Positions 1 through 64,000 of a stretch of DNA of 64,000 bases are shown piece after piece. Origin of the DNA: a virus. Taxonomy: Duplodnaviria > Heunggongvirae > Uroviricota > Caudoviricetes. Within the stretch, counting starts at the first letter, position 1. Every line of letters begins with the position of its first letter. Both the position numbers and the translations under genes were made by a program. The DNA lies in the IMG/VR virus record IMGVR_UViG_3300044712_000123. One strand, written 5' to 3'. The notes under the pieces are model-generated. The model saw only the letters and a list, made by a program, of their open reading frames with translations, was not told the DNA's origin and ran no database searches.

Positions 1-3000
1 TAGCATTTAGCGCAGGAGCACTAGTAAACGTAATAGTGTTTGTACCTGCACTAATAGTGTATGTAGAACTAGTTTGACGAATACCGTTGATTTCAACAAT
101 ACTGCTTGTTCTGTTAGTCAATCCAACATAGTTGGTGAACGCAAATACAGTCTGTGATCCAGTACCGGTGAACAAGTTTACCTCAGGTAATGTGTAACCA
201 TACTGTTCAGGAACAGTTTCACCAAACAATGTATATGTCAAGTAATCAGTTGATTGATTATATGGCATGACGTATCCAGGATTATTTGGATCATTAACAC
301 CAGCAAAGATTATCTTTGCTGTAATAGAATCCTCAACTACCCCAAATGCATAGTCATTAACCACTACCATAGCACCGCCTGTTGCGTCATCTAACTGTAC
401 AGTAGCACCACCAAGAGTTTCAGAAATAGTAAACTCATTACCATCATAGATAGACTTTAGGTAGTATTTCTTCATTGGTTCGATGATGTTGCCAAACATA
501 GTATTACTGAATACTAGCTGGCTTCCTACCACTAATCCGTTGGTTGAGTTACAAGTCACAGTATCTCTTACACTGTTAGTGCGAGTTATGTTTAACGCAC
601 TACCAAATGTCAACTGATTTCCATTGTAGAATGTTATTGGAGTTGACCAAGGTTGACCAATACCAACTTGAATAATAACTGTCATTATTCCAGTAGCATC
701 AGACAATTGGAATGTTGGACCTGCAGTGCCGGTGCCGACGTTAAATGTGTCCGAGATAGTAATCTTACCAGTAACCAAGCTAATAGTTTTGACATAGTAA
801 GTAACATCTTCTTGAACTCCACCAAACACTCCACCGTAGAACTTGATAGGGCTGTTCAATATGAATTTACCTATGTTAGTCACTGTAATAGAATCCGGTC
901 CCGCTTCTGTTCGGGTAGCGATAACTTCGATAGGTTCTGAACCAGGACGAACAACACCCGAGCCACTGAAGATTGGCGCAGAGTAATCACAGTTTACATA
1001 AATTTCACTGAACCCTGTAGATGAGTTATCTCTGATAGGATCTGTACTAGTGTTGGCTTTTACTAATTGATCCCCGTTACCAGTTTCATAAACATCAACA
1101 CGAATCTTATTATACCCCAAAGAATACGGAGTAGAATTCATAGTAATTGTCTGTGCTATCCAGTCGATAGTATAATCAGTATTTTTGTATAAGGATACAC
1201 TTAGACCAGTAGTCGCACTAATACCAAATACTGCTAGCTGTGATGGCGTTTCCACTGTGTTAGCCCATGAGAAGATTTTTTGTACAGTATTCTCTACTAC
1301 AAGTTCAGTAGAAACAACGTTGTATCCAACGTGTGCATATTTAGTAGCAGCCCAGTCAGTACCTGGACGTGTCGCAACCGTCATAGTCAATGTATCTGAA
1401 ACAACACCCGGCACCATTTCTTCTGGACCATAACCTGCAGTAAATGCATCACCTTGAACGTTATACACTGTTGGTTCTGTCACGAACAATGTAGATATAG
1501 TCCATGTAGATAGATCAGGGCTAGATAACGTGATATTATTTTCACCTACGACCACGAACTCACCTAGGTCTGCGTTGTATGTGATTGAATTCAAGTTCTC
1601 AGTAGTACCACTAGTATAAGTAGTCCAAACATCACCGTTGACTGATGATTGTATAGTTCCGTTGTCACCAACAACAACGAATTTGCCTTGGGCATAAATT
1701 ACATCGTTTAAGTTAGGATTGCCAGTCCCAGCAGCACTTATATTATTCCAGTTGCTTCCGTTTACACTCACAAATCGTACAGAGTTATCACCGACGATAA
1801 TAATCTTGTCAGTGTTACTAGTAACTGCATTTAGTGCATATGAAGTTAGTACATCAAACTGAGGAACCCAATTTAAACCGTCTGTGCTAGTGACAATCAA
1901 GTTAGTATCAATTGTATTTGATCCTACTACTCGTTGTCCTGCGCCCACTGCAACAAAGCCGTTGTAATTTGGAATTGAAACAGAAGTTACTCCATTCAAT
2001 ACTTGAGGCAGATTGCCGTATGCAATACTCAAATCGTATACTTCAGGCCAGAAGAAGAAGTCTGTACTTGCGACAATATTTTGTCCAACCGCAACAGCAA
2101 CCCCATTATAGTATGCTACACTGTTTAATGAAACTGCATCCGTTTTCAAAGCAGAAAGATCGAATCCAATATCATCAAACGGGATTGCATCATATGGAGT
2201 ATATTCGGCACCAGAACTTATCCAAACCCAACTAGCGCCGTCTTCACTTAGTAGCAACGGTGTAGATGCGTTTGTAGTTGTCATTATATATTTGGTATCA
2301 TCACCGATACCAACAGTAATAATATCAGTAGGGTTGATAGGTTGATTAGCTATTCTATCAATATTCCATAGAGTTGCCGAAGCACTTAATAATACTGCTG
2401 AATATGTTGGTGCATTGGCAGCAGCAACATATGTTGTGCCGTCCCAAATTACTGATTTGATATCAACTTCTGCTGGATAGAAAGGTTGATCTTGTAAAAT
2501 AGTATCGATCGGGAACTGTGCATCCGGAGCAAACGCATTACCTAAATAAGTACTGTTTGGATAAGTGATTCCTTCAACTAATTGTGTCAAGTCTAAACCA
2601 GGCATGTTGATCGTAGGTTGATAGTAACCTACGATTCTATCCAATGCGTTTAATTTGCTACTGCCACTATCTAACAGTTCCCATTTACCAAAAATAAAGT
2701 CAGTGTCGTTGTTGCTAATCAAGCATTGATATACTCGATTATTGTACTTGACTACACTTCTGTTGAAGTAGAACGGTTCTGGTAAGAATGCATAATCACC
2801 TTGTTTAGCAACAGTACAAGTAACATCATTTGCAGTAATGTTAATCGCAGAACCAGTAGGAGAAGTTGCAACTTGAATAGTTGCTTCTGGAGACACCGTA
2901 GTAGTAATGCCAACAATATAGTAAGTCTGACCAAGAGTCAGTCCGCCGGCAACTGTACCAGTGAATACGATTGGATCGTATAACGCAAAGCCTGTGCTAT

Positions 3001-6000
3001 CTGCAATAGTCAATGTATCTGTAGTCAAGTTACTATCAGTAACTAATGTTGAAGTAACGCCTGTATATGTCTGGGCTAATGTGATTCCTGAAACAGGTAT
3101 CGTTAACAAGTTATTTTCATAAACTTCAACTTGGTTGTTAGAAATAACCTTGAGATAGTACTGATTCACTGGGCCTGCTGGAGTACCAGCACGAATAACG
3201 TTAGTGATTACTCCATTACTATCAATAGAGTTGACAGTCATAGTTAAATCGTTAACTCCAGTAACACCACCTAAATACTCACCCAAGATAACAATTGTAT
3301 TATCGACTGCGTATCCTGAACCACCGTCAACAATGATTACAGAGTAACCACCAATCATGTAACTAACATCGAATACTGTAGTTGTATCTGTAGGGGTTTG
3401 TGTCATTGTCACTGGACCCAACTCATAAGATACTGAAACGTCTGCACCACTTGGTGTAGCAGAAACAGTAATGTACGGTGAACCTTCAGCAATCATACTA
3501 CCTGATGTTGTAGTAACAGTTACAGGAGTTAGACTAGATGGGGTGTACGCAACTGTGAATTGCGTAGAACTATTAATAGAGTGTACATAATACTCGTTGT
3601 CTAATTCCAAAGTACCTAACGAGATACCAGAAAATACGATTGGCATGCCAACGTATATTCCACTAGTATCTGCGCATACTAAATAATTTCCAACACTAGT
3701 AGTTCCTGTAATCTCAAGTTGAATACCAGGAACAGATTCAGTAGAACTAATAACACGTCCGGTATATTCAGTTACATAATATGTTGTAGCTGCACTCAAA
3801 CCACCAATAGCAGTATCAAACACTACCGGCATATTTAAATAGAAACCAGAAGTACCGCCGCTTTCACTATCTATAGCAATTACATTTGTTGTTGCATCAA
3901 TAGTGCGTGTTAGATAGTTACCACTAGTACCAGTAACTCCAACATACTCGCCGGATGTACCGTAGAATGTCATTTGTTGACCATTGACTTGTCCAGGTGA
4001 TACTGGTAAACTGACGTTCAATGTCATCTCACCTGTAGCAGTTGTCAAGTTAACAGTGTCTCGTTGACTTGTTGCTAACATTTCATTTGAAGAAGCAAAA
4101 GTACAAGTACCTGGATTAAAAACACCACCGTTTAGATATGCTGATATCTTGATTGTGTTACCAGACAAGATGCTTTGAACATAATATCTAGTTCCGGCAA
4201 CAATGTTGGTAGAACCGGTTGCAGGATTAATATTACTAAAAATCACAGGATCGTTTACTGCCAATGATACAGTTGTATTGCAAGTAACAATACCAGAACT
4301 ATCAGTTTCGCTCACTGTAAACTTAGTTGGTTGTTCAATCTTGGATATAGTGAAGTTTTGTAAATCAATTACGGATGTTACATAGTAATGCTCATTCTCG
4401 ACAATTCCACCAAAGACATTGCCTGTAAAATACACAGACAAGCCTGTATAGAATCCACGAGTACCACCTGTACCACTAGTGTTTAACGGAATAGTTACCG
4501 CATTATTTCCTTGGGTTGTTGCGGTTGCCGTAGTAATTCCTGGGTAATCAATTGTCACTACAGCAACGTTATTCAACTCACCGGTGTAGCAAATTAATCC
4601 AGCGGCACCGATAGTCGATGTTGTTAGTGTTTGAACTGCTCCAGGAACACCATTTGAAATGGTAGCTGAGACCGTAAATGAAGTCTTGCTATTAACTGTC
4701 TTAACGTAGTAAGTTTGACCGCCAACTAGGCCGCCGCTTACTGCCCCAATGAACTTTACCGGCATACCAACATAGAAACCTAATGTAGTGTCTAGTAGAT
4801 TAATATCTGCAACTGACAATGACTGCCAGTTAGTAGGATATACTTTAATTTCATTAGTACCAGTCACGTTAGTATTAATAACTGAACGTTCTTGAGAAGA
4901 CCAAGATAAAGTTTCGCTATTGCTGATATTTTGAATTTCGAATACTGCTCCCATTGCACTTGCTAAGATATTGTCAACCGGAGGAGCTGAACTTTCTAAC
5001 GATATGCTTGAGCTAGAAATTCGACTGCTATTATCATAGTTACCTGCGTAGAAAGAGCTATAGTACTCACCGCTTAGCCAATCACTAACCTGACTTTGGT
5101 AGCTAGTTCTATCAAATTTCATTTTGATTTGATTTTCTCTGATAGGTGCTGCGCTTGAGATGCATGACGCAAACGCACCTAAGTTCAACGTTTGGTTTGC
5201 ACCTGTTCCTGTTGTGAACAGTGTAATTCTTTGGCGATCCAACAGAGCGTTTGCGTAATTAGAATACAATGCGATAATAACAGCAGGGTTAGTTTCAAGG
5301 ACATTAATATAGTATCGTTGTCCGTTTTCCAATCCACCTACTGCAGTGGTATCTGCACCAACCGCGTATGTTACTAAATCACCAGTCTGTAGCGTAGGAG
5401 CAAACAATTCAATTGTATTTGATGTTGTGCTTACTTTACTGCTATCGAATGTAACCGTAGTAGCTGGATCAATAATAATCTTTGGTAATACTGCATATCC
5501 TTGACCAGGATCCTCTACTGTAACACTCAACACACTGTCTAAATTCATTACAGCCTTAAGCACAGCAGGGCGAGTTGGTTCAGGGTAAATTGAAGTATCA
5601 ATATAAGCAGTAACCTTAGGAGGTTCTGTGTATGCTCGGCCACCGTTTAGCAATAACACTGCAGGTAGATTGATGGTAATTTCTTCTCCAGGAAGATGTT
5701 GTACAATAGCTGTACCGTTAAGACCACGAGTTAATCCACTAAGAACGTTTAACGATCTATCAACATTAGCATAGCCAATTTGTTCTTCACCGATTGTAAT
5801 TATGCCGTTAATAGGGAAACCATATGCGTTGTCTACTGCCATTGCAGTTGAGTTCAACGCTACATATGATGCTAAAGTTGTTATGCTATAGTTATCAACA
5901 CCAGTGATACTGACACCATAGTTTTGATACCATTGATTGTACTCGCTTGTCTGCCAGATTGGATCTGACGGCAAGTATTGATTATCTGCGCTAGGGTTTG

Positions 6001-9000
6001 TATACACTAACTCAGGTGTGATGAATTTTTCATAAGTAGAGTTGTACTTTGCAGGCAAGTCAAAATCAGTAATGTCACCCTCATATACATCGGTTCCGGT
6101 GTATTTGTACAAGAACTCTTTAATAACCACATGATATGGCTTGACTTCGTTTAAATAACCTGACAAGAAATCTTGATTGTCTGATTGGAATACTTCGATT
6201 GGTTTTAACTCACGAATAGTGTGGGCAACATCAACGAATGATGTCTTGTTCAACCAAGGTAGATAGTTCTGTGATTCAATAGTTTCTGACTGAATGTATT
6301 CAAACAATAGAATCAACGCTTTATTTCTAAACAAGTCTAAGTTGTTAGGTAATTCTTCGTTGATTGCTCTAACGATATAACGAGTTTCTTCACTTGGGTA
6401 AGTGTCGTATGGGGTGGTATCGAAGAAATTATCGCCGAAACCAAAACGTGCTGTTTGATAATCCCACAATGAACTCTTAAACTGAATAGTACCATTAGTT
6501 AAACCAATTCTATTCCATTCACCTGTTGACAACAAGATATAAGTCTCTGCGAAGCCATCACCGTTTGCTAAAACTGTTGCAATAGTTCCTGTAGGAACAT
6601 TTAGTGCAGCTAAGTCTGCATAGATAGAAACCTGCACTGCTGACTTGGTATTGTCATTGTATCCAGGCGCCCACCAGTTAACTACATCCCAATATGCGTT
6701 TACATCAAAGAACGGTAGAGGTGAACCTAACCAATTTGGGTTGTTAACTGTAGATGGATTAATTTCACCTACCTTGTAAACAAAGGTTGAATTGTATGAC
6801 TCAATGAATGGATATTGAAGAATAACTTCATTTGCATATTGCAAATAGTTTTTCAACGCAGTTAAACGATTCACGAAGAAGCTCTGTCGTGGTCTTGTCA
6901 ACACTCCATACTGTACTGGTTTAGGTAAGTATGGATCAGGAATAACTGAGCCTGCAATGTTTGTGCCAGATAAACTATCTAGTAACTTGGCGTACAATGA
7001 TTCAGGCTCAGTGTTTGCTGAGTTTGAAGCAGGCAAGCCTGGCAAGAAATCATCTGCATAATTTGCACGAATCAAACTGTACAAACTATGAGGTACATCT
7101 TGTGAAGATCCGTTACCATATCCAATGTGAAGAACAGTGTCAGTGTAATTGACATATTCACCTGAATTGTACAATCCAAAAACGTTTGGTAGTAATGGAG
7201 CAAAATAACTAATACCAGATGAGATCGGATTAGAAATATACTGTTCGATGATACTATCCGCTAAAGTTTTTCCTGTCTTAGTGAAGATAATGTTAGTATT
7301 ACGTACCCAGAAGAAGTACACCGGAGACAAGCCACCAGTTGAGTTAGTTATATATTCAGTTGTGTATGAAGTAATGTCATATGGAGTTCCTGGACCTTGG
7401 TATGCTGATGGAACTACATTACTACTAATCCAACTGTAAACTGCTACGTCACTACCAGGGAACAATGTACCCCAGTACTTACTGTTATAGACTACATCAT
7501 TTTGATGGTAGTTAATGAAACGTGATCTGCTAGTATCAAACCATATTTCACCAACTTTTTCTGCTCCCCAGATAGAATCTGATGGTAGAGTTCCTGTAGT
7601 ATTATATGATGCAGGATCAATGTTAGAGACAACATCAATGTTTTCTCTGACGACACCTAGCAACTTACCCTGTAGAGGGTCCATGTAGTCTAGATTAACT
7701 AGTGTTGAATTAGTTGATGCACTGTACAACTGTACGTTTTGAATTTTAGACGTATCAACTACTGCCGATGAGCTTCGATACACTGACCAATCCTGTACGC
7801 CAGATGGATTTGAGTAAAATATTACTTGTCCTTTAGTAGTACCAGAAACAAAGTTAGGAGTACCAATCATTACGAATGAGTTGTTGAAGTCGATGGCGTG
7901 CCCGTACATTGGTTGAGCACCGTTAACATCAGTGTTAGCATTTGTACTCTGTGCATAAACAAACTTACCTGGGTTTAGTAAACTCTCATTGTAGTTGGCT
8001 AGGTAATCAAACATGTAGACTGCACCAACGTTTGCAATAGTATCAACCCATTGGGTTGCATTGTTGTCAAATACAGTATCATTGTCAGATTCATCATCCG
8101 AGAAATCAAACGTAGTACCAGAATAGCGTGTTCCGCTAGGAGCTGAAGCAACGAAAGATTCAGATTCGTTGAAACGAACGTTGTATCCAAATTGAGTTGC
8201 ACCGTCTGCATGTGGGCATTCTACTGTCTGTGTCAATGTTAGGATGTTGATTCCCAATTCTGCTGGGGTAGCAGAATCTAAAACAGTGATACTTAGTTTG
8301 TCATTTGGTGTAGCTAAGTTAATGTCGATTAGTTGAATAATCAACTTACCTGCAATGGCTGCTGCTTGTACGTTTGTGATACGTGCTGAATTGATTGCAG
8401 CAGCCGCAACACTTGCATTCCCTGTAGGAATACTAACAGCGTATCCGTTTAATAGAATCGTGCGAGTAGTAGTTACGTTACAGTCAGAAGTACCAATAAT
8501 TACACCGTACTTGTTACCGCCATTTGTAAATCGATATACGGCACCTTCATGGTTGCTGCTAGATAATTCAAACGGCGCGCCAATAATGACTTCACTTGTG
8601 TATGTAGTAGAATCCATGCTCGTACCAAACTGCACACCGATTCTAGGGGCTGATGGTGAAGTCAACACTTGTGACTTAACAAAGTTGTTACCACTAACGT
8701 TAATAATGTCACCTGCGTTTAATCCAGAATAAACAGTTAAAGTACTACCAATCGCTGCATAAGCAGAATCATCTAGCAATGTGCCATTGACGCTAACATA
8801 TAGTGGACTTGTCTGTGCATTTACAGTCATTGTACCTGAGCTATTTGTTAGGTTTAAAGTTGATCCATTGCGTGTCAATGACAACGTAATAGTTGAACCA
8901 ACAACAGTCTTGACATAATATACTCTGTTTAATGATACGCCACCAAATACTGTACCAGTGAAAGTAATTGCAGTTCCGTTGGCGCCGCCAACTAAATTAG

Positions 9001-12000
9001 TAACATTATTCAATGTTATTGCATTACTTGTAATGCTTGATGCAGTCTTAGATGCAGTGTTCGATGGCGTCCATGACAACCCAAATGATTGCGGTGTGTA
9101 GATTTGACTAGTATATTGTGCTTCAAAGTTTTGCACTGTTCTTTCGAACATATATGCATAACCCCAGTTAGAGATAGTGCTATAATCTTGTTGTGGTGCG
9201 CCAACAACTACAGTATCACCGAAGTAATCTGTAGTAATAGATGCACCGAAGTTGTCACCCGAAGTTAAGCCAGATACAGTGAGGCTAGTTGAAAGCTCAT
9301 ATAAACCTGTAATAGATGACTTGCGGTATACATAAACTTTATTCAAATCAGCCGCAGATATATACAACCAATTCTTGTCACCGGAAATAGATAAGGCAGT
9401 TCCCCATTTAGTAGAACTATCTTCTGCTGGTATTTCTTGAATTAGATTCAATCTGTCAACTAAAGTAGTTTGCTCTAGTTCGTAAACATACACCTTAGGT
9501 GTTCCGCTTGTTGGTTCACTAATAATGAATGAATTATCGCTATATGCGATAGTTGTACCGAACGAAGCACCTTTAGTTAGGGTTTGATACAACTCATATT
9601 CTTTCATCAATGGATTATATGAATAGCGATATACTGCACCTGCCCCGGCATCACCGATTAATCCACCAACTTTATTAGTGTATGCAACTGAACTACCAAA
9701 TGAAACTGAACCATCTTTAGTAGTATTGTAATCGAAACCGTAATTTAAACTCTTGCGATAAACAGCCCATGAACCATCGTTGTTGGTATCGACCCAGACT
9801 TTGTTCTTAATGAATTCGCTGTCTAACAGTGGTAAGGTGCTGATATCCGAAGGAGTATTGACACGTTGAGATTGGAATTTAAATCCAACACCATAGCCGG
9901 TTATTGTTGAAACTTGAGGGTTCAAGTTCAATGTGATAATCACTTTATATGGATCTACTACACTTGATACAATATAGTAATTGTCAACACGTGCATCAAA
10001 ATTCACAATAGCGAATGCTTGATATTGAGATAGATTGTGAGCAGAAGCAAAAGTTACTGTTACTGTGCCGTTTAGATTATTTTTTGCATATACAACTTGT
10101 CCCAATGATGTTGGAGTGAATGTTTGCCATGTGCCTAAATAATCAGCTAGCCATACGTAATCTCTCACATATAACTCTGATAGTGGTACAACGTTGTTGC
10201 TGTTGTCTTTAGCTGTAGGTAAGTTTGCATAATAATATGCAGACATCTTTACGTCATTTAGATTGACATAGCCTGCATCTGGAAACAATACGTTAGGTGT
10301 TGCAGGTGGAAGAGTGGCCAGCACCTCAGGGTTCTTGATCTGTCTACCATAATTGTAAACTGAGTACAAAGGAACTTCTTGCTGAACTCCGGGGATATCA
10401 TAGTTACCATTGGTCAACCCAACAGTCGAAGGATTACCTGTCAACTGTGTCTCGTTCAATTTGATATCAACAAAATTGTTATTTAGGATGCCACCAAACT
10501 CACCTGACAAGATAGCCCAATTTTCATAGATATCATAGTCGATACCACCTTGAACCAAGTTTGCTCCCTTGAACGCCTTAGCAGCAGTCAAAGTTCCTTT
10601 TTCTCTAATCATGTTCTTATAGACGTTGACCTGTGTAATGTCTGTCAGGTCTGCAAGAGCCATGTAATCACGAGGTCGATATCCAATTAAACTAAAACTC
10701 AATTGGTCAGCATCGTTCTCTAGGTTTGCTTTGTTTACATCATAGTATATGGTAGATTCATAAGAACGTGTTGAGCTATTAGGCAACAATCCTTTTTGAA
10801 TTTCATTGTAATTAGTTTCTTTCCACTCACGCTCATCAAACAATTGTTTTGCTTGGATAATCGTAGTAGCAGTCCAATATTTGTTTTTATATTTGACAAT
10901 CGCACCTTGAGTGTATTTTGTTTCAGTAGACCACTCAACAATGTTATCTTGGTTCAAGATGAAGCCTTGAGCATCAACTGTACCGTTCCACTCAGCCGAT
11001 TTGGCACCTCTTACTGTAATACGAATCTGGCGAAGACCAGTGACTAGATTATAGATAGTGTCGTTGAATAATGTTACGTTATCAAAAACAATACCATGTT
11101 CAAAATTACTGACGTTGAATTGTCCGTAAGCAACAGTATCACCTTCACTTAATGGAACAACAGTGAATGCAGTGCCTTCACGAACGACTGAAAGATTCTC
11201 TGATGGAATAGGATACAAGTTTTGATTCAAGACAAAATTTTGCTGTCTCATTGTCAATGGTTGCACAATGTAGCTGTCTTTGTTGATTGACAACTCGGTC
11301 GCTGCAGGGTTGATGTTCGCAATCGATCCAACTTCCCATCCAATCTGAACCCAGTATAGAAATTCAGCGATCATTTGACTCCATGTTACTGGAATACCAT
11401 TTTCTACCTGTGCAAAAACACAACCTTGTTGTTCTAGATATTTACCGTACCCATCTAAGAATTGCGACACATCAGTGATAGAGAAAAACTCTGTTCCATA
11501 TGGAACTAACGCAATTTTATCAGTGTAGTCTTTTGGAATACTAACTGTTTCTTTGTCAATCGTAATAACATCAGTATTACCATTTACTTTTGGAATCAAT
11601 GTTTTGAAATATGCTTCAGTTTGACTGTTTCCATATACAGCATAACCATTCTTAGTGACCTGAATAATTACTCCGCTGTAAATGATTCTGTCGAACGGTT
11701 GGTTGTCATATAACAAAACACCGTAGCTTTCATCAGGAATCAACAAAGAGCTATTGTTACTGTTTGCTGATGATTTTTCAACATAGAACTTTAGAAGGTT
11801 CTTATCACTGAAGCCAGCGACACGGTAGACCAAACGAACATCAATGTTTGTTAGCAAATCTGCGATATTAGTTGTTGCGTCAACGCCAACTTGTTTTTCA
11901 TAATCAACAATCCAGTTGATATAGCTGGTCTTTGCAGTACCACTACCGTATATTTGAACATCACTTAAAACTAAGTGGCTACGATTGTTAACCAAGTATT

Positions 12001-15000
12001 GGTTAAATTCAGTATTATACTTGTAGTTGTCAACGTCAATTGCCAAGTTGAAAAACTCAGCTGGCTTAGTCAAAGCAAGTATACGCATCAAGTCGAACGG
12101 ATATGAACTGCTTCTACGATATGAGAATTCAGTTGGACCAACATCTCCCACTTTCCAGTCAGACTGGAACAAGTAGTCGTTGTAATTACCAACAATTGAT
12201 GATAGAGGAGGTACTAAGTTACCTTCAGTGTCAACTGGAAGAATGTCTAACAGTTGAGGACGGATTGCTTGTTCGATTACAATTGGATCACCGTTGTTCC
12301 AATTGATACCTTGCGCCAAATCTTCCCATAGAACCAAGTTATCACTTGTGTATGGTGCTGCACCGTAACGGGCAGTCCACCAAGACGGTTGATTTTTGAA
12401 GCCTAACATTTCCCATGGTGATGTGTTGGGAGTACTTGTATCATAGAAATACAAGTACATTCCTCTCCAGTAACCTTGGTCTATAGGTGCCTTGTCAATT
12501 TTATTTCCACTATTTCGATAGTTGAATGTGTACTCGTTAGTTCTTTGGTAGTACTGTGTTTTGTAGTCAACACGATTTTGACCTACCCAATTCAAGAATG
12601 AACTAGAATAAATTTCTAATATTTCATTGTAGGTATAATCAGTATCACGGAAGAAGCCTGGTAGAACCTCATACTCTTGTACGGGAATTACGTTGCTTAA
12701 CTTCAAGTTGTTGTATACACGTGTTTCGTACTCCAACAAGACCTGATCTCTAAAATCAACCAATGAATTAGTTGTAGTATTGTACTGTCCAAACAACTTA
12801 TTATATGATCCATCGTGTCCTACTATAAAATATGTAGGTTGTTGATAGTTGATATCTTGAATAACCTGTGGGATAGATGCAGGATACAATCCTAACTTAG
12901 TCGGTGTGTTAGGTACATACGAACCGTATGTTTGATTATATTCTTTAATCGTAATCAAGTCGCCGGGTAACAAGTCAGTAGAGACTGTCAATGAAGGACT
13001 GTCAGTACTAACTACATAATCAGTATTTCTGATTAACTGAGTAACTTTGTTGTTGCGTGTAAGATAAACTAGCACACCGTAATAATTAGCGGTAGTATAG
13101 TCATAAATTCTACTCAACGGATAGATAGATACATCCAATGAGTTGGCAAAACTATATGAATTTGAAATGTATGCAGATTTAGATGGCAACATATCAGACC
13201 AGAAGAATGGCTGGTCATCTGAATGTGCTGCTGTGATTTGATCCATAGCATCATCTAGCATCTCTGCAGGAGACATATACACTGAGTAGTCGGTACTGTT
13301 TACTGTATCTACTAACAATGTTTTGAAATTGATGTATTGTTTACTGTTATACATCAAAGAGTTGAACAGATTGTGATCCTGCTTGCGCAAGAATGCACCT
13401 GGTGCAACTAAAGAAGCACTGTTTTGAATAATTCTATTTCCGTAAGGAACTAAATTACCTAAATCTCTGAAGTTGTTTGATCCAAACACTGTTCCTACAG
13501 TGTCTGGGTTATTAAAGAACATGCTTTGATATTGTCCACGAATATCACCTACGTTAACTGTAGTTACTTCCTGATTCAATGGGTTATTGTTCAAGTTGAT
13601 AGGAATCTGGTAGTATGCATTTGAACTAGTTTGATCGCTCAACAATAGAATTTGAATAACAGTATCAACTGCTGGTGCGGTATTCAAAGTAACAGTAGTC
13701 GAAGTACTTTCAGCAACATATGTAAACTCAGAAGATGTTTGATAATCATTATTGACAAAAACTTGAATTCTTGGCCACTTAGTATACTCAGCAGAGACTA
13801 AAGGAATATCACAAGTAAACGTAGCGTCGGTGGTCCCAACGTTGTAATTGAATTCAAAAATTTGATATTGTACACTAGGTGATACTGCTGTTTGCCAACC
13901 TAGTTGACGAACAAAACTGTCTCGTGCAGTATAGTTATAAACATAACCAATGTTAACATTCTCTGTTATTGGAGTTGTTCCTGATACGTAGTTGAAAAGG
14001 TCTGAGTTTAAGGTGACATCGAAGCTAATGTCTCCTACGTTGTCAACGCTTGAATATCTGATGGGGAATCCTAAAATTGGATCGTCAATTCCTGTTCCAA
14101 TACCATATCCAAACAATGTTGAGCCTACAAAAGAAGTACCAACATAATAGGCCTTGTCACCTAAACTAATACCATTAGAATCAAAGATATCAAACAAAGG
14201 TGGCTGATTGACTGTAGTTTTTTGTTGAGTCAATTGCCAATTTGTATCATTGAATCGGAAGTCTTTACCTTGATTGTTGTATCCTCTAAAGGCAACTGTT
14301 TGGTCGTCATTTAAGATAAAACCATCTGCGGCTTCAGTCAATGTTATGATAGGAGTTCCGCCGTCGATTGATGAGAAACCACTTACATAAATTTTGTTTC
14401 TAACGTTAGCGTCTTGGTCGGCAGCAAAGATGATTCTAGCACCATTAAACAGCGCATAGTTATCAGTAGTTGTATCAGTTGTGATAATAGATGAGGTTGT
14501 TGTGCCTGAAACATTTTTTGTGCCACTCCAAGATACAGTGATAGTTAATACATCAGTTCCAGTGATAGAAGTGATTGTAGTATTGGTTGGTAACACATTT
14601 GTAGAGTCAGCTACATATTGTCCTACTGCAATAGGTCCGATAACATCACTTGCATTGACAGTAATTGTAGTACTGGTAGCTCCGGTAACGGCTGCAATGA
14701 TACTGTTATAGCCTGTGTACGATGTAACATCGGGATAATAGTTTTCTTGGCCAGCAACTTGAGTGAAGGCGTCCGTAGTTCTAAAATCAACAAAGTCTAC
14801 TGGAGCTTTGCCGATAACACCCGAATCGAATAATCGTAGGTTAGGATAGAACTCAATAATTGGACGCTTAGCCTTATTCTCAGCAGTGGCATACTTAGTT
14901 ACTATTGAAGGGTTTCCGTTGTACTGGGCAGTTGCATTAATAACATCAATGTGGAACCAACGGTTACTACGTGACCATGCATTCATGTCCATTGAATTTC

Positions 15001-16474
15001 TTGCAATGGTGATATAGTCCGGAGTTACTGGAACATACAAGGTGCTATCATAATTTTCAACGTCATAAGGGGTAGTATCATATGGGATATATGATCCAAA
15101 CGTGAATGGTTCTGGTGCGATCAAATCAGACTCACGAACCAATTGGATAGCTGTACCTACTCCCTCAACATAGAAAGGAACGTTTTTGAAACTATCTGGG
15201 TAAATTGCCCCTGAGAATACAACCTTAAGACCGTTTGTGAAGACCACGCCAGTTGAAGAGGTATATTGTTTTCTACCTAAAATTTCAGTTTCAATATTAA
15301 GTGTGTTAGTAGTGTTACTATCAACAATCTTAATGACACCTACTTTGTTTGCAGTGGTACCGTCTTGGTAATATAGCGTGTCTAAAGCTGCACTCAAGAA
15401 AGGAATGATGCTTACTGTTCCGGTAACGTTTCTATAAAAGTTGCGACTAATCCATTCAGTACCGTAACGAGCAGTAATTTTTTCACTAGTAGGAATTCCT
15501 CCACTAGGAACTAATGTTAGTGTAGGATCGATTGAACTTCCGGTATATGTTATTACATAGAAGTTCGAAGTCTCTAACGGGTCAACTGCACCTGTATTAT
15601 AAAACATGACAGTCAATCCCTCTAAAGAAGTGATACCGTCAATGTTGCCCACCTGACTCAACAGTTGACCGTTAATTTGACTATATGGTGTAGTAGAAAC
15701 TACGTCAACTTCGTTATTGCCGGGAAAATTGTATTCATCTTGTGCGTTCTTATTAGGAACAGTAAATGTAACTACTCCACTTGAAGCACCGTTGTTGATT
15801 ACACCTAATACATCACGTGTTTGTAAGTTAGGTTGTGTTGGGCTATATCCAGTAACACCCGGTGCACCTTGAATCCAAAACTGACTTATTTGATTGACTG
15901 TAAATGTGTAAGTACCACCACGCAATAGAGTCAACGTAGGGTTAGTGCTACCTGCTTGGCCATCCACAGCAATATTGTATCCGTTAACTGCATCAGTTAC
16001 TAGATAGCTCGAACCACTAAAAATAGTTTCAGTAGAAATAGTGACACGCTCTGGTCCCTGTGGCAACCAGTAATACTGATTAAAGTTAATGATTTTATCT
16101 AAGTCAGTGAAGGAATCCCATGAATAGAACTGACTGTTGAACAGACGATTATTATCAGTAGTTAAACCACCTTCTACCTTCAATCCGTCAATAATACCAG
16201 GGTAACTAATGAAGTCGTTTGCGGTTGTTTGATTTGCTTTGGTAAAGACGACGCCAGGATCTAATTGATAATCAGTTCTTGTCTTTGTGGGTTCAGTCAC
16301 ATAGTAGTTCTTAGCGTTGATACCATACCCAAATTTACTTCCAACATATCCCTCAATACGTTTCGTGTTCGGTTGAGCGACCACTTGATCCAACGTAGCC
16401 TGTAAAAACTGACTGTTGGTTACTGTTTTGAAAATTTCAGGAAGAAAGTTTAGCGTTCTAATTCTTGTTGCCAT
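1..16474 (-). CDS. Giant virion structural / baseplate-wedge-associated protein, >=5491 aa, 3' end outside the window
   Basis: ATG at 16474 (MATRIRTLNFLPEIFKTVTNSQFLQATLDQVVAQPNTKRIEGYVG...). The same frame still reads as protein at base 2 (...TISAGTNTITFTSAPALNA). The ORF track reports no stop-terminated ORF in this frame, consistent with one ORF running off the edge. Spot translations show FG-GAP-like repeats, Asp-box-like SxxGxxW repeats and repeated G-x-P-I-x-F...GGL...YYV modules. It lies directly downstream of the gp6-like wedge gene. Confidence 0.88.
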   Translation of the reverse strand, partial: MATRIRTLNFLPEIFKTVTNSQFLQATLDQVVAQPNTKRIEGYVGSKFGYGINAKNYYVTEPTKTRTDYQLDPGVVFTKANQTTANDFISYPGIIDGLKVEGGLTTDNNRLFNSQFYSWDSFTDLDKIINFNQYYWLPQGPERVTISTETIFSGSSYLVTDAVNGYNIAVDGQAGSTNPTLTLLRGGTYTFTVNQISQFWIQGAPGVTGYSPTQPNLQTRDVLGVINNGASSGVVTFTVPNKNAQDEYNFPGNNEVDVVSTTPYSQINGQLLSQVGNIDGITSLEGLTVMFYNTGAVDPLETSNFYVITYTGSSIDPTLTLVPSGGIPTSEKITARYGTEWISRNFYRNVTGTVSIIPFLSAALDTLYYQDGTTANKVGVIKIVDSNTTNTLNIETEILGRKQYTSSTGVVFTNGLKVVFSGAIYPDSFKNVPFYVEGVGTAIQLVRESDLIAPEPFTFGSYIPYDTTPYDVENYDSTLYVPVTPDYITIARNSMDMNAWSRSNRWFHIDVINATAQYNGNPSIVTKYATAENKAKRPIIEFYPNLRLFDSGVIGKAPVDFVDFRTTDAFTQVAGQENYYPDVTSYTGYNSIIAAVTGATSTTITVNASDVIGPIAVGQYVADSTNVLPTNTTITSITGTDVLTITVSWSGTKNVSGTTTSSIITTDTTTDNYALFNGARIIFAADQDANVRNKIYVSGFSSIDGGTPIITLTEAADGFILNDDQTVAFRGYNNQGKDFRFNDTNWQLTQQKTTVNQPPLFDIFDSNGISLGDKAYYVGTSFVGSTLFGYGIGTGIDDPILGFPIRYSSVDNVGDISFDVTLNSDLFNYVSGTTPITENVNIGYVYNYTARDSFVRQLGWQTAVSPSVQYQIFEFNYNVGTTDATFTCDIPLVSAEYTKWPRIQVFVNNDYQTSSEFTYVAESTSTTVTLNTAPAVDTVIQILLLSDQTSSNAYYQIPINLNNNPLNQEVTTVNVGDIRGQYQSMFFNNPDTVGTVFGSNNFRDLGNLVPYGNRIIQNSASLVAPGAFLRKQDHNLFNSLMYNSKQYINFKTLLVDTVNSTDYSVYMSPAEMLDDAMDQITAAHSDDQPFFWSDMLPSKSAYISNSYSFANSLDVSIYPLSRIYDYTTANYYGVLVYLTRNNKVTQLIRNTDYVVSTDSPSLTVSTDLLPGDLITIKEYNQTYGSYVPNTPTKLGLYPASIPQVIQDINYQQPTYFIVGHDGSYNKLFGQYNTTTNSLVDFRDQVLLEYETRVYNNLKLSNVIPVQEYEVLPGFFRDTDYTYNEILEIYSSSFLNWVGQNRVDYKTQYYQRTNEYTFNYRNSGNKIDKAPIDQGYWRGMYLYFYDTSTPNTSPWEMLGFKNQPSWWTARYGAAPYTSDNLVLWEDLAQGINWNNGDPIVIEQAIRPQLLDILPVDTEGNLVPPLSSIVGNYNDYLFQSDWKVGDVGPTEFSYRRSSSYPFDLMRILALTKPAEFFNLAIDVDNYKYNTEFNQYLVNNRSHLVLSDVQIYGSGTAKTSYINWIVDYEKQVGVDATTNIADLLTNIDVRLVYRVAGFSDKNLLKFYVEKSSANSNNSSLLIPDESYGVLLYDNQPFDRIIYSGVIIQVTKNGYAVYGNSQTEAYFKTLIPKVNGNTDVITIDKETVSIPKDYTDKIALVPYGTEFFSITDVSQFLDGYGKYLEQQGCVFAQVENGIPVTWSQMIAEFLYWVQIGWEVGSIANINPAATELSINKDSYIVQPLTMRQQNFVLNQNLYPIPSENLSVVREGTAFTVVPLSEGDTVAYGQFNVSNFEHGIVFDNVTLFNDTIYNLVTGLRQIRITVRGAKSAEWNGTVDAQGFILNQDNIVEWSTETKYTQGAIVKYKNKYWTATTIIQAKQLFDEREWKETNYNEIQKGLLPNSSTRSYESTIYYDVNKANLENDADQLSFSLIGYRPRDYMALADLTDITQVNVYKNMIREKGTLTAAKAFKGANLVQGGIDYDIYENWAILSGEFGGILNNNFVDIKLNETQLTGNPSTVGLTNGNYDIPGVQQEVPLYSVYNYGRQIKNPEVLATLPPATPNVLFPDAGYVNLNDVKMSAYYYANLPTAKDNSNNVVPLSELYVRDYVWLADYLGTWQTFTPTSLGQVVYAKNNLNGTVTVTFASAHNLSQYQAFAIVNFDARVDNYYIVSSVVDPYKVIITLNLNPQVSTITGYGVGFKFQSQRVNTPSDISTLPLLDSEFIKNKVWVDTNNDGSWAVYRKSLNYGFDYNTTKDGSVSFGSSVAYTNKVGGLIGDAGAGAVYRYSYNPLMKEYELYQTLTKGASFGTTIAYSDNSFIISEPTSGTPKVYVYELEQTTLVDRLNLIQEIPAEDSSTKWGTALSISGDKNWLYISAADLNKVYVYRKSSITGLYELSTSLTVSGLTSGDNFGASITTDYFGDTVVVGAPQQDYSTISNWGYAYMFERTVQNFEAQYTSQIYTPQSFGLSWTPSNTASKTASSITSNAITLNNVTNLVGGANGTAITFTGTVFGGVSLNRVYYVKTVVGSTITLSLTRNGSTLNLTNSSGTMTVNAQTSPLYVSVNGTLLDDSAYAAIGSTLTVYSGLNAGDIINVSGNNFVKSQVLTSPSAPRIGVQFGTSMDSTTYTSEVIIGAPFELSSSNHEGAVYRFTNGGNKYGVIIGTSDCNVTTTRTILLNGYAVSIPTGNASVAAAAINSARITNVQAAAIAGKLIIQLIDINLATPNDKLSITVLDSATPAELGINILTLTQTVECPHADGATQFGYNVRFNESESFVASAPSGTRYSGTTFDFSDDESDNDTVFDNNATQWVDTIANVGAVYMFDYLANYNESLLNPGKFVYAQSTNANTDVNGAQPMYGHAIDFNNSFVMIGTPNFVSGTTKGQVIFYSNPSGVQDWSVYRSSSAVVDTSKIQNVQLYSASTNSTLVNLDYMDPLQGKLLGVVRENIDVVSNIDPASYNTTGTLPSDSIWGAEKVGEIWFDTSRSRFINYHQNDVVYNSKYWGTLFPGSDVAVYSWISSNVVPSAYQGPGTPYDITSYTTEYITNSTGGLSPVYFFWVRNTNIIFTKTGKTLADSIIEQYISNPISSGISYFAPLLPNVFGLYNSGEYVNYTDTVLHIGYGNGSSQDVPHSLYSLIRANYADDFLPGLPASNSANTEPESLYAKLLDSLSGTNIAGSVIPDPYLPKPVQYGVLTRPRQSFFVNRLTALKNYLQYANEVILQYPFIESYNSTFVYKVGEINPSTVNNPNWLGSPLPFFDVNAYWDVVNWWAPGYNDNTKSAVQVSIYADLAALNVPTGTIATVLANGDGFAETYILLSTGEWNRIGLTNGTIQFKSSLWDYQTARFGFGDNFFDTTPYDTYPSEETRYIVRAINEELPNNLDLFRNKALILLFEYIQSETIESQNYLPWLNKTSFVDVAHTIRELKPIEVFQSDNQDFLSGYLNEVKPYHVVIKEFLYKYTGTDVYEGDITDFDLPAKYNSTYEKFITPELVYTNPSADNQYLPSDPIWQTSEYNQWYQNYGVSITGVDNYSITTLASYVALNSTAMAVDNAYGFPINGIITIGEEQIGYANVDRSLNVLSGLTRGLNGTAIVQHLPGEEITINLPAVLLLNGGRAYTEPPKVTAYIDTSIYPEPTRPAVLKAVMNLDSVLSVTVEDPGQGYAVLPKIIIDPATTVTFDSSKVSTTSNTIELFAPTLQTGDLVTYAVGADTTAVGGLENGQRYYINVLETNPAVIIALYSNYANALLDRQRITLFTTGTGANQTLNLGAFASCISSAAPIRENQIKMKFDRTSYQSQVSDWLSGEYYSSFYAGNYDNSSRISSSSISLESSAPPVDNILASAMGAVFEIQNISNSETLSWSSQERSVINTNVTGTNEIKVYPTNWQSLSVADINLLDTTLGFYVGMPVKFIGAVSGGLVGGQTYYVKTVNSKTSFTVSATISNGVPGAVQTLTTSTIGAAGLICYTGELNNVAVVTIDYPGITTATATTQGNNAVTIPLNTSGTGGTRGFYTGLSVYFTGNVFGGIVENEHYYVTSVIDLQNFTISKIEQPTKFTVSETDSSGIVTCNTTVSLAVNDPVIFSNINPATGSTNIVAGTRYYVQSILSGNTIKISAYLNGGVFNPGTCTFASSNEMLATSQRDTVNLTTATGEMTLNVSLPVSPGQVNGQQMTFYGTSGEYVGVTGTSGNYLTRTIDATTNVIAIDSESGGTSGFYLNMPVVFDTAIGGLSAATTYYVTEYTGRVISSTESVPGIQLEITGTTSVGNYLVCADTSGIYVGMPIVFSGISLGTLELDNEYYVHSINSSTQFTVAYTPSSLTPVTVTTTSGSMIAEGSPYITVSATPSGADVSVSYELGPVTMTQTPTDTTTVFDVSYMIGGYSVIIVDGGSGYAVDNTIVILGEYLGGVTGVNDLTMTVNSIDSNGVITNVIRAGTPAGPVNQYYLKVISNNQVEVYENNLLTIPVSGITLAQTYTGVTSTLVTDSNLTTDTLTIADSTGFALYDPIVFTGTVAGGLTLGQTYYIVGITTTVSPEATIQVATSPTGSAINITANDVTCTVAKQGDYAFLPEPFYFNRSVVKYNNRVYQCLISNNDTDFIFGKWELLDSGSSKLNALDRIVGYYQPTINMPGLDLTQLVEGITYPNSTYLGNAFAPDAQFPIDTILQDQPFYPAEVDIKSVIWDGTTYVAAANAPTYSAVLLSASATLWNIDRIANQPINPTDIITVGIGDDTKYIMTTTNASTPLLLSEDGASWVWISSGAEYTPYDAIPFDDIGFDLSALKTDAVSLNSVAYYNGVAVAVGQNIVASTDFFFWPEVYDLSIAYGNLPQVLNGVTSVSIPNYNGFVAVGAGQRVVGSNTIDTNLIVTSTDGLNWVPQFDVLTSYALNAVTSNTDKIIIVGDNSVRFVSVNGSNWNNISAAGTGNPNLNDVIYAQGKFVVVGDNGTIQSSVNGDVWTTYTSGTTENLNSITYNADLGEFVVVGENNITLSSPDLSTWTISTLFVTEPTVYNVQGDAFTAGYGPEEMVPGVVSDTLTMTVATRPGTDWAATKYAHVGYNVVSTELVVENTVQKIFSWANTVETPSQLAVFGISATTGLSVSLYKNTDYTIDWIAQTITMNSTPYSLGYNKIRVDVYETGNGDQLVKANTSTDPIRDNSSTGFSEIYVNCDYSAPIFSGSGVVRPGSEPIEVIATRTEAGPDSITVTNIGKFILNSPIKFYGGVFGGVQEDVTYYVKTISLVTGKITISDTFNVGTGTAGPTFQLSDATGIMTVIIQVGIGQPWSTPITFYNGNQLTFGSALNITRTNSVRDTVTCNSTNGLVVGSQLVFSNTMFGNIIEPMKKYYLKSIYDGNEFTISETLGGATVQLDDATGGAMVVVNDYAFGVVEDSITAKIIFAGVNDPNNPGYVMPYNQSTDYLTYTLFGETVPEQYGYTLPEVNLFTGTGSQTVFAFTNYVGLTNRTSSIVEINGIRQTSSTYTISAGTNTITFTSAPALNA

Positions 16475-16497
16475 TATTACATCTCTAGGTTATATAG

Positions 16498-16505
16498 TAC
16501 TTATC
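16498..16505 (-). promoter_or_regulatory. T4-late-like promoter (GATAAGTA) for the giant ORF
   Basis: Matches the TAA[A/G]TA motif recurring upstream of structural genes in this window. Confidence 0.55.
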
Positions 16506-16506
16506 A

Positions 16507-19500
16507 TTACGCAATTTGTAGTTCTGCAGGAGTCAACGCAGAGATGACTACTACGTCATTTGCAGTTGCCGCATTTACAAAAATTTCATACGGTGTAGAT
16601 TTGATTTCATAAAGATCACCAAACTTCATCGTTGGATCGTTAGGAACTAATACGGCTGAGCTAATCAACTCACCTACTTCTGAGTGTAGGAATGCAGATA
16701 ACTCAGAGAAATAGAAAGTGTCGCCAAAGTTCCAGTTGTTAATAGCGAAATAATTATTCATAGACGTTAGAACGGCGCTACGTATTTCACTATCGCTTGC
16801 GTTAGTATTTTGATTCTTGATTACTTTGATAGTACCACGCAATTGAGGTGCTGCTTTAGCACCAAACAATGGCTTGAATACCACGCTATTCAATACGGTG
16901 CTATCACTAATCATTTTGTAATCATTAATCTTACTGTATTCTTGATTCAATTCATTGATCGTAGGACGATTTGGTTCAGGAATAGTATTAGTAGTGTCTT
17001 GAATCCAATTCTGATATTGAGTATAATATGATTGCGTCACAACATACAAGTCAATGATGTTTGTCGTAGCGGGATCGATACGGGTTGTGTTGTTACTATT
17101 GTGACGATATTGAAATTGCAATCCTTGACGACCGGTCATCATCATATATTGTGTCTGTACAATCAAATTGAAATACGGAGTATTGATAGTATCATCCTGT
17201 ACGCTAATATAGAACTTGTTCTCGCTGTATGCATAGAATAATTGTCCCTCAGGGTACTCATACTTAGCAATCTCAATTTGAGCTTGAGTTGGGTACTGAT
17301 ATATTACATCAGTTGACGGGATAATTTGGTAGCGTGACAAGTTGACCGCATCTTGGATCAACTGGAAGAATACGTATATACCAATGTTTGATGATGAGGC
17401 ATTGAACCCAGTAACTTGCTGGAAGAAATCTGGGTTAGTTATCAATGTTCTGTCATTAATATCGATACTAGAAACTTCAACAGTATAATCATCGATGTAT
17501 CCATCGCTCTGTACTGTTTGACCAATAACGTTTGATTTTATTCCAATTCCAAACGGGTATGTACTGTTAGGCTGTGTATTAGTTGGCAATACATCAATGT
17601 AATCTTGAAGAACTTTTCCGGTAAAAGGATCATAAACTAGCTTACCAGTTTCATAGGTAAAGCGGGTGTCTGATACACTTCCAAAGAAGTAAGCAAGCGA
17701 ACGATATGTTATGACATAACGATTATACCCGGTACTTTGGAAGTTAACAAAATAGTTAGGATCGTTGTAAGTGCTAACACTCCATCGATCTTGTGCAATT
17801 GTCAATGAGTTATCAAAAATCAAACTAAAACTTTGATTTAGTTCCATGCGAATCAAACATTCGTTCAATACTGTTTGTGGTAATGAGTTACTAAACGCCG
17901 GTAATACGCTTGGATTGAGTGTATCTATCAATGCACCTGCAGGGACATATCCGTTGATAGTCACTGGACCCGTTCCGTTACTGAACTGACCGTCTCCGTT
18001 GTTGTATCCGTCACCTATGACATTTAGTATTGATGTCCAAATAAAAGTTTTATCTGAAGGGGATGCAATACCAGCAACTAATCTGTTATTGTTGTCAAAG
18101 TAATAGCCAGCAGGAGCAATGAATTTAACCATAGCACCTTTTGTGATATATTTCACGTTATGAGTAGAGTACGTCCCTAATGCTACCGCAGTTTTAACAC
18201 TACCGTTCAATGTATAGAAATATCCAGTTTGACTATTATTGTCAACTGTAGAACTTTGCCAGTAGACAGTACCGTCTCCTGATGCAGTATTGATTTCGTA
18301 ACGAGGATAATATTGCGTATAGTATTGTGTTGCTCTAGGTTTTATATTACTAGACAATGCACTGGCTAAAGTACCTGTCAAAAAGGTAATGATATCAGAT
18401 TGATTGTTAATAGTTAAGAGTATACTACCATCAGATGAATCTTGATACAACGCACCATCAGTACCAATGCAGTTAGTACTTGAATATTTTCCTGTAGGAT
18501 CAAGTAAATCTAAGTTCTTAGAGACACCAACGCTTGAACGGTTGATAGCTTTTGACTTGATGATAGAACTATACAGGGTGTACGGGAAGTTATTATAATC
18601 TTCTCCGTTGACCATACGATTCTGTGTATAGTAACGTGATGGGGCACGTTGTTTGATGTTTGCCAAAGTCTCACGTGCTTGTGCATTTGACACAGGCGTT
18701 TGTAATGACAAACCAATTGTCAATGTTTCTTGACGACCTAAACGGCTGATATAGCTGAAAGATATATTCAATCCCTGCATTTCTGTAGGATCAATAGTAT
18801 ATGTTAGTGCGTTACCAGAACGAACATATGCTCTATAAGAACCAACAGGGATCTCACTGAAAACACCATCTCCAAACACATAACTGACTTGGTCATTGAA
18901 ACGAGAACTTACTGAGAAGATACGCTTTGCACTTGTTTCAGTTTGCAGATATGCGTCAGCATACACGTTTTCAACTTGTTTCCATAACAATGGGCTACCA
19001 TTGTTGGTATTAGTTTGATACAACCAAGTGTCAGTGTTGTTAACACCTTGGATATCAATATCAACTACTTGGTTAGCAATTTGCTGTTGCAAGGTAAAAT
19101 CGAATGTCTGAGTTTGGCCTTGCTTGAAGTAGAAGAAGAAACCAGTATTAGGGCTACCGTAACCTAGCTTGTCATTACGATACAACATATTAAATTTGTT
19201 GCTAGGTGCGGGAGGAATCTCATAGATATAATCAGTACCAACACTAGTTACGCTGCACAATTCAAAGTTCATATTAGTTCCGTTGACGCTTGAACTAAAA
19301 GGAACGATGGGTAAAGTGTTAGGTGGAATTGACATTGTGTATTCGTCAGTTGCGATTCCTAACAACTGAGCAGAGTTACCCGGACGACCCACTTTCTGAG
19401 TGTTGATTAATGTTGCGTTTATAATTGTGTTAAACTGCTCTTTCCAATTTGGGTTAGCAGGATCGTTCCACAAAATAGGAACATTGCCTAAATTAAAGCC

Positions 19501-19899
19501 ATTAAGGTCAGTTAAGTTTTGAGTCGTTTGAATACTAGTAACTTTAAGGTACCCTTGTCCTGCTAAGTTACGCTTAGGTGTATAGCTTACTAAGTTTGCT
19601 AACTTGACAACTGAATCTCTACGCTCTGCGGTGTCGATGAAGTTTTCTCGTGCGTTTAAGTCATTACGGAACGCAAGACCTTGCCCCATGAACGCAATAA
19701 CGTCAAGTAAGGCAATAAATTCAGACGACTCAATATAGTCATTATACGTTTCCGGATAGTAGATACGCAGATAATCGATGAAACTCTTACGCAGAGTTTC
19801 ATAGTCGTAACTTTTAAAGTCGGCTTGGCTGAAGGTTTGATATATTGCCTTCCAGTCGTTTACCCCGAATAATGATGATTGTCTTGAACTTGTAGCCAT
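16507..19899 (-). CDS. gp6: Baseplate wedge subunit (T4 gp6-like)
   Basis: N-terminal DFKSYDYETLRKSFIDYLR...SSEFIALLDVIAF...ENFIDTAERRDSVVKLANLVSY, plus FGDGVF and QNRMVNGEDY motifs typical of gp6/baseplate-J-like wedge proteins; 1130 aa. Confidence 0.85.
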   Translation of the reverse strand: MATSSRQSSLFGVNDWKAIYQTFSQADFKSYDYETLRKSFIDYLRIYYPETYNDYIESSEFIALLDVIAFMGQGLAFRNDLNARENFIDTAERRDSVVKLANLVSYTPKRNLAGQGYLKVTSIQTTQNLTDLNGFNLGNVPILWNDPANPNWKEQFNTIINATLINTQKVGRPGNSAQLLGIATDEYTMSIPPNTLPIVPFSSSVNGTNMNFELCSVTSVGTDYIYEIPPAPSNKFNMLYRNDKLGYGSPNTGFFFYFKQGQTQTFDFTLQQQIANQVVDIDIQGVNNTDTWLYQTNTNNGSPLLWKQVENVYADAYLQTETSAKRIFSVSSRFNDQVSYVFGDGVFSEIPVGSYRAYVRSGNALTYTIDPTEMQGLNISFSYISRLGRQETLTIGLSLQTPVSNAQARETLANIKQRAPSRYYTQNRMVNGEDYNNFPYTLYSSIIKSKAINRSSVGVSKNLDLLDPTGKYSSTNCIGTDGALYQDSSDGSILLTINNQSDIITFLTGTLASALSSNIKPRATQYYTQYYPRYEINTASGDGTVYWQSSTVDNNSQTGYFYTLNGSVKTAVALGTYSTHNVKYITKGAMVKFIAPAGYYFDNNNRLVAGIASPSDKTFIWTSILNVIGDGYNNGDGQFSNGTGPVTINGYVPAGALIDTLNPSVLPAFSNSLPQTVLNECLIRMELNQSFSLIFDNSLTIAQDRWSVSTYNDPNYFVNFQSTGYNRYVITYRSLAYFFGSVSDTRFTYETGKLVYDPFTGKVLQDYIDVLPTNTQPNSTYPFGIGIKSNVIGQTVQSDGYIDDYTVEVSSIDINDRTLITNPDFFQQVTGFNASSSNIGIYVFFQLIQDAVNLSRYQIIPSTDVIYQYPTQAQIEIAKYEYPEGQLFYAYSENKFYISVQDDTINTPYFNLIVQTQYMMMTGRQGLQFQYRHNSNNTTRIDPATTNIIDLYVVTQSYYTQYQNWIQDTTNTIPEPNRPTINELNQEYSKINDYKMISDSTVLNSVVFKPLFGAKAAPQLRGTIKVIKNQNTNASDSEIRSAVLTSMNNYFAINNWNFGDTFYFSELSAFLHSEVGELISSAVLVPNDPTMKFGDLYEIKSTPYEIFVNAATANDVVVISALTPAELQIA

Positions 19900-19916
19900 A
19901 AGTGTTCTCTTTTAAG

Positions 19917-19924
19917 TATTTATC
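19917..19924 (-). promoter_or_regulatory. T4-late-like promoter (GATAAATA)
   Basis: Motif in the intergenic gap upstream of the gp6-like gene. Confidence 0.6.
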
Positions 19925-19945
19925 ATACTTGGAAAACACGGTTTT

Positions 19946-20395
19946 TTACTGGGCTATTGCTCGATTCGTTGCGTTATCAAAGAAAACATTCAATGTAGTT
20001 GCGTCATTGAAGGGCGTGACTGCTATCTCTACTTCAAGCAAAATTCCGTTATCCTGAGGATACGCCTTCACTGTGTTTAATATCATTCTAGGGTCTAAAC
20101 TAGCGATCCTGCGTATCTCGTTTTCTAACTGAAACTGAACATCCAATGTGTTGGGTTCGAACACAAAAGACCACAGTGATGTGCCATACCCAGGTTGTCC
20201 AACTTTTTGCCCTTGCTGAATGTTTAACGCATTGATAAAGTCTTGAATAACCAATTGTTCGTCAACTGTTTGAAACTTTTTACCATAGACTATTGGTTTT
20301 AAAATGCCACCAGTACCGCCGTCAGCTCCGGCAGATAAGTTAGTTGATCTAGGTTTATTAGCGTTGATAGTACTGAATCCGATATATGTTGGCAT
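19946..20395 (-). CDS. gp25: Baseplate wedge subunit (gp25-like sheath initiator)
   Basis: LVIQDFINALNIQQGQKVGQPGYGTSLWSFVFEP...IASLDPR matches the gp25 family pattern; 149 aa; between the gp5- and gp6-like genes. Confidence 0.85.
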   Translation of the reverse strand: MPTYIGFSTINANKPRSTNLSAGADGGTGGILKPIVYGKKFQTVDEQLVIQDFINALNIQQGQKVGQPGYGTSLWSFVFEPNTLDVQFQLENEIRRIASLDPRMILNTVKAYPQDNGILLEVEIAVTPFNDATTLNVFFDNATNRAIAQ

Positions 20396-20413
20396 TTTTA
20401 ATCCTCTGAATAT

Positions 20414-23400
20414 TTATGCACTTTGTTGTGATAGTAGCTCATCAAGTTTGGTCGTTGCAGCGGTAACAGCAATTTCTGCAACATCAACTGCTCTTTTCAA
20501 ATTAGCAAGTTCAGGATCACCCTGTGGTAAAGAGTTCAATGCATTCTGATATTCATTGTTTGCAGTCTCTGCGTCTAGTGTAGCCTGTGCAATACTACTA
20601 GATGCTGCTTCAATTTCTTGATTTAGCAAAGCTGCCTTTTCTTCGGCTTGTACACTTGGTGATTTTACTTTCAATGTTCCACTAAAGTTTGGTGACGGAA
20701 TCTTTGGATTACCTAATACTTTAGACAATTGACCACTTATACTTGATCTGTCAGTAGTGTTAACTGCGACTGTCGGGAGTTTGACGGGTGCTGCACCACC
20801 TGAACCCAGAGCACTGATTGAGGCTGCTAGTTGTGCAGCCGCATCCGCCGGCAACCCAGTAGATGCTAATGATGTAAGAGAAGTATCCTTAAGTTTTCCT
20901 AAAGTTCCCGAAACATCCCCTGCAAGTTTATTAGATGCTCCTAATATGCTATTCGCAATTCCCGTCCCGCCTGGTAATTTGCTAGTGATGCCTGCGACTG
21001 TTTTACCCAGTGAGCTTATTGTGCCTGAAATTCCATTTGTTACAGCACTGAAGGCGTTCTTAGCTACAGCAGTTACTGCGCTCAATCCTGGAACATTGTT
21101 TGGTGAGCCAGGAGTATTATTAACTACAGACGATATTGTTTGCTGTCCTCCAGGAATTCCTGATAAGTTTAAATTAACAGAAGAAGCTAGTTTACTTACT
21201 GCACCGGTAACAGATCCAACAGCACCAGAAACTGCACTGAGTAGTCCTCCACCCGAAGATGCTTGTGAACCTGCAGCATTCTTAGCTGCGATAGCAGTCA
21301 AATCTTGAGGAACACCTGACTTGAATGGCTTGAAGGCAGCTGTAATAGAAGCAAACGCTCCACCTACGATACCCTTTGCAGACTTGAGTAAGCTGTCCCC
21401 TGCACTACTTAATGCAGCACCCAATGATCCAAGACCACTTGTTATGTTTCCTGATAAGTTTGCAGCAAAGTTTCCAGAAGACATTGCCTTTGTGACTGCG
21501 GTACCTGCACCGGTAACCGCAGATACTGCGCTACCAGCAAGATTATTACCAACAGTCTTTACAAAATTAATAGTTGCTGATATACCTGCGGTCGCGCCTG
21601 CCGTTACTAAACCTGCAATCTGATTTGGTGCTTCTTTGCCGGTAATCACTCCTGCATTAGTCAATGCAGTCTGTGATTTTTTCATATTAGTTACTTGTGC
21701 AGCAGCTTGTGCTGTTGGATTTTTCACAAACGATGGTAAGTTTGTTACTCCGTTTGTTCCAGTAAACAAGTTAGGCGGCAACGCTTTCTCAATCGATGCT
21801 CCTGATTTGATTGCATTTTCTACCAAACTAGCTGATCCTGGCTTTATAATATTTGCAGACTCTAATTGCGCAGGGGACATTGCCATTGCACCAATTGCTG
21901 CAACTTTTCCATCAGAAGTATCTACTATACCTGCGCCTGCCAATACTGCTGATGCTGCAGGGCCTGTAGCAGCATCTCTAGCAGTAGCTGCAATCATTGC
22001 ACCGGTTGTGTTACTGTCTAATGCGTCACTGACTGAGCCAACGTTTGGTGCGGTTGATGACGTAGCAACTGTTACTGGGCTTTCAGGTTCAGATGGTACT
22101 GAATTATTTGCGGCAGCAACGCTAGCACTAGGATCACTAGGAAGAGAACTATCAGCGGCCAAATCAACTTTAACATCCACACCTTGACCCCAATTAGCCC
22201 AAGGAGCATGTGCCGGTGCTCTACTGACGATACTCATTAATTTACCAGGAGCAGGAGCAAAGCCTACAGTAGCATCGAATAATGTATCAGTGTGCGCAAT
22301 AGTTGTCATTGGATCAACTTCTGCTGGAATCAGTGATGTGGCTCCTGAATTTAAGTTTACTTTACTACCATTGATATATGCATCACCGTCAGCTATCAAT
22401 GCAGAATCCCCTGCAGCAGCAAGACTCATTGATCCTTTAACTTTAATTGTATATGATCCCAATGTATAGTTGTTGAACGTGCCACCAATTCTGAATTTTG
22501 TGTCAGTTTTACTTGAAACGTTGATATTGTCAGCCGCAATATTTAAATCTTTCATCGCATTGATATTGATGTTATTATCAGCGTGTAAGTTTAGATCACC
22601 TTGAGTTCTGATGTTTACTGAGTTAGTAGCGTACATATCGATTGTACCTTCTTTACCTAACTCAATCCAAGACTGGCCATTGCTATGCATGATGTTCAAA
22701 CATTGACCATCATCACTCATCATAATCTGATGACCCAATGCTGTTCTGATTCTTATTAGTTGATCTTTGCCAATCAAATCACCGTCATCTAACACAATAC
22801 TATGTCCACCGCGACGACCAATGACCGTCAATTTTTCCGGTGAAGCAGAACTTAAACTATCAGCAACAGTGCTATCATCATACCCTCCGCTATAGATAGG
22901 ACGACCCGGAGAACTAACTCCCCAACCAACTCTCGATGGACTTTCTCGTTGGGCACTACTTGATATAGGACCTCTAATTGGGTCTCTTAATAATCCCTGT
23001 TGATTATAGATAGATGCAACATAGCTATGTACAGGTTTAGCCGCTGCTAAGAATGAATCGCTGTTAGCTAGTGATCCATTGTTAGTATTCATGTTGCTAA
23101 CAGGTAACACAGGTGAGCCGCCGTAACTACTAGCTTCGCCTTCGTTTAATATCACGTTACTGCTTGCACCAATAGCAGGAACCATATGAAGTGCTTCAGG
23201 AGATGGGGCACACCCAATCCAATAGCCGTAATTAGGGTCACCGTTGATAAAGATACAGATAACTTTGCTACCAATATCCGGTGGACTAAACCACATGCCA
23301 TAACTACTAGGATTCTGTAGATAACTGCCATACCCCGTAGATGATCCGGTGGCAGCAGTCAGACCATAAAAAGGTGTCATAAAGCTAACAGTAACCCACG

Positions 23401-23581
23401 TAGAGCTATCATTTGAATCTTCAGATCCAAAATCACCTAAGTATACCTGTAGTCTACCACTACGAGTTGGATCAACGTTGTCTTTGACAATAGCAAGTAC
23501 TGGTTCAGATCGTACGGCGCCACCGCCTGCGTCTGGTTTGCTAGCCTTAATTTGACCTTTTGCTTTAAAATTGTCTTGCAT
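20414..23581 (-). CDS. gp5: Baseplate central spike / hub (gp5/VgrG-like) with long C-terminal extension
   Basis: OB-fold motif VKDNVDPTRSGRLQVY...SYGMWFSPPDIGSKVICIFINGD, then GHSIVLDD / IRIRTALGHQIMMSD / GQSWIELGKEGTIDMY beta-helix repeats, then ~580 aa rich in Ala/Gly/Ser. Confidence 0.8.
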   Translation of the reverse strand: MQDNFKAKGQIKASKPDAGGGAVRSEPVLAIVKDNVDPTRSGRLQVYLGDFGSEDSNDSSTWVTVSFMTPFYGLTAATGSSTGYGSYLQNPSSYGMWFSPPDIGSKVICIFINGDPNYGYWIGCAPSPEALHMVPAIGASSNVILNEGEASSYGGSPVLPVSNMNTNNGSLANSDSFLAAAKPVHSYVASIYNQQGLLRDPIRGPISSSAQRESPSRVGWGVSSPGRPIYSGGYDDSTVADSLSSASPEKLTVIGRRGGHSIVLDDGDLIGKDQLIRIRTALGHQIMMSDDGQCLNIMHSNGQSWIELGKEGTIDMYATNSVNIRTQGDLNLHADNNININAMKDLNIAADNINVSSKTDTKFRIGGTFNNYTLGSYTIKVKGSMSLAAAGDSALIADGDAYINGSKVNLNSGATSLIPAEVDPMTTIAHTDTLFDATVGFAPAPGKLMSIVSRAPAHAPWANWGQGVDVKVDLAADSSLPSDPSASVAAANNSVPSEPESPVTVATSSTAPNVGSVSDALDSNTTGAMIAATARDAATGPAASAVLAGAGIVDTSDGKVAAIGAMAMSPAQLESANIIKPGSASLVENAIKSGASIEKALPPNLFTGTNGVTNLPSFVKNPTAQAAAQVTNMKKSQTALTNAGVITGKEAPNQIAGLVTAGATAGISATINFVKTVGNNLAGSAVSAVTGAGTAVTKAMSSGNFAANLSGNITSGLGSLGAALSSAGDSLLKSAKGIVGGAFASITAAFKPFKSGVPQDLTAIAAKNAAGSQASSGGGLLSAVSGAVGSVTGAVSKLASSVNLNLSGIPGGQQTISSVVNNTPGSPNNVPGLSAVTAVAKNAFSAVTNGISGTISSLGKTVAGITSKLPGGTGIANSILGASNKLAGDVSGTLGKLKDTSLTSLASTGLPADAAAQLAASISALGSGGAAPVKLPTVAVNTTDRSSISGQLSKVLGNPKIPSPNFSGTLKVKSPSVQAEEKAALLNQEIEAASSSIAQATLDAETANNEYQNALNSLPQGDPELANLKRAVDVAEIAVTAATTKLDELLSQQSA

Positions 23582-23583
23582 AA

Positions 23584-26094
23584 TTATTCTCTACCACTTT
23601 CTTCCAGTTGCGTTAGATAATCGCTACTTACAGCGTCATCATTGACAACTTCAGTTCCGGTACCTGTCGGTGATGTTATCTCGCCAACAGGGGATCCGTT
23701 ATAGAATGCATCTGCGGCATCTGCTTCGTTTAGTGCATCTTGATACGCTATAGCTTCGTCTACTCCTGTTGCATCATCAGCTTGTACAAATCCAGTGTTG
23801 GCGCTTGTGCTAGTGCCTGATTGATTAGGTGATTGTGATGTGCTACTAACTCTAGCCTCTCTTGCTGCTGAGTTCGCTGCTGCCTCAGCGTCAGATATGC
23901 CATCAAACGTATTGATAGTGCAGTTTAATTCCTGTACGAACTTACCTTTACTGAATGTGCTAGTCACCTTATTTAACATGTAACTAACTCCCTTGACTTG
24001 CGCTGCAATTGAAGGAGGATATTGCTGCATTAGAATACTTTCATTTATAGTCATCAATCCAGTAGAGTTGTTATAATCAACTGCTTCCTTGAAATCAATT
24101 TCAATGAAGACTTGACCTCCATTTGGATTGATAGTATATCCATCAGTTCCATAAAACTGATTATAAACATAAGATTCATTAGTTGAGCTTGCCGCAGATT
24201 CTGTCATTAGAAAGTCAGGGTCACCTAAAATTACAATTTTAGCTTTGCCCCATGATCCAGGATCAAACAAACTTGTCAAGAATTCGTTCTGTGCTCCCAT
24301 ACCATTATCTAATCTACCCTGTTTGATTTGATTTGTCTGCTTGCCGGGTATAGTTGGAATCTGTGCTGTTCCACCAGATCCTTGACTTCCCTTCTTATCA
24401 TTCTGAGCGATAACAACGTTAGTAAACGTGTTATCCATCACTTGTTCATACGAAATAATTTCTGAGTTTTTTCCAGAGTACCAGTATTCATAACGCTTAT
24501 GTGCCCCGTAATATTTTGGAGTCTTTCCAATAACAGGTGACACTACTACCGGTGTATCATATGGTTGAATCAAGAAAGTGATGTTATATGCAAAATCACT
24601 TGTCTTTGGATCCCAGCCCTTGCATATTACTTGTGACGATATGTTATACCATTTGATAGTTTTTGTCTGTGAATTTACAATTTCATCTTCTGAATCATCT
24701 TCCGGGTCAATGTCAGTAGTGTAAACAGTCTTTAACGCTTTTTCTAAGAAACTACTTTGTGCTATCGTTAACCCAATGGCCTGTAATATCGGAGTACCAT
24801 TTCTGAAAGTTAGTTGTCTCTTGGTACTGTTTGGAACTGCCTTTTCTGATAGTGCATCGTTAGAGTCTTTTGTAGTCTTAGATTTTGCCATTGGCAATTT
24901 TGATTTATCTAAATCAGCTTTACTAACAATGGTTTGGTTTCCAATCTGAGCTTTAGCGTCACCTAGCCATTCAATGTTATACGTAGTAGCCATACCCGGA
25001 GATATAGACCCGTTTTTCTCTAACTCTTTCTGGTCGTTATTTAATTTAGTTAGTATACCAATGACACCTTTATCAGGGTCGTTTCCTATAAGTGCTTCTT
25101 CTACTGTACCTGCAACAACTTTAGCACCACGATCAATAATACCTCGCTTCGTACCAAATGCAACGTTAGGTGACATTGCCGCAGCAGTAATATTGTACGT
25201 TGTAGCCTTACCGTCAATTTTAAATTTTAATGAACGAATATTGATATCCCAAAATCGTTCGAATACACCATCACTGTTACCTGCAGGGTTAAAGGTATCA
25301 CCTGCATACATTTCTTTACCTGTTATAGGGGCTCCGTTTATATCATAACCTTGAAAACGAACTCCCAAGATAAAGAACTGACGAGTTGGATTTTTTAGCT
25401 TAGAAAAATTCTTTGACTTGCTTGCTTGTTGTAGCACATTCGTTGCGTTTCTTAATTTACTGATGAACGAAAATCCATATGGTTCTATGATGTTGAACGT
25501 CATGTCTTGCGTGTTAGTAGAAGTACCGTTTTCTTTTGTTCCTACTGCTGTAGACATTCTTAAATCATCAATGTAAAAATCATAGTTAAAGCCAGGGGCG
25601 CGTTTGATACTACCCTCAGGTACTCCTCCTGATTGTGCTACGATAAACGCACCATTTGATTGTACTTGTGGTTGTGCGGCTGCACTATTCGAAGTAACAT
25701 CATTGATGGCATTTATTCTTCTTCTTCCTGACTTAACAAAGGCATCATATGCGTCTGGTGTAATCATGTACAATGTTAATTGATAAGTGTAACTTGCAAA
25801 GTCACCTAATGGATTTCTTGTTCTCTTGCCTGGTTTAGAAGTGGACGGAGAAGCTGCTGGAGTAGATGTTTTGCCAGCGACGGTAGTTCCGGCATTTAAA
25901 GGAAGCGAAGTACTAGACGATGGAGTACCATCACTTTCATAGTATGTGGTTGGACTAGCTATTTCAGTGTTTTGATTACCGATATCATCATCTGCACCGC
26001 CGCTATTGATGTACTCATAGTTTTGTTGGTCGACTTGTTCTGCTGCCGTAGCTTCTTCTATGACGTTACCAAACTCATCTACTGTTGTTGCCAT
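23584..26094 (-). CDS. Putative baseplate hub protein (gp27-like)
   Basis: Lies between the gp53-like and gp5-like genes; has NPLGDFASYTYQLTLY, KIVILGDPDFL and C-terminal YMLNKVTSTFSKGKFVQEL motifs of hub proteins. Confidence 0.6.
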   Translation of the reverse strand: MATTVDEFGNVIEEATAAEQVDQQNYEYINSGGADDDIGNQNTEIASPTTYYESDGTPSSSTSLPLNAGTTVAGKTSTPAASPSTSKPGKRTRNPLGDFASYTYQLTLYMITPDAYDAFVKSGRRRINAINDVTSNSAAAQPQVQSNGAFIVAQSGGVPEGSIKRAPGFNYDFYIDDLRMSTAVGTKENGTSTNTQDMTFNIIEPYGFSFISKLRNATNVLQQASKSKNFSKLKNPTRQFFILGVRFQGYDINGAPITGKEMYAGDTFNPAGNSDGVFERFWDINIRSLKFKIDGKATTYNITAAAMSPNVAFGTKRGIIDRGAKVVAGTVEEALIGNDPDKGVIGILTKLNNDQKELEKNGSISPGMATTYNIEWLGDAKAQIGNQTIVSKADLDKSKLPMAKSKTTKDSNDALSEKAVPNSTKRQLTFRNGTPILQAIGLTIAQSSFLEKALKTVYTTDIDPEDDSEDEIVNSQTKTIKWYNISSQVICKGWDPKTSDFAYNITFLIQPYDTPVVVSPVIGKTPKYYGAHKRYEYWYSGKNSEIISYEQVMDNTFTNVVIAQNDKKGSQGSGGTAQIPTIPGKQTNQIKQGRLDNGMGAQNEFLTSLFDPGSWGKAKIVILGDPDFLMTESAASSTNESYVYNQFYGTDGYTINPNGGQVFIEIDFKEAVDYNNSTGLMTINESILMQQYPPSIAAQVKGVSYMLNKVTSTFSKGKFVQELNCTINTFDGISDAEAAANSAAREARVSSTSQSPNQSGTSTSANTGFVQADDATGVDEAIAYQDALNEADAADAFYNGSPVGEITSPTGTGTEVVNDDAVSSDYLTQLEESGRE

Positions 26095-26095
26095 C

Positions 26096-26407
26096 TTATA
26101 GTCCTAACCATTGAGTTAAGTTCTCTGATTTTGGTAGGTAAATACCAACTCCCGTAACAAAATCAAAATACGGGTCTTTCAATCTGTTTGGGTTACGTTG
26201 GGCAAACACCCACCATAATCTACTATCACCATATAAGTCATATGCTAGTAGATCAGGTCTGTATTCATAAACTGTTGTGATTTCCCAATATCTGTCAGAG
26301 CCCAACATTGGGATGGGTCGATTTATCATCACATCTAAAAATTTACCGTTGACGATACCTGTATTTTTATAGGGACTTGTTGATGGATATAAACTATTTG
26401 AAGCCAT
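26096..26407 (-). CDS. gp53: Baseplate wedge protein (gp53-like, LysM-like)
   Basis: YEYRPDLLAYDLYGDSRLWWVFAQRN is the gp53/LysM-like signature. Confidence 0.8.
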   Translation of the reverse strand: MASNSLYPSTSPYKNTGIVNGKFLDVMINRPIPMLGSDRYWEITTVYEYRPDLLAYDLYGDSRLWWVFAQRNPNRLKDPYFDFVTGVGIYLPKSENLTQWLGL

Positions 26408-28104
26408 TACCAGATACCTCCAGTTGAATTTTGATTTCCGCGTAATAATTTACCTGTCGCATATTCAGTTAGACTGAATTTGTTACTGATATCATTTCTT
26501 GATACTACCGGAACGGCTGATATTTGTATTTGCATTTTCGTAGGAACATATGTTGGTTCAATAGAACCTGCAGGAGTTTTCCACTTGACTGCTGTGTTGC
26601 CCAGTGGTCCTAGTCTTAACTTTGATATGTTGTATGTATTATTTGGAATGTTCTCCGCAGATTTATTAACTCCTGCGTTTGTTGTAGTATTCGTTGCTCT
26701 TATATAGTCAACATCATTAGGCAAGCTATAGTTGAAGCTAGTGATAACTAAAGGATGGTTGTTGAATTGAAATGCACCCATACCATTCAAATAACATAGA
26801 GGAGGAGGTGATCCGATGTTTGGTTTCTTATCTTTACCATAGAACATCTTAGTGGCCGAACGGAAGAAATGAATGACCGCAAGTAAGTAATTTGCTTCAA
26901 AGGTATCTTGTGCAGTGAAGTCACATGAGATACTGATTTGATCTACACTACTTCCTTTATACTGATAAATTTTGTAGTTGCTATGAACTAACTCTGTAGG
27001 GTCATAGTTAGCAGCGTAGGTAACCGATACTTGAGGAGTGTATGGGAACAATACACCGTTCGTTGCTTGAAGCGGCGCGAGAATGCCAGGGTCACCTTCT
27101 GCGTTATATAAATATTTTCCACCAGGCGCAATACTTAACACAACTCTCCAGTCTCTTTCTTGCTGCGAGTTGTCTACATCTTGTTGAGTGGCTTTTGAAT
27201 TAGTATTCAGCTTTGCACCAGTTAACCCAACTAATGATCCGGTTGAAGGGAAAGATAACTCACCCAATCCTGCTTGCGAATCACCCAGTGCAGATAACTC
27301 AATTTCATCAGGTGTCAGTTGCGGGAACGGTGTAGAAGTTGATGATGTACCATTATTTTCATAGTAAACATTATCATCAGGAGGAGGAGAGAAATATGAT
27401 GACTCACCAAAGCCGGCTTCTGCGTCACCCAACGCTGCAAGTGCTTCTTCATCGGGCGTTAGTTGTGGATAAGAAAACTCGTTACTAGCAGTGTCGTCAT
27501 TTTCATAAAAAGTAGTAAATTCAGGTGAGCTATTATCTATTTGTTCGTCTACTATAATGCCGTCATTGTCATAAAAGACAGTACTATCCTGTGTTGGATA
27601 ATTTTGTGCGATAAACGCTGCTGCGTTTGCTCTAGTCTCATCAGTGATGTATGGATTCTGACCAGTCTGAATTGCTCGGGTAGTAAGTGTGTCAGGTTGA
27701 TCGGTGAGTGTTACATCAGTTGGGGCGCCAGGCTGGCTACTAGCCGGTTGAGTTACTGAGTTATCGAGCGGTGGTCCGGCTTCTGCCCTTGATTGTTGTA
27801 AAAATGCATTATTTAAGTCAGAATCGATTTCTGCAATGTCTCTTACTAAATTCGATGCAGCTAGGTTGGCTCCTTGAATTCTAGTGTTGTTTGCGTCAAT
27901 TCTACTTTGAATAACTGCCATCAATGCCGAATCACCTGCAAGGTCGGCGGCAGCAAGTTGTGCTGACAATGTTCGTTGTTGGTCTGAGTAACCCTGTAGA
28001 CTGGATCTGACCCCAGTCAATTGGGTCAACACTGACTTTTTAACTGAGTCTAAATTATCGATTACTTGGCCCCACTCAGCCGCTGTTAGTACGTTATCTG
28101 CCAT
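26407..28104 (-). CDS. Putative tail-tube initiator / baseplate protein (gp48/gp54-like) with acidic N-terminal extension
   Basis: C-terminal half has GVLFPYTPQV...HSNY...LLAVIHFFRSATKMFYG...PPPLCYLNGMG..FNNHPLVITSFNYSLPNDVDYI; first gene of the baseplate operon. Confidence 0.6.
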   Translation of the reverse strand: MADNVLTAAEWGQVIDNLDSVKKSVLTQLTGVRSSLQGYSDQQRTLSAQLAAADLAGDSALMAVIQSRIDANNTRIQGANLAASNLVRDIAEIDSDLNNAFLQQSRAEAGPPLDNSVTQPASSQPGAPTDVTLTDQPDTLTTRAIQTGQNPYITDETRANAAAFIAQNYPTQDSTVFYDNDGIIVDEQIDNSSPEFTTFYENDDTASNEFSYPQLTPDEEALAALGDAEAGFGESSYFSPPPDDNVYYENNGTSSTSTPFPQLTPDEIELSALGDSQAGLGELSFPSTGSLVGLTGAKLNTNSKATQQDVDNSQQERDWRVVLSIAPGGKYLYNAEGDPGILAPLQATNGVLFPYTPQVSVTYAANYDPTELVHSNYKIYQYKGSSVDQISISCDFTAQDTFEANYLLAVIHFFRSATKMFYGKDKKPNIGSPPPLCYLNGMGAFQFNNHPLVITSFNYSLPNDVDYIRATNTTTNAGVNKSAENIPNNTYNISKLRLGPLGNTAVKWKTPAGSIEPTYVPTKMQIQISAVPVVSRNDISNKFSLTEYATGKLLRGNQNSTGGIW

Positions 28105-28126
28105 AATATGTTGTTATCCTTACTTA

Positions 28127-28143
28127 TATTTATCGTATAAATA
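28127..28143. promoter_or_regulatory. Back-to-back late-type promoters: GATAAATA (minus, 28127-28134) and TATAAATA (plus, 28136-28143)
   Basis: Both motifs lie at the strand switch; TATAAATA is the exact T4 late consensus. Confidence 0.55.
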
Positions 28144-28177
28144 ATAGTGCATTTTTACCCTTTCTATCCAAAACTAG

Positions 28178-28207
28178 TAGACTTCCTACTACGTTTCCTG
28201 CTATACT
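28178..28207 (+). promoter_or_regulatory. Sigma70-type promoter (TAGACT-18 nt-TATACT, extended -10 TG) for the late sigma gene
   Basis: -35 at 28178-28183, TG at 28199-28200, -10 at 28202-28207; GGAGA RBS before ATG 28233. Confidence 0.55.
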
Positions 28208-28232
28208 AGCATCAACACAATAACGGAGAATT

Positions 28233-29144
28233 ATGTCCCTACTACCCGCGCCGAAGAAGCCTGTAAATTATTTAAACAACAAAGATATTTTAAAAGAGAT
28301 TCACGAAAGCAAAACAACATACTGTACGTTTGCTGAACCAAATTTTCATCGCTACGATTTTATCGTAGATATGCCACAAGAATCGATTGAAACATCACTT
28401 GAGTACGCAATCAAACCTGAAAATATTCAACAAGCACGAGAAACACGTGCGACTAGGCTTAGTTTAGAAGCCGGAGTCAAAGACTCAGTTGATCCTCTTT
28501 CTATTCCTATCACTGACTTGGTATTCAGAGTTATGACTTGGGATCATGTTCCAGTCGCTCCCAAACAACCTCGCAAAACAGTTAAAAAGAAAACTGCAAA
28601 AGATATCTTTGAGTTTGTCGAGCCTGATCCAGATGAGATTTTCGCTGACCTAGAAGATGCTGCACCTATTAAAGCTGACGTTGACGACATGGTTCATGTC
28701 AAGGTCAACTTCCCTCCATTCCAACATTTCAAGTTTGATGAAACTAATACTGCACGTTGTATCGGTAAGAGTCATTGGAAGGGTGACTTAGAAACCGGTG
28801 AGTTCTCTAAGGATCATGGTCAAATCACTAACAAGTTAGCTCGTATGTATATCATGATGTGCGAGAAATACGCAATGAAATATAATTGGCGCGGGTATAC
28901 TTACAACGATGAAATGCGTAATTCAGCAATCTTACAACTGACTTATGTTGGTTTGCGATTCAACGAAGCAAAATCTGCTAACCCGTTCGCTTATTACACC
29001 GCAGCTATTACTAATAGTTTCTGTCGTGTATTGAACACGGAGAAACGTAGCCAAAACATTCGTGATGACATTTTAGAAATGAATGGGTTAAACCCAAGTT
29101 GGAGCCGTCAGGGTTCCGGCGGAAGCACTGTATACGAGGAATAA
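28233..29144 (+). CDS. gp55: Late-transcription sigma factor (gp55-like) with large internal insertion
   Basis: NYLNNKDILKEI at the N-terminus and NWRGYTYNDEMRNSAILQLTYVGLRFNEAKSANPFAYYTAAITNSFCRVLNTEK are gp55 motifs; upstream of gp47/gp46 as in T4-like phages. Confidence 0.85.
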   Translation: MSLLPAPKKPVNYLNNKDILKEIHESKTTYCTFAEPNFHRYDFIVDMPQESIETSLEYAIKPENIQQARETRATRLSLEAGVKDSVDPLSIPITDLVFRVMTWDHVPVAPKQPRKTVKKKTAKDIFEFVEPDPDEIFADLEDAAPIKADVDDMVHVKVNFPPFQHFKFDETNTARCIGKSHWKGDLETGEFSKDHGQITNKLARMYIMMCEKYAMKYNWRGYTYNDEMRNSAILQLTYVGLRFNEAKSANPFAYYTAAITNSFCRVLNTEKRSQNIRDDILEMNGLNPSWSRQGSGGSTVYEE

Positions 29145-30182
29145 ATGAGTATAATTAACCGAGATGATTTTGAGATAGAGTCTCCTTATTGGAGACTTCA
29201 AGATTGGAATGACCATGACTATTGGTACACTACCGACTTGAATATTACCAGTAGTGTAGTGCAAATGATATGCGCAGACGAGAATCTTTTCTTATTGGTA
29301 TGCGATGAATTTGAGGCTAAACCTGACATTGTTCAACAAATTGATAACTTACTCATACCAAGACACAAAGTAATCTTGATTAGTGAGAATCACGATATTG
29401 ATGGTATGGATTACTGGGCGCACTGCGGTGAGATGGGTGTCAAAAAACAAGCTGGACGATTCCGCAGACCATTGAAAACATTAGAAAAGAAACATTATGA
29501 TAAGGCATTCTTGAACCTAAACCGTCGTTGGAGACTTCACCGACCATGTTTGATCGGACTACTTCATTCATTGAATATCTTAGATAAAGGTTTGGTAAGT
29601 TTAGGTAGATCAGACGATCATTTAGATTGGGACTCGGTATTCGACACCGTTGCCGATCTTATTAAAGAAGACGAAGAATTGCACTCGTTGTTTGTGTCAA
29701 ACAAAGAAGCGATTTGCAATATACCAGATATGTATTTGGACACCCCGGATCTAGTTACAACTAGAGATAGAATCCTAGTATCGGATATACCATTTGAGGA
29801 TACTCTAAAAATGTATCAAGATACATATTTTAGTATAGCTAGTGAAACATTCTTCTTCGATGGTCCCGGAAGATTTTTGTCCGAGAAGACATTCAAGCCA
29901 ATTGCATTTAATCACCCTTTTATTTTAGTATCACAACCAAAAAGTTTGGAGTTGCTACGTACATTAGGCTACAAAACATTTCACCCATACATCAATGAGA
30001 GCTATGATTCCGAAACAAATGATGCTACTAGGATGAAGATGATATTGAGGGAGATTGAACGACTCTCTACATTTACCGATGAAGAAGTAGACGAGTTCAT
30101 TGATATGGTAAAACCCATAGTCAATCATAACTACTACATCATGTCACAGAAACAAGACAAACAACACATTCACAAAAGATAG
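29145..30182 (+). CDS. Hypothetical protein, possibly glycosyltransferase-like
   Basis: FSIASETF...FLSEKTFKPIAFNHPFILV...LRTLGYKTF...INESYD; the SEK-x-F-K motif recalls the GT10-type nucleotide-sugar-binding segment (inference). Confidence 0.5.
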   Translation: MSIINRDDFEIESPYWRLQDWNDHDYWYTTDLNITSSVVQMICADENLFLLVCDEFEAKPDIVQQIDNLLIPRHKVILISENHDIDGMDYWAHCGEMGVKKQAGRFRRPLKTLEKKHYDKAFLNLNRRWRLHRPCLIGLLHSLNILDKGLVSLGRSDDHLDWDSVFDTVADLIKEDEELHSLFVSNKEAICNIPDMYLDTPDLVTTRDRILVSDIPFEDTLKMYQDTYFSIASETFFFDGPGRFLSEKTFKPIAFNHPFILVSQPKSLELLRTLGYKTFHPYINESYDSETNDATRMKMILREIERLSTFTDEEVDEFIDMVKPIVNHNYYIMSQKQDKQHIHKR

Positions 30183-30194
30183 GGTAACATCTAT

Positions 30195-30224
30195 GTTTAC
30201 TTCTCCTATGTGATTTGTTACAAT
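30195..30224 (+). promoter_or_regulatory. T4-early-like promoter GTTTACT-17 nt-TACAAT for gp47/gp46
   Basis: TTTACT 30196-30201, TACAAT 30219-30224, 17-nt spacer; ATG 30231 is 6 nt downstream. Confidence 0.6.
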
Positions 30225-30230
30225 AAGAAT

Positions 30231-31247
30231 ATGACTAACCTATTTAAGAAAGCTGCCGTGTTTACTGATATCCACTTTGGATTGAAGTCAAACAGTTTGC
30301 AGCACAATCAAGACTGTGCCAATTTCGTAGATTGGTTCATTGAAAAGGCAAAGAAAGAAGGTTGCGAGACCTGCTTCTTCTTGGGCGATTGGAATCACCA
30401 TCGTGCAAGTATTAACATTCACACATTGCAATTTGGTTTGCAAGCATTGGAGAAACTGAGTGCTTCATTCGATACTGTCTACTTTATCCCTGGTAACCAC
30501 GACTTGTACTATCGTGACCGCCGCGATATACATTCTATTGAGTGGGGGAAACATCTACCGAACGTCAAGATCATTAACGACTTTTTTCAAGAAGGGGAAG
30601 TTGTAATCGCACCTTGGCTTGTGCAAGAAGATTATAAGAAGCTACAAAAGATGAAGGGCAAGTATCTGTTCGGTCATTTTGAGTTGCCCAACTTCTTCAT
30701 GAATGCTATGGTTGAAATGCCAGATCACGGTGAACTAAACACAGAACATGTGAATGGATTCGAAAAAGTATTCAGTGGTCACTTTCACAAGCGACAAGCT
30801 AAGAAAAACGTTTGGTATATCGGTAATGCTTTCCCGCATAACTATGCCGATGCAGGTGATGATGCACGTGGTATGATGATTCTTGAATGGGATAAAGATC
30901 CAGAGTTCTTTAGCTGGCCTCGACAACCAATCTATCGTGTTCACAAACTGTCAGAGATTTTAGAAAACCCAGAAGGGATGCTTTTGATCGACAGTCATGT
31001 TAGAGTACATCTTGACATTGATATTTCATATGAGGAAGCTAACTTCATTCGTGAGACATTGATTCCAGAACACAAGCTACGTGAAATGGCATTGATTCCC
31101 ATGAAGGGTGAAGCTATCGAACAAGGTCAGAACAGTGATGGACTCAAGTTCGAATCAGTTGACCAAATCATCATTGACCAAATCAATGCCATCGAATCTA
31201 ATTCGTTCGATAAGAAAATTTTATTGGACATCTACAACAATCTATGA
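30231..31247 (+). CDS. gp47: Recombination endonuclease subunit (gp47 / SbcD / Mre11-like metallophosphoesterase)
   Basis: DIHFG, LGDWNH, PGNHD, GHFE and SGHFH motifs; start moved from 30210 to ATG 30231 because the promoter overlaps the longer start. Confidence 0.92.
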   Translation: MTNLFKKAAVFTDIHFGLKSNSLQHNQDCANFVDWFIEKAKKEGCETCFFLGDWNHHRASINIHTLQFGLQALEKLSASFDTVYFIPGNHDLYYRDRRDIHSIEWGKHLPNVKIINDFFQEGEVVIAPWLVQEDYKKLQKMKGKYLFGHFELPNFFMNAMVEMPDHGELNTEHVNGFEKVFSGHFHKRQAKKNVWYIGNAFPHNYADAGDDARGMMILEWDKDPEFFSWPRQPIYRVHKLSEILENPEGMLLIDSHVRVHLDIDISYEEANFIRETLIPEHKLREMALIPMKGEAIEQGQNSDGLKFESVDQIIIDQINAIESNSFDKKILLDIYNNL

Positions 31248-33316
31248 TAACTTTACAGAATATTACCCTACGCAACTTTCTATCTATCGGAGCAGTAACA
31301 CAAGCAGTTGACTTTGACAAGAAAGACCTAACACTCATCTTAGGTGAGAACATGGACTTAGGTGGTGATGGTGCTAGAAACGGTACCGGAAAGACCACGT
31401 TGATTCAGGGCTTGAGCTATGCATTGTTTGGTGTGCCCATTAACGACATTCGTAAAGATAACTTAGTCAATCGTACAAACGGTAAGGGTATGATGGTTAC
31501 GTTGACGTTCAACGTCAACGGTACTAACTATAAGATTGAACGCGGTCGTAAGCCAAACGTTCTCAAGTTCTATGTTAACGATGAACAACAAAAGGCAACA
31601 GAAGATCAACAGGGTGAGAACAAAGAAACACAAGCTGCCATTGAGCGTGTGATTAACATGTCACCTGAAATGTTCCGTCACATTGTTGTATTGAACACCT
31701 ACAGTCAACCATTCCTCGCATTGAAGAACAACGAACAGCGTGAAATCATCGAACAGTTGTTGGGTATTACATTGCTTTCTGAGAAGGCAGATGTTGTCAA
31801 AGACATGATTCGCACTAGCAAAGATGAAATACAAAGCGAAGAATTCAGAGTCAAGGCTGTTGAAGAAGCAAACAAGCGTGTCAAGGAACAAATCGATAGC
31901 TTGAAACGTAGACAGAAATTGTGGTGGACCAAGCATGACGAAGATTTGTCTAGTCTTGCACTCCAATATGATGAACTACTAAAGATTGACATAGACCGTG
32001 AACTACTAGCTCACAAAGAACTAGTAATCTACAACGAAAAGAAGAAGCAAAAAGATGCGTTTGATGCATTAGTGGCTCGTTCCACTGCATGGCAACAGAA
32101 ACATGACAAGGATGTGCAAGCCGCAGGTAAGGCTTACCTGGATAAGAATTTCTTCAACATTGAGCCTGAACTACTTGCATGGGCAAGTTTGAAAGAATGG
32201 CTCAAGGACGAAACAGAACAAAAGCATATCGCCACTGTCATCGATACCCAAACCAAAAGTATCAGTAAAGAAAAAAAATTAATTTCTAAGCTAGAAACGG
32301 AAATTGGGTCACTAGAAGATCACAAGTGTTATGCCTGTGGTCAAGAGTTCCATGACGAACAGCATGACAAAGTTCTTACAGCAAAGCGTAATGACTTGGC
32401 TACTGCAAAAGAACATCTAGCAGAGTACGAAAAGAATCTAGCTATCAATCAAGCGTTGGTTAAAGACATTGGTACTAAGCCAAAGACTCACTATCCAACA
32501 GAAGCTGATGCGATTCGTCACAGTAGCGATCTTGCCAACTTGAAGAAAATCTGGGAAGATAAGCAAAATGAAAATAACCCCTTTGATGGACAACTTACTG
32601 AGACTCCTAGCATCGTTCTTGGCAAATGCCCAACTACTCATTACGATACCGAAGCCGAGGCAGTCGAGCATAGAACACAACTATCATCGCTACTATCACA
32701 AATTGAGACAAAAGCGCAGGAAGCTGATCCGTATCAAGAACAAGTTTCTGACATGGAGACTCAAGCACTTCAAGAGATAAATTTTGATCGCATCAATGAG
32801 TTGACAAAAGCAATGGAACACCAAAAGTTCTTGCTTGACTTGTTGACTAGTAAAGATAGTTTCGTTCGCAAGAAGATCATTGACCAAAACTTGAGTTACT
32901 TGAATCAACGTTTGACTCACTATTTGGACAAGATTGGTCTACCGCACAATGTCGTTTTCAAGAACGACTTGCAAGTTGAAATTACTGAGTTGGGTCGTGA
33001 ACTTGACTTTGATAACTTGAGTCGTGGTGAACGTAATCGTTTGATCTTGGGCTTGAGTTTCGCATTCCGTGATGTTTGGGAGAACTTGTATGCACCGATC
33101 AACACATTGTTCATCGATGAATTGATTGACTCAGGTCTTGACACAATGGGTGTTGAGAACAGTCTAGCAATTCTAAAAGATATGAGTCGCCGTCGTCATA
33201 AGTCGATCTGGCTTGTTTCACACAGAGAAGAACTAGCAGGTAGAGTACCTAACGTTCTCAAAGTTGTGAAAGAAAACGGATTTACTAGCTACAACACAGC
33301 TACTGACGTAGAATAA
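31244..33316 (+). CDS. gp46: Recombination ATPase subunit (gp46 / SbcC / Rad50-like)
   Basis: Walker A GARNGTGKTT, Zn-hook CYAC, signature LSRGE, Walker B LFIDELID, H-loop VSH; ATGA overlap with gp47. Confidence 0.93.
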   Translation: MITLQNITLRNFLSIGAVTQAVDFDKKDLTLILGENMDLGGDGARNGTGKTTLIQGLSYALFGVPINDIRKDNLVNRTNGKGMMVTLTFNVNGTNYKIERGRKPNVLKFYVNDEQQKATEDQQGENKETQAAIERVINMSPEMFRHIVVLNTYSQPFLALKNNEQREIIEQLLGITLLSEKADVVKDMIRTSKDEIQSEEFRVKAVEEANKRVKEQIDSLKRRQKLWWTKHDEDLSSLALQYDELLKIDIDRELLAHKELVIYNEKKKQKDAFDALVARSTAWQQKHDKDVQAAGKAYLDKNFFNIEPELLAWASLKEWLKDETEQKHIATVIDTQTKSISKEKKLISKLETEIGSLEDHKCYACGQEFHDEQHDKVLTAKRNDLATAKEHLAEYEKNLAINQALVKDIGTKPKTHYPTEADAIRHSSDLANLKKIWEDKQNENNPFDGQLTETPSIVLGKCPTTHYDTEAEAVEHRTQLSSLLSQIETKAQEADPYQEQVSDMETQALQEINFDRINELTKAMEHQKFLLDLLTSKDSFVRKKIIDQNLSYLNQRLTHYLDKIGLPHNVVFKNDLQVEITELGRELDFDNLSRGERNRLILGLSFAFRDVWENLYAPINTLFIDELIDSGLDTMGVENSLAILKDMSRRRHKSIWLVSHREELAGRVPNVLKVVKENGFTSYNTATDVE

Positions 33317-33336
33317 TTTACGCTAGATTCTACTGT

Positions 33337-33344
33337 GATAAGTA
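33337..33344 (+). promoter_or_regulatory. Late-type promoter GATAAGTA, 5 nt before resolvase ATG
   Basis: Motif followed by AGAGT and ATG at 33350. Confidence 0.55.
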
Positions 33345-33349
33345 AGAGT

Positions 33350-33913
33350 ATGACAAGTCCACAGAAAGCAAAAGGCTCAGGTTTCGAGCGAGAAATCGCA
33401 AAATATCTTTCAGATAAGTACGGTGAATCATTCATTCGTGCTCCTGGATCCGGTGCTTATGTGGGTGGGAAGAATCAATCACGTACAGAATTCTTGCACG
33501 AAGGTCAAATTCGTTCTTTCAAGGGCGACATTGTACCCGGTCAAAGTTTCAGTAAAATGAACATTGAATGCAAATTCTATGCTGACTTCCCATTTCATCT
33601 ATTACTTACAGGGGACTGTAAAGTAATCGATACTTGGATCGACCAACTCATGGACGTAGCAGATCCTGGCGATATTAATCTTCTGTTTATGAAGTTTAAT
33701 CGCAAGGGTCGCTATGTTTGCGTACAAAGCAAATTTACATGGTTGGCTGACAACTTTGTGTATTACACATCAAAAAAGCACGGTGACTGGACAATCTTCG
33801 AGTTCGACAGTTTCTTTGCATCAAACACTGAATTACTTAAAACATATTCAACATCAATAGACACCACGTCAAAACAATCATCTGATAACCCCATTTTAAC
33901 AATTAACATCTAA
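33350..33913 (+). CDS. Holliday-junction resolvase-like PD-(D/E)xK nuclease
   Basis: KAKGSGFEREIAKYL...RAPGSGA...GDIV...IECKFY is an Hjc-type nuclease pattern; follows gp46. Confidence 0.75.
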   Translation: MTSPQKAKGSGFEREIAKYLSDKYGESFIRAPGSGAYVGGKNQSRTEFLHEGQIRSFKGDIVPGQSFSKMNIECKFYADFPFHLLLTGDCKVIDTWIDQLMDVADPGDINLLFMKFNRKGRYVCVQSKFTWLADNFVYYTSKKHGDWTIFEFDSFFASNTELLKTYSTSIDTTSKQSSDNPILTINI

Positions 33914-33930
33914 AGTTTGAAAAATTCGTT

Positions 33931-34290
33931 GGCTCCGTTGGGAGTCCTCCTTGAGACTGTACAGATCGTGCTGTGCCGTTAGATTCTGGAGTATATATGT
34001 TAGCAATAACATAGGAATACCGAGAGGGCAATCGGCAAAGCGAACCCTCAACAAGCTCACACTTATTTCATTTTTGCGGTGTGAGATGTGCGTTGCGAAG
34101 GCGTCAATTGAAATAGCATTGATAGACCTAACTACAGCCTCATTATACTTTACAGAGCAACCGGTAGCGGATCATGTCACAAAGACGGCAATGATTCGGA
34201 GGAAAAATGACTATGGATGACGGGCATGGCAAATGTACCCTTAACCAAAGGTAGTGCTGAACAGCACTACCATGGCTTCAAAGCGGCAAT
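33931..34290 (+). ncRNA. Candidate large structured non-coding RNA (family not recognised)
   Basis: About 9 local stems: 33931-33946, 33959-33976, 33996-34013 (GCAA loop), 34024-34049, 34056-34085, 34104-34122, 34168-34198, 34222-34240 and 34250-34271. G-U pairs favour the plus strand. Long-range complements are 33952-33961/34133-34142 and CCTCC 33946-33950/GGAGG 34198-34202. GC is ~44% by hand count over 33961-34260, higher than the other spacers. Confidence 0.7.
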
Positions 34291-34350
34291 ACGTATTCTT
34301 CTCCTTTAATAGTAAAAGAGAATAGTTAGAATAAATTAACCGTAAAAATA

Positions 34351-34392
34351 AAGAACGAACGAAGTGAGTTCTTAGATGAACGAAGTTCATCT
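34351..34392 (+). other. Twin hairpins with C-GAA-G triloops
   Basis: AAGAAC-GA-AC-GAA-GT-GA-GTTCTT (34351-34373, tandem GA/GA mismatch) directly followed by AGATGAAC-GAA-GTTCATCT (34374-34392), in AT-rich flanks. Confidence 0.7.
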
Positions 34393-34441
34393 TTAAAAGA
34401 GATACTAGAATAGATAACTCTAAACCTCTTATGACAAATGA

Positions 34442-34464
34442 ATAGGTACATCCAGTGTACCTAT
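34442..34464. terminator. Inverted repeat between convergent units, possible terminator or processing hairpin
   Basis: ATAGGTACA-tccag-TGTACCTAT, 9-bp perfect stem just past the stop at 34470; no clear U-tract. Confidence 0.4.
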
Positions 34465-34469
34465 ATCCA

Positions 34470-34706
34470 TTAGAAGAATGGCAATTGAGATTTCTTAGTA
34501 ATGTCTAGGTTCTCCTCAACAATACTTGCTATGGCTTCTCGCTCTTGGGGAGACATATTGAGTATGTCTTCATAGGAAGCTCCCCCTCGCATGTACCAAG
34601 AAAATTTCAGTGCGTTCTTTTTGATAGTATTGGCTTCTTCATCCATACTATCAATTAGCTTCTGTATCTGCTCAGGGGCTAGAGTGAGAAGCCTTAATCG
34701 AAAAAA
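34470..34706 (-). CDS. Unannotated small tail/baseplate-assembly ORF (gp51/gpT-like), probably reached by -1 frameshift; own ATG at 34646 gives 58 aa
   Basis: The -1 frame is open from the slippery site: FFRLRLLTLAPEQIQKLIDSMDEEANTIKKNALKFSWYMRGGASYEDILNMSPQEREAIASIVEENLDITKKSQLPFF*. The W-Y...S-Y-E-D-I-L-N-M-S-P-x-E-R pattern resembles gpT/gp51 chaperone tails. Confidence 0.75.
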   Translation of the reverse strand, partial: FFRLRLLTLAPEQIQKLIDSMDEEANTIKKNALKFSWYMRGGASYEDILNMSPQEREAIASIVEENLDITKKSQLPFF

Positions 34707-35518
34707 TCTGAAACGTTCAATGCAAGTGACTGCTCATAGTCATGACTACAATTAACACACTTGATTTTCATTGGTTTGATATTTGCACCTTCACGTAGTT
34801 TAATAACTTGGTCTCGAATCGCCGAGAATGTGTTTCTATCACAACCATGTAAAAATTCCGAAATGTACTCTTTGTTGTCTACGATTGTATTTGGTAGTTT
34901 GATACTTTCGATGGTATTAACTACAATCTCGATGTTCATCTCTGTCAACTTTTTCATTGTAGCAGCCGACTGCTTTGCTCTAGCATCATCATCTTCTATT
35001 AGCTGGATGTTATTGATTTCTCGTTTAATCTCAAATTGTGCTAGGTTACCATTGTTTACATCACGATATGAAAGTGGTCTGAACTTTATTTCTAAATCTC
35101 GGATTTTCATGACATTCTCGTAACCCTCTGCTTTGATATCACTCAACAGACTAACTAAGTTTACACCGTACTTACCAGATTCTTCACATTTTGGGCAGAA
35201 TGAATCGATTTCTAGATCATTGCCGTTTGTAGCTGCTCTGATGGCAATTAACAACGTGTCTACGTCAACTGACGGCAACACCCAAGGATCTTTGATTGAT
35301 GGAACACAGCTTTTGATAATTTCAATTACTGCATTACCGTTAAACAACGCATCAGGGGTCTTCGCTGTAATTTCATCAATGGCCGTCATTGGGTATACTG
35401 GTAACTCACCGTTATCCGGCATTTCAAGAGTACCCTCAGGGTAATACTTGCCTTTGCTAGGAAGTGTGATATACAATGCTGGTCTACGGAAATATTGTCT
35501 TAGTGGGTTATTGCTCAT
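34694..35518 (-). CDS. Baseplate hub / tail assembly chaperone (T4 gp26-like)
   Basis: NPLRQYFRRP..YITLPSKG, PMTAIDEI, DVDTLLIAIRAAT, two CxxC pairs (CPKC, CVNC), ends SDFFD; adjacent to the tape measure gene. Confidence 0.75.
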   Translation of the reverse strand: MSNNPLRQYFRRPALYITLPSKGKYYPEGTLEMPDNGELPVYPMTAIDEITAKTPDALFNGNAVIEIIKSCVPSIKDPWVLPSVDVDTLLIAIRAATNGNDLEIDSFCPKCEESGKYGVNLVSLLSDIKAEGYENVMKIRDLEIKFRPLSYRDVNNGNLAQFEIKREINNIQLIEDDDARAKQSAATMKKLTEMNIEIVVNTIESIKLPNTIVDNKEYISEFLHGCDRNTFSAIRDQVIKLREGANIKPMKIKCVNCSHDYEQSLALNVSDFFD

Positions 35519-35550
35519 GAGTTTGTCCTTAATTCTTGCAATTTAGAAAC

Positions 35551-35575
35551 GCTAAATACAAGTAAACTATTTATT
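35551..35575. promoter_or_regulatory. Face-to-face late-type promoters: GCTAAATA (plus, 35551-35558) and AATAAATA (minus, 35568-35575)
   Basis: Both motifs lie in the 66-nt gap between the divergent chaperone and tape measure genes. Confidence 0.5.
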
Positions 35576-35584
35576 GGCAGAAAT

Positions 35585-38500
35585 ATGGACGAAAATAATA
35601 ACCAGGAAATGCAGGAAACGCTAAGACAGCTTAAAGAGGGCTTCGACACGTTGACGAGCACCCTCACCGGCGTTACGGAAGGTCTCAAAAAGTCTGCTGA
35701 ACAGACCGGGAAAGCTAACGAACGTCAAGAAAAAGCTGATGTTGAAAGATTTGGTTATACCAAAGATAGTACTGGAAAACTAAAGACTCTTGCCGACCAA
35801 CGTAATGAGATTGAAGCTCAATACGCAGCACAGGTTAAGAAGGCACTTGGTGAAGAAGCAGGTAACGCTAAGTTACGCCATGATCTGATTACCAAAGAAC
35901 TGGGTGATTTAGCTAAATTAGTTGATGCTAACGGTAAGTTAAATGAATCTGCTATTAAACTACGTGCAGAACAAACAACTTCGACTGAGTTATTAAAGAA
36001 ACAAATCCAAACACAGCTTGATCTTCAAAAAGTTGAGGTTGAAAAACAAAACCTACAAAAGAAAGAAGTACAAGACCTCGTTAAAAAAGAAGCCGCTGAG
36101 AAGAAACAATCTGATCGTCAGAAAAAGTCGTTAGATGACTTTGAAAAGATGGTTAAATCTCCGGGTTCTACGTTTGACGATATTAGTCAAAAGAATCAAT
36201 CACTAAGTGATATTTCTGGAAACTTAACTAATAGCCTGTTAAAGATGAATGAAGGTAGTATCGGTGTAACTATCGGACTACGCTTGTTGGGTGCTACTGC
36301 TGATCTTGCAGGCGCTGCTCTTAAAGGAGTAACTGCTGGGTTTACTACAATGGCTAAGTCAATCTATGACGGTGAGCGTGGTATGAAAGTTGGAGCTAAA
36401 GGGGTTACTGCTTTTACTGAAGAACTTAACAAAGGAGTTCAATCATTTGGTAGTTTCTTAGTTGGTATTGGTTCAGCTTCGGTTGCATTATCCATCCTTG
36501 CAGCTCCCTTCACAGGTGGACTCTCGTTGTTAGGTTTAGGGTTAGGGGCCGCAGCAATTGCATTGGGTACTACAGCTAAAGTTGCAGGAGATTTTGCTGT
36601 CACATTAGCAAAATTAAACGAGCTAGCAGCAGAACAGAACGATAAGTTATATGAGTCGTTCCAAGAGTTAGGTAAAGCGTCAATGACCGGCGCCGGTGGC
36701 ATGACAGAGTTATATAAAAACTTACAAAATGCCAACATGACTGTTAAAGAATTTGATAAGTTCAGAGGCATACTACAGTCAGCGGGCAAAGACATGAAAA
36801 TGTTTGGTATTACTGCCGCGGAAGGTATCAAGACATTTGCTGAAACAACAGGAACATTAGTTAAGTCTAGTTTGGGTAGAACCTTTGAATTGATGGGTAT
36901 TAGCCAAGCAGAACAAGCAGCACATGCTGAGAAGTATATGGCTCAGCAGACTAGATTTGGATTAATGCAAGGCAAAACCATCAATGACTTGGCAAAAGGC
37001 GCAGGTAAGTACATTGAAGAACTAGACAAATTAGCAACATTGACTGGTGCTACTAGACAAGAACAAGAAGAAGCACGTAATGCTGTAATGGCAATTGAAG
37101 AACTACGTGCAGCAATGATTGACGCAGAACGTCAAGGTGATACTGCAAGACTAGAAGAATTAAAGCGAGCCGCAGATATGGCTGAACAGCTACAGGCTGC
37201 AGGTTTAAGTCGTCAAGCTACTGGTACCGCACAATATTTTGCTGCAGGTAAAGCAGTCATAAGTCAAGAATCAGTTGAAGCACTTCAAACTTTATCCGGA
37301 ACATTTGAAAAGATTGAAAAGAACATAGGTACTAATGCAACACGTACTGTCGATGCTGCCAAAGAAGTATACGAGCAGGCCGGCAAGTACGCTAGTGTTC
37401 GTAAGATTGGTGGAACCACTGAGGGACTATACGGTGACTCTTATGGTAAAACAGCCGATTTCTATAAGAGAGTAAGTCCGGAAGCAATTGCCCAAGCAGA
37501 AGCTGCCGCCAAAAAAGAAGGTAAGACATTTGATCTTGATGCTTTCCTATTAGAACAACGTAGGGCTACTGATAAGAGAACCACTGAGCAAGTTGATCTA
37601 ACTCGTGACCAACAACAGTTAGCTCTTAAAATGGATCAAATTGCATTCAAGTATACTGATGCTGCAGGGGTAAACAAACTAGCGGCAGATAAATTTAAGG
37701 AAGCAGTTGACGAACTAGAGAATTTTCTTAATGGTAAAAAAGGCACCGCATCAGCTCCTCCGGCTAGAGCTCCATCTGTTGGTGCTCCAATGGCTAGTAC
37801 TGGTGGCGGAGCAGCAACCGGTAACGTTAACATGTCTCGTCAAGGAAAACGAGGTGCTGCCCCGGCAGAATCTGCAGGTGGCGGTAGAGGTTCTGTAAAT
37901 CCAAAATCTGTTGGAAGCACTGGAACACTATCATCAGCAGAACTAACATTTGATGATATTGTCAAGTTTACTGGAGGAACAGGAAGTAGAGATCATTTTG
38001 CAAAACTTGATCCTTCTGTTTCAGATGCATTTCAGCAAATGGCTAAAGAATACTATGATGCCACTGGTGAAAAACTACAAATTAATAGTTCCTTTAGAAG
38101 TATAGAAGAACAAGCAAACGTGAACTCAGGTGGCAATCCAAAAGCTGCGCCCGGTAAGAGTAAACATAATGTAGGTAGAGCATTAGATTTGAATAGTTTT
38201 GACGTTCAAATGCTACAGAAGTTAGACTTGTTGTCCAAATACGGTTTTAACACTATCCCTAACGACCCACCTCACATTGAAATGGGTGCTAGAACAGGAG
38301 GATTGTTTGATGGTCCTTCATCGGGATATAAAGTAGAGTTGCATGGTAGAGAAGCAGTTGTGCCCCTACCAAATCCAAATTCAATTATTAATGTAGAAGA
38401 TACTGCTGTTAGTAAAAAATCTTTAGCTTCCGTGACTCCATCGGCTGCTCAACAGACAGGATCATCACCTGCGAACACTGATGACTTATCAAATATTTTT

Positions 38501-38605
38501 GCAACCATGATGGCAATGATGGAAGACAAGTTCGATTCATTAATCAACAAGATGGGTGATAGTAACGATATACAGGACAGAATATTAAAGAATTCAATGG
38601 CCTAA
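35585..38605 (+). CDS. Tape measure protein with C-terminal M15-family (VanY/LAS-type) peptidase domain
   Basis: Long helical Ala/Lys/Glu-rich body with a hydrophobic segment (LSILAAPFTGGLSLLGLGLGAAAIAL); C-terminal INSSFRSIEEQ...AAPGKSKHNVGRALD...NDPPHIE fits the M15 SxH...D and H zinc ligands. Confidence 0.8.
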   Translation: MDENNNQEMQETLRQLKEGFDTLTSTLTGVTEGLKKSAEQTGKANERQEKADVERFGYTKDSTGKLKTLADQRNEIEAQYAAQVKKALGEEAGNAKLRHDLITKELGDLAKLVDANGKLNESAIKLRAEQTTSTELLKKQIQTQLDLQKVEVEKQNLQKKEVQDLVKKEAAEKKQSDRQKKSLDDFEKMVKSPGSTFDDISQKNQSLSDISGNLTNSLLKMNEGSIGVTIGLRLLGATADLAGAALKGVTAGFTTMAKSIYDGERGMKVGAKGVTAFTEELNKGVQSFGSFLVGIGSASVALSILAAPFTGGLSLLGLGLGAAAIALGTTAKVAGDFAVTLAKLNELAAEQNDKLYESFQELGKASMTGAGGMTELYKNLQNANMTVKEFDKFRGILQSAGKDMKMFGITAAEGIKTFAETTGTLVKSSLGRTFELMGISQAEQAAHAEKYMAQQTRFGLMQGKTINDLAKGAGKYIEELDKLATLTGATRQEQEEARNAVMAIEELRAAMIDAERQGDTARLEELKRAADMAEQLQAAGLSRQATGTAQYFAAGKAVISQESVEALQTLSGTFEKIEKNIGTNATRTVDAAKEVYEQAGKYASVRKIGGTTEGLYGDSYGKTADFYKRVSPEAIAQAEAAAKKEGKTFDLDAFLLEQRRATDKRTTEQVDLTRDQQQLALKMDQIAFKYTDAAGVNKLAADKFKEAVDELENFLNGKKGTASAPPARAPSVGAPMASTGGGAATGNVNMSRQGKRGAAPAESAGGGRGSVNPKSVGSTGTLSSAELTFDDIVKFTGGTGSRDHFAKLDPSVSDAFQQMAKEYYDATGEKLQINSSFRSIEEQANVNSGGNPKAAPGKSKHNVGRALDLNSFDVQMLQKLDLLSKYGFNTIPNDPPHIEMGARTGGLFDGPSSGYKVELHGREAVVPLPNPNSIINVEDTAVSKKSLASVTPSAAQQTGSSPANTDDLSNIFATMMAMMEDKFDSLINKMGDSNDIQDRILKNSMA

Positions 38606-38606
38606 C

Positions 38607-38614
38607 ACTAAATA
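38607..38614 (+). promoter_or_regulatory. Late-type promoter ACTAAATA upstream of portal
   Basis: Motif in the intergenic gap. Confidence 0.55.
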
Positions 38615-38635
38615 GTAAAAGAACACAATCCCCAT

Positions 38636-40417
38636 ATGACATATAAAAAACGTTTTGCAAATAAGAGTGGCGTAACAAGCCCAATTTCTGGTGGCAACAG
38701 CAATGCTGGCGCCTGGAACGGTAGTCCTGGACAGAACGGGTCATCTACTGGAGGATGGAACAGTGATGACTTCGGATACAAGAATTATGGTTCACGATTA
38801 CCAGAAGTCTATACAGGACACCCTAACCGCATCGAACGTTACAATCAGTATGAAATGATGGACGTTGATGCTGAAATTAACGCATGTTTAGACATTATCG
38901 CTGAGTTCAGTACTCAGAAGAACGAACACAATAAGACACCATTCAACTTAGAATTCAGCGAAGATCCAACACAGCACGAAGTAGAATTACTAAAAGCACA
39001 ATTACAACAGTGGTGTAAGCTGAATGAATTCGACACAAGAGCATTCAAAATCTTCCGTAATGCTATCAAATACGGAGATCAATTGTTCGTCAGAGACCCA
39101 GAGAACTTCAAGTTATACTGGATTGATATGACCAAAGTCATCAAAGTTATCGTTAACGAAAGTGAAGGCAAGAAGCCAGAGCAATACGTTATCAAAGATA
39201 TTAACATCAATCTACAGAATTTAACAGTAGCAACAAAGACTAACACTGACTTTGCTGCTAATCCTGCAACAGGCCTAGGTGGTACAGGTGGCGGTGGTCA
39301 AGGTGGAGGCTACACAGTTCCATCTATGCCATATAATACAACTGGTTCACGTTTTACTTTGGGTCAAAGTGAGTCAGCAGTTGATGCTAAACACATTGTT
39401 CACTTGAGTTTAACAGAAGGTCTAGATAGATTTTGGCCATTTGGTCAGTCGATCTTAGAGAACATTTTCAAGATTTACAAACAAAAAGAACTATTAGAAG
39501 ACGCTGTTCTTATCTATCGTGTTCAACGTGCTCCTGAACGTAGAGTGTTCAAGATTGACGTTGGTAACATGCCCAGTCACATGGCTATGGCATTCGTTGA
39601 ACGTATCAAAAACGAAATTCACCAAAGACGTATTCCATCAGCACACGGTGGCGCATCTGTATTGGATGCAACATACAATCCATTGTCAATGAACGAAGAT
39701 TACTTCTTTCCGGTCACCGCTGATGGCCGTGGGTCGAGCGTTGATCTATTACCCGGAGGTCAAAACTTAGGTGAGATCGATGACTTACGCTACTTCAACA
39801 ATAGGTTAGCTCGTGGTTTGCGAGTGCCAAGTAGCTATTTACCAACAGGTCCAGATGATAACCCTACTCCATTGAGTGATGGTCGTGTTGGTACTGCAAT
39901 GATTCAAGAGTTTCGCTTTAACCAATACTGTGAACGTCTACAAAAATATGTTAGTCAAAAACTAGATGAAGAATTCAAATTGTTCTTGCGTTGGAGAGGC
40001 TTCAATATTGATTCAAGCCTATTCACATTAGAATTCAATCCACCTCAAAACTTTGCATCGTATCGTCAAGCTGAATTAGATACAGCACGTATCAGTTCAT
40101 TCAGTGCAATCGAACAGTATCCATATATTTCTAAGCGTTTTGCATTAGAAAGATTCTTGGGATTAACCGAAGAAGAAATTTCTAAGAACGAAACACTATG
40201 GCGTGAAGAAAACAACAAAGATCAAGACGTTGAACCAGAAGGTAGTGATCTACGTAACATTGGCGTATCTGCTGGTGATATGGACTCCGATCAACAAGTG
40301 GCTGATGACTTAGAAAATGCTCCTGAAGAGGGAGATATGCCAGAAGTAGCAGGAGCAGTTGGTGATACAGCAGGCCCAATGCCAGGTAATCCAGCTCCAG
40401 GTGGCACTGGAATGTAA
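38636..40417 (+). CDS. gp20: Portal protein (gp20-like)
   Basis: LLEDAVLIYRVQRAPERRVFKIDVGNMP, EDYFFP and LPGGQNLGEIDDLRYF are hallmark gp20 motifs. Confidence 0.95.
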   Translation: MTYKKRFANKSGVTSPISGGNSNAGAWNGSPGQNGSSTGGWNSDDFGYKNYGSRLPEVYTGHPNRIERYNQYEMMDVDAEINACLDIIAEFSTQKNEHNKTPFNLEFSEDPTQHEVELLKAQLQQWCKLNEFDTRAFKIFRNAIKYGDQLFVRDPENFKLYWIDMTKVIKVIVNESEGKKPEQYVIKDININLQNLTVATKTNTDFAANPATGLGGTGGGGQGGGYTVPSMPYNTTGSRFTLGQSESAVDAKHIVHLSLTEGLDRFWPFGQSILENIFKIYKQKELLEDAVLIYRVQRAPERRVFKIDVGNMPSHMAMAFVERIKNEIHQRRIPSAHGGASVLDATYNPLSMNEDYFFPVTADGRGSSVDLLPGGQNLGEIDDLRYFNNRLARGLRVPSSYLPTGPDDNPTPLSDGRVGTAMIQEFRFNQYCERLQKYVSQKLDEEFKLFLRWRGFNIDSSLFTLEFNPPQNFASYRQAELDTARISSFSAIEQYPYISKRFALERFLGLTEEEISKNETLWREENNKDQDVEPEGSDLRNIGVSAGDMDSDQQVADDLENAPEEGDMPEVAGAVGDTAGPMPGNPAPGGTGM

Positions 40418-40435
40418 CCAGAGATAAATAAGAAT

Positions 40436-40669
40436 ATGCAATTATTTGAAATGTTTGACGCAGCTATTCCAGGTTATCAAGATGTAGCATCTGATAACTC
40501 TAAGCCAAAGTGGAAAGAAAGCCGCAAAACTAAATTGACGTTAAGACAAATTCGTAAATTACGTAAGATGTTAGACGTTAGAAATTACGAAAAACAAAAG
40601 TATTTAAAGAAGGTTCATGAACAGTATGGACCGCAAGCAAACCCCGAAGCAGCACCTGGTGGGTTGTAA
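40436..40669 (+). CDS. Small head-module hypothetical protein
   Basis: 77 aa, basic RKTKLTLRQIRKLRKM; GATAAATA 5 nt upstream; followed by a terminator. Confidence 0.75.
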   Translation: MQLFEMFDAAIPGYQDVASDNSKPKWKESRKTKLTLRQIRKLRKMLDVRNYEKQKYLKKVHEQYGPQANPEAAPGGL

Positions 40670-40700
40670 TTTGCATATTCTAGGCAAAAACGCAAAAAAT

Positions 40701-40723
40701 GAGCACTTATTGTGCTCTTTTTT
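40701..40723 (+). terminator. Rho-independent terminator
   Basis: GAGCAC-ttatt-GTGCTC followed by T6; an A-run upstream suggests it may be bidirectional. Confidence 0.75.
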
Positions 40724-40732
40724 ATGATAGCC

Positions 40733-40740
40733 ACTAAATA
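40733..40740 (+). promoter_or_regulatory. Late-type promoter ACTAAATA for the prohead/capsid operon
   Basis: Directly after the terminator; AGGAGA RBS before ATG 40775. Confidence 0.6.
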
Positions 40741-40774
40741 ATTCTACAAAGCCATTCTACTTAGGAGATAAACA

Positions 40775-41620
40775 ATGGATAACAAAAAATTTGAAGCGTT
40801 GATCGAGTTAATCATCAACGAAAATGAAGAACAAGCAAAAGCATTGTTCCATGATATCGTGGTTGAGAAATCCCGCGAAATTTATGAATCAATGATGTAT
40901 GACGAAGGAATGGATGAAGGCATGGGCGGTCAAGTAGGTGATCTACTAGACGAAATCAATGCTGAAGAATCTGGTGTTGTTGAAGGTGATGACGAAGAAG
41001 AATTCGACATTGCTGCTGACGATGACGGTGAAGAAGAAATCGTTGACATCGAAGCTGACGGCGATATGGATGGCGGCGAAGAAGACCTAGAAGGTCGTGT
41101 CGTTGAAATCGAAGACAAACTAGACCAGTTGATGGCTGAATTCGAAGAAATCATGGGCGGTGACGCAGGTGATGACGTAGAAGACATGGGCGGTGACGAA
41201 GACTTTGGCGCTGAAGAAGGCGAAGAAGATTTTGGCGGCGAAGAAGAAGCTATGATGGAAGCTGTTCAACTAAAGAAAATCGGTGGCGAAACTTATAACA
41301 AGTTTGGTCAAATGGGTGACAATGGTGATCAAACTAAGAGCCCAGGACTACAAGGTTCAGGTCAAGCTGGTATGGACAGCAAGCCAGTTAAATTCGCTGG
41401 TTCATCTGAGTCAGTCCCGACAAGTGCAAAAGCTCCAAGCAATGCGTACACTAAAGGTGAGACACAAGTTAAAGGCGCCGGTTCATTCAAGAATGCTCCT
41501 GCTCAAAACAACTTCTCTGAGAAGGGCGAAAAAGCTCCTGCTCCAGTCAAGTCTCAAGCAACAGGCGTAAACGCAAAGAGCCCAGTAGCAGAATCACGTA
41601 CTGCTAAGAAGCGTATCTAA
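40775..41620 (+). CDS. Highly acidic putative prohead core protein
   Basis: Asp/Glu-rich 281 aa ORF between portal and protease, the position of T4 gp67/gp68 core proteins. Confidence 0.6.
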   Translation: MDNKKFEALIELIINENEEQAKALFHDIVVEKSREIYESMMYDEGMDEGMGGQVGDLLDEINAEESGVVEGDDEEEFDIAADDDGEEEIVDIEADGDMDGGEEDLEGRVVEIEDKLDQLMAEFEEIMGGDAGDDVEDMGGDEDFGAEEGEEDFGGEEEAMMEAVQLKKIGGETYNKFGQMGDNGDQTKSPGLQGSGQAGMDSKPVKFAGSSESVPTSAKAPSNAYTKGETQVKGAGSFKNAPAQNNFSEKGEKAPAPVKSQATGVNAKSPVAESRTAKKRI

Positions 41621-41637
41621 TCGGAATCTGAGAGAAA

Positions 41638-42282
41638 ATGGCTTTGTATCTCAAAGAACATCTAACTTTCGACAGAGCCGGAATGGTGGTCGAAAGTGAA
41701 GGTGAAGGCAAAGGAAAATCCCTTTATATGAAGGGTATTTTCATTCAGGGTGGGGTAAAAAACGCTAATGAGCGTGTTTACCCTGTTTCTGAAATCGAAT
41801 CTGCCGTTAATACTCTCAACGAACAAATTACAGGTGGCTACTCAGTCTTAGGCGAAGTAGATCACCCTGATGATCTTAAAATTAACTTAGACCGTGTTTC
41901 ACATATGATTACATCTATGTGGATGGATGGTGCTAATGGCTTCGGCAAATTAAAGATTTTACCAACTCCAATGGGTCAGTTAGTGACTACAATGTTAGAG
42001 TCTGGTGTCAAACTTGGCGTATCTAGTCGTGGTAGCGGTAACGTGAACGATATGGACGGCCGTGTCAGTGACTTTGAAATAGTTACTGTGGATATTGTTG
42101 CTCAACCGAGCGCTCCAAATGCTTATCCAAAAGCAATTTATGAAGGTATGATGAATATGCGTCATGGTCATAAGATGTTGGATATTGCGAAAGAAGCTCA
42201 GAGTGACAGAAAAGTACAGAGATATCTTCAAGAGGAAGTAATGCGCCTCATCAAGGATCTCAAAATTAATAAAGGGGATTAA
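41638..42282 (+). CDS. gp21: Prohead protease (gp21-like)
   Basis: GIFIQGGVKNANERVYP, LGEVDHP, VSH, LGVSSRGSG and DIVAQPSAPNA motifs. Confidence 0.95.
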   Translation: MALYLKEHLTFDRAGMVVESEGEGKGKSLYMKGIFIQGGVKNANERVYPVSEIESAVNTLNEQITGGYSVLGEVDHPDDLKINLDRVSHMITSMWMDGANGFGKLKILPTPMGQLVTTMLESGVKLGVSSRGSGNVNDMDGRVSDFEIVTVDIVAQPSAPNAYPKAIYEGMMNMRHGHKMLDIAKEAQSDRKVQRYLQEEVMRLIKDLKINKGD

Positions 42283-42284
42283 GC

Positions 42285-43385
42285 ATGTTAGATGCTATCA
42301 AACCATTACTTGAAAGTGGATTAATCAACCAAGAAACTTCACAGGCTCTTAACGAGGCGTGGGAATCAAAGTTGCTAGAAGCCCGCGAACAAGTACGTGC
42401 CGAACTTCGTGAAGAATTCGCACAACGTTACGAACACGATAGAGTCGTGATGGTTGAAGCCCTAGATAAGATGGTTACAGAAAGCCTATCAAGCGAAATT
42501 GAAGAATTCCGCGCTGAGAAGCAAGCAATGAATGAAGACCGTATTCAAGCACAGGTTAAGTTACGTGAAAGCGCAACAAAGTTCAACAACTTCATGGTTA
42601 CTAAACTAGCCGAAGAAATCAAAGAACTTCGTTCTGATCGCCAAATCGCCAAAGAGAGCCAGCAAAAGCTAGAGCAATTCATTGTTCACGCTTTAGCCCG
42701 CGAAATCAAGGAATTTGCACAGGACAAACAAGCTGTAGTTGAAGCAAAGGTTAAGTTAGTTGCTGAAGGTCGTTCACAATTAGAAGCATTGAAGTCACGT
42801 TTCGTTACTGAATCTGCTGCTCGTATGAACGCTGTTGTCACTAAACATCTAAAGGGTGAAATGTCTCAATTGAAAGAAGACATTAAAGTTGCTCGTGAGA
42901 ACAACTTTGGTCGTCGTATTTTTGAATCATTCGCAAGTGAATTCTCAGTTACTCATTTAAATGACAAAGCTGAAACTCGCAAGCTATTGAATCAACTTCA
43001 ATTGAAAGATCAACAACTAGAAGAATCTATTCAACAAGTCAACAACGCTAAGAAATTAGTGGAGTCAAAAGAACGTGAAGTTCGCATTATCAAAGAGTCT
43101 AATCTTCGTGAGAAGACTATGGCTGATTTGTTAGGTACTCTTAACGAGGAAAAAGCAAGCACAATGCGTAACTTACTAGAAAGTGTGCAGACTACCCGTC
43201 TACAAGCCGCTTTCGATAAGTATCTACCAGCAGTACTAAACACTGGCGCAGCAAAGAAGACTGAAAAGTCTACTTTGAGCGAAAGCGTTCAGGTTATTAC
43301 TGGGGATAAACAAACTGTCAAACAAGAAATTGATATGAGTCAACGTGATAACGTTATTGATATCAAACGTCTGGCAGGGCTATAA
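42285..43385 (+). CDS. gp22: Prohead scaffold protein (gp22-like)
   Basis: Coiled-coil Glu/Lys-rich ORF between protease and major capsid, with many L-x-E sites. Confidence 0.8.
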   Translation: MLDAIKPLLESGLINQETSQALNEAWESKLLEAREQVRAELREEFAQRYEHDRVVMVEALDKMVTESLSSEIEEFRAEKQAMNEDRIQAQVKLRESATKFNNFMVTKLAEEIKELRSDRQIAKESQQKLEQFIVHALAREIKEFAQDKQAVVEAKVKLVAEGRSQLEALKSRFVTESAARMNAVVTKHLKGEMSQLKEDIKVARENNFGRRIFESFASEFSVTHLNDKAETRKLLNQLQLKDQQLEESIQQVNNAKKLVESKEREVRIIKESNLREKTMADLLGTLNEEKASTMRNLLESVQTTRLQAAFDKYLPAVLNTGAAKKTEKSTLSESVQVITGDKQTVKQEIDMSQRDNVIDIKRLAGL

Positions 43386-43415
43386 AATTAACGACATCTA
43401 TAGGAGAATATTAAA

Positions 43416-44612
43416 ATGTCAAAAGTTCTATTAGAAAGCCGTTGGGGCGAAACCAAAGAGGCCCTGTTAGAAGGCTTAAAGGGCACTCGCCGCTCAACAA
43501 TGGGTGTGATCTTAGAAAACACCAAAAAACAGTTACTTGCTGAATCTACAGCCGGTACTACAACTGCAGGTAACATCGCTACATTAAACCGTGTGATTCT
43601 TCCTGTTATCCGTCGTGTAATGCCAACAGTTATCGCTAACGAGTTGGTAGGCGTTCAGCCAATGACTGGTCCAGTTGGTCAAATCCACACTCTACGTGTA
43701 CGTTACGCTCAATCATTGACTGATAACAGTGCTGCACAAACTAGCGTAACAGCTGGTGAAGAAGCATTGAGCCCATTCAAGATCGCTCAAGCGTATTCAC
43801 GTTCACCAAAGGATGCTACATCTTCTGATTACTATACTGCTAACAACACTGCTGCCCTAGAAGGCAACGGTGGTAAGCAGATCAGCGTTCAGATTCTACG
43901 TCAGGCTGTTGAAGCTAAGTCACGTAAGTTGCAAGCACGTTGGACATTCGAAGCTGCTCAAGACGCACAAAGCCAACATGGTATTGACGTTGAAGCAGAA
44001 ATCATGGCCGCTTTAGCACAAGAAATTACTGCTGAAATCGACCAAGAAATCTTGTTGTCTCTACGTACATTGGCTACGACTGAGTATACATACAACCAAG
44101 CTACTGTATCTGGTACAGCTACTTACGTTGGTGACGAACACGCTGCTCTAGCTGTTCTAATCAACCGTGTTGCTAACTTGATCGCTCAACGCACTCGTCG
44201 TGGCGCTGGTAACTGGGCTGTTGTTTCTTCTGCTGCATTGACAGTATTGCAATCTGCAACTACTTCTGCATTCGCACGTACAACAGAAGGTACTTTCGAA
44301 GCTCCTACAAACACTAAGTTTGTTGGTACATTGAACGGCGCAATGCGCGTGTTCGTTGACTCATACGCTCCTGACACTACACCAGTATTGGTTGGTTATA
44401 AGGGTTCTAGCGAAACTGATGCAGCGGCATTCTATTGCCCATACATCCCATTGATGTCTTCAGGCGTTGTCTTGGATCCGTCAACATTCGAACCAGTCGT
44501 GTCATTCATGACTCGTTATGGTTACATCGAATTGACTAACACAGCATCTAGCTTCGGTAACGCTGCTGATTACGTTGGTGAAATCGCTGTTCAAAACTTG
44601 ACATTCCAATAA
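43416..44612 (+). CDS. gp23: Major capsid protein (gp23-like)
   Basis: LPVIRRVMPTVIANELVGVQPMTGPVGQI, VEAKSRKLQARWTFEAAQD, LAQEITAEIDQEI, FYCPYIPL and FMTRYG motifs. Confidence 0.96.
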   Translation: MSKVLLESRWGETKEALLEGLKGTRRSTMGVILENTKKQLLAESTAGTTTAGNIATLNRVILPVIRRVMPTVIANELVGVQPMTGPVGQIHTLRVRYAQSLTDNSAAQTSVTAGEEALSPFKIAQAYSRSPKDATSSDYYTANNTAALEGNGGKQISVQILRQAVEAKSRKLQARWTFEAAQDAQSQHGIDVEAEIMAALAQEITAEIDQEILLSLRTLATTEYTYNQATVSGTATYVGDEHAALAVLINRVANLIAQRTRRGAGNWAVVSSAALTVLQSATTSAFARTTEGTFEAPTNTKFVGTLNGAMRVFVDSYAPDTTPVLVGYKGSSETDAAAFYCPYIPLMSSGVVLDPSTFEPVVSFMTRYGYIELTNTASSFGNAADYVGEIAVQNLTFQ

Positions 44613-44669
44613 AATCGGAATCTTCTTGTTCGGGAGCACAGACTACGGTCTGTGTTACGGGAAGGAACT

Positions 44670-44694
44670 AAAGAGCACTTCGGTGCTCTTTTTT
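44670..44694 (+). terminator. Rho-independent terminator after major capsid
   Basis: AAAGAGCAC-TTCG-GTGCTCTTT-TTT with a C(UUCG)G tetraloop. Confidence 0.9.
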
Positions 44695-44723
44695 ACGGCT
44701 ATCGAAAGGTGATAAATATAAGC

Positions 44724-45770
44724 ATGGCAAATAGATATTGGGTTGGCGGTACAGGCACATGGGATACTACTAGTACCACAAATTGGTCAGCTTCTACCGG
44801 AGGTGCAAGTGGTGCATCAGTACCTACGGCATCTGACTCTGTATTCTTTGACCAAGCAGCCACGTACACTGTGACAATGACAGGTGCTCTAGCTTGTTTA
44901 GATATAACTGTTTCTGCGGGTACAGTGACTTTTGCAACAGGAACAAGTCCAACGATTGCAATTAGTGGATCAATGTCGTTAGTTGCCGGAACAGTATGGA
45001 GTTCTACTGGGTTAGTTACATTTAATTCGACAGCAACTGGAAAAACAATTACAACAAACGGAGTATCAATCAGTGCTGGTATTACGTTTAATGGTGTAGG
45101 TGGTGCATGGACTCTTGGCAGCGCATTAACTACAGCAGGTGCAATAACTGTTACTAATGGCAGTTTCAACGCTTCTACTTACGCAGTTACCGCAGCAAGT
45201 CTATCGTCTTCTAATACTAACATACGTACAATTGCAGTGGGTTCTGGTAAATGGACTCTTACTACCGGCGGGTGGCAGACAACAACATCTACGAACCTTA
45301 CTATTACGGGCACAGGAACAATCAGCTTGACTAGTGCATCTTCGAAGTCTTTTGCAGGGGGAAGTAAATCCTATTCAGGCATTACCTTGGACCAAGGTGG
45401 TGCAGGTGCATTGACTATTAGTGGTAGTAATACATTCAAAGATATTACTAACACATACAGTACAGTTGGGGCAACAATTGTTGCTTTCAGTGGTGGTACA
45501 ACTACTACTTTTACCTCGTTTAACTTGACGGGTACTGCTGGAAAAGTTTGTACGTTTGGATCATCTACAACGACCCCTGCAATTTTACAGAAACCCTCAG
45601 CATGGCTAATGGGTGCAAACTCTGTTGACCAAGGAGACAACATTGGATTGTCGTTTACGGCAGGGGGCGGTATTGATTATGTAGCAGTCAGTTTTATTAC
45701 TGGGGTAGTTATTACATCGGGTATTAGCCTAAGTGGCATGTCAATAAGTGGTGGAGTAACATTTGCATGA
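44724..45770 (+). CDS. Gly/Thr/Ser-rich beta-solenoid protein, probably virion-associated
   Basis: MANRYWVGGTGTWD...NWSASTGGASGASVPT..D.VFFD start; GATAAATA 5 nt upstream; the track's 44652 start overlaps the terminator, so it was moved to 44724. Confidence 0.65.
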   Translation: MANRYWVGGTGTWDTTSTTNWSASTGGASGASVPTASDSVFFDQAATYTVTMTGALACLDITVSAGTVTFATGTSPTIAISGSMSLVAGTVWSSTGLVTFNSTATGKTITTNGVSISAGITFNGVGGAWTLGSALTTAGAITVTNGSFNASTYAVTAASLSSSNTNIRTIAVGSGKWTLTTGGWQTTTSTNLTITGTGTISLTSASSKSFAGGSKSYSGITLDQGGAGALTISGSNTFKDITNTYSTVGATIVAFSGGTTTTFTSFNLTGTAGKVCTFGSSTTTPAILQKPSAWLMGANSVDQGDNIGLSFTAGGGIDYVAVSFITGVVITSGISLSGMSISGGVTFA

Positions 45771-46138
45771 TAGTGTTAGCACCGATCTCTGTAGGTGAAC
45801 TGATTGACAAGATCACTATTCTAGAACTTAAATTGTTGTTCATTGCGGATCCTCTCAAACGAGCAAACGTAATGATTGAACATGGACATCTATGTTCTAC
45901 TCTTGAGTTATTGAATCTACCTGACGTAACTGACTTGCGCTCACAGTTGTATGAAGTAAACAAAGAGTTATGGCACATCGAGAATTACAAACGTGATTCT
46001 GAAAAGAATCAGGAGTTTGGTGATGGTTTCATCAATGCAGCAAGACAAGTCTATATGAAAAACGACATTCGAGCTAGTATTAAGAAACAGATCAACGAAT
46101 TAGTTGGCTCTACTATCGTTGAAGAAAAAAGTTATTGA
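45767..46138 (+). CDS. Conserved hypothetical protein (DUF6165-like)
   Basis: PISVGELIDKITILELK...VNKELWHIE...ARQVYMKNDIRASIKKQIN...EEKSY pattern. Confidence 0.7.
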   Translation: MIVLAPISVGELIDKITILELKLLFIADPLKRANVMIEHGHLCSTLELLNLPDVTDLRSQLYEVNKELWHIENYKRDSEKNQEFGDGFINAARQVYMKNDIRASIKKQINELVGSTIVEEKSY

Positions 46139-47052
46139 CTAATTCTCAGTGATTCAAAATCAGTGATATTCTCTCTATTAAGAAGATCCAAATTAGCGTG
46201 ATGCCAATCTAGTAGTCGACGGTAAAACTCCTCTTTCTTATCTACGATCATAAACTCTCTAGCCATGTATTCAGGGTCTTGAAAAATTTGTTGATAAAAT
46301 AGAGGATTAGCACGATGTGTGTTTATAGTTCTATTAACCCCCGGATGGTAATGTTTGATAGGAAACGTCACATTCTTATATCGTTGATATATCTCACTTA
46401 TCGGCTGTTCAAATACCCATTCAATAGAGGGTACCGACATTGAGTGTTGTTTTAACAATACTTCTAGTCTAATAATATGAGTATCGGTTATGCTATTCTC
46501 ACTCATATATTCCTCAACCAGTCTTATGATTTTTTGTTCTCTAGTGGGTATAGATTTACTGTTCAGTATAAATAAAAACTGTTTTAACTTCCCTTTATTT
46601 TTAACACATAATAGTGCTCGGGTGTACTGTCTCCATTGAATGGGTGCAAAAAGTACCCAAGTTTTTTTCTCTGTGTAACTTCTTTGAGTTAACAATTCTA
46701 ATTGTAGATGGTGTGCTCGAAACAACGGGATACTACACGTATCAAAATATTGTTCAGCTTCACTAATAGATTCTTCAGTAATCTTACCTTGTTCAATCAA
46801 AAAGTCAATGATTTCTGATCTAGATACTATACTTGCAGGGATAGTATTAAATATACTGCTATACAAGTTAGGATAATTAACAATTGTTCGATTCAAAACC
46901 GAGTCATACTGAGTATTGGTAGGATTGTTGTATACAGAAGAATATTGTGTTATTAGACTAGACATGAACTCACCTCCCTCTCCACCTTGATATAGTAAGA
47001 ACGCCTGAGGTCTATCTAGCAGTGTATTAAATCGATCAATTAAATTGGTCAT
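46132..47052 (-). CDS. Hypothetical protein
   Basis: Open frame; start reassigned to ATG 47052 (MTNLIDRF), 5 nt after TATAAATA, which also removes the overlap with the upstream gene. Confidence 0.7.
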   Translation of the reverse strand: MTNLIDRFNTLLDRPQAFLLYQGGEGGEFMSSLITQYSSVYNNPTNTQYDSVLNRTIVNYPNLYSSIFNTIPASIVSRSEIIDFLIEQGKITEESISEAEQYFDTCSIPLFRAHHLQLELLTQRSYTEKKTWVLFAPIQWRQYTRALLCVKNKGKLKQFLFILNSKSIPTREQKIIRLVEEYMSENSITDTHIIRLEVLLKQHSMSVPSIEWVFEQPISEIYQRYKNVTFPIKHYHPGVNRTINTHRANPLFYQQIFQDPEYMAREFMIVDKKEEFYRRLLDWHHANLDLLNRENITDFESLRISQ

Positions 47053-47068
47053 TAACATATTTATAAGG

Positions 47069-47434
47069 TTAAATTGTAACATCAGCATCAACTGTGATGT
47101 TGAGTATTGACTTCTTCTTCTCTCGTAGTTTCTTTTGATGCAATCTACTACAGTTGGCACAGACCGTAGTTAAGTTGCTTTTTTCTTTGTTCTTCTTGTC
47201 TCCATCTTTGTACACTATGTCAAGTTGACATTTATCTTGTGGTACAAAGCTACATACCTCACATGTATTCTTCTTGTTAAGCAAGTATCCATGCTTAGGG
47301 TTGTATGCTGCCTTGCTGCATTCAACACAGTATTTGTGCCACTTCTTAAACCCATGCTTGCTCATACCGTTGGGCTTTGCTAAGTTGATGTTACAGTTAC
47401 TACAGAAAGGTCTATGTGGTTGTTGTGTGAGCAT
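47069..47434 (-). CDS. Zn-finger / degenerate HNH-like protein
   Basis: Four CxxC pairs; C-terminal CEVC...QLDIVYKDGDKKNKEKSNLTTVCANC follows the HNH scaffold but lacks the His; TATAAATA 4 nt upstream. Confidence 0.7.
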   Translation of the reverse strand: MLTQQPHRPFCSNCNINLAKPNGMSKHGFKKWHKYCVECSKAAYNPKHGYLLNKKNTCEVCSFVPQDKCQLDIVYKDGDKKNKEKSNLTTVCANCSRLHQKKLREKKKSILNITVDADVTI

Positions 47435-47528
47435 GTAGTATTTATAAAGATCTCCTGGGTACTTTTTTCGTCATTTTTATTTTGGCTTTATTGATAAATA
47501 TATTATAACAAATAAACCAGGATACTCT

Positions 47529-49346
47529 ATGGCAGCAGACAAATTCAATTCTCTCACTGGCTATTCCGTCGGAATACCTGCCGTCTCAGTAATTGATGCT
47601 AATGGAAACGTTGTTTCCAACTTTTTAAATCTATCAGGTAACGTTTCAGCTAACAAAGTCTATGCTAATAGTTTTTTCTATAGTAACGGACAGCCCTTTA
47701 ACGCGAATCCAGGTGGCACTAACACACAGCTTCAGTTCAATGATAACAACACGTTAGGTGGTATTCCCAATGTCACTTGGAATGGCAGTACATTAACGTT
47801 AGGTACCGTCTCTGCTGTTTCTATCGGGGGCGGTGTTAACGGATACGTTCTTCAAACTGACGGTACTGGTAACCTGTCTTGGACAGCCCAGACAGGTGGA
47901 GGCGGTGGCAATGGATCACCCGGTGGTTCAAATACTCAAGTTCAGTTTAATGATGCAGGCACATTTAATGGGGATGCGGGATTTACGTATAACAAGTTAA
48001 CTAACACCTTAAACGTAGAAAACATTGCTGCTGGTAACTCTCCTGATGATACTGTTAACATTGCAGGAAATTTAAGTGTTACTGGTGATCTTATTGTAAA
48101 TGATGTTGCATCTGTTGGAAATCTTTCTACAACCGGAAATGTAGTAGGTGAGTATTTAGTTGGTAACGGCTATTATATTACGGGTCTAACAACTGACATT
48201 GCTAACTACGTTGCACAACCTATTCAATCAAACATTACGTCTGTCGGTACTCTGACTGGCTTATCATTATCTGGTAACGTAACCAGTACTGCCAACATTG
48301 CTATTTCAGGTGACTATTCTGGGTCTAATTTAAGTTTAGGGGCAAACCTCTCAGCTTCAAATGGTGCTTTTAGAAATTTAGTAACTATTGGCAGTAACTT
48401 AACAATCAACAACTCTGCGGTTCTACGTATTGCAGGTAATCTAAACGCTGCAGGGAGTCCAGACATTAGTTTAGGAACACTGGGAAATATTCATATCACT
48501 GGTGGTTCTGGTGGACAAGTTATCACTACTGATGGCACAGGTAACCTATACTGGGGTACTGGCGGCGGTGGCGGCGGTGGCACACCTGGTGGTAATAATC
48601 AATCTGTGCAGTTTAATAACGGCGGAGACTTTGGTGGGGTAAACACATTCACTTTTGATAGTAGTAGTGGTTTGCTAACCGTTCCTAAAATCAAAAGTAA
48701 CAGCACAGCTAACTTTCAAGGCGCATCAAGTGTTAATTTAGGTAATGTAGGTAACCTACATATCAGCGGAGGCTTAAACGGATACGTTCTTCAAACTGAC
48801 GGGTCTGGAAACCTTAGTTGGTCTGCAGGTGGTGGCGGTGGAAATGGAACCCCTGGTGGTTCAAATACGCAAGTACAGTTTAATGATAATGAAAACTTTG
48901 GTGGCAGCGCCTACTTTACATTCAACAACTATACTAACACATTGCAAGTTGGTGGTAATCTTATTGCAAATAGCTTCCAAATGGGAGCAGGAGCATATAA
49001 ATGGTCAACTAGCTTAGTCTACTTTGCAACTACAGTAAGTAACTCACCGCAACAAGCTCTTTATTCAATTCCAGTAAGTGAAATCTCAGGAGTTGAGTTT
49101 GAAATTATTGCAACTGAACCAGCTGGCCCAAGTAGACAATCATGTAAAATTAGTTCTCTCTACTATGATGGTACAGTTCAATTTACTGAATACGGTAGCT
49201 TGTTTGTCAACGGTGGCGTTGGAAACTTCGAAGTAGATTATGACGCTGGTAACATTGTAACACCTCCGTCATTAGTATTAATGGTAACTCCAAATACTAG
49301 TAATCCAGTAACATATAAAATGTTGATTACACAGTTCGCACCTTAA
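47529..49346 (+). CDS. Fibre-like virion protein 1
   Basis: Repeated GGxNGYVLQTDGxGNLSW...PGGxNTQVQFND modules and Gly-rich linkers; own GATAAATA promoter at 47493-47500. Confidence 0.75.
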   Translation: MAADKFNSLTGYSVGIPAVSVIDANGNVVSNFLNLSGNVSANKVYANSFFYSNGQPFNANPGGTNTQLQFNDNNTLGGIPNVTWNGSTLTLGTVSAVSIGGGVNGYVLQTDGTGNLSWTAQTGGGGGNGSPGGSNTQVQFNDAGTFNGDAGFTYNKLTNTLNVENIAAGNSPDDTVNIAGNLSVTGDLIVNDVASVGNLSTTGNVVGEYLVGNGYYITGLTTDIANYVAQPIQSNITSVGTLTGLSLSGNVTSTANIAISGDYSGSNLSLGANLSASNGAFRNLVTIGSNLTINNSAVLRIAGNLNAAGSPDISLGTLGNIHITGGSGGQVITTDGTGNLYWGTGGGGGGGTPGGNNQSVQFNNGGDFGGVNTFTFDSSSGLLTVPKIKSNSTANFQGASSVNLGNVGNLHISGGLNGYVLQTDGSGNLSWSAGGGGGNGTPGGSNTQVQFNDNENFGGSAYFTFNNYTNTLQVGGNLIANSFQMGAGAYKWSTSLVYFATTVSNSPQQALYSIPVSEISGVEFEIIATEPAGPSRQSCKISSLYYDGTVQFTEYGSLFVNGGVGNFEVDYDAGNIVTPPSLVLMVTPNTSNPVTYKMLITQFAP

Positions 49347-49381
49347 GGTGTTTAGATAAATATAAGAAATAGGATAAAATC

Positions 49382-52339
49382 ATGGCATTAAAACCCCTAA
49401 ACTCGGTAGCAGGTTTCTCAGTAGGTGAAACACCGTCGAACGTTATTTTAGCTAACGGCGACATAACGACTACTAACATAACCACTACAGGTGTTGCAAA
49501 CTTAAACGCTATTGGCAACGTTAGGATTACTGGCGGTACAACTGGACAAGTCATTCAGACTGATGGCTCAGGTGTACTCTCGTTTGTCACTATCAGTACA
49601 TCAGGACTTACGAACGGTACAAGTAACATTCAAGTTCTGAATAACGGTAACATTACATTCAGTAGTGCAGGTAATGCAAACATCGCAGTTATTACCGGAA
49701 CCGGAGTTAATGTATCCGGAACATTGAATACATCTGGTAATGCTAACGTAGGTAACTTAGGCACAGGTGGGTTGATTACTGCTACTGGTAATATTACTGG
49801 TGCCAACATCATCACTGGTGGTATTGTATCTGCTACAGGTAATGGTACATTTGGTAATATTTCTACAAGTGGTGTACTGTCTGTAACTGGTAATGCTAAC
49901 GTAGGTAACTTAGGTACTGCTGGAGTATTTGCAACAACATTGAGTGCAACTGGTAATGCTAATATTGGTAACATCGGAACTGCTGGTCTAATAACCGCAT
50001 CAGGTAATATTCAAGGTGCTAACTTAGTTACCGGCGGTGTAATTAGTGCAACTGGTAATGCTAACGTAGGTAACTTAGGTACTACTGGAGTCTTTGCAAC
50101 AACATTGAGTGCAACAGCAAATGCTAACGTAGGTAACATTGGCTCTGCTGGTATTATTACTGCAGGTGGAACAATTACCGGCGGTAACTTAGTCACTGGT
50201 GGCACATTAAGCGTAACAGGTAACGCAAACATTGGTAACATTGGTGTATCAATTCTTACTGCTACTGGTAACGGTACTTTTGGTAACATCAGTACTGCAG
50301 GATTAATCACAGCTACTGGTAATTTGAATGCAGGTAACATCATCACTGGTGGTATTGTATCTGCTACTGGTAATGGTACATTTGGAAACATCTCTACTGC
50401 GGGTACTATTACTGCTACGGGTAATGCAAACGTTGGTAACTTAATCTCTGTTGGTACGGGTAGTTTTGGTGCTAACGTCAACATGAACAGCAAGAATATC
50501 AACAACCTTGCTGAGCCAAGTCTTGCGCAAGATGCTGCTACCAAGCAATATGTTGATAACATGTCTTCTGCTGGTATCGCTTACCACACTGCGGTAGTAG
50601 CTGCAACTACTACTACGCTAGCTACTACTACAGGTGGCACGATCACTTATAACAACGGTTCAAGTGGTGTCGGAGCTAACTTAGTTACAACTGGTTCTTT
50701 CAACTTAATCGATACTGCAAACGTACAAACTATCGGTACTCGTATCTTAGTTAAGAACGAAGCTAATGCTGCATGGAACGGTGTCTATACATGGGCTAAC
50801 TCAACCACGATTGTTCGTGCTCTTGACGCTGACACATATGGACCTGATAGCACTACTGACTTGAGCTTGAACGATTACTTCTTCGTATCTGGTGGCGATG
50901 TTAATAAAGGATCTGCTTGGGTGGTTAGTGCACCTACTGGTGTAATCACTTTTGGTACTTCTAATATTACATTTAGCCAGTTCAGTAGCTCACAAACATA
51001 TAGTGCAGGAACTGGTTTAACGTTAACAAGTACTACATTCAGTGTAAACAATACACAATCACAAATTACTAGCGTCGGTACACTAACATCATTGAGTGTT
51101 TCTGGTAACGCAAATATTGGTAATATAGGTACTGCTGGAATTATCACTGCTACTGGCAACATTCAAGGTGGTAACTTGACTACTGCAGGATCTGTAGTAG
51201 CTAGTACACTAACATCAAACGTAGCAACTGGAACTGCCCCAATCGTAGTTACATCAACTACGTTAGTTCCTAACTTGTATGTAGCACGTGCTAACGTAGC
51301 AGAATTTGCTAATATTACTACTCAGTCATCTGGTAATGCATATTTAATGTTTGCAAATGCTCTGACTGGTAACGTTGCTGAAAGTGCAAACGCTGTCTTT
51401 GTTGCTAACACAACAAACGGTACGTTGTATGCAACTACATTCAATGGTAACTTAGTTGGTACTACTTCAAGCGTTTCTGGTAATGCTAACGTTGGTAACT
51501 TAGGAGCAACAGGTGTATTTGCAACTACTGTTAGTGCTAGCGGAAACATTACTGCAGGTAACTTGATTGGTATCTTTGCAAATGGAAACTCTAGTATCTC
51601 GATTCCGGCAGCTAACGGAAACATCAACATCTCTGCTGCTGGATCTACTAACGAATTAGTAATCACTTCAACTGGGGTCAACGTAGCCGGTACATTAAAT
51701 GCAACTGGTAATGCTAACGTAGGTAACTTGGGCACTACGGGTGTCTTTGCAACTACAATAAGTTCAACTGGTAATGCTAACGTAGGTAACTTGGGCACTA
51801 CGGGTGTCTTTGCAACTACAATAAGTTCAACCGGTAATGCTAACGTAGGTAACTTAGGTACAGCAGGCTTAATCACTGCAACTGGCAACATCTCCGGTGG
51901 CAACTTGACTACTGCAGGCTTAATTACTGCGACTGGTAACGTTACAGGTGGCAACTTGACTACTGCAGGTGTCGTTCAAGGTGCAACTGCAAACTTCACT
52001 ACATCAGTTACACAAGGAACCACTGTAACAACAGTTGGAACAGTAACAACGACATCTATTACAGCTAACCAAACTATTGCTAGCTTCTCTACAACTGGTA
52101 TTACTGGGGTAGAATATCTAGTTAAAGGTGTTGATGCTACCGGTGCTAAGTATAGCGTTGCAACGGTACATGCTGTAACTGACGGAACTAACGTTGATTG
52201 GTCAGTATTTGGTGGTGTAATTTTAGGTGCCGCAACTGGTTCATTATCAGTTAATATTAACGGTGGCTTCATTAGATTGGCAGTAACTCCTGCAAGTAGC
52301 AACAGTACTGTTTGGACAACACAATATAGATTAATCTGA
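49382..52339 (+). CDS. Fibre-like virion protein 2
   Basis: Many TGNANVGNL/TGNITGGNL repeats and a DAATKQYVD + RILVKNE module; own GATAAATA promoter at 49355-49362. Confidence 0.8.
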   Translation: MALKPLNSVAGFSVGETPSNVILANGDITTTNITTTGVANLNAIGNVRITGGTTGQVIQTDGSGVLSFVTISTSGLTNGTSNIQVLNNGNITFSSAGNANIAVITGTGVNVSGTLNTSGNANVGNLGTGGLITATGNITGANIITGGIVSATGNGTFGNISTSGVLSVTGNANVGNLGTAGVFATTLSATGNANIGNIGTAGLITASGNIQGANLVTGGVISATGNANVGNLGTTGVFATTLSATANANVGNIGSAGIITAGGTITGGNLVTGGTLSVTGNANIGNIGVSILTATGNGTFGNISTAGLITATGNLNAGNIITGGIVSATGNGTFGNISTAGTITATGNANVGNLISVGTGSFGANVNMNSKNINNLAEPSLAQDAATKQYVDNMSSAGIAYHTAVVAATTTTLATTTGGTITYNNGSSGVGANLVTTGSFNLIDTANVQTIGTRILVKNEANAAWNGVYTWANSTTIVRALDADTYGPDSTTDLSLNDYFFVSGGDVNKGSAWVVSAPTGVITFGTSNITFSQFSSSQTYSAGTGLTLTSTTFSVNNTQSQITSVGTLTSLSVSGNANIGNIGTAGIITATGNIQGGNLTTAGSVVASTLTSNVATGTAPIVVTSTTLVPNLYVARANVAEFANITTQSSGNAYLMFANALTGNVAESANAVFVANTTNGTLYATTFNGNLVGTTSSVSGNANVGNLGATGVFATTVSASGNITAGNLIGIFANGNSSISIPAANGNINISAAGSTNELVITSTGVNVAGTLNATGNANVGNLGTTGVFATTISSTGNANVGNLGTTGVFATTISSTGNANVGNLGTAGLITATGNISGGNLTTAGLITATGNVTGGNLTTAGVVQGATANFTTSVTQGTTVTTVGTVTTTSITANQTIASFSTTGITGVEYLVKGVDATGAKYSVATVHAVTDGTNVDWSVFGGVILGAATGSLSVNINGGFIRLAVTPASSNSTVWTTQYRLI
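51702..51855 (+). repeat. 63-bp tandem repeat (~2.4 copies, 21 aa unit TGNANVGNLGTTGVFATTISS)
   Basis: Copies start at 51702, 51765 and 51828; the first two are identical at nucleotide level. Confidence 0.9.
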
Positions 52340-52375
52340 TGTTTTCTTTCAGAATAAATAAGCTGAGAGAAAAAT

Positions 52376-55300
52376 ATGGCAAGTAAACAATTTAACGCAG
52401 AACAAGGATACACAATTGGTTCAAACACGATAGTTACTATCGTGGATGCCAACGGTAATGTGTATGCTAACACCCTTTCAGCTACCGGTAACGCGACTGT
52501 AGGTAATTTAACCTCAACTGGCATTGTATATGCTAACAACAATATTGTTGTTGGGTCAAATACGACTGAGGGTGGTCAGATAGTGATGGGTTGGGTTGGA
52601 ATTAACGGGATGACCGGTCAAGCCAACGGCACATGGAACATGGATGTTGATTCGTCTAATAATTTCCGATTGTTCACCCAAAACGCAACTGGCGTAGTAA
52701 GCGGAATTACAATGACTGCTTACTCTAGTAACAACACTACGTCATTTGCCGCAAACTTATCAGCTCCTTATTTCATTGGTAACGGTAGTCAGTTAACTGG
52801 TATAACTGTATCAGCCGGTTCATCCATCACTAACGGTACAAGTAATGTAAGTATCCCATCGTCAGGTGGCAACATTAACATGAGCGTTGGGGGCACTGCC
52901 AACGTAGTAGTAGTTTCTAGTAATACTGTTACTGCCACTACTTTTGCTGCTACTAATAACGGAAACGCACTAAACTTTAAAGTAGGCGATGATGCATGGT
53001 TAGGTGATATCAACAATGCAGACACTGTTGGTTTGATAGGCCAACAAAACGCAGCTAACGGATATATTGTATTTGGTAATGCAGATAACTCAACTAAGTT
53101 AGGTCGTTCAGGATCTGGACCATTAACTTATGCAGGTGCATTTTCTGCATCAGGCAACGTTACTGGTTCTAACTTAGTAACAGGTGGTTTGATTACAGCT
53201 ACCGGTAACTTGAATGCAGGTAACATTATTACCGCAGGCGTTATGAGTTCAACTGGTAATGCAACACACGGTAACATAATTACAGGTGGTTTGATTACAG
53301 CTACCGGTAACATCACCGGCGCTAAAGTAATAGCGAACGGTACTATTGGTGATGGTATTGTAGGTGGCGCATTGACATCAGGCGCAACTAAAGGTACTGG
53401 TGTTACTGGTCAAGCATATGTATCAGCAACTGGAGATACCGGCGCAGCAGTTGGTGTTCGTGGCTACGCACTCGATACTCACTCAGGTGGTTACAACATT
53501 GGTGTATTAGGTAACGCTGCTGGTTCTGGTCTTGGTAACTACGCTTTCTATGTTCAAGCAGGTAACATTGGTTCTATTGAAACAGTGACTGCATGGGACT
53601 TATTTGATAACAGTGCAACTTCATTAACATTCCAGTCAACTGGAAAAGCAAACATTCTAGGTCTTGATACAAGAGACGGTGCTGAAGGTGTTTACACATC
53701 TGGTTACTTGAACGTAACAGGCAACGTCACTGCATCAAGATTGATTTCAAATATCGCAACAGGTACTGCACCACTAACAGTTACAAGTACAACACGTGTT
53801 GCTAACTTAAACGTTTCATATGCAAACGTAAGTGACTTCAGTTCTGTAGCTACAGCAACAACAGGTAACTATTACCTCAATATGGTCAATGCGTTGACTG
53901 GTAACGTACAAGAGTATGCTAATGCTACTATCTTTGCAAACGTCAGTAATGGTTCGTTGTATGCAACTACTTTTGTTGGTTCACTGAGTGGTACTGCTAC
54001 ATCTGCGACCACTGCAGGTACTGTAACAACAAATGCACAACCAAATATTACAAGTACAGGTACACTTGCATCTTTATCTGTATCAGGTAACGCAAACATT
54101 GGTAACATTGGCACTGCTGGATTGATTACAGCTACTGGTAATATCACAGGTGGAAACTTGGTTACAGGTGGCGCTATCAGTGCTACTGGTAACTTAACAG
54201 CAGGCAATGCAACAATTGGTTCTGGTTCCGGTGGTAGTATCACTGGTGCAAACTTAGTTTCTGCAAACTTCTTTACCGGTACATTAACAACAGGTGCTCA
54301 ACCAAACATTACTAGTGTTGGTACACTTGCATCTTTATCTGTAACTGGTAATGCAAACATCGGCAATATTGGTACTGCTGGCTTAATTACTGCAACTGGT
54401 AATATTCAAGGTGGTAACTTAGTAACTGGTGGACAGATTTCTGCAACTGGAAACTTAACAGCAGGTAACGCAATCATTGGTACTGACTTGTATGTTGGTA
54501 CTGGTGCATCAAGTTCTGGATTAACTAACCCAGTTGTTGTAGCAAGAGACACAGCCGCAACATATATTCAAGTTGCCGCAGTTAACACAAGCAACGCAGG
54601 TTCTGCTGACTTTGCAGCGTATGCCGATAACGGCAATGACGTACAGGGTTGGGTTGACATGGGCTTCACTGGATCAAACTTCAGTGACGTTAACTATACA
54701 ATCACAGGTAAGAACGACGGTTATGTCTTTGCTAACGGTGTTACCGGCAACAGTAGTTTTGGTGGTAACTTAGTATTTGCAACAGGTAACGGTGGTGCTA
54801 ACAACGATATCGTTTGGGCTACCGGTGGCTTCTTAGCAGTCAACGAAAAAATGCGTTTCCAACATAGCTTGGGAACAATGAACATTAAACCAGCAACAGT
54901 GTCAACAACTACCGGTACTGGTGCATTAATTCTTTCTGGAACAAATGCAGGTTTAGGTGTAGCAGGAAACATCAACGCCGGCGGTGCAGCAAGTATTACC
55001 GGTAACGTATCTGCTGGAAACATCAATACGTCTGGTACTGAAACAGCATCTCGCTTCATATCAAACGTAGCAACAGGTACAGCACCACTAACTGTCACAA
55101 GTACAACACGTGTAGCTAACTTATCTGTAGCTTATGCAAACGTCAGTGATTATAGTGTAGTAAGTACAGCAACTTCAGGTAACTACTACATAAACTTTGT
55201 CAGTGCATTAACCGGTAATCTACAAGAATTTGCTAATAGTGTGTTTGTTGCCAACGTGTCAAACGGAGCAATTACTGCAACTACATTCGTTGGCGCACTG

Positions 55301-58300
55301 TCAGGTGCTGCAACTACTGCAGGTACTGTAACAACAAATGCTCAGCCAAATATTACAAGTACAGGTACACTTGCATCCTTATCTGTCACCGGTAACGCAA
55401 ACGCAGGTAACTTTAATACTGCCGGGCAATTCGTATCGACTGTTGCAACAGGAACTGCACCTATCGTTATTTCTTCAACTACAAAAGTTGCCAACTTAAA
55501 CGTTGAGCAAGTTGATGGATATGATGCTAATATTTCTTCTGTAGCTAGTAACATTGTTGTGCGTGATGCTAACGCAAACGTCAATGCTAATAATTTTAGT
55601 GCTTCTGGATTAGTAACTGCTACTGGTAATATCACAGGTGCAAACTTAATAACCGGTGGCTTGATTACTGCTACTGGTAACTTGAATGCAGGTAATATTA
55701 TCACTGCTGGTATTATGAGTTCTACTGGTAACGGTACTCATGGCAACATTATCACTAGTGGATTGATAACAGCAACCGGTAACTTGAATGCAGGTAATAT
55801 TATCACTGGTGGTATTCTAAGTGCTACAGGTAACGGTACATTTGGTAACGTCACTGCTACATTACACGTAGGTAATTTATCTGGTTCAGGTAATAGTAAC
55901 GTAGGTAACTTGGGTACAACTAACTTAGTTGCAACTGGATCTGGATCATTTGGCGCAAACGTCAATATGAACAGTTTCAGCATTAACAACTTAGCAACTC
56001 CCGTCGCTAACGCTGATGCTGCAACAAAACAATATGTTGACCAACTTGCGTCTACTGGATTGGCATATCATACTTCTGTTAATGCTGCAACTACAACTAC
56101 ACTAGCTACCACTACAGGTGGTACTATCACTTATAACAACGGTTCAAGTGGTGTAAACGCTAACTTAGTTACAACTGGATCATACACAACAGTTGACGGT
56201 GTTAACATTGCATCCGTTGGTGCTCGTATTCTAGTTAAGAACGAAGCAAACGCAGCATGGAATGGTGTTTATACATACGCTAACAGCACTACAATTGTTC
56301 GTGCAACTGACGCCGACACGTATGGTCCTGCAAGTACAACTGACTTGAGTGAAAACGATTACTTCTACGTTCCTGCAGGTACAGTGAACATCGGTACTGC
56401 TTGGGTAGTTACTACGACAGGTGTAATTACATTTGGCACTACAAACATTACATTTGCACAGTTTAGTAGTTCGCAAGTTTATTCTGCTGGTACTGGATTA
56501 ACATTAACAAACACTACTTTCAGTGTCAATGCAAGTCAAACACAAATTACAAGTGTTGGTACACTAACATCATTGAGTGTAAGTGGTAATGCAAACGTGG
56601 GTAACATTGGTGCAACTACGTTTGTTGGTACACTAAGCGGAGCAGCAACTACAGCCGGTACTGTAACAACTGCGGCACAACCTAACATTACAAGTGTTGG
56701 TACACTCACTTCATTGAGCGTATCAGGTACAGCAACTGTTGGTACAGTTAACGGAGCACACAACGGTACAGTTGGTGCTACTACTGCAAATACAGGTGCA
56801 TTCACAACAATCAGTGCTACTGGTGCAATCACAAGTACACTAGCAACCGGTACTGCTCCTTTCGTAGTAACAAGCACCACGCAAGTTGCTAACTTGAGTG
56901 TAGCAACCGCAGGTCTTGCTACATTTGCAACAACTGCAAACTCAGTAGCAGGAGCTAACGTATCCGGTACCGTAAGCTCTGCAACTACCGCAGGTACAGT
57001 AACGACAGCAGCACAACCCAATATTACAAGTGTTGGTACACTAACAAGTTTGGGCGTTTCAGGTGCAGTAACCGCAAGTACATTAGTTTCGAACGTTGCT
57101 ACAGGAACTGCTCCGTTAACAGTTACATCTACCACACGTGTTAATAACTTGAACGTGGCATATGCTAACGTTGCTGATTTTATTAACGTTACTACTACTT
57201 CTACTGGTAACTCATATCTACTTTTAGCAAATGCTATTACAGGGAATGTCTCTGAGGTTGCTAACGCGGTGTTTATTGCTAACTCAAGCAATGGTGCGAT
57301 TCATGCAACAACATTCGTTGGTGCATTAAGCGGTGCAGCAACAAGTGCAACGACTGCAGGTACAGTAACAACCGCAGCACAACCAAATATTACAAGTGTT
57401 GGTACATTAACTAGTTTGTCATCTAGTGGTAACATCACTGGTGCTAACATTACTGGCACACACTACGGCGCGGCAACAGGATTGACAAGTATTCCTGGTG
57501 GTAACGTTACTGGTACAGTAGCCAATGCAACGTTTGCTACTAGTGCTGGATCTGCAACTTCTGCAACTACTGCTGGTACTGTAACAACTGCGGCTCAACC
57601 TAACATTACTAGTGTTGGTACATTAACATCGTTAGGTGTCAATGGAACAGTAACAGCAACAGCGTTTACAGCTAACACTGGGGTGTTTACTGGTAATGGT
57701 AGTGGATTGAGTGCTATTGCAGGTGCAAACGTAACTGGTACTGTAGCTAACGCAACATATGCAGTAAGTGCTGGATCCGCTACTACTGCTACATCAGCTA
57801 CTACTGCTACATCAGCTACTACCGCAGGTACCGTAACAACTGCTGCCCAAGGTAATATTACAAGTGTTGGTACACTAACTAGTTTATCTGTATCTGGAAA
57901 CGTAAATGCCGGTAACGTTATTAGCTCAGGTGGAGTTCAGGCAGCAGCCGGTACAGGCTTCCAATCAACAGCCTACATCGTTAGTGCAAGAAACCCAATC
58001 TGGAACTTCTTTAACGCTAGTGGATATGGTATCAGTTATTTCCAAGGTACTGCTGGTATTGGTGGAGCGGATACAATCACTATTCACCCTAACGGAAACG
58101 TCCTTTCAAACGGAGCACCGTTTGCAGTTACAAGTTCTGCGGTTGTTTTCACAAACATGACAACTGGTTCAAACGTAACAGCTGGTACTATTACTGGTAA
58201 CTGGACATTAACTGCTGGATCTAAGTTGAATGCTACATACGCTGACTTGGCAGAAAAGTACGTAGCGGATGCAGAATATGAGCCGGGTACAGTTCTAGTA

Positions 58301-58612
58301 TTTGGCGGTGAACAAGAAGTTACATTGTCAACAGAAACTGACTCATTCAGAGTTGCTGGTGTTGTTACAACTAACCCTGCATACACTATGAACGATGCAT
58401 GTGAAGGTGAACACGTTGCTACTATTGCGTTGCAAGGACGTGTACCAGTTAAAGTTCTAGGTCCTGTATACAAAGGTGACTTATTAGTATCTACTGGTAA
58501 TGGATATGCCACTGCTAATAATATAGCACGTGCCGGTACTATCATTGGTAAGTCTCTACAAAACTTCTCATCTGCATCTGGAATTGTTGAAGTAGCTGTT
58601 GGTCGATTCTAA
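52376..58612 (+). CDS. Long fibre protein 3 with C-terminal intramolecular chaperone-like domain
   Basis: 2078 aa of fibre repeats (AQPNITSVGTLTSL, TGTAPLTVTSTTRVANL); C-terminal YADLAEKY...GVVTTNPAY.MN...IALQGRVPVKV.G...KGDLLV..IIGKSL resembles peptidase G2/S74-type chaperones. Confidence 0.82.
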   Translation: MASKQFNAEQGYTIGSNTIVTIVDANGNVYANTLSATGNATVGNLTSTGIVYANNNIVVGSNTTEGGQIVMGWVGINGMTGQANGTWNMDVDSSNNFRLFTQNATGVVSGITMTAYSSNNTTSFAANLSAPYFIGNGSQLTGITVSAGSSITNGTSNVSIPSSGGNINMSVGGTANVVVVSSNTVTATTFAATNNGNALNFKVGDDAWLGDINNADTVGLIGQQNAANGYIVFGNADNSTKLGRSGSGPLTYAGAFSASGNVTGSNLVTGGLITATGNLNAGNIITAGVMSSTGNATHGNIITGGLITATGNITGAKVIANGTIGDGIVGGALTSGATKGTGVTGQAYVSATGDTGAAVGVRGYALDTHSGGYNIGVLGNAAGSGLGNYAFYVQAGNIGSIETVTAWDLFDNSATSLTFQSTGKANILGLDTRDGAEGVYTSGYLNVTGNVTASRLISNIATGTAPLTVTSTTRVANLNVSYANVSDFSSVATATTGNYYLNMVNALTGNVQEYANATIFANVSNGSLYATTFVGSLSGTATSATTAGTVTTNAQPNITSTGTLASLSVSGNANIGNIGTAGLITATGNITGGNLVTGGAISATGNLTAGNATIGSGSGGSITGANLVSANFFTGTLTTGAQPNITSVGTLASLSVTGNANIGNIGTAGLITATGNIQGGNLVTGGQISATGNLTAGNAIIGTDLYVGTGASSSGLTNPVVVARDTAATYIQVAAVNTSNAGSADFAAYADNGNDVQGWVDMGFTGSNFSDVNYTITGKNDGYVFANGVTGNSSFGGNLVFATGNGGANNDIVWATGGFLAVNEKMRFQHSLGTMNIKPATVSTTTGTGALILSGTNAGLGVAGNINAGGAASITGNVSAGNINTSGTETASRFISNVATGTAPLTVTSTTRVANLSVAYANVSDYSVVSTATSGNYYINFVSALTGNLQEFANSVFVANVSNGAITATTFVGALSGAATTAGTVTTNAQPNITSTGTLASLSVTGNANAGNFNTAGQFVSTVATGTAPIVISSTTKVANLNVEQVDGYDANISSVASNIVVRDANANVNANNFSASGLVTATGNITGANLITGGLITATGNLNAGNIITAGIMSSTGNGTHGNIITSGLITATGNLNAGNIITGGILSATGNGTFGNVTATLHVGNLSGSGNSNVGNLGTTNLVATGSGSFGANVNMNSFSINNLATPVANADAATKQYVDQLASTGLAYHTSVNAATTTTLATTTGGTITYNNGSSGVNANLVTTGSYTTVDGVNIASVGARILVKNEANAAWNGVYTYANSTTIVRATDADTYGPASTTDLSENDYFYVPAGTVNIGTAWVVTTTGVITFGTTNITFAQFSSSQVYSAGTGLTLTNTTFSVNASQTQITSVGTLTSLSVSGNANVGNIGATTFVGTLSGAATTAGTVTTAAQPNITSVGTLTSLSVSGTATVGTVNGAHNGTVGATTANTGAFTTISATGAITSTLATGTAPFVVTSTTQVANLSVATAGLATFATTANSVAGANVSGTVSSATTAGTVTTAAQPNITSVGTLTSLGVSGAVTASTLVSNVATGTAPLTVTSTTRVNNLNVAYANVADFINVTTTSTGNSYLLLANAITGNVSEVANAVFIANSSNGAIHATTFVGALSGAATSATTAGTVTTAAQPNITSVGTLTSLSSSGNITGANITGTHYGAATGLTSIPGGNVTGTVANATFATSAGSATSATTAGTVTTAAQPNITSVGTLTSLGVNGTVTATAFTANTGVFTGNGSGLSAIAGANVTGTVANATYAVSAGSATTATSATTATSATTAGTVTTAAQGNITSVGTLTSLSVSGNVNAGNVISSGGVQAAAGTGFQSTAYIVSARNPIWNFFNASGYGISYFQGTAGIGGADTITIHPNGNVLSNGAPFAVTSSAVVFTNMTTGSNVTAGTITGNWTLTAGSKLNATYADLAEKYVADAEYEPGTVLVFGGEQEVTLSTETDSFRVAGVVTTNPAYTMNDACEGEHVATIALQGRVPVKVLGPVYKGDLLVSTGNGYATANNIARAGTIIGKSLQNFSSASGIVEVAVGRF
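57779..57822 (+). repeat. 18-bp tandem repeat (GCTACTACTGCTACATCA, ~2.4 copies; ATTATS)
   Basis: Read directly from the sequence. Confidence 0.85.
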
Positions 58613-58652
58613 CACAATTTCACGATGTACTTCTCAACAGATAAGTACATTC

Positions 58653-59090
58653 GTGATGAATGTATTCCAACTCAATTATGAAGCCAGACTACAGAACTGG
58701 TACGATCTACGACAATCTCTCCAAAATGCAGACACTGCTACCAAATGTGTAGAAATAGACAAATGGTGGCAGTCTGCACCTCTAGTTAACCATTATCTAC
58801 ATCCGCAGGAAGTCTCTGCGTGGCCAGGCCCGTGGGATTTGTTGAACGACAACGAATACTGCTATCTAGCACGTGGTTTGGGAATGATATATACTTTGTT
58901 GCTATCGGGCATAGATGATATTGACTTCTGTATCGCAATAGACGATAATAGTGAAGAAGTTGCTATAGTCACGGTTGACAGCGCAAAATATATACTTAAT
59001 TACTGGCCCGATTCGGTTCTAAATAACAATCTAGCAGAATTTAAAGTAGTCCATAAAATAGACATAGATAAGATAAAAACAAAATTATAA
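58653..59090 (+). CDS. Hypothetical protein (start GTG 58653 or ATG 58656)
   Basis: MNVFQLNYEARLQNWYDLR...WWQSAPLV...WPGPWDLL..N.YC; GATAAGTA at 58640-58647. Confidence 0.75.
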   Translation: MMNVFQLNYEARLQNWYDLRQSLQNADTATKCVEIDKWWQSAPLVNHYLHPQEVSAWPGPWDLLNDNEYCYLARGLGMIYTLLLSGIDDIDFCIAIDDNSEEVAIVTVDSAKYILNYWPDSVLNNNLAEFKVVHKIDIDKIKTKL

Positions 59091-59098
59091 GGTGAAGA

Positions 59099-61420
59099 AT
59101 GATTATTAACGTTACCAAAAGAAGCGGTAAAAAAGAGCCACTCAATTTAGAAAAGTGGCAAGCGCAAGTTGCAAAGATTTGCGCAGGGATTGCAGACGTA
59201 AGTCCTTCAATGATTGAGATTCGCAGTAACCCTCATTTCTTTGATGGCATCACTACCTCTGAAATTGACAACATCACCCTACGAGCTATCGTAGACTTGA
59301 TTGACGTAGAATCAAACCCAGATGTTGGTCACACTAACTATCAATATGTAGCTGGTAAGCAACGGTTGAGTATGTTACGTAAAGACGTTTACGGCGAATA
59401 CGAGCCTCCCCGCTTGTATGACATCGTAAAGACAAACGTAGAGACTGGTTTGTATACCAGTGAGTTACTTGAATGGTACAGTGAAGAAGACTGGGACAAG
59501 ATGGATTCATTCTTGGATCACTCTAAAGATGAACAGTATTCTTATGCCGCCATTGAGCAACTGATTGAAAAATATCTTGTCAAGAACCGTTCAACAAAAC
59601 AAACGTATGAAACACCTCAAGTTCGTTACATGGTTGCGTCAGCAACTATCTTCCACAAAGAAGAACCTAACTCAGCACGTATGCGCTACATTAAAGAATA
59701 CTATAATGCGGCCAGCGACGGACTCTTTACTCTGGCAACACCCGTACTTGCCGGTCTGGGTACTCCTACTAAGCAATTTAGCTCTTGCGTATTGATTCGT
59801 AGTGATGACGATTTAGATTCAATCTTTGCATCAGGTGAAATGATGGCAAAGTATGCTAGTAAACGTGCTGGCATTGGCTTAGAGATTGGTCGTCTACGTT
59901 CATTGGGTTCACCTATTCGTGGTGGAGAGATTCAACACACCGGTATGATTCCATTCTTAAAGAAGTGGTTCGGTGACCTACGTTCATGTTCACAAGGGGG
60001 CATTCGCAATGCATCTGCTACGGTTTTCTATCCCATATGGCATCTTCAATTCGATGACCTTATTGTTCTCAAAAACAACCAAGGTACCGATGAGACAAGA
60101 GTACGATTCATGGATTACGGTGTGGTGCTTTCTGCATTCTTTTGGAGACGATTCAAGAATAAAGAAAATATTACCTTCTTTGACCCTAATGAAGTCCCAG
60201 ACCTCTATGAAGCCTTCTACTCTAATACAGCGTTGTTCGAAGAACTATATGTTAAGTATGAAAAACGCAAGGACCTCCGCAAGAAAATAATGAATGCAGA
60301 AGATGTGTTCAAAGGTGGCATCTTAAAAGAACGTACAGATACTGGTCGTATCTATCTGGTATTCATAGACAACGTAATGAATCAAGGTCCGTTTGACCCC
60401 GAATACCATACAATCTATCAAAGTAACCTTTGCTGTGAAATTCTTCTCCCTACTAAGTCTTTTAAACGTTTGGATGATCCTGATGGTCGCATTGCTCTAT
60501 GTACGTTGGGTAGTATTAACTGGGGAGCTTTCCGCAATCCAGAAGATATGCGTAGGGCTTGCCGTATTCTTCACCGCAGTCTTAACAACATTCTTGATTA
60601 TCAAGACTTTTTGAGCATTCAGAGTAAGCTATCTAACGATGAAATCAGACCAATCGGTATTGGCATCACTAACTTAGCATACTGGCATGCAAAGCGTAAC
60701 TTCAAGTATGGTGACAAAGATGCACTGCAAGAAGTTAAGAGTTGGATGGAACATCAAGCATATTACTTGACCGAATCAAGTGTTGAACTAGCACAAGAGC
60801 GTGGACGTTGTGCAAACAGTGACCAAACATACTACGGTAAGGGCATCTTCCCGTGGGAGCGTAGAGCAAATGGCGTTAACGAACTAGCAGACTTCACTCC
60901 AGAACTAAACTGGGAAGGCCTACGTGCATTGATGCGCAGCTATGGCGTCCGTAATGCTACACAAATGGCAGTCGCTCCTGTAGAATCTAGTTCTGTAGTA
61001 ATTAATTCTACTAACGGCATCGAAATGCCAATGAGTTTGATTACAGTCAAAGAATCTAAAGCAGGTTCATTCACTCAAGTGGTACCAGAGTATCACAGAT
61101 TGAAGAACAAGTATCAGTTGATGTGGGAACAAACTGATTGTGAAGCGTACTTGAAGACCAGCGCCGTCATTCAAGCATACGTTGACCAATCAATCAGTAC
61201 TAATACATTCTATAATCCTGCTCACTTTGCAGACAGAAAAGTCCCTACTACATTGATTGCTAAAAACTTGATGCAATCACATATGTGGGGCATTAAGACA
61301 TTCTACTATTCGCTAATCAACAAAGCAGGTAGCAAACAACAAGCAGAAGAGGCACCGACTGGACCAATGGAAGTCATTGATTTTGATGAACAAGAAGATT
61401 GCGAAAGTTGCAAATTATGA
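59099..61420 (+). CDS. nrdA: Ribonucleotide reductase class Ia alpha subunit with N-terminal ATP cone
   Basis: VTKRSG ATP-cone start, FSSCVL, SNLCCEI, ALCTLG, KTFYY and C-terminal CESCKL. Confidence 0.96.
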   Translation: MIINVTKRSGKKEPLNLEKWQAQVAKICAGIADVSPSMIEIRSNPHFFDGITTSEIDNITLRAIVDLIDVESNPDVGHTNYQYVAGKQRLSMLRKDVYGEYEPPRLYDIVKTNVETGLYTSELLEWYSEEDWDKMDSFLDHSKDEQYSYAAIEQLIEKYLVKNRSTKQTYETPQVRYMVASATIFHKEEPNSARMRYIKEYYNAASDGLFTLATPVLAGLGTPTKQFSSCVLIRSDDDLDSIFASGEMMAKYASKRAGIGLEIGRLRSLGSPIRGGEIQHTGMIPFLKKWFGDLRSCSQGGIRNASATVFYPIWHLQFDDLIVLKNNQGTDETRVRFMDYGVVLSAFFWRRFKNKENITFFDPNEVPDLYEAFYSNTALFEELYVKYEKRKDLRKKIMNAEDVFKGGILKERTDTGRIYLVFIDNVMNQGPFDPEYHTIYQSNLCCEILLPTKSFKRLDDPDGRIALCTLGSINWGAFRNPEDMRRACRILHRSLNNILDYQDFLSIQSKLSNDEIRPIGIGITNLAYWHAKRNFKYGDKDALQEVKSWMEHQAYYLTESSVELAQERGRCANSDQTYYGKGIFPWERRANGVNELADFTPELNWEGLRALMRSYGVRNATQMAVAPVESSSVVINSTNGIEMPMSLITVKESKAGSFTQVVPEYHRLKNKYQLMWEQTDCEAYLKTSAVIQAYVDQSISTNTFYNPAHFADRKVPTTLIAKNLMQSHMWGIKTFYYSLINKAGSKQQAEEAPTGPMEVIDFDEQEDCESCKL

Positions 61421-62517
61421 GCAAAGAACAATACAATTTAACCACTAAGACAGACTATTTGAATCGCAAGATGTTTCTGGACCCAGCAGGTCCGGTAACG
61501 ATTCAACGATTCGAAGAAGTCAAATATCAAAAGATCGCCAACTTTGAAACCACAGCACGTGGTTTCTTCTGGGTCCCAGAAGAAGTCTCATTGACCAAAG
61601 ATGCTAACGACTTCAAAGAGTCAAGCGAAGCAGTTAAGCACATCTTCACTAGCAACCTATTGCGTCAGACTGCATTAGACAGTTTGCAAGGTCGAGGCCC
61701 TGCTCAAGTGTTTACACCAGTAGTTAGTCTTCCTGAACTAGAAGCATTGATGTATAACTGGTCGTTCTTTGAAACAAACATTCATAGTCGTTCATACAGT
61801 CACATCATTCGTAACGTCTATAACGTTCCTAAAGATGTGTTTAACACAATTCATGATACGCAACCAATTATTAGCATGGCGTCTAGTGTTGGTATGTACT
61901 ATGAAACGTTGCATAGAATCAACTGTCGTAAAGAGATCGGTGAAGTTATCACTGAGCATGAACACATCAAAGCAATCTGGATGGCCTTACATGCATCTTA
62001 TGCATTGGAAGCGTTTAGATTCATGGTATCATTCGCTACAAGTCTAGCAATGGTAGAGAACAAAATCTTTATCGGTAACGGTAACATCATTAGTTTGATT
62101 CTACAAGACGAACTATTGCACAAGGGATGGACTGCATTCTTAATCAATCAAGTCATCAAAGATGATCCCCGTTTCTTAGCTGTCAAGGCTGAGTGTGAAC
62201 AAGAAGTCTATCAATTGTACATGGATGTTATCCGTGAAGAAAAAGAATGGGCAGACTATTTGTTTAACAAAGGTCCAGTCATTGGCTTGAATGCTACTGT
62301 ACTCAAAGACTTTGTTGACTACACCGCTAAAGATGCGTTGCATCAAATTGGTATCAAGTATCTAGCAAGTGCTCCTAAGAGTACACCTATCCCGTGGTTC
62401 AACAAGCACTCTGACACTAGCAAGAAGCAAACTGCACTACAAGAAAACGAATCAACAAACTATGTCATCGGGGTCATGTCTGATGTACTAGATTATAATT
62501 CTTTACCAAACATTTAA
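61417..62517 (+). CDS. nrdB: Ribonucleotide reductase class Ia beta subunit
   Basis: FFWVPEEV, QTALDSLQGR, IHSRSY, LEAFRF, DELLH and C-terminal NYVIG; ATG 61417 overlaps the nrdA stop (ATGA). Confidence 0.95.
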   Translation: MSKEQYNLTTKTDYLNRKMFLDPAGPVTIQRFEEVKYQKIANFETTARGFFWVPEEVSLTKDANDFKESSEAVKHIFTSNLLRQTALDSLQGRGPAQVFTPVVSLPELEALMYNWSFFETNIHSRSYSHIIRNVYNVPKDVFNTIHDTQPIISMASSVGMYYETLHRINCRKEIGEVITEHEHIKAIWMALHASYALEAFRFMVSFATSLAMVENKIFIGNGNIISLILQDELLHKGWTAFLINQVIKDDPRFLAVKAECEQEVYQLYMDVIREEKEWADYLFNKGPVIGLNATVLKDFVDYTAKDALHQIGIKYLASAPKSTPIPWFNKHSDTSKKQTALQENESTNYVIGVMSDVLDYNSLPNI

Positions 62518-62528
62518 AAGGAAATAAA

Positions 62529-62759
62529 ATGAAAGCAATCGTATGGAGTAAGTATCATTGTCCCTATTGTGACCAAGCTAAAGCACTTTTAACTCAAAAA
62601 GGAATCGCTTTTGAAGAACGTAAAATTGGTGACGGGTACACTAAAGAAGAATTGTTAGAAGCGATCCCAAACGCACGAACAGTTCCACAGATCATCTTAG
62701 ATGGTCAACTAATCGGTGGATTCACTGAACTTAAACAAAAACTAACAGAAAGCAACTAA
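62529..62759 (+). CDS. Glutaredoxin
   Basis: CPYC active site, RTVPQI and IGGF motifs; follows nrdAB. Confidence 0.93.
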   Translation: MKAIVWSKYHCPYCDQAKALLTQKGIAFEERKIGDGYTKEELLEAIPNARTVPQIILDGQLIGGFTELKQKLTESN

Positions 62760-63064
62760 TGCAAATCGCACTAAATTCAAACGAAGTATACACATTCAAA
62801 TTAAACTCAGGTGAAGAACTAATCGCTAAAGTAACTCAATCAGGTGGTGATTGGATTCAGATCGAAGAACCAGTTTCTATTGCACCTACACAGCAAGGTC
62901 CTACACTAATCCCTAGTGTCTTTACCGCAGATCCGAAGGAAGAATTCAAGCTAAATACTAATAGTATTGCAATTGTTGCAATTACAGACGATAGTTTGAA
63001 GATGAAATATCTTGAAGCTACTACTGGTATCAAAGTACCAGATAAGAAACTAATCTTAGGATAA
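62759..63064 (+). CDS. Hypothetical protein (possible Sm-like fold)
   Basis: FKLNSGEELIAKV...YLEATTGI pattern; abuts its neighbours. Confidence 0.7.
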   Translation: MQIALNSNEVYTFKLNSGEELIAKVTQSGGDWIQIEEPVSIAPTQQGPTLIPSVFTADPKEEFKLNTNSIAIVAITDDSLKMKYLEATTGIKVPDKKLILG

Positions 63065-63065
63065 T

Positions 63066-63359
63066 ATGGCAGGTATAAGCAGACAGGGTGATGCAAATCA
63101 AGAAGGTGGCAAAATTATTCGGGGCGCAGGCACCGTGTTTGCTAACGGTAAACCTGTCGGCTTACATACTAGTCAAATAACTGCACATGCGCCGTGGCCA
63201 CGTAGAAAATACAACCCCCATCCACCGCATGCTGCTGCAACAACAACTAGCGCAAGTGATAGTGTTTTCGCTGAAGGTAGTCAAGTTCTTAAAATAGGAT
63301 CAGGAAACAGTTGCGGTCATAGTATCGTTGAAGGTAGTTCTGACGTTAACGTTCCATGA
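63066..63359 (+). CDS. PAAR-like spike-tip protein (gp5.4-like)
   Basis: ISRQGD...GAGTVFANGKP...H...PHPPH...SVFAEG...CGHSIVEGSSDV. Confidence 0.85.
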   Translation: MAGISRQGDANQEGGKIIRGAGTVFANGKPVGLHTSQITAHAPWPRRKYNPHPPHAAATTTSASDSVFAEGSQVLKIGSGNSCGHSIVEGSSDVNVP

Positions 63360-64000
63360 GTACAGGTAAACAAACTCCAATGGGCATTGATGCCCTTACT
63401 GCGCTGTTACAGAATACTGGGTTGACAATCAATCCGGGTGTTACTACATATGTAGGTACCAGTCATATAACTAGCTCATATACTCCGGGTACAATAGTTA
63501 CCTCGACTGCATTGAACTATCTTGTACAAGCTATTCAAAATGCATACCCAAGACTAGCTACTTTAGAAATCACATCAACTACGTATAACAATCTTATTTC
63601 TATTGGGTCTACTACTATTCCAGCATTAGGAGATAGTAAACCATCTACATACACCTTCACTGGTTACGTAAATGATGGAGATCCTGACCGAGACGAACCT
63701 ACTCCCGGTGTTTCGTGGTTGCCATATGATTCTACTAATCCAGTAACACAAGCTGGGTTCATTCGTTTGTTTGCACTACAGGCGTGGAACGAATTTAATT
63801 GGAATGGTCCTAGTGCTGCATCATCGGTAGTGTATAAAGATTTCTTGTCTTCTTTTAGTAATTGCGAAAGTGTAGCTAGTTACTATAACAAGTCTATCAA
63901 CATAATGAACAATGCCTCTACGTTCTTGGAAGGAACGTATAGCAATATGGATGATTTGATTACTGCTGACATTGCGGGAGTAAATCTTGCAATGCGAACA
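63356..64000 (+). CDS. Hypothetical, probably structural, protein; 3' end outside the window
   Basis: ATG 63356 overlaps the PAAR stop (ATGA); reads MSTGKQTPMGIDALTALLQNTGLTINPG...SIGSTTIPALGDSKP; missing from the ORF track, consistent with truncation at the edge. Confidence 0.75.
   Translation, partial: MSTGKQTPMGIDALTALLQNTGLTINPGVTTYVGTSHITSSYTPGTIVTSTALNYLVQAIQNAYPRLATLEITSTTYNNLISIGSTTIPALGDSKPSTYTFTGYVNDGDPDRDEPTPGVSWLPYDSTNPVTQAGFIRLFALQAWNEFNWNGPSAASSVVYKDFLSSFSNCESVASYYNKSINIMNNASTFLEGTYSNMDDLITADIAGVNLAMRT

Follow-up and report, generated by a model that had tools for sequence, protein, structure and literature searches.

A conserved triple-pseudoknot fold, probably of RNA, with covarying direct repeats in large T4-like phages: a candidate RNA-guided replication origin

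In this work, we ask what is contained in the 556-nt gap that follows the end, at position 33913, of a resolvase gene in a stretch of viral DNA of 64,000 nucleotides (IMG/VR record IMGVR_UViG_3300044712_000123, here called the window), and what it may do there. An earlier note, made from the letters of the window, had proposed a large, elaborately folded non-coding RNA, possibly a primer for an R-loop origin. The window derives from a large T4-like phage, with genes for a late sigma factor, gp47 (SbcD-like), gp46 (SbcC-like) and a RusA-like resolvase, the last gene of the gp55-gp47-gp46 cluster; after the gap come, on the minus strand, a 58-aa ORF and a gp26-like baseplate hub gene, and portal, protease and capsid genes lie beyond the latter. 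Judging from the comparison of related sequences, the gap between the resolvase and hub genes contains a real, conserved non-coding fold with three pseudoknots, likely an RNA.

Copies were recruited from resolvase-bearing loci and by RNA-motif searches, which yielded 211 distinct full-length sequences of 344-427 nt (median 363), 59-91% identical to the window. The span initially proposed, 33931..34290, thus corresponds to a real element, but is too short, the conserved extent being 33923-34290. A profile of the RNA matched 119 of 119 and 119 of 119 viral candidates and 116 of 120 metagenomic ones, the other four being chance pattern matches; none of 101 pattern matches in prokaryote genomes was genuine. 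Localization is practically constant: the resolvase lies directly 5' of the RNA in 282 of the 283 loci with enough flanking sequence (202 of 203 in the motif-recruited subset), and the hub genes 3' of it in 300 of 301 (225 of 226), all these counts being partly redundant. The small ORF is also found in 75 of 80 resolvase-bearing loci, with gaps of 489-609 nt in 69 and of 1050-1104 nt in 6; in all six long gaps an extra ORF is inserted 3' of an intact RNA element. An intron or homing role was discarded, inserted GIY-YIG and other ORFs falling 3' of the element. GIY-YIG-like genes are seen beside it, never within, in L038, L073, L074, L076 and L080 (3' side) and in L544 (5' side). Related long records, of 259-525 kb, contain a single copy each (5 of 5).

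Folding energy of the single sequence is marginal, with z -1.93 on the plus strand (5 of 100 shuffles as good) and -2.07 on the minus strand (2 of 100); being barely above chance and giving no orientation, it was set aside as proof of either structure or strand. Covariation was evaluated in the 85 of 96 copies falling below 90% identity, by a model of 85 pairs (Table 1). The proportion of paired cells is 93.5%; shuffles give 78.0%, none of the 500 attaining the observed value, and sliding of the model gives 31-43%; the shuffle test is not independent, since the pair model was derived from covariation in an overlapping sequence set. Within the 85 sequences, 68 of the 85 pairs changed on both sides, and on a tree single pairs feature repeated paired changes, such as 13 of 14-15 in PK1. 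The comparison of syntenic regions of relatives, which the earlier note had indicated as a check, hence supports the fold.

Table 1. Features of the resolvase-hub gap and its surroundings (window coordinates)
Feature	Position	Strand	Evidence or remarks
RusA-like / PD-(D/E)XK Holliday junction resolvase	33350..33913	+	phrog_244 E 1.2e-21; PF24608 E 3.6e-26
Mini-palindrome, 11 nt, 3-bp arms, 5-nt A/C-rich centre	33860..33870	.	164/172 copies
Structured RNA	33923..34290	+	conservation and one relative's RNA contig; ends inferred
5' domain	33931..34013	+	covariation model helices
P0	33931-46	+	62-87% paired
P1	33947-50/33988-91	+	100% paired
P2	33955-80	+	compensatory changes
P3, GNRA loop	33996-34013	+	compensatory changes
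Knotted core	34019..34210	+	covariation model
Pseudoknot PK3	34019-22/34162-65	+	100% paired; 2/4 pairs compensatory, in one sequence only (L517)
P4	34024-49	+	100% paired
P5	34052-88	+	99% paired
Pseudoknot PK1	34068-72/34206-10	+	98.8% paired; 5/5 pairs compensatory
Pseudoknot PK2	34092-97/34156-61	+	95.3% paired; 3/6 pairs compensatory
P6	34099-129	+	covariation model
P7	34138-41/34199-202	+	98% paired
P7a	34148-49/34166-67	+	covariation model
P8	34168-98	+	compensatory changes
DR1, first repeat copy, predicted guide	34222..34232	+	2-nt bulge relative to DR2; in weak, variable hairpin
P10, terminal hairpin between repeats	34250..34271	+	99.8% paired; 3/7 pairs never vary
DR2, second copy, conserved 3' end of the RNA; template strand is predicted target	34281..34289	+	identity covariation
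Variable AT-rich spacer	34291..34350	.	median 42 nt, range 9-81, 77% AT (203 copies)
Two abutting hairpins, tandem G-A mismatches, GAA triloops	34351..34392	+	DNA mini-hairpin signature; stems covary
Convergent 58-aa ORF and gp26-like baseplate hub gene	34470..35518	-	phrog_150, PF12322

All the stems previously listed for this region were found at their places. Compensatory changes sustain GGCTCC/GGAGTC (P0, partly misaligned), GTACA/TGTGC (P2), TATGTTA/TAACATA (P3), GAGGG/CCCTC (P4), CTCACAC/GTGTGAG (P5), CGGATCAT/ATGATTCG (P8) and the nearly invariant GGTAGTGC/GCACTACC (P10). TCAAT/ATTGA is weak or variable, being 56% paired at its columns, and GGGCAT/ATGtaCCC holds in its GGG/CCC part (82%) but not in CAT/ATG (48%), and is absent from some lineages. 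The two long-range pairings that had been proposed, TGAGACTGTA/TACAGCCTCA (65% paired, one position in 5 of 85) and CCTCC/GGAGG (82%, first position in 30 of 84), are rejected as unsupported; they are weaker than P1 and P7, which use their bases. The idea of an uncatalogued, multi-domain and pseudoknotted RNA is therefore upheld by covariation, though through long-range pairs other than those named: PK1, PK2 and PK3, none of them in the original list of stems, interlock the core. Covariation links position 34166 to 34149 and also to 34018, which suggests a base triple (34018/34149/34166) as the probable arrangement. The core is strongly invariant, in many of its bases and junctions, and several loops of the element have what we take to be a resemblance to T-loops. 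One invariant junction, ACTAC (34131-34135), might alternatively form pairs with 34251-34255, the 5' arm of P10, taking the place of the 3' arm (34266-34270): a possible folding switch, which L194 breaks. An extra hairpin of about 20 nt is present between P1 and P3 in L144, L152, L385 and L396.

In the pair columns, G-T cells number 335 and A-C cells 116, and stems capped by GNRA loops are found on the plus strand in 87 of 211 copies and on the minus strand in 2. The G-T excess and the strand bias of the GNRA caps indicate that the plus strand folds, most likely as RNA, in agreement with the orientation originally assigned. The element is not coding: the distance between anchors is spread over all three frames (74/70/65), and an 89-aa ORF (33951-34220), which has no Pfam match and no frame conservation, was discarded.

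Searches against Rfam, at the gathering threshold and at E 10, gave nothing meaningful in the window; no model matched, including GOLLD, ROOL, OLE, HEARO and raiA, and none of the catalytic motifs of known ribozymes was seen. ARAGORN did not match the element to tRNA or tmRNA, and no tRNA lies nearby. With the flanking genes intact, these results agree with the earlier note, in which the sequence could not be matched to tRNA, tmRNA, RNase P or group I/II intron cores. Distant from the RNA, one genome (G001; L214, L215, L221) has a single cluster of about 45 tRNA genes, as well as a permuted tmRNA and a CUA-anticodon tRNA. In cultured phages there was no DNA match either for the RNA element or for two sequences of the sister family described below, and the RNA profile did not match SCTP-2, PA5oct or Phosso. 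In the literature searched, mostly open-access, no account of the RNA or of its repeat rule was found; the RNA is not among the entries of the four tables searched in PMC10690425, whose alignment archives may contain it.

Ten metatranscriptome runs labelled as RNA contain part of the region, and four of them were compared. In one (X2, record 10), a 398-nt contig of a relative, at depth 84, starts at 33923, proceeds through 34289 and ends 31 nt later; other X2 contigs, at depth 2-14, may come from other strains. Transcript ends, strand and level cannot be read from contigs; in the examination of metatranscriptome coverage that had been proposed, this one contig, matching the extent of the RNA, gives a hint of a discrete RNA. 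The double hairpin downstream is covered by no contig in X1, X2 and X6 and by one in X4; holes in such coverage prove nothing.

The most specific clue to function comes from two short direct repeats, DR1 (34224-32) and DR2 (34283-89), which flank P10 and covary by identity, not by complementarity, with a z of 21.5 that matches true pairs. In a tree of 141 copies, computed from their 5' 290 nt, 19 of 21-22 changes at 34224/34283 fall on the same branch (1.6 expected), 18 of them to the identical base; 34228/34285 features eight same-branch changes, seven identical, and the other repeat positions fewer events (0-5). On the same tree true pairs share 4-23 branches, while linked unpaired positions share 1-7, 0-4 of them identical: same-base changes in the repeats, 18 of about 21, are thus as frequent as partner changes in true pairs. 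Block recombination was rejected as the cause, positions between or beside the repeats sharing only 1-7 branches, but it may still make G-to-T events seem more numerous. With a bulge of at most 2 nt permitted, DR1 equals its own DR2 exactly in 111 of 145 haplotypes, and in 52 of the 81 non-consensus ones, against 87 matches in 3335 comparisons with other alleles.

No third site complementary to the repeats was found within the locus; together with the identity covariation, this makes the template DNA strand the simplest common partner. When only rG-dT and rU-dG wobbles are admitted, DR1 matches the DR2 template over 9 nt in 117 of 145 haplotypes and the reverse holds in 1 of 145, an asymmetry driven by two nearly fixed positions and therefore suggestive only; for 7-mers the direction is not separated (127 vs 117 of 145). 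Pairing of the RNA with its own DNA, irrespective of the consequences, appears to us probable.

Direct repeats are also a classic sign of template switching, and the locus is where two operons meet, that of the early nucleases and that of the convergent late genes. RNA polymerase, or a short primer made on one copy, might accordingly slip from one repeat to the other, ending or restarting transcription; the invariant alternative pairing of the ACTAC junction would fit such a reading. We regard this as improbable: matches tolerating bulges and wobbles suit pairing better than copying, a knotted fold of 370 nt far exceeds the needs of a terminator, tandem copies of the repeat unit number 0 in viral contigs, and the PF00078 reverse transcriptase is absent from all five long records (the control was positive in 3 of 14). 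By the last two observations, a template RNA for a retron- or DRT-type reverse transcriptase was likewise discarded.

Downstream of DR2 lies the AT-rich spacer, which we infer to be a candidate unwinding or hybrid zone, followed by the double hairpin. Of 202 copies, 152 have stems with GNA triloops on the RNA strand and 4 on the opposite one; the corresponding counts are 185 vs 0 for the tandem GA motif and 24 vs 0 for the ssiA-type heptamer CCGAAGG; within the RNA body, GNA triloop stems are rare (3 of 211). Mini-hairpins of this kind, according to the available part of PMC13037366, are far more stable as DNA than as RNA and mark priming sites of phages and plasmids, such as those of G4, St-1, alpha3 and RSF1010 ssiA. 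Energy models did not separate DNA from RNA for the present hairpins. Since these obey DNA rules, the whole element might be thought to fold as single-stranded DNA; this is very improbable, in view of the GNRA loops and G-U excess of the body, where GNA triloops are nearly absent, and of the contig spanning the element in an RNA library.

With the hub protein as query, phages were reached at 36% identity which have neither an adjacent resolvase nor the window-type RNA. In the same slot these sister phages carry another RNA, behind a GIY-YIG-type gene (family assigned by reading its motif), and the 5' part of this RNA corresponds to Rfam Polynucleobacter-1 (RF01718) in 13 of the 17 loci scanned, at 83-123 bits. 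Polynucleobacter-1 was catalogued in 2010, with no function given in the portion of the report at hand; the alignment presented there covers this core with one pseudoknot and ends before the repeats (Weinberg et al. 2010, PMC2864571). Of 140 loci examined, 51 reached ≥40 bits, and from these came 32 different sequences containing both anchors, which were selected by eye. Each of the 32 has the same 7 nt on either side of its terminal hairpin; eight alleles, unrelated to those of the window, are represented. A spacer and GA/GNA hairpins follow the repeats, with a weaker strand bias for the GNA loops (23 vs 11 of 35) and a GA motif found 11 vs 0 times.

Carriers of full-length Polynucleobacter-1 occupy, in the sister clade, the same slot from gp46 operon to hub gene, and have, as judged by inspection, the same order as the window RNA in P4, P5 with its loop pseudoknot, PK2 and a TAC(A/C)G-N3-AACCG loop, as well as the repeat-hairpin-repeat, spacer and GA/GNA hairpins of the 3' side. 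By inspection, order and PK1/PK2 are common to the two cores, and the 3' core, with the P5 loop pseudoknot and a GGUACCGG...ACCGCC hairpin, has the same topology and motif. In contrast, the window RNA is without the 141-nt RF01718 domain and has P7/P8 and PK3 in addition, and the letters of repeats and terminal hairpin differ. The RF01718 model (141 nt, gathering 37 bits) did not match the window or 10 related loci; nor did it match the five long records, where the positive control was also silent. CM and HMM cross-searches of one core against the other gave no significant match (best on-site E 0.28), so that common ancestry, given the shared order, is likely rather than demonstrated. Four sister loci lacking the RF01718 domain, out of 27 sequences, contain the P1/P2 module of the window RNA (blastn E 1e-5 to 2e-8), while the other 23 do not (best control E 0.078); these four (L640, L647, L656, L662), joining sister core and repeats to the P1/P2 module, look like hybrid RNAs and suggest an exchange of modules. 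The three features by which we delimit a putative superfamily, namely the same slot, the repeat-hairpin-repeat arrangement and a 3' end with GA/GNA hairpins, are found in both. The claim of novelty is accordingly to be narrowed: the window RNA matches no Rfam model, but is likely to be an uncatalogued relative of an orphan motif known since 2010.

A fold of defined strand and fixed place, present once in each genome, repeats (DR1 and DR2) that covary by identity in both RNA families, a spacer rich in AT and DNA-type hairpins specific to one strand: these findings led us to a tentative proposal, held at a little short of evens, by which a transcript acting in the manner of ColE1 RNA II would anchor on its own template strand as an R-loop and open a replication origin. 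As RNA polymerase passes DR2, folding of P10 would place DR1 beside the bubble, where its 7-9 nt would capture the template strand at DR2, holding the transcript as an R-loop; RNA made over the AT-rich spacer would remain hybridised, and the displaced plus strand would fold the GNA hairpins, which lie on the very strand such an R-loop displaces, as a loading signal for helicase or primase. The RNA end, cut or as made, would then prime the phage family-B polymerase, encoded in 5 of 5 long records. The knotted core would position DR1 or bind a protein, and could possibly add catalytic help. The suggestion of a primer RNA for an R-loop origin, still a conjecture, thus gains indirect support from the repeats and the mini-hairpins; its supposed link with the adjacent resolvase is weakened, since in the sister family this 3' arrangement comes after a gene of GIY-YIG type. 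The wider generalization, that a broad group of jumbo T4-like phages starts replication at a dedicated RNA-guided origin, with a programmable guide, and that Polynucleobacter-1 is the other branch of one modular superfamily, is offered with somewhat greater reserve.

Comparison with known origins is instructive. In ColE1, as far as the accessible parts of PMC4412123 go, the persistent hybrid forms between an rG stretch of the RNA and a run of dC in the template, and the displaced strand exposes helicase and primase sites. The window RNA would resemble RNA II (PMC4412123, PMC6380287, both available in part) in being a large folded transcript with an internal stretch matching a downstream site of its own DNA, a correspondence seen here as covariation only, and is predicted to expose loading signals on the displaced strand. 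Unlike RNA II, it has a guide of mixed sequence instead of a G run and is rich in pseudoknots, and neither an antisense RNA I nor an RNase HI gene was found; Rfam revealed no homology to RNA II or RNA I, and none to plasmids was seen. T4 origins, again from the available sections of PMC4412123, consist of a promoter and an unwinding element. oriF and oriG share with the present locus a T4-like phage, transcription into an AT-rich stretch and a family-B polymerase; a large conserved RNA fold or guide repeat is not described for them in the portions of the sources at hand.

Several observations weigh against the origin proposal. A bulged hybrid of 7-9 bp is weak without a protein, the wobble direction is not separated for 7-mers, and a primer has no obvious need of so many invariant core bases. 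In favour of the proposal, the distance of the element from the genome-wide divergence point of gene orientation is 5.3-5.4 kb in 3 of 3 long records, but these genomes are syntenic, so that its position counts once. Bidirectional skew is reported for about 30% of huge phages in the part of PMC7162821 available; in the long records, skew at fourfold sites follows the coding strand and hence gives no independent signal of a replication origin. A PF00075 RNase H is absent from all five.

The same repeats could direct cutting instead of priming: DR1 would guide a nuclease (the resolvase, or the GIY-YIG protein of the sister phages), or the RNA's own core, to DR2. The repeats covary in both families, a nuclease gene lies directly 5' of the RNA in both, and the core is strongly invariant; moreover, IS110 bridge RNAs offer a precedent, their loops pairing, according to the part of PMC11208160 at our disposal, with the bottom strand of their own element, in one case through nine RNA and seven DNA bases. 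There too an RNA segment covaries by identity with its own DNA, and is read as pairing with the bottom strand. However, the upstream nuclease is not the same in the two families, and in cultured relatives it is inverted or absent; no catalytic motif of known ribozymes was found, and the element shows no mobility and is single copy. Unlike the IS110 case, there is no DEDD recombinase, the neighbours are resolvase and hub genes, and a top-strand guide, as in IS110-type bipartite loops, was not found at the locus, which has one guide segment only. We therefore consider guided cutting rather unlikely, and equally so its extension, by which the cut at DR2 would start rolling-circle or recombination-dependent replication or packaging.

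The depth-84 contig is as compatible with an RNA that is released and accumulates as it is with the primer of an origin. A trans-acting scaffold comparable to GOLLD and ROOL, large, pseudoknotted, phage-borne RNAs of orphan function (PMC12286853, in its available part), would account for the three pseudoknots, the GNRA loops, the invariant junctions, the stand-alone 398-nt contig and the conserved self-complementary 6-mers at 34160-65 and 34270-75; the repeats would then be twin protein sites or oligomer contacts, and the hairpins a separate terminator or tail. Yet the repeats switch allele often among close relatives, too fast for a co-evolving protein specificity, and tolerate a bulge, and a trans-acting gene need not retain spacer and DNA-type hairpins in two families. 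Different from GOLLD and ROOL, moreover, the window RNA is smaller, matches no Rfam model, lies away from tRNA genes and has the repeat module and the DNA-type hairpins. On balance a scaffold of this kind seems unlikely to us.

The RNA-guided origin, if real, would matter on several accounts. The start of replication in jumbo phages is largely unmapped, and large orphan RNAs seldom come with a testable mechanism, while in the present case evolution itself points to DR1 and DR2 as the bases that interact. It would be the equivalent, in a virus, of the ColE1 primer, though much more elaborately folded, a natural module for RNA-guided opening of DNA, and the first function for Polynucleobacter-1. 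Even should the origin reading fail, an uncatalogued triple-pseudoknot RNA of 370 nt, at a fixed place in hundreds of phage records, is a good target for structural work.

A few further observations concern the surroundings. A scan for promoters stayed near chance (5 vs 2.9), and no conserved promoter was established. A late-promoter-like GATAAATG motif at 34433-34445 (plus strand), 3' of the double hairpin and retained in many relatives, is directed into the end of the minus-strand small ORF; at its position in sister phages TATAAATA drives an inserted plus-strand gene (L608). The 58-aa ORF (34470-34697, minus strand) comes after the hub gene, at whose end a TTTTTTC run is found. Far from the RNA, positions 2-16474 (minus strand) form one open frame of at least 5491 codons, continuing off the window.

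The same slot in Pseudomonas phage PA5oct is taken up by some 1.5 kb (L201:3480-4990) in which all annotated ORFs are tiny; neither RNA profile matches there, and the four published PA5oct ncRNAs are located elsewhere. Sinorhizobium phage Phosso and a relative (L202:3990-5000, L596) have a conserved non-coding gap of 1 kb in the same hub-resolvase slot, adjoining an RNase HI gene and containing GA/GNA hairpins; in these two sequences, one matched change was seen at two short repeats flanking a hairpin, and the GNA loops seemingly lie on the strand opposite to the likely RNA.

Finally, the mini-palindrome upstream of the RNA falls within the variable tail of the resolvase gene, 50-110 nt 5' of the P1 anchor, in G-poor, A/C-rich surroundings. 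Found in 0 of 169 control stretches and essentially once per genome, it is doubled in 23 copies, and its arms covary with compensating changes; in L544 it is retained as two non-coding copies. It may represent a protein-binding or promoter element.
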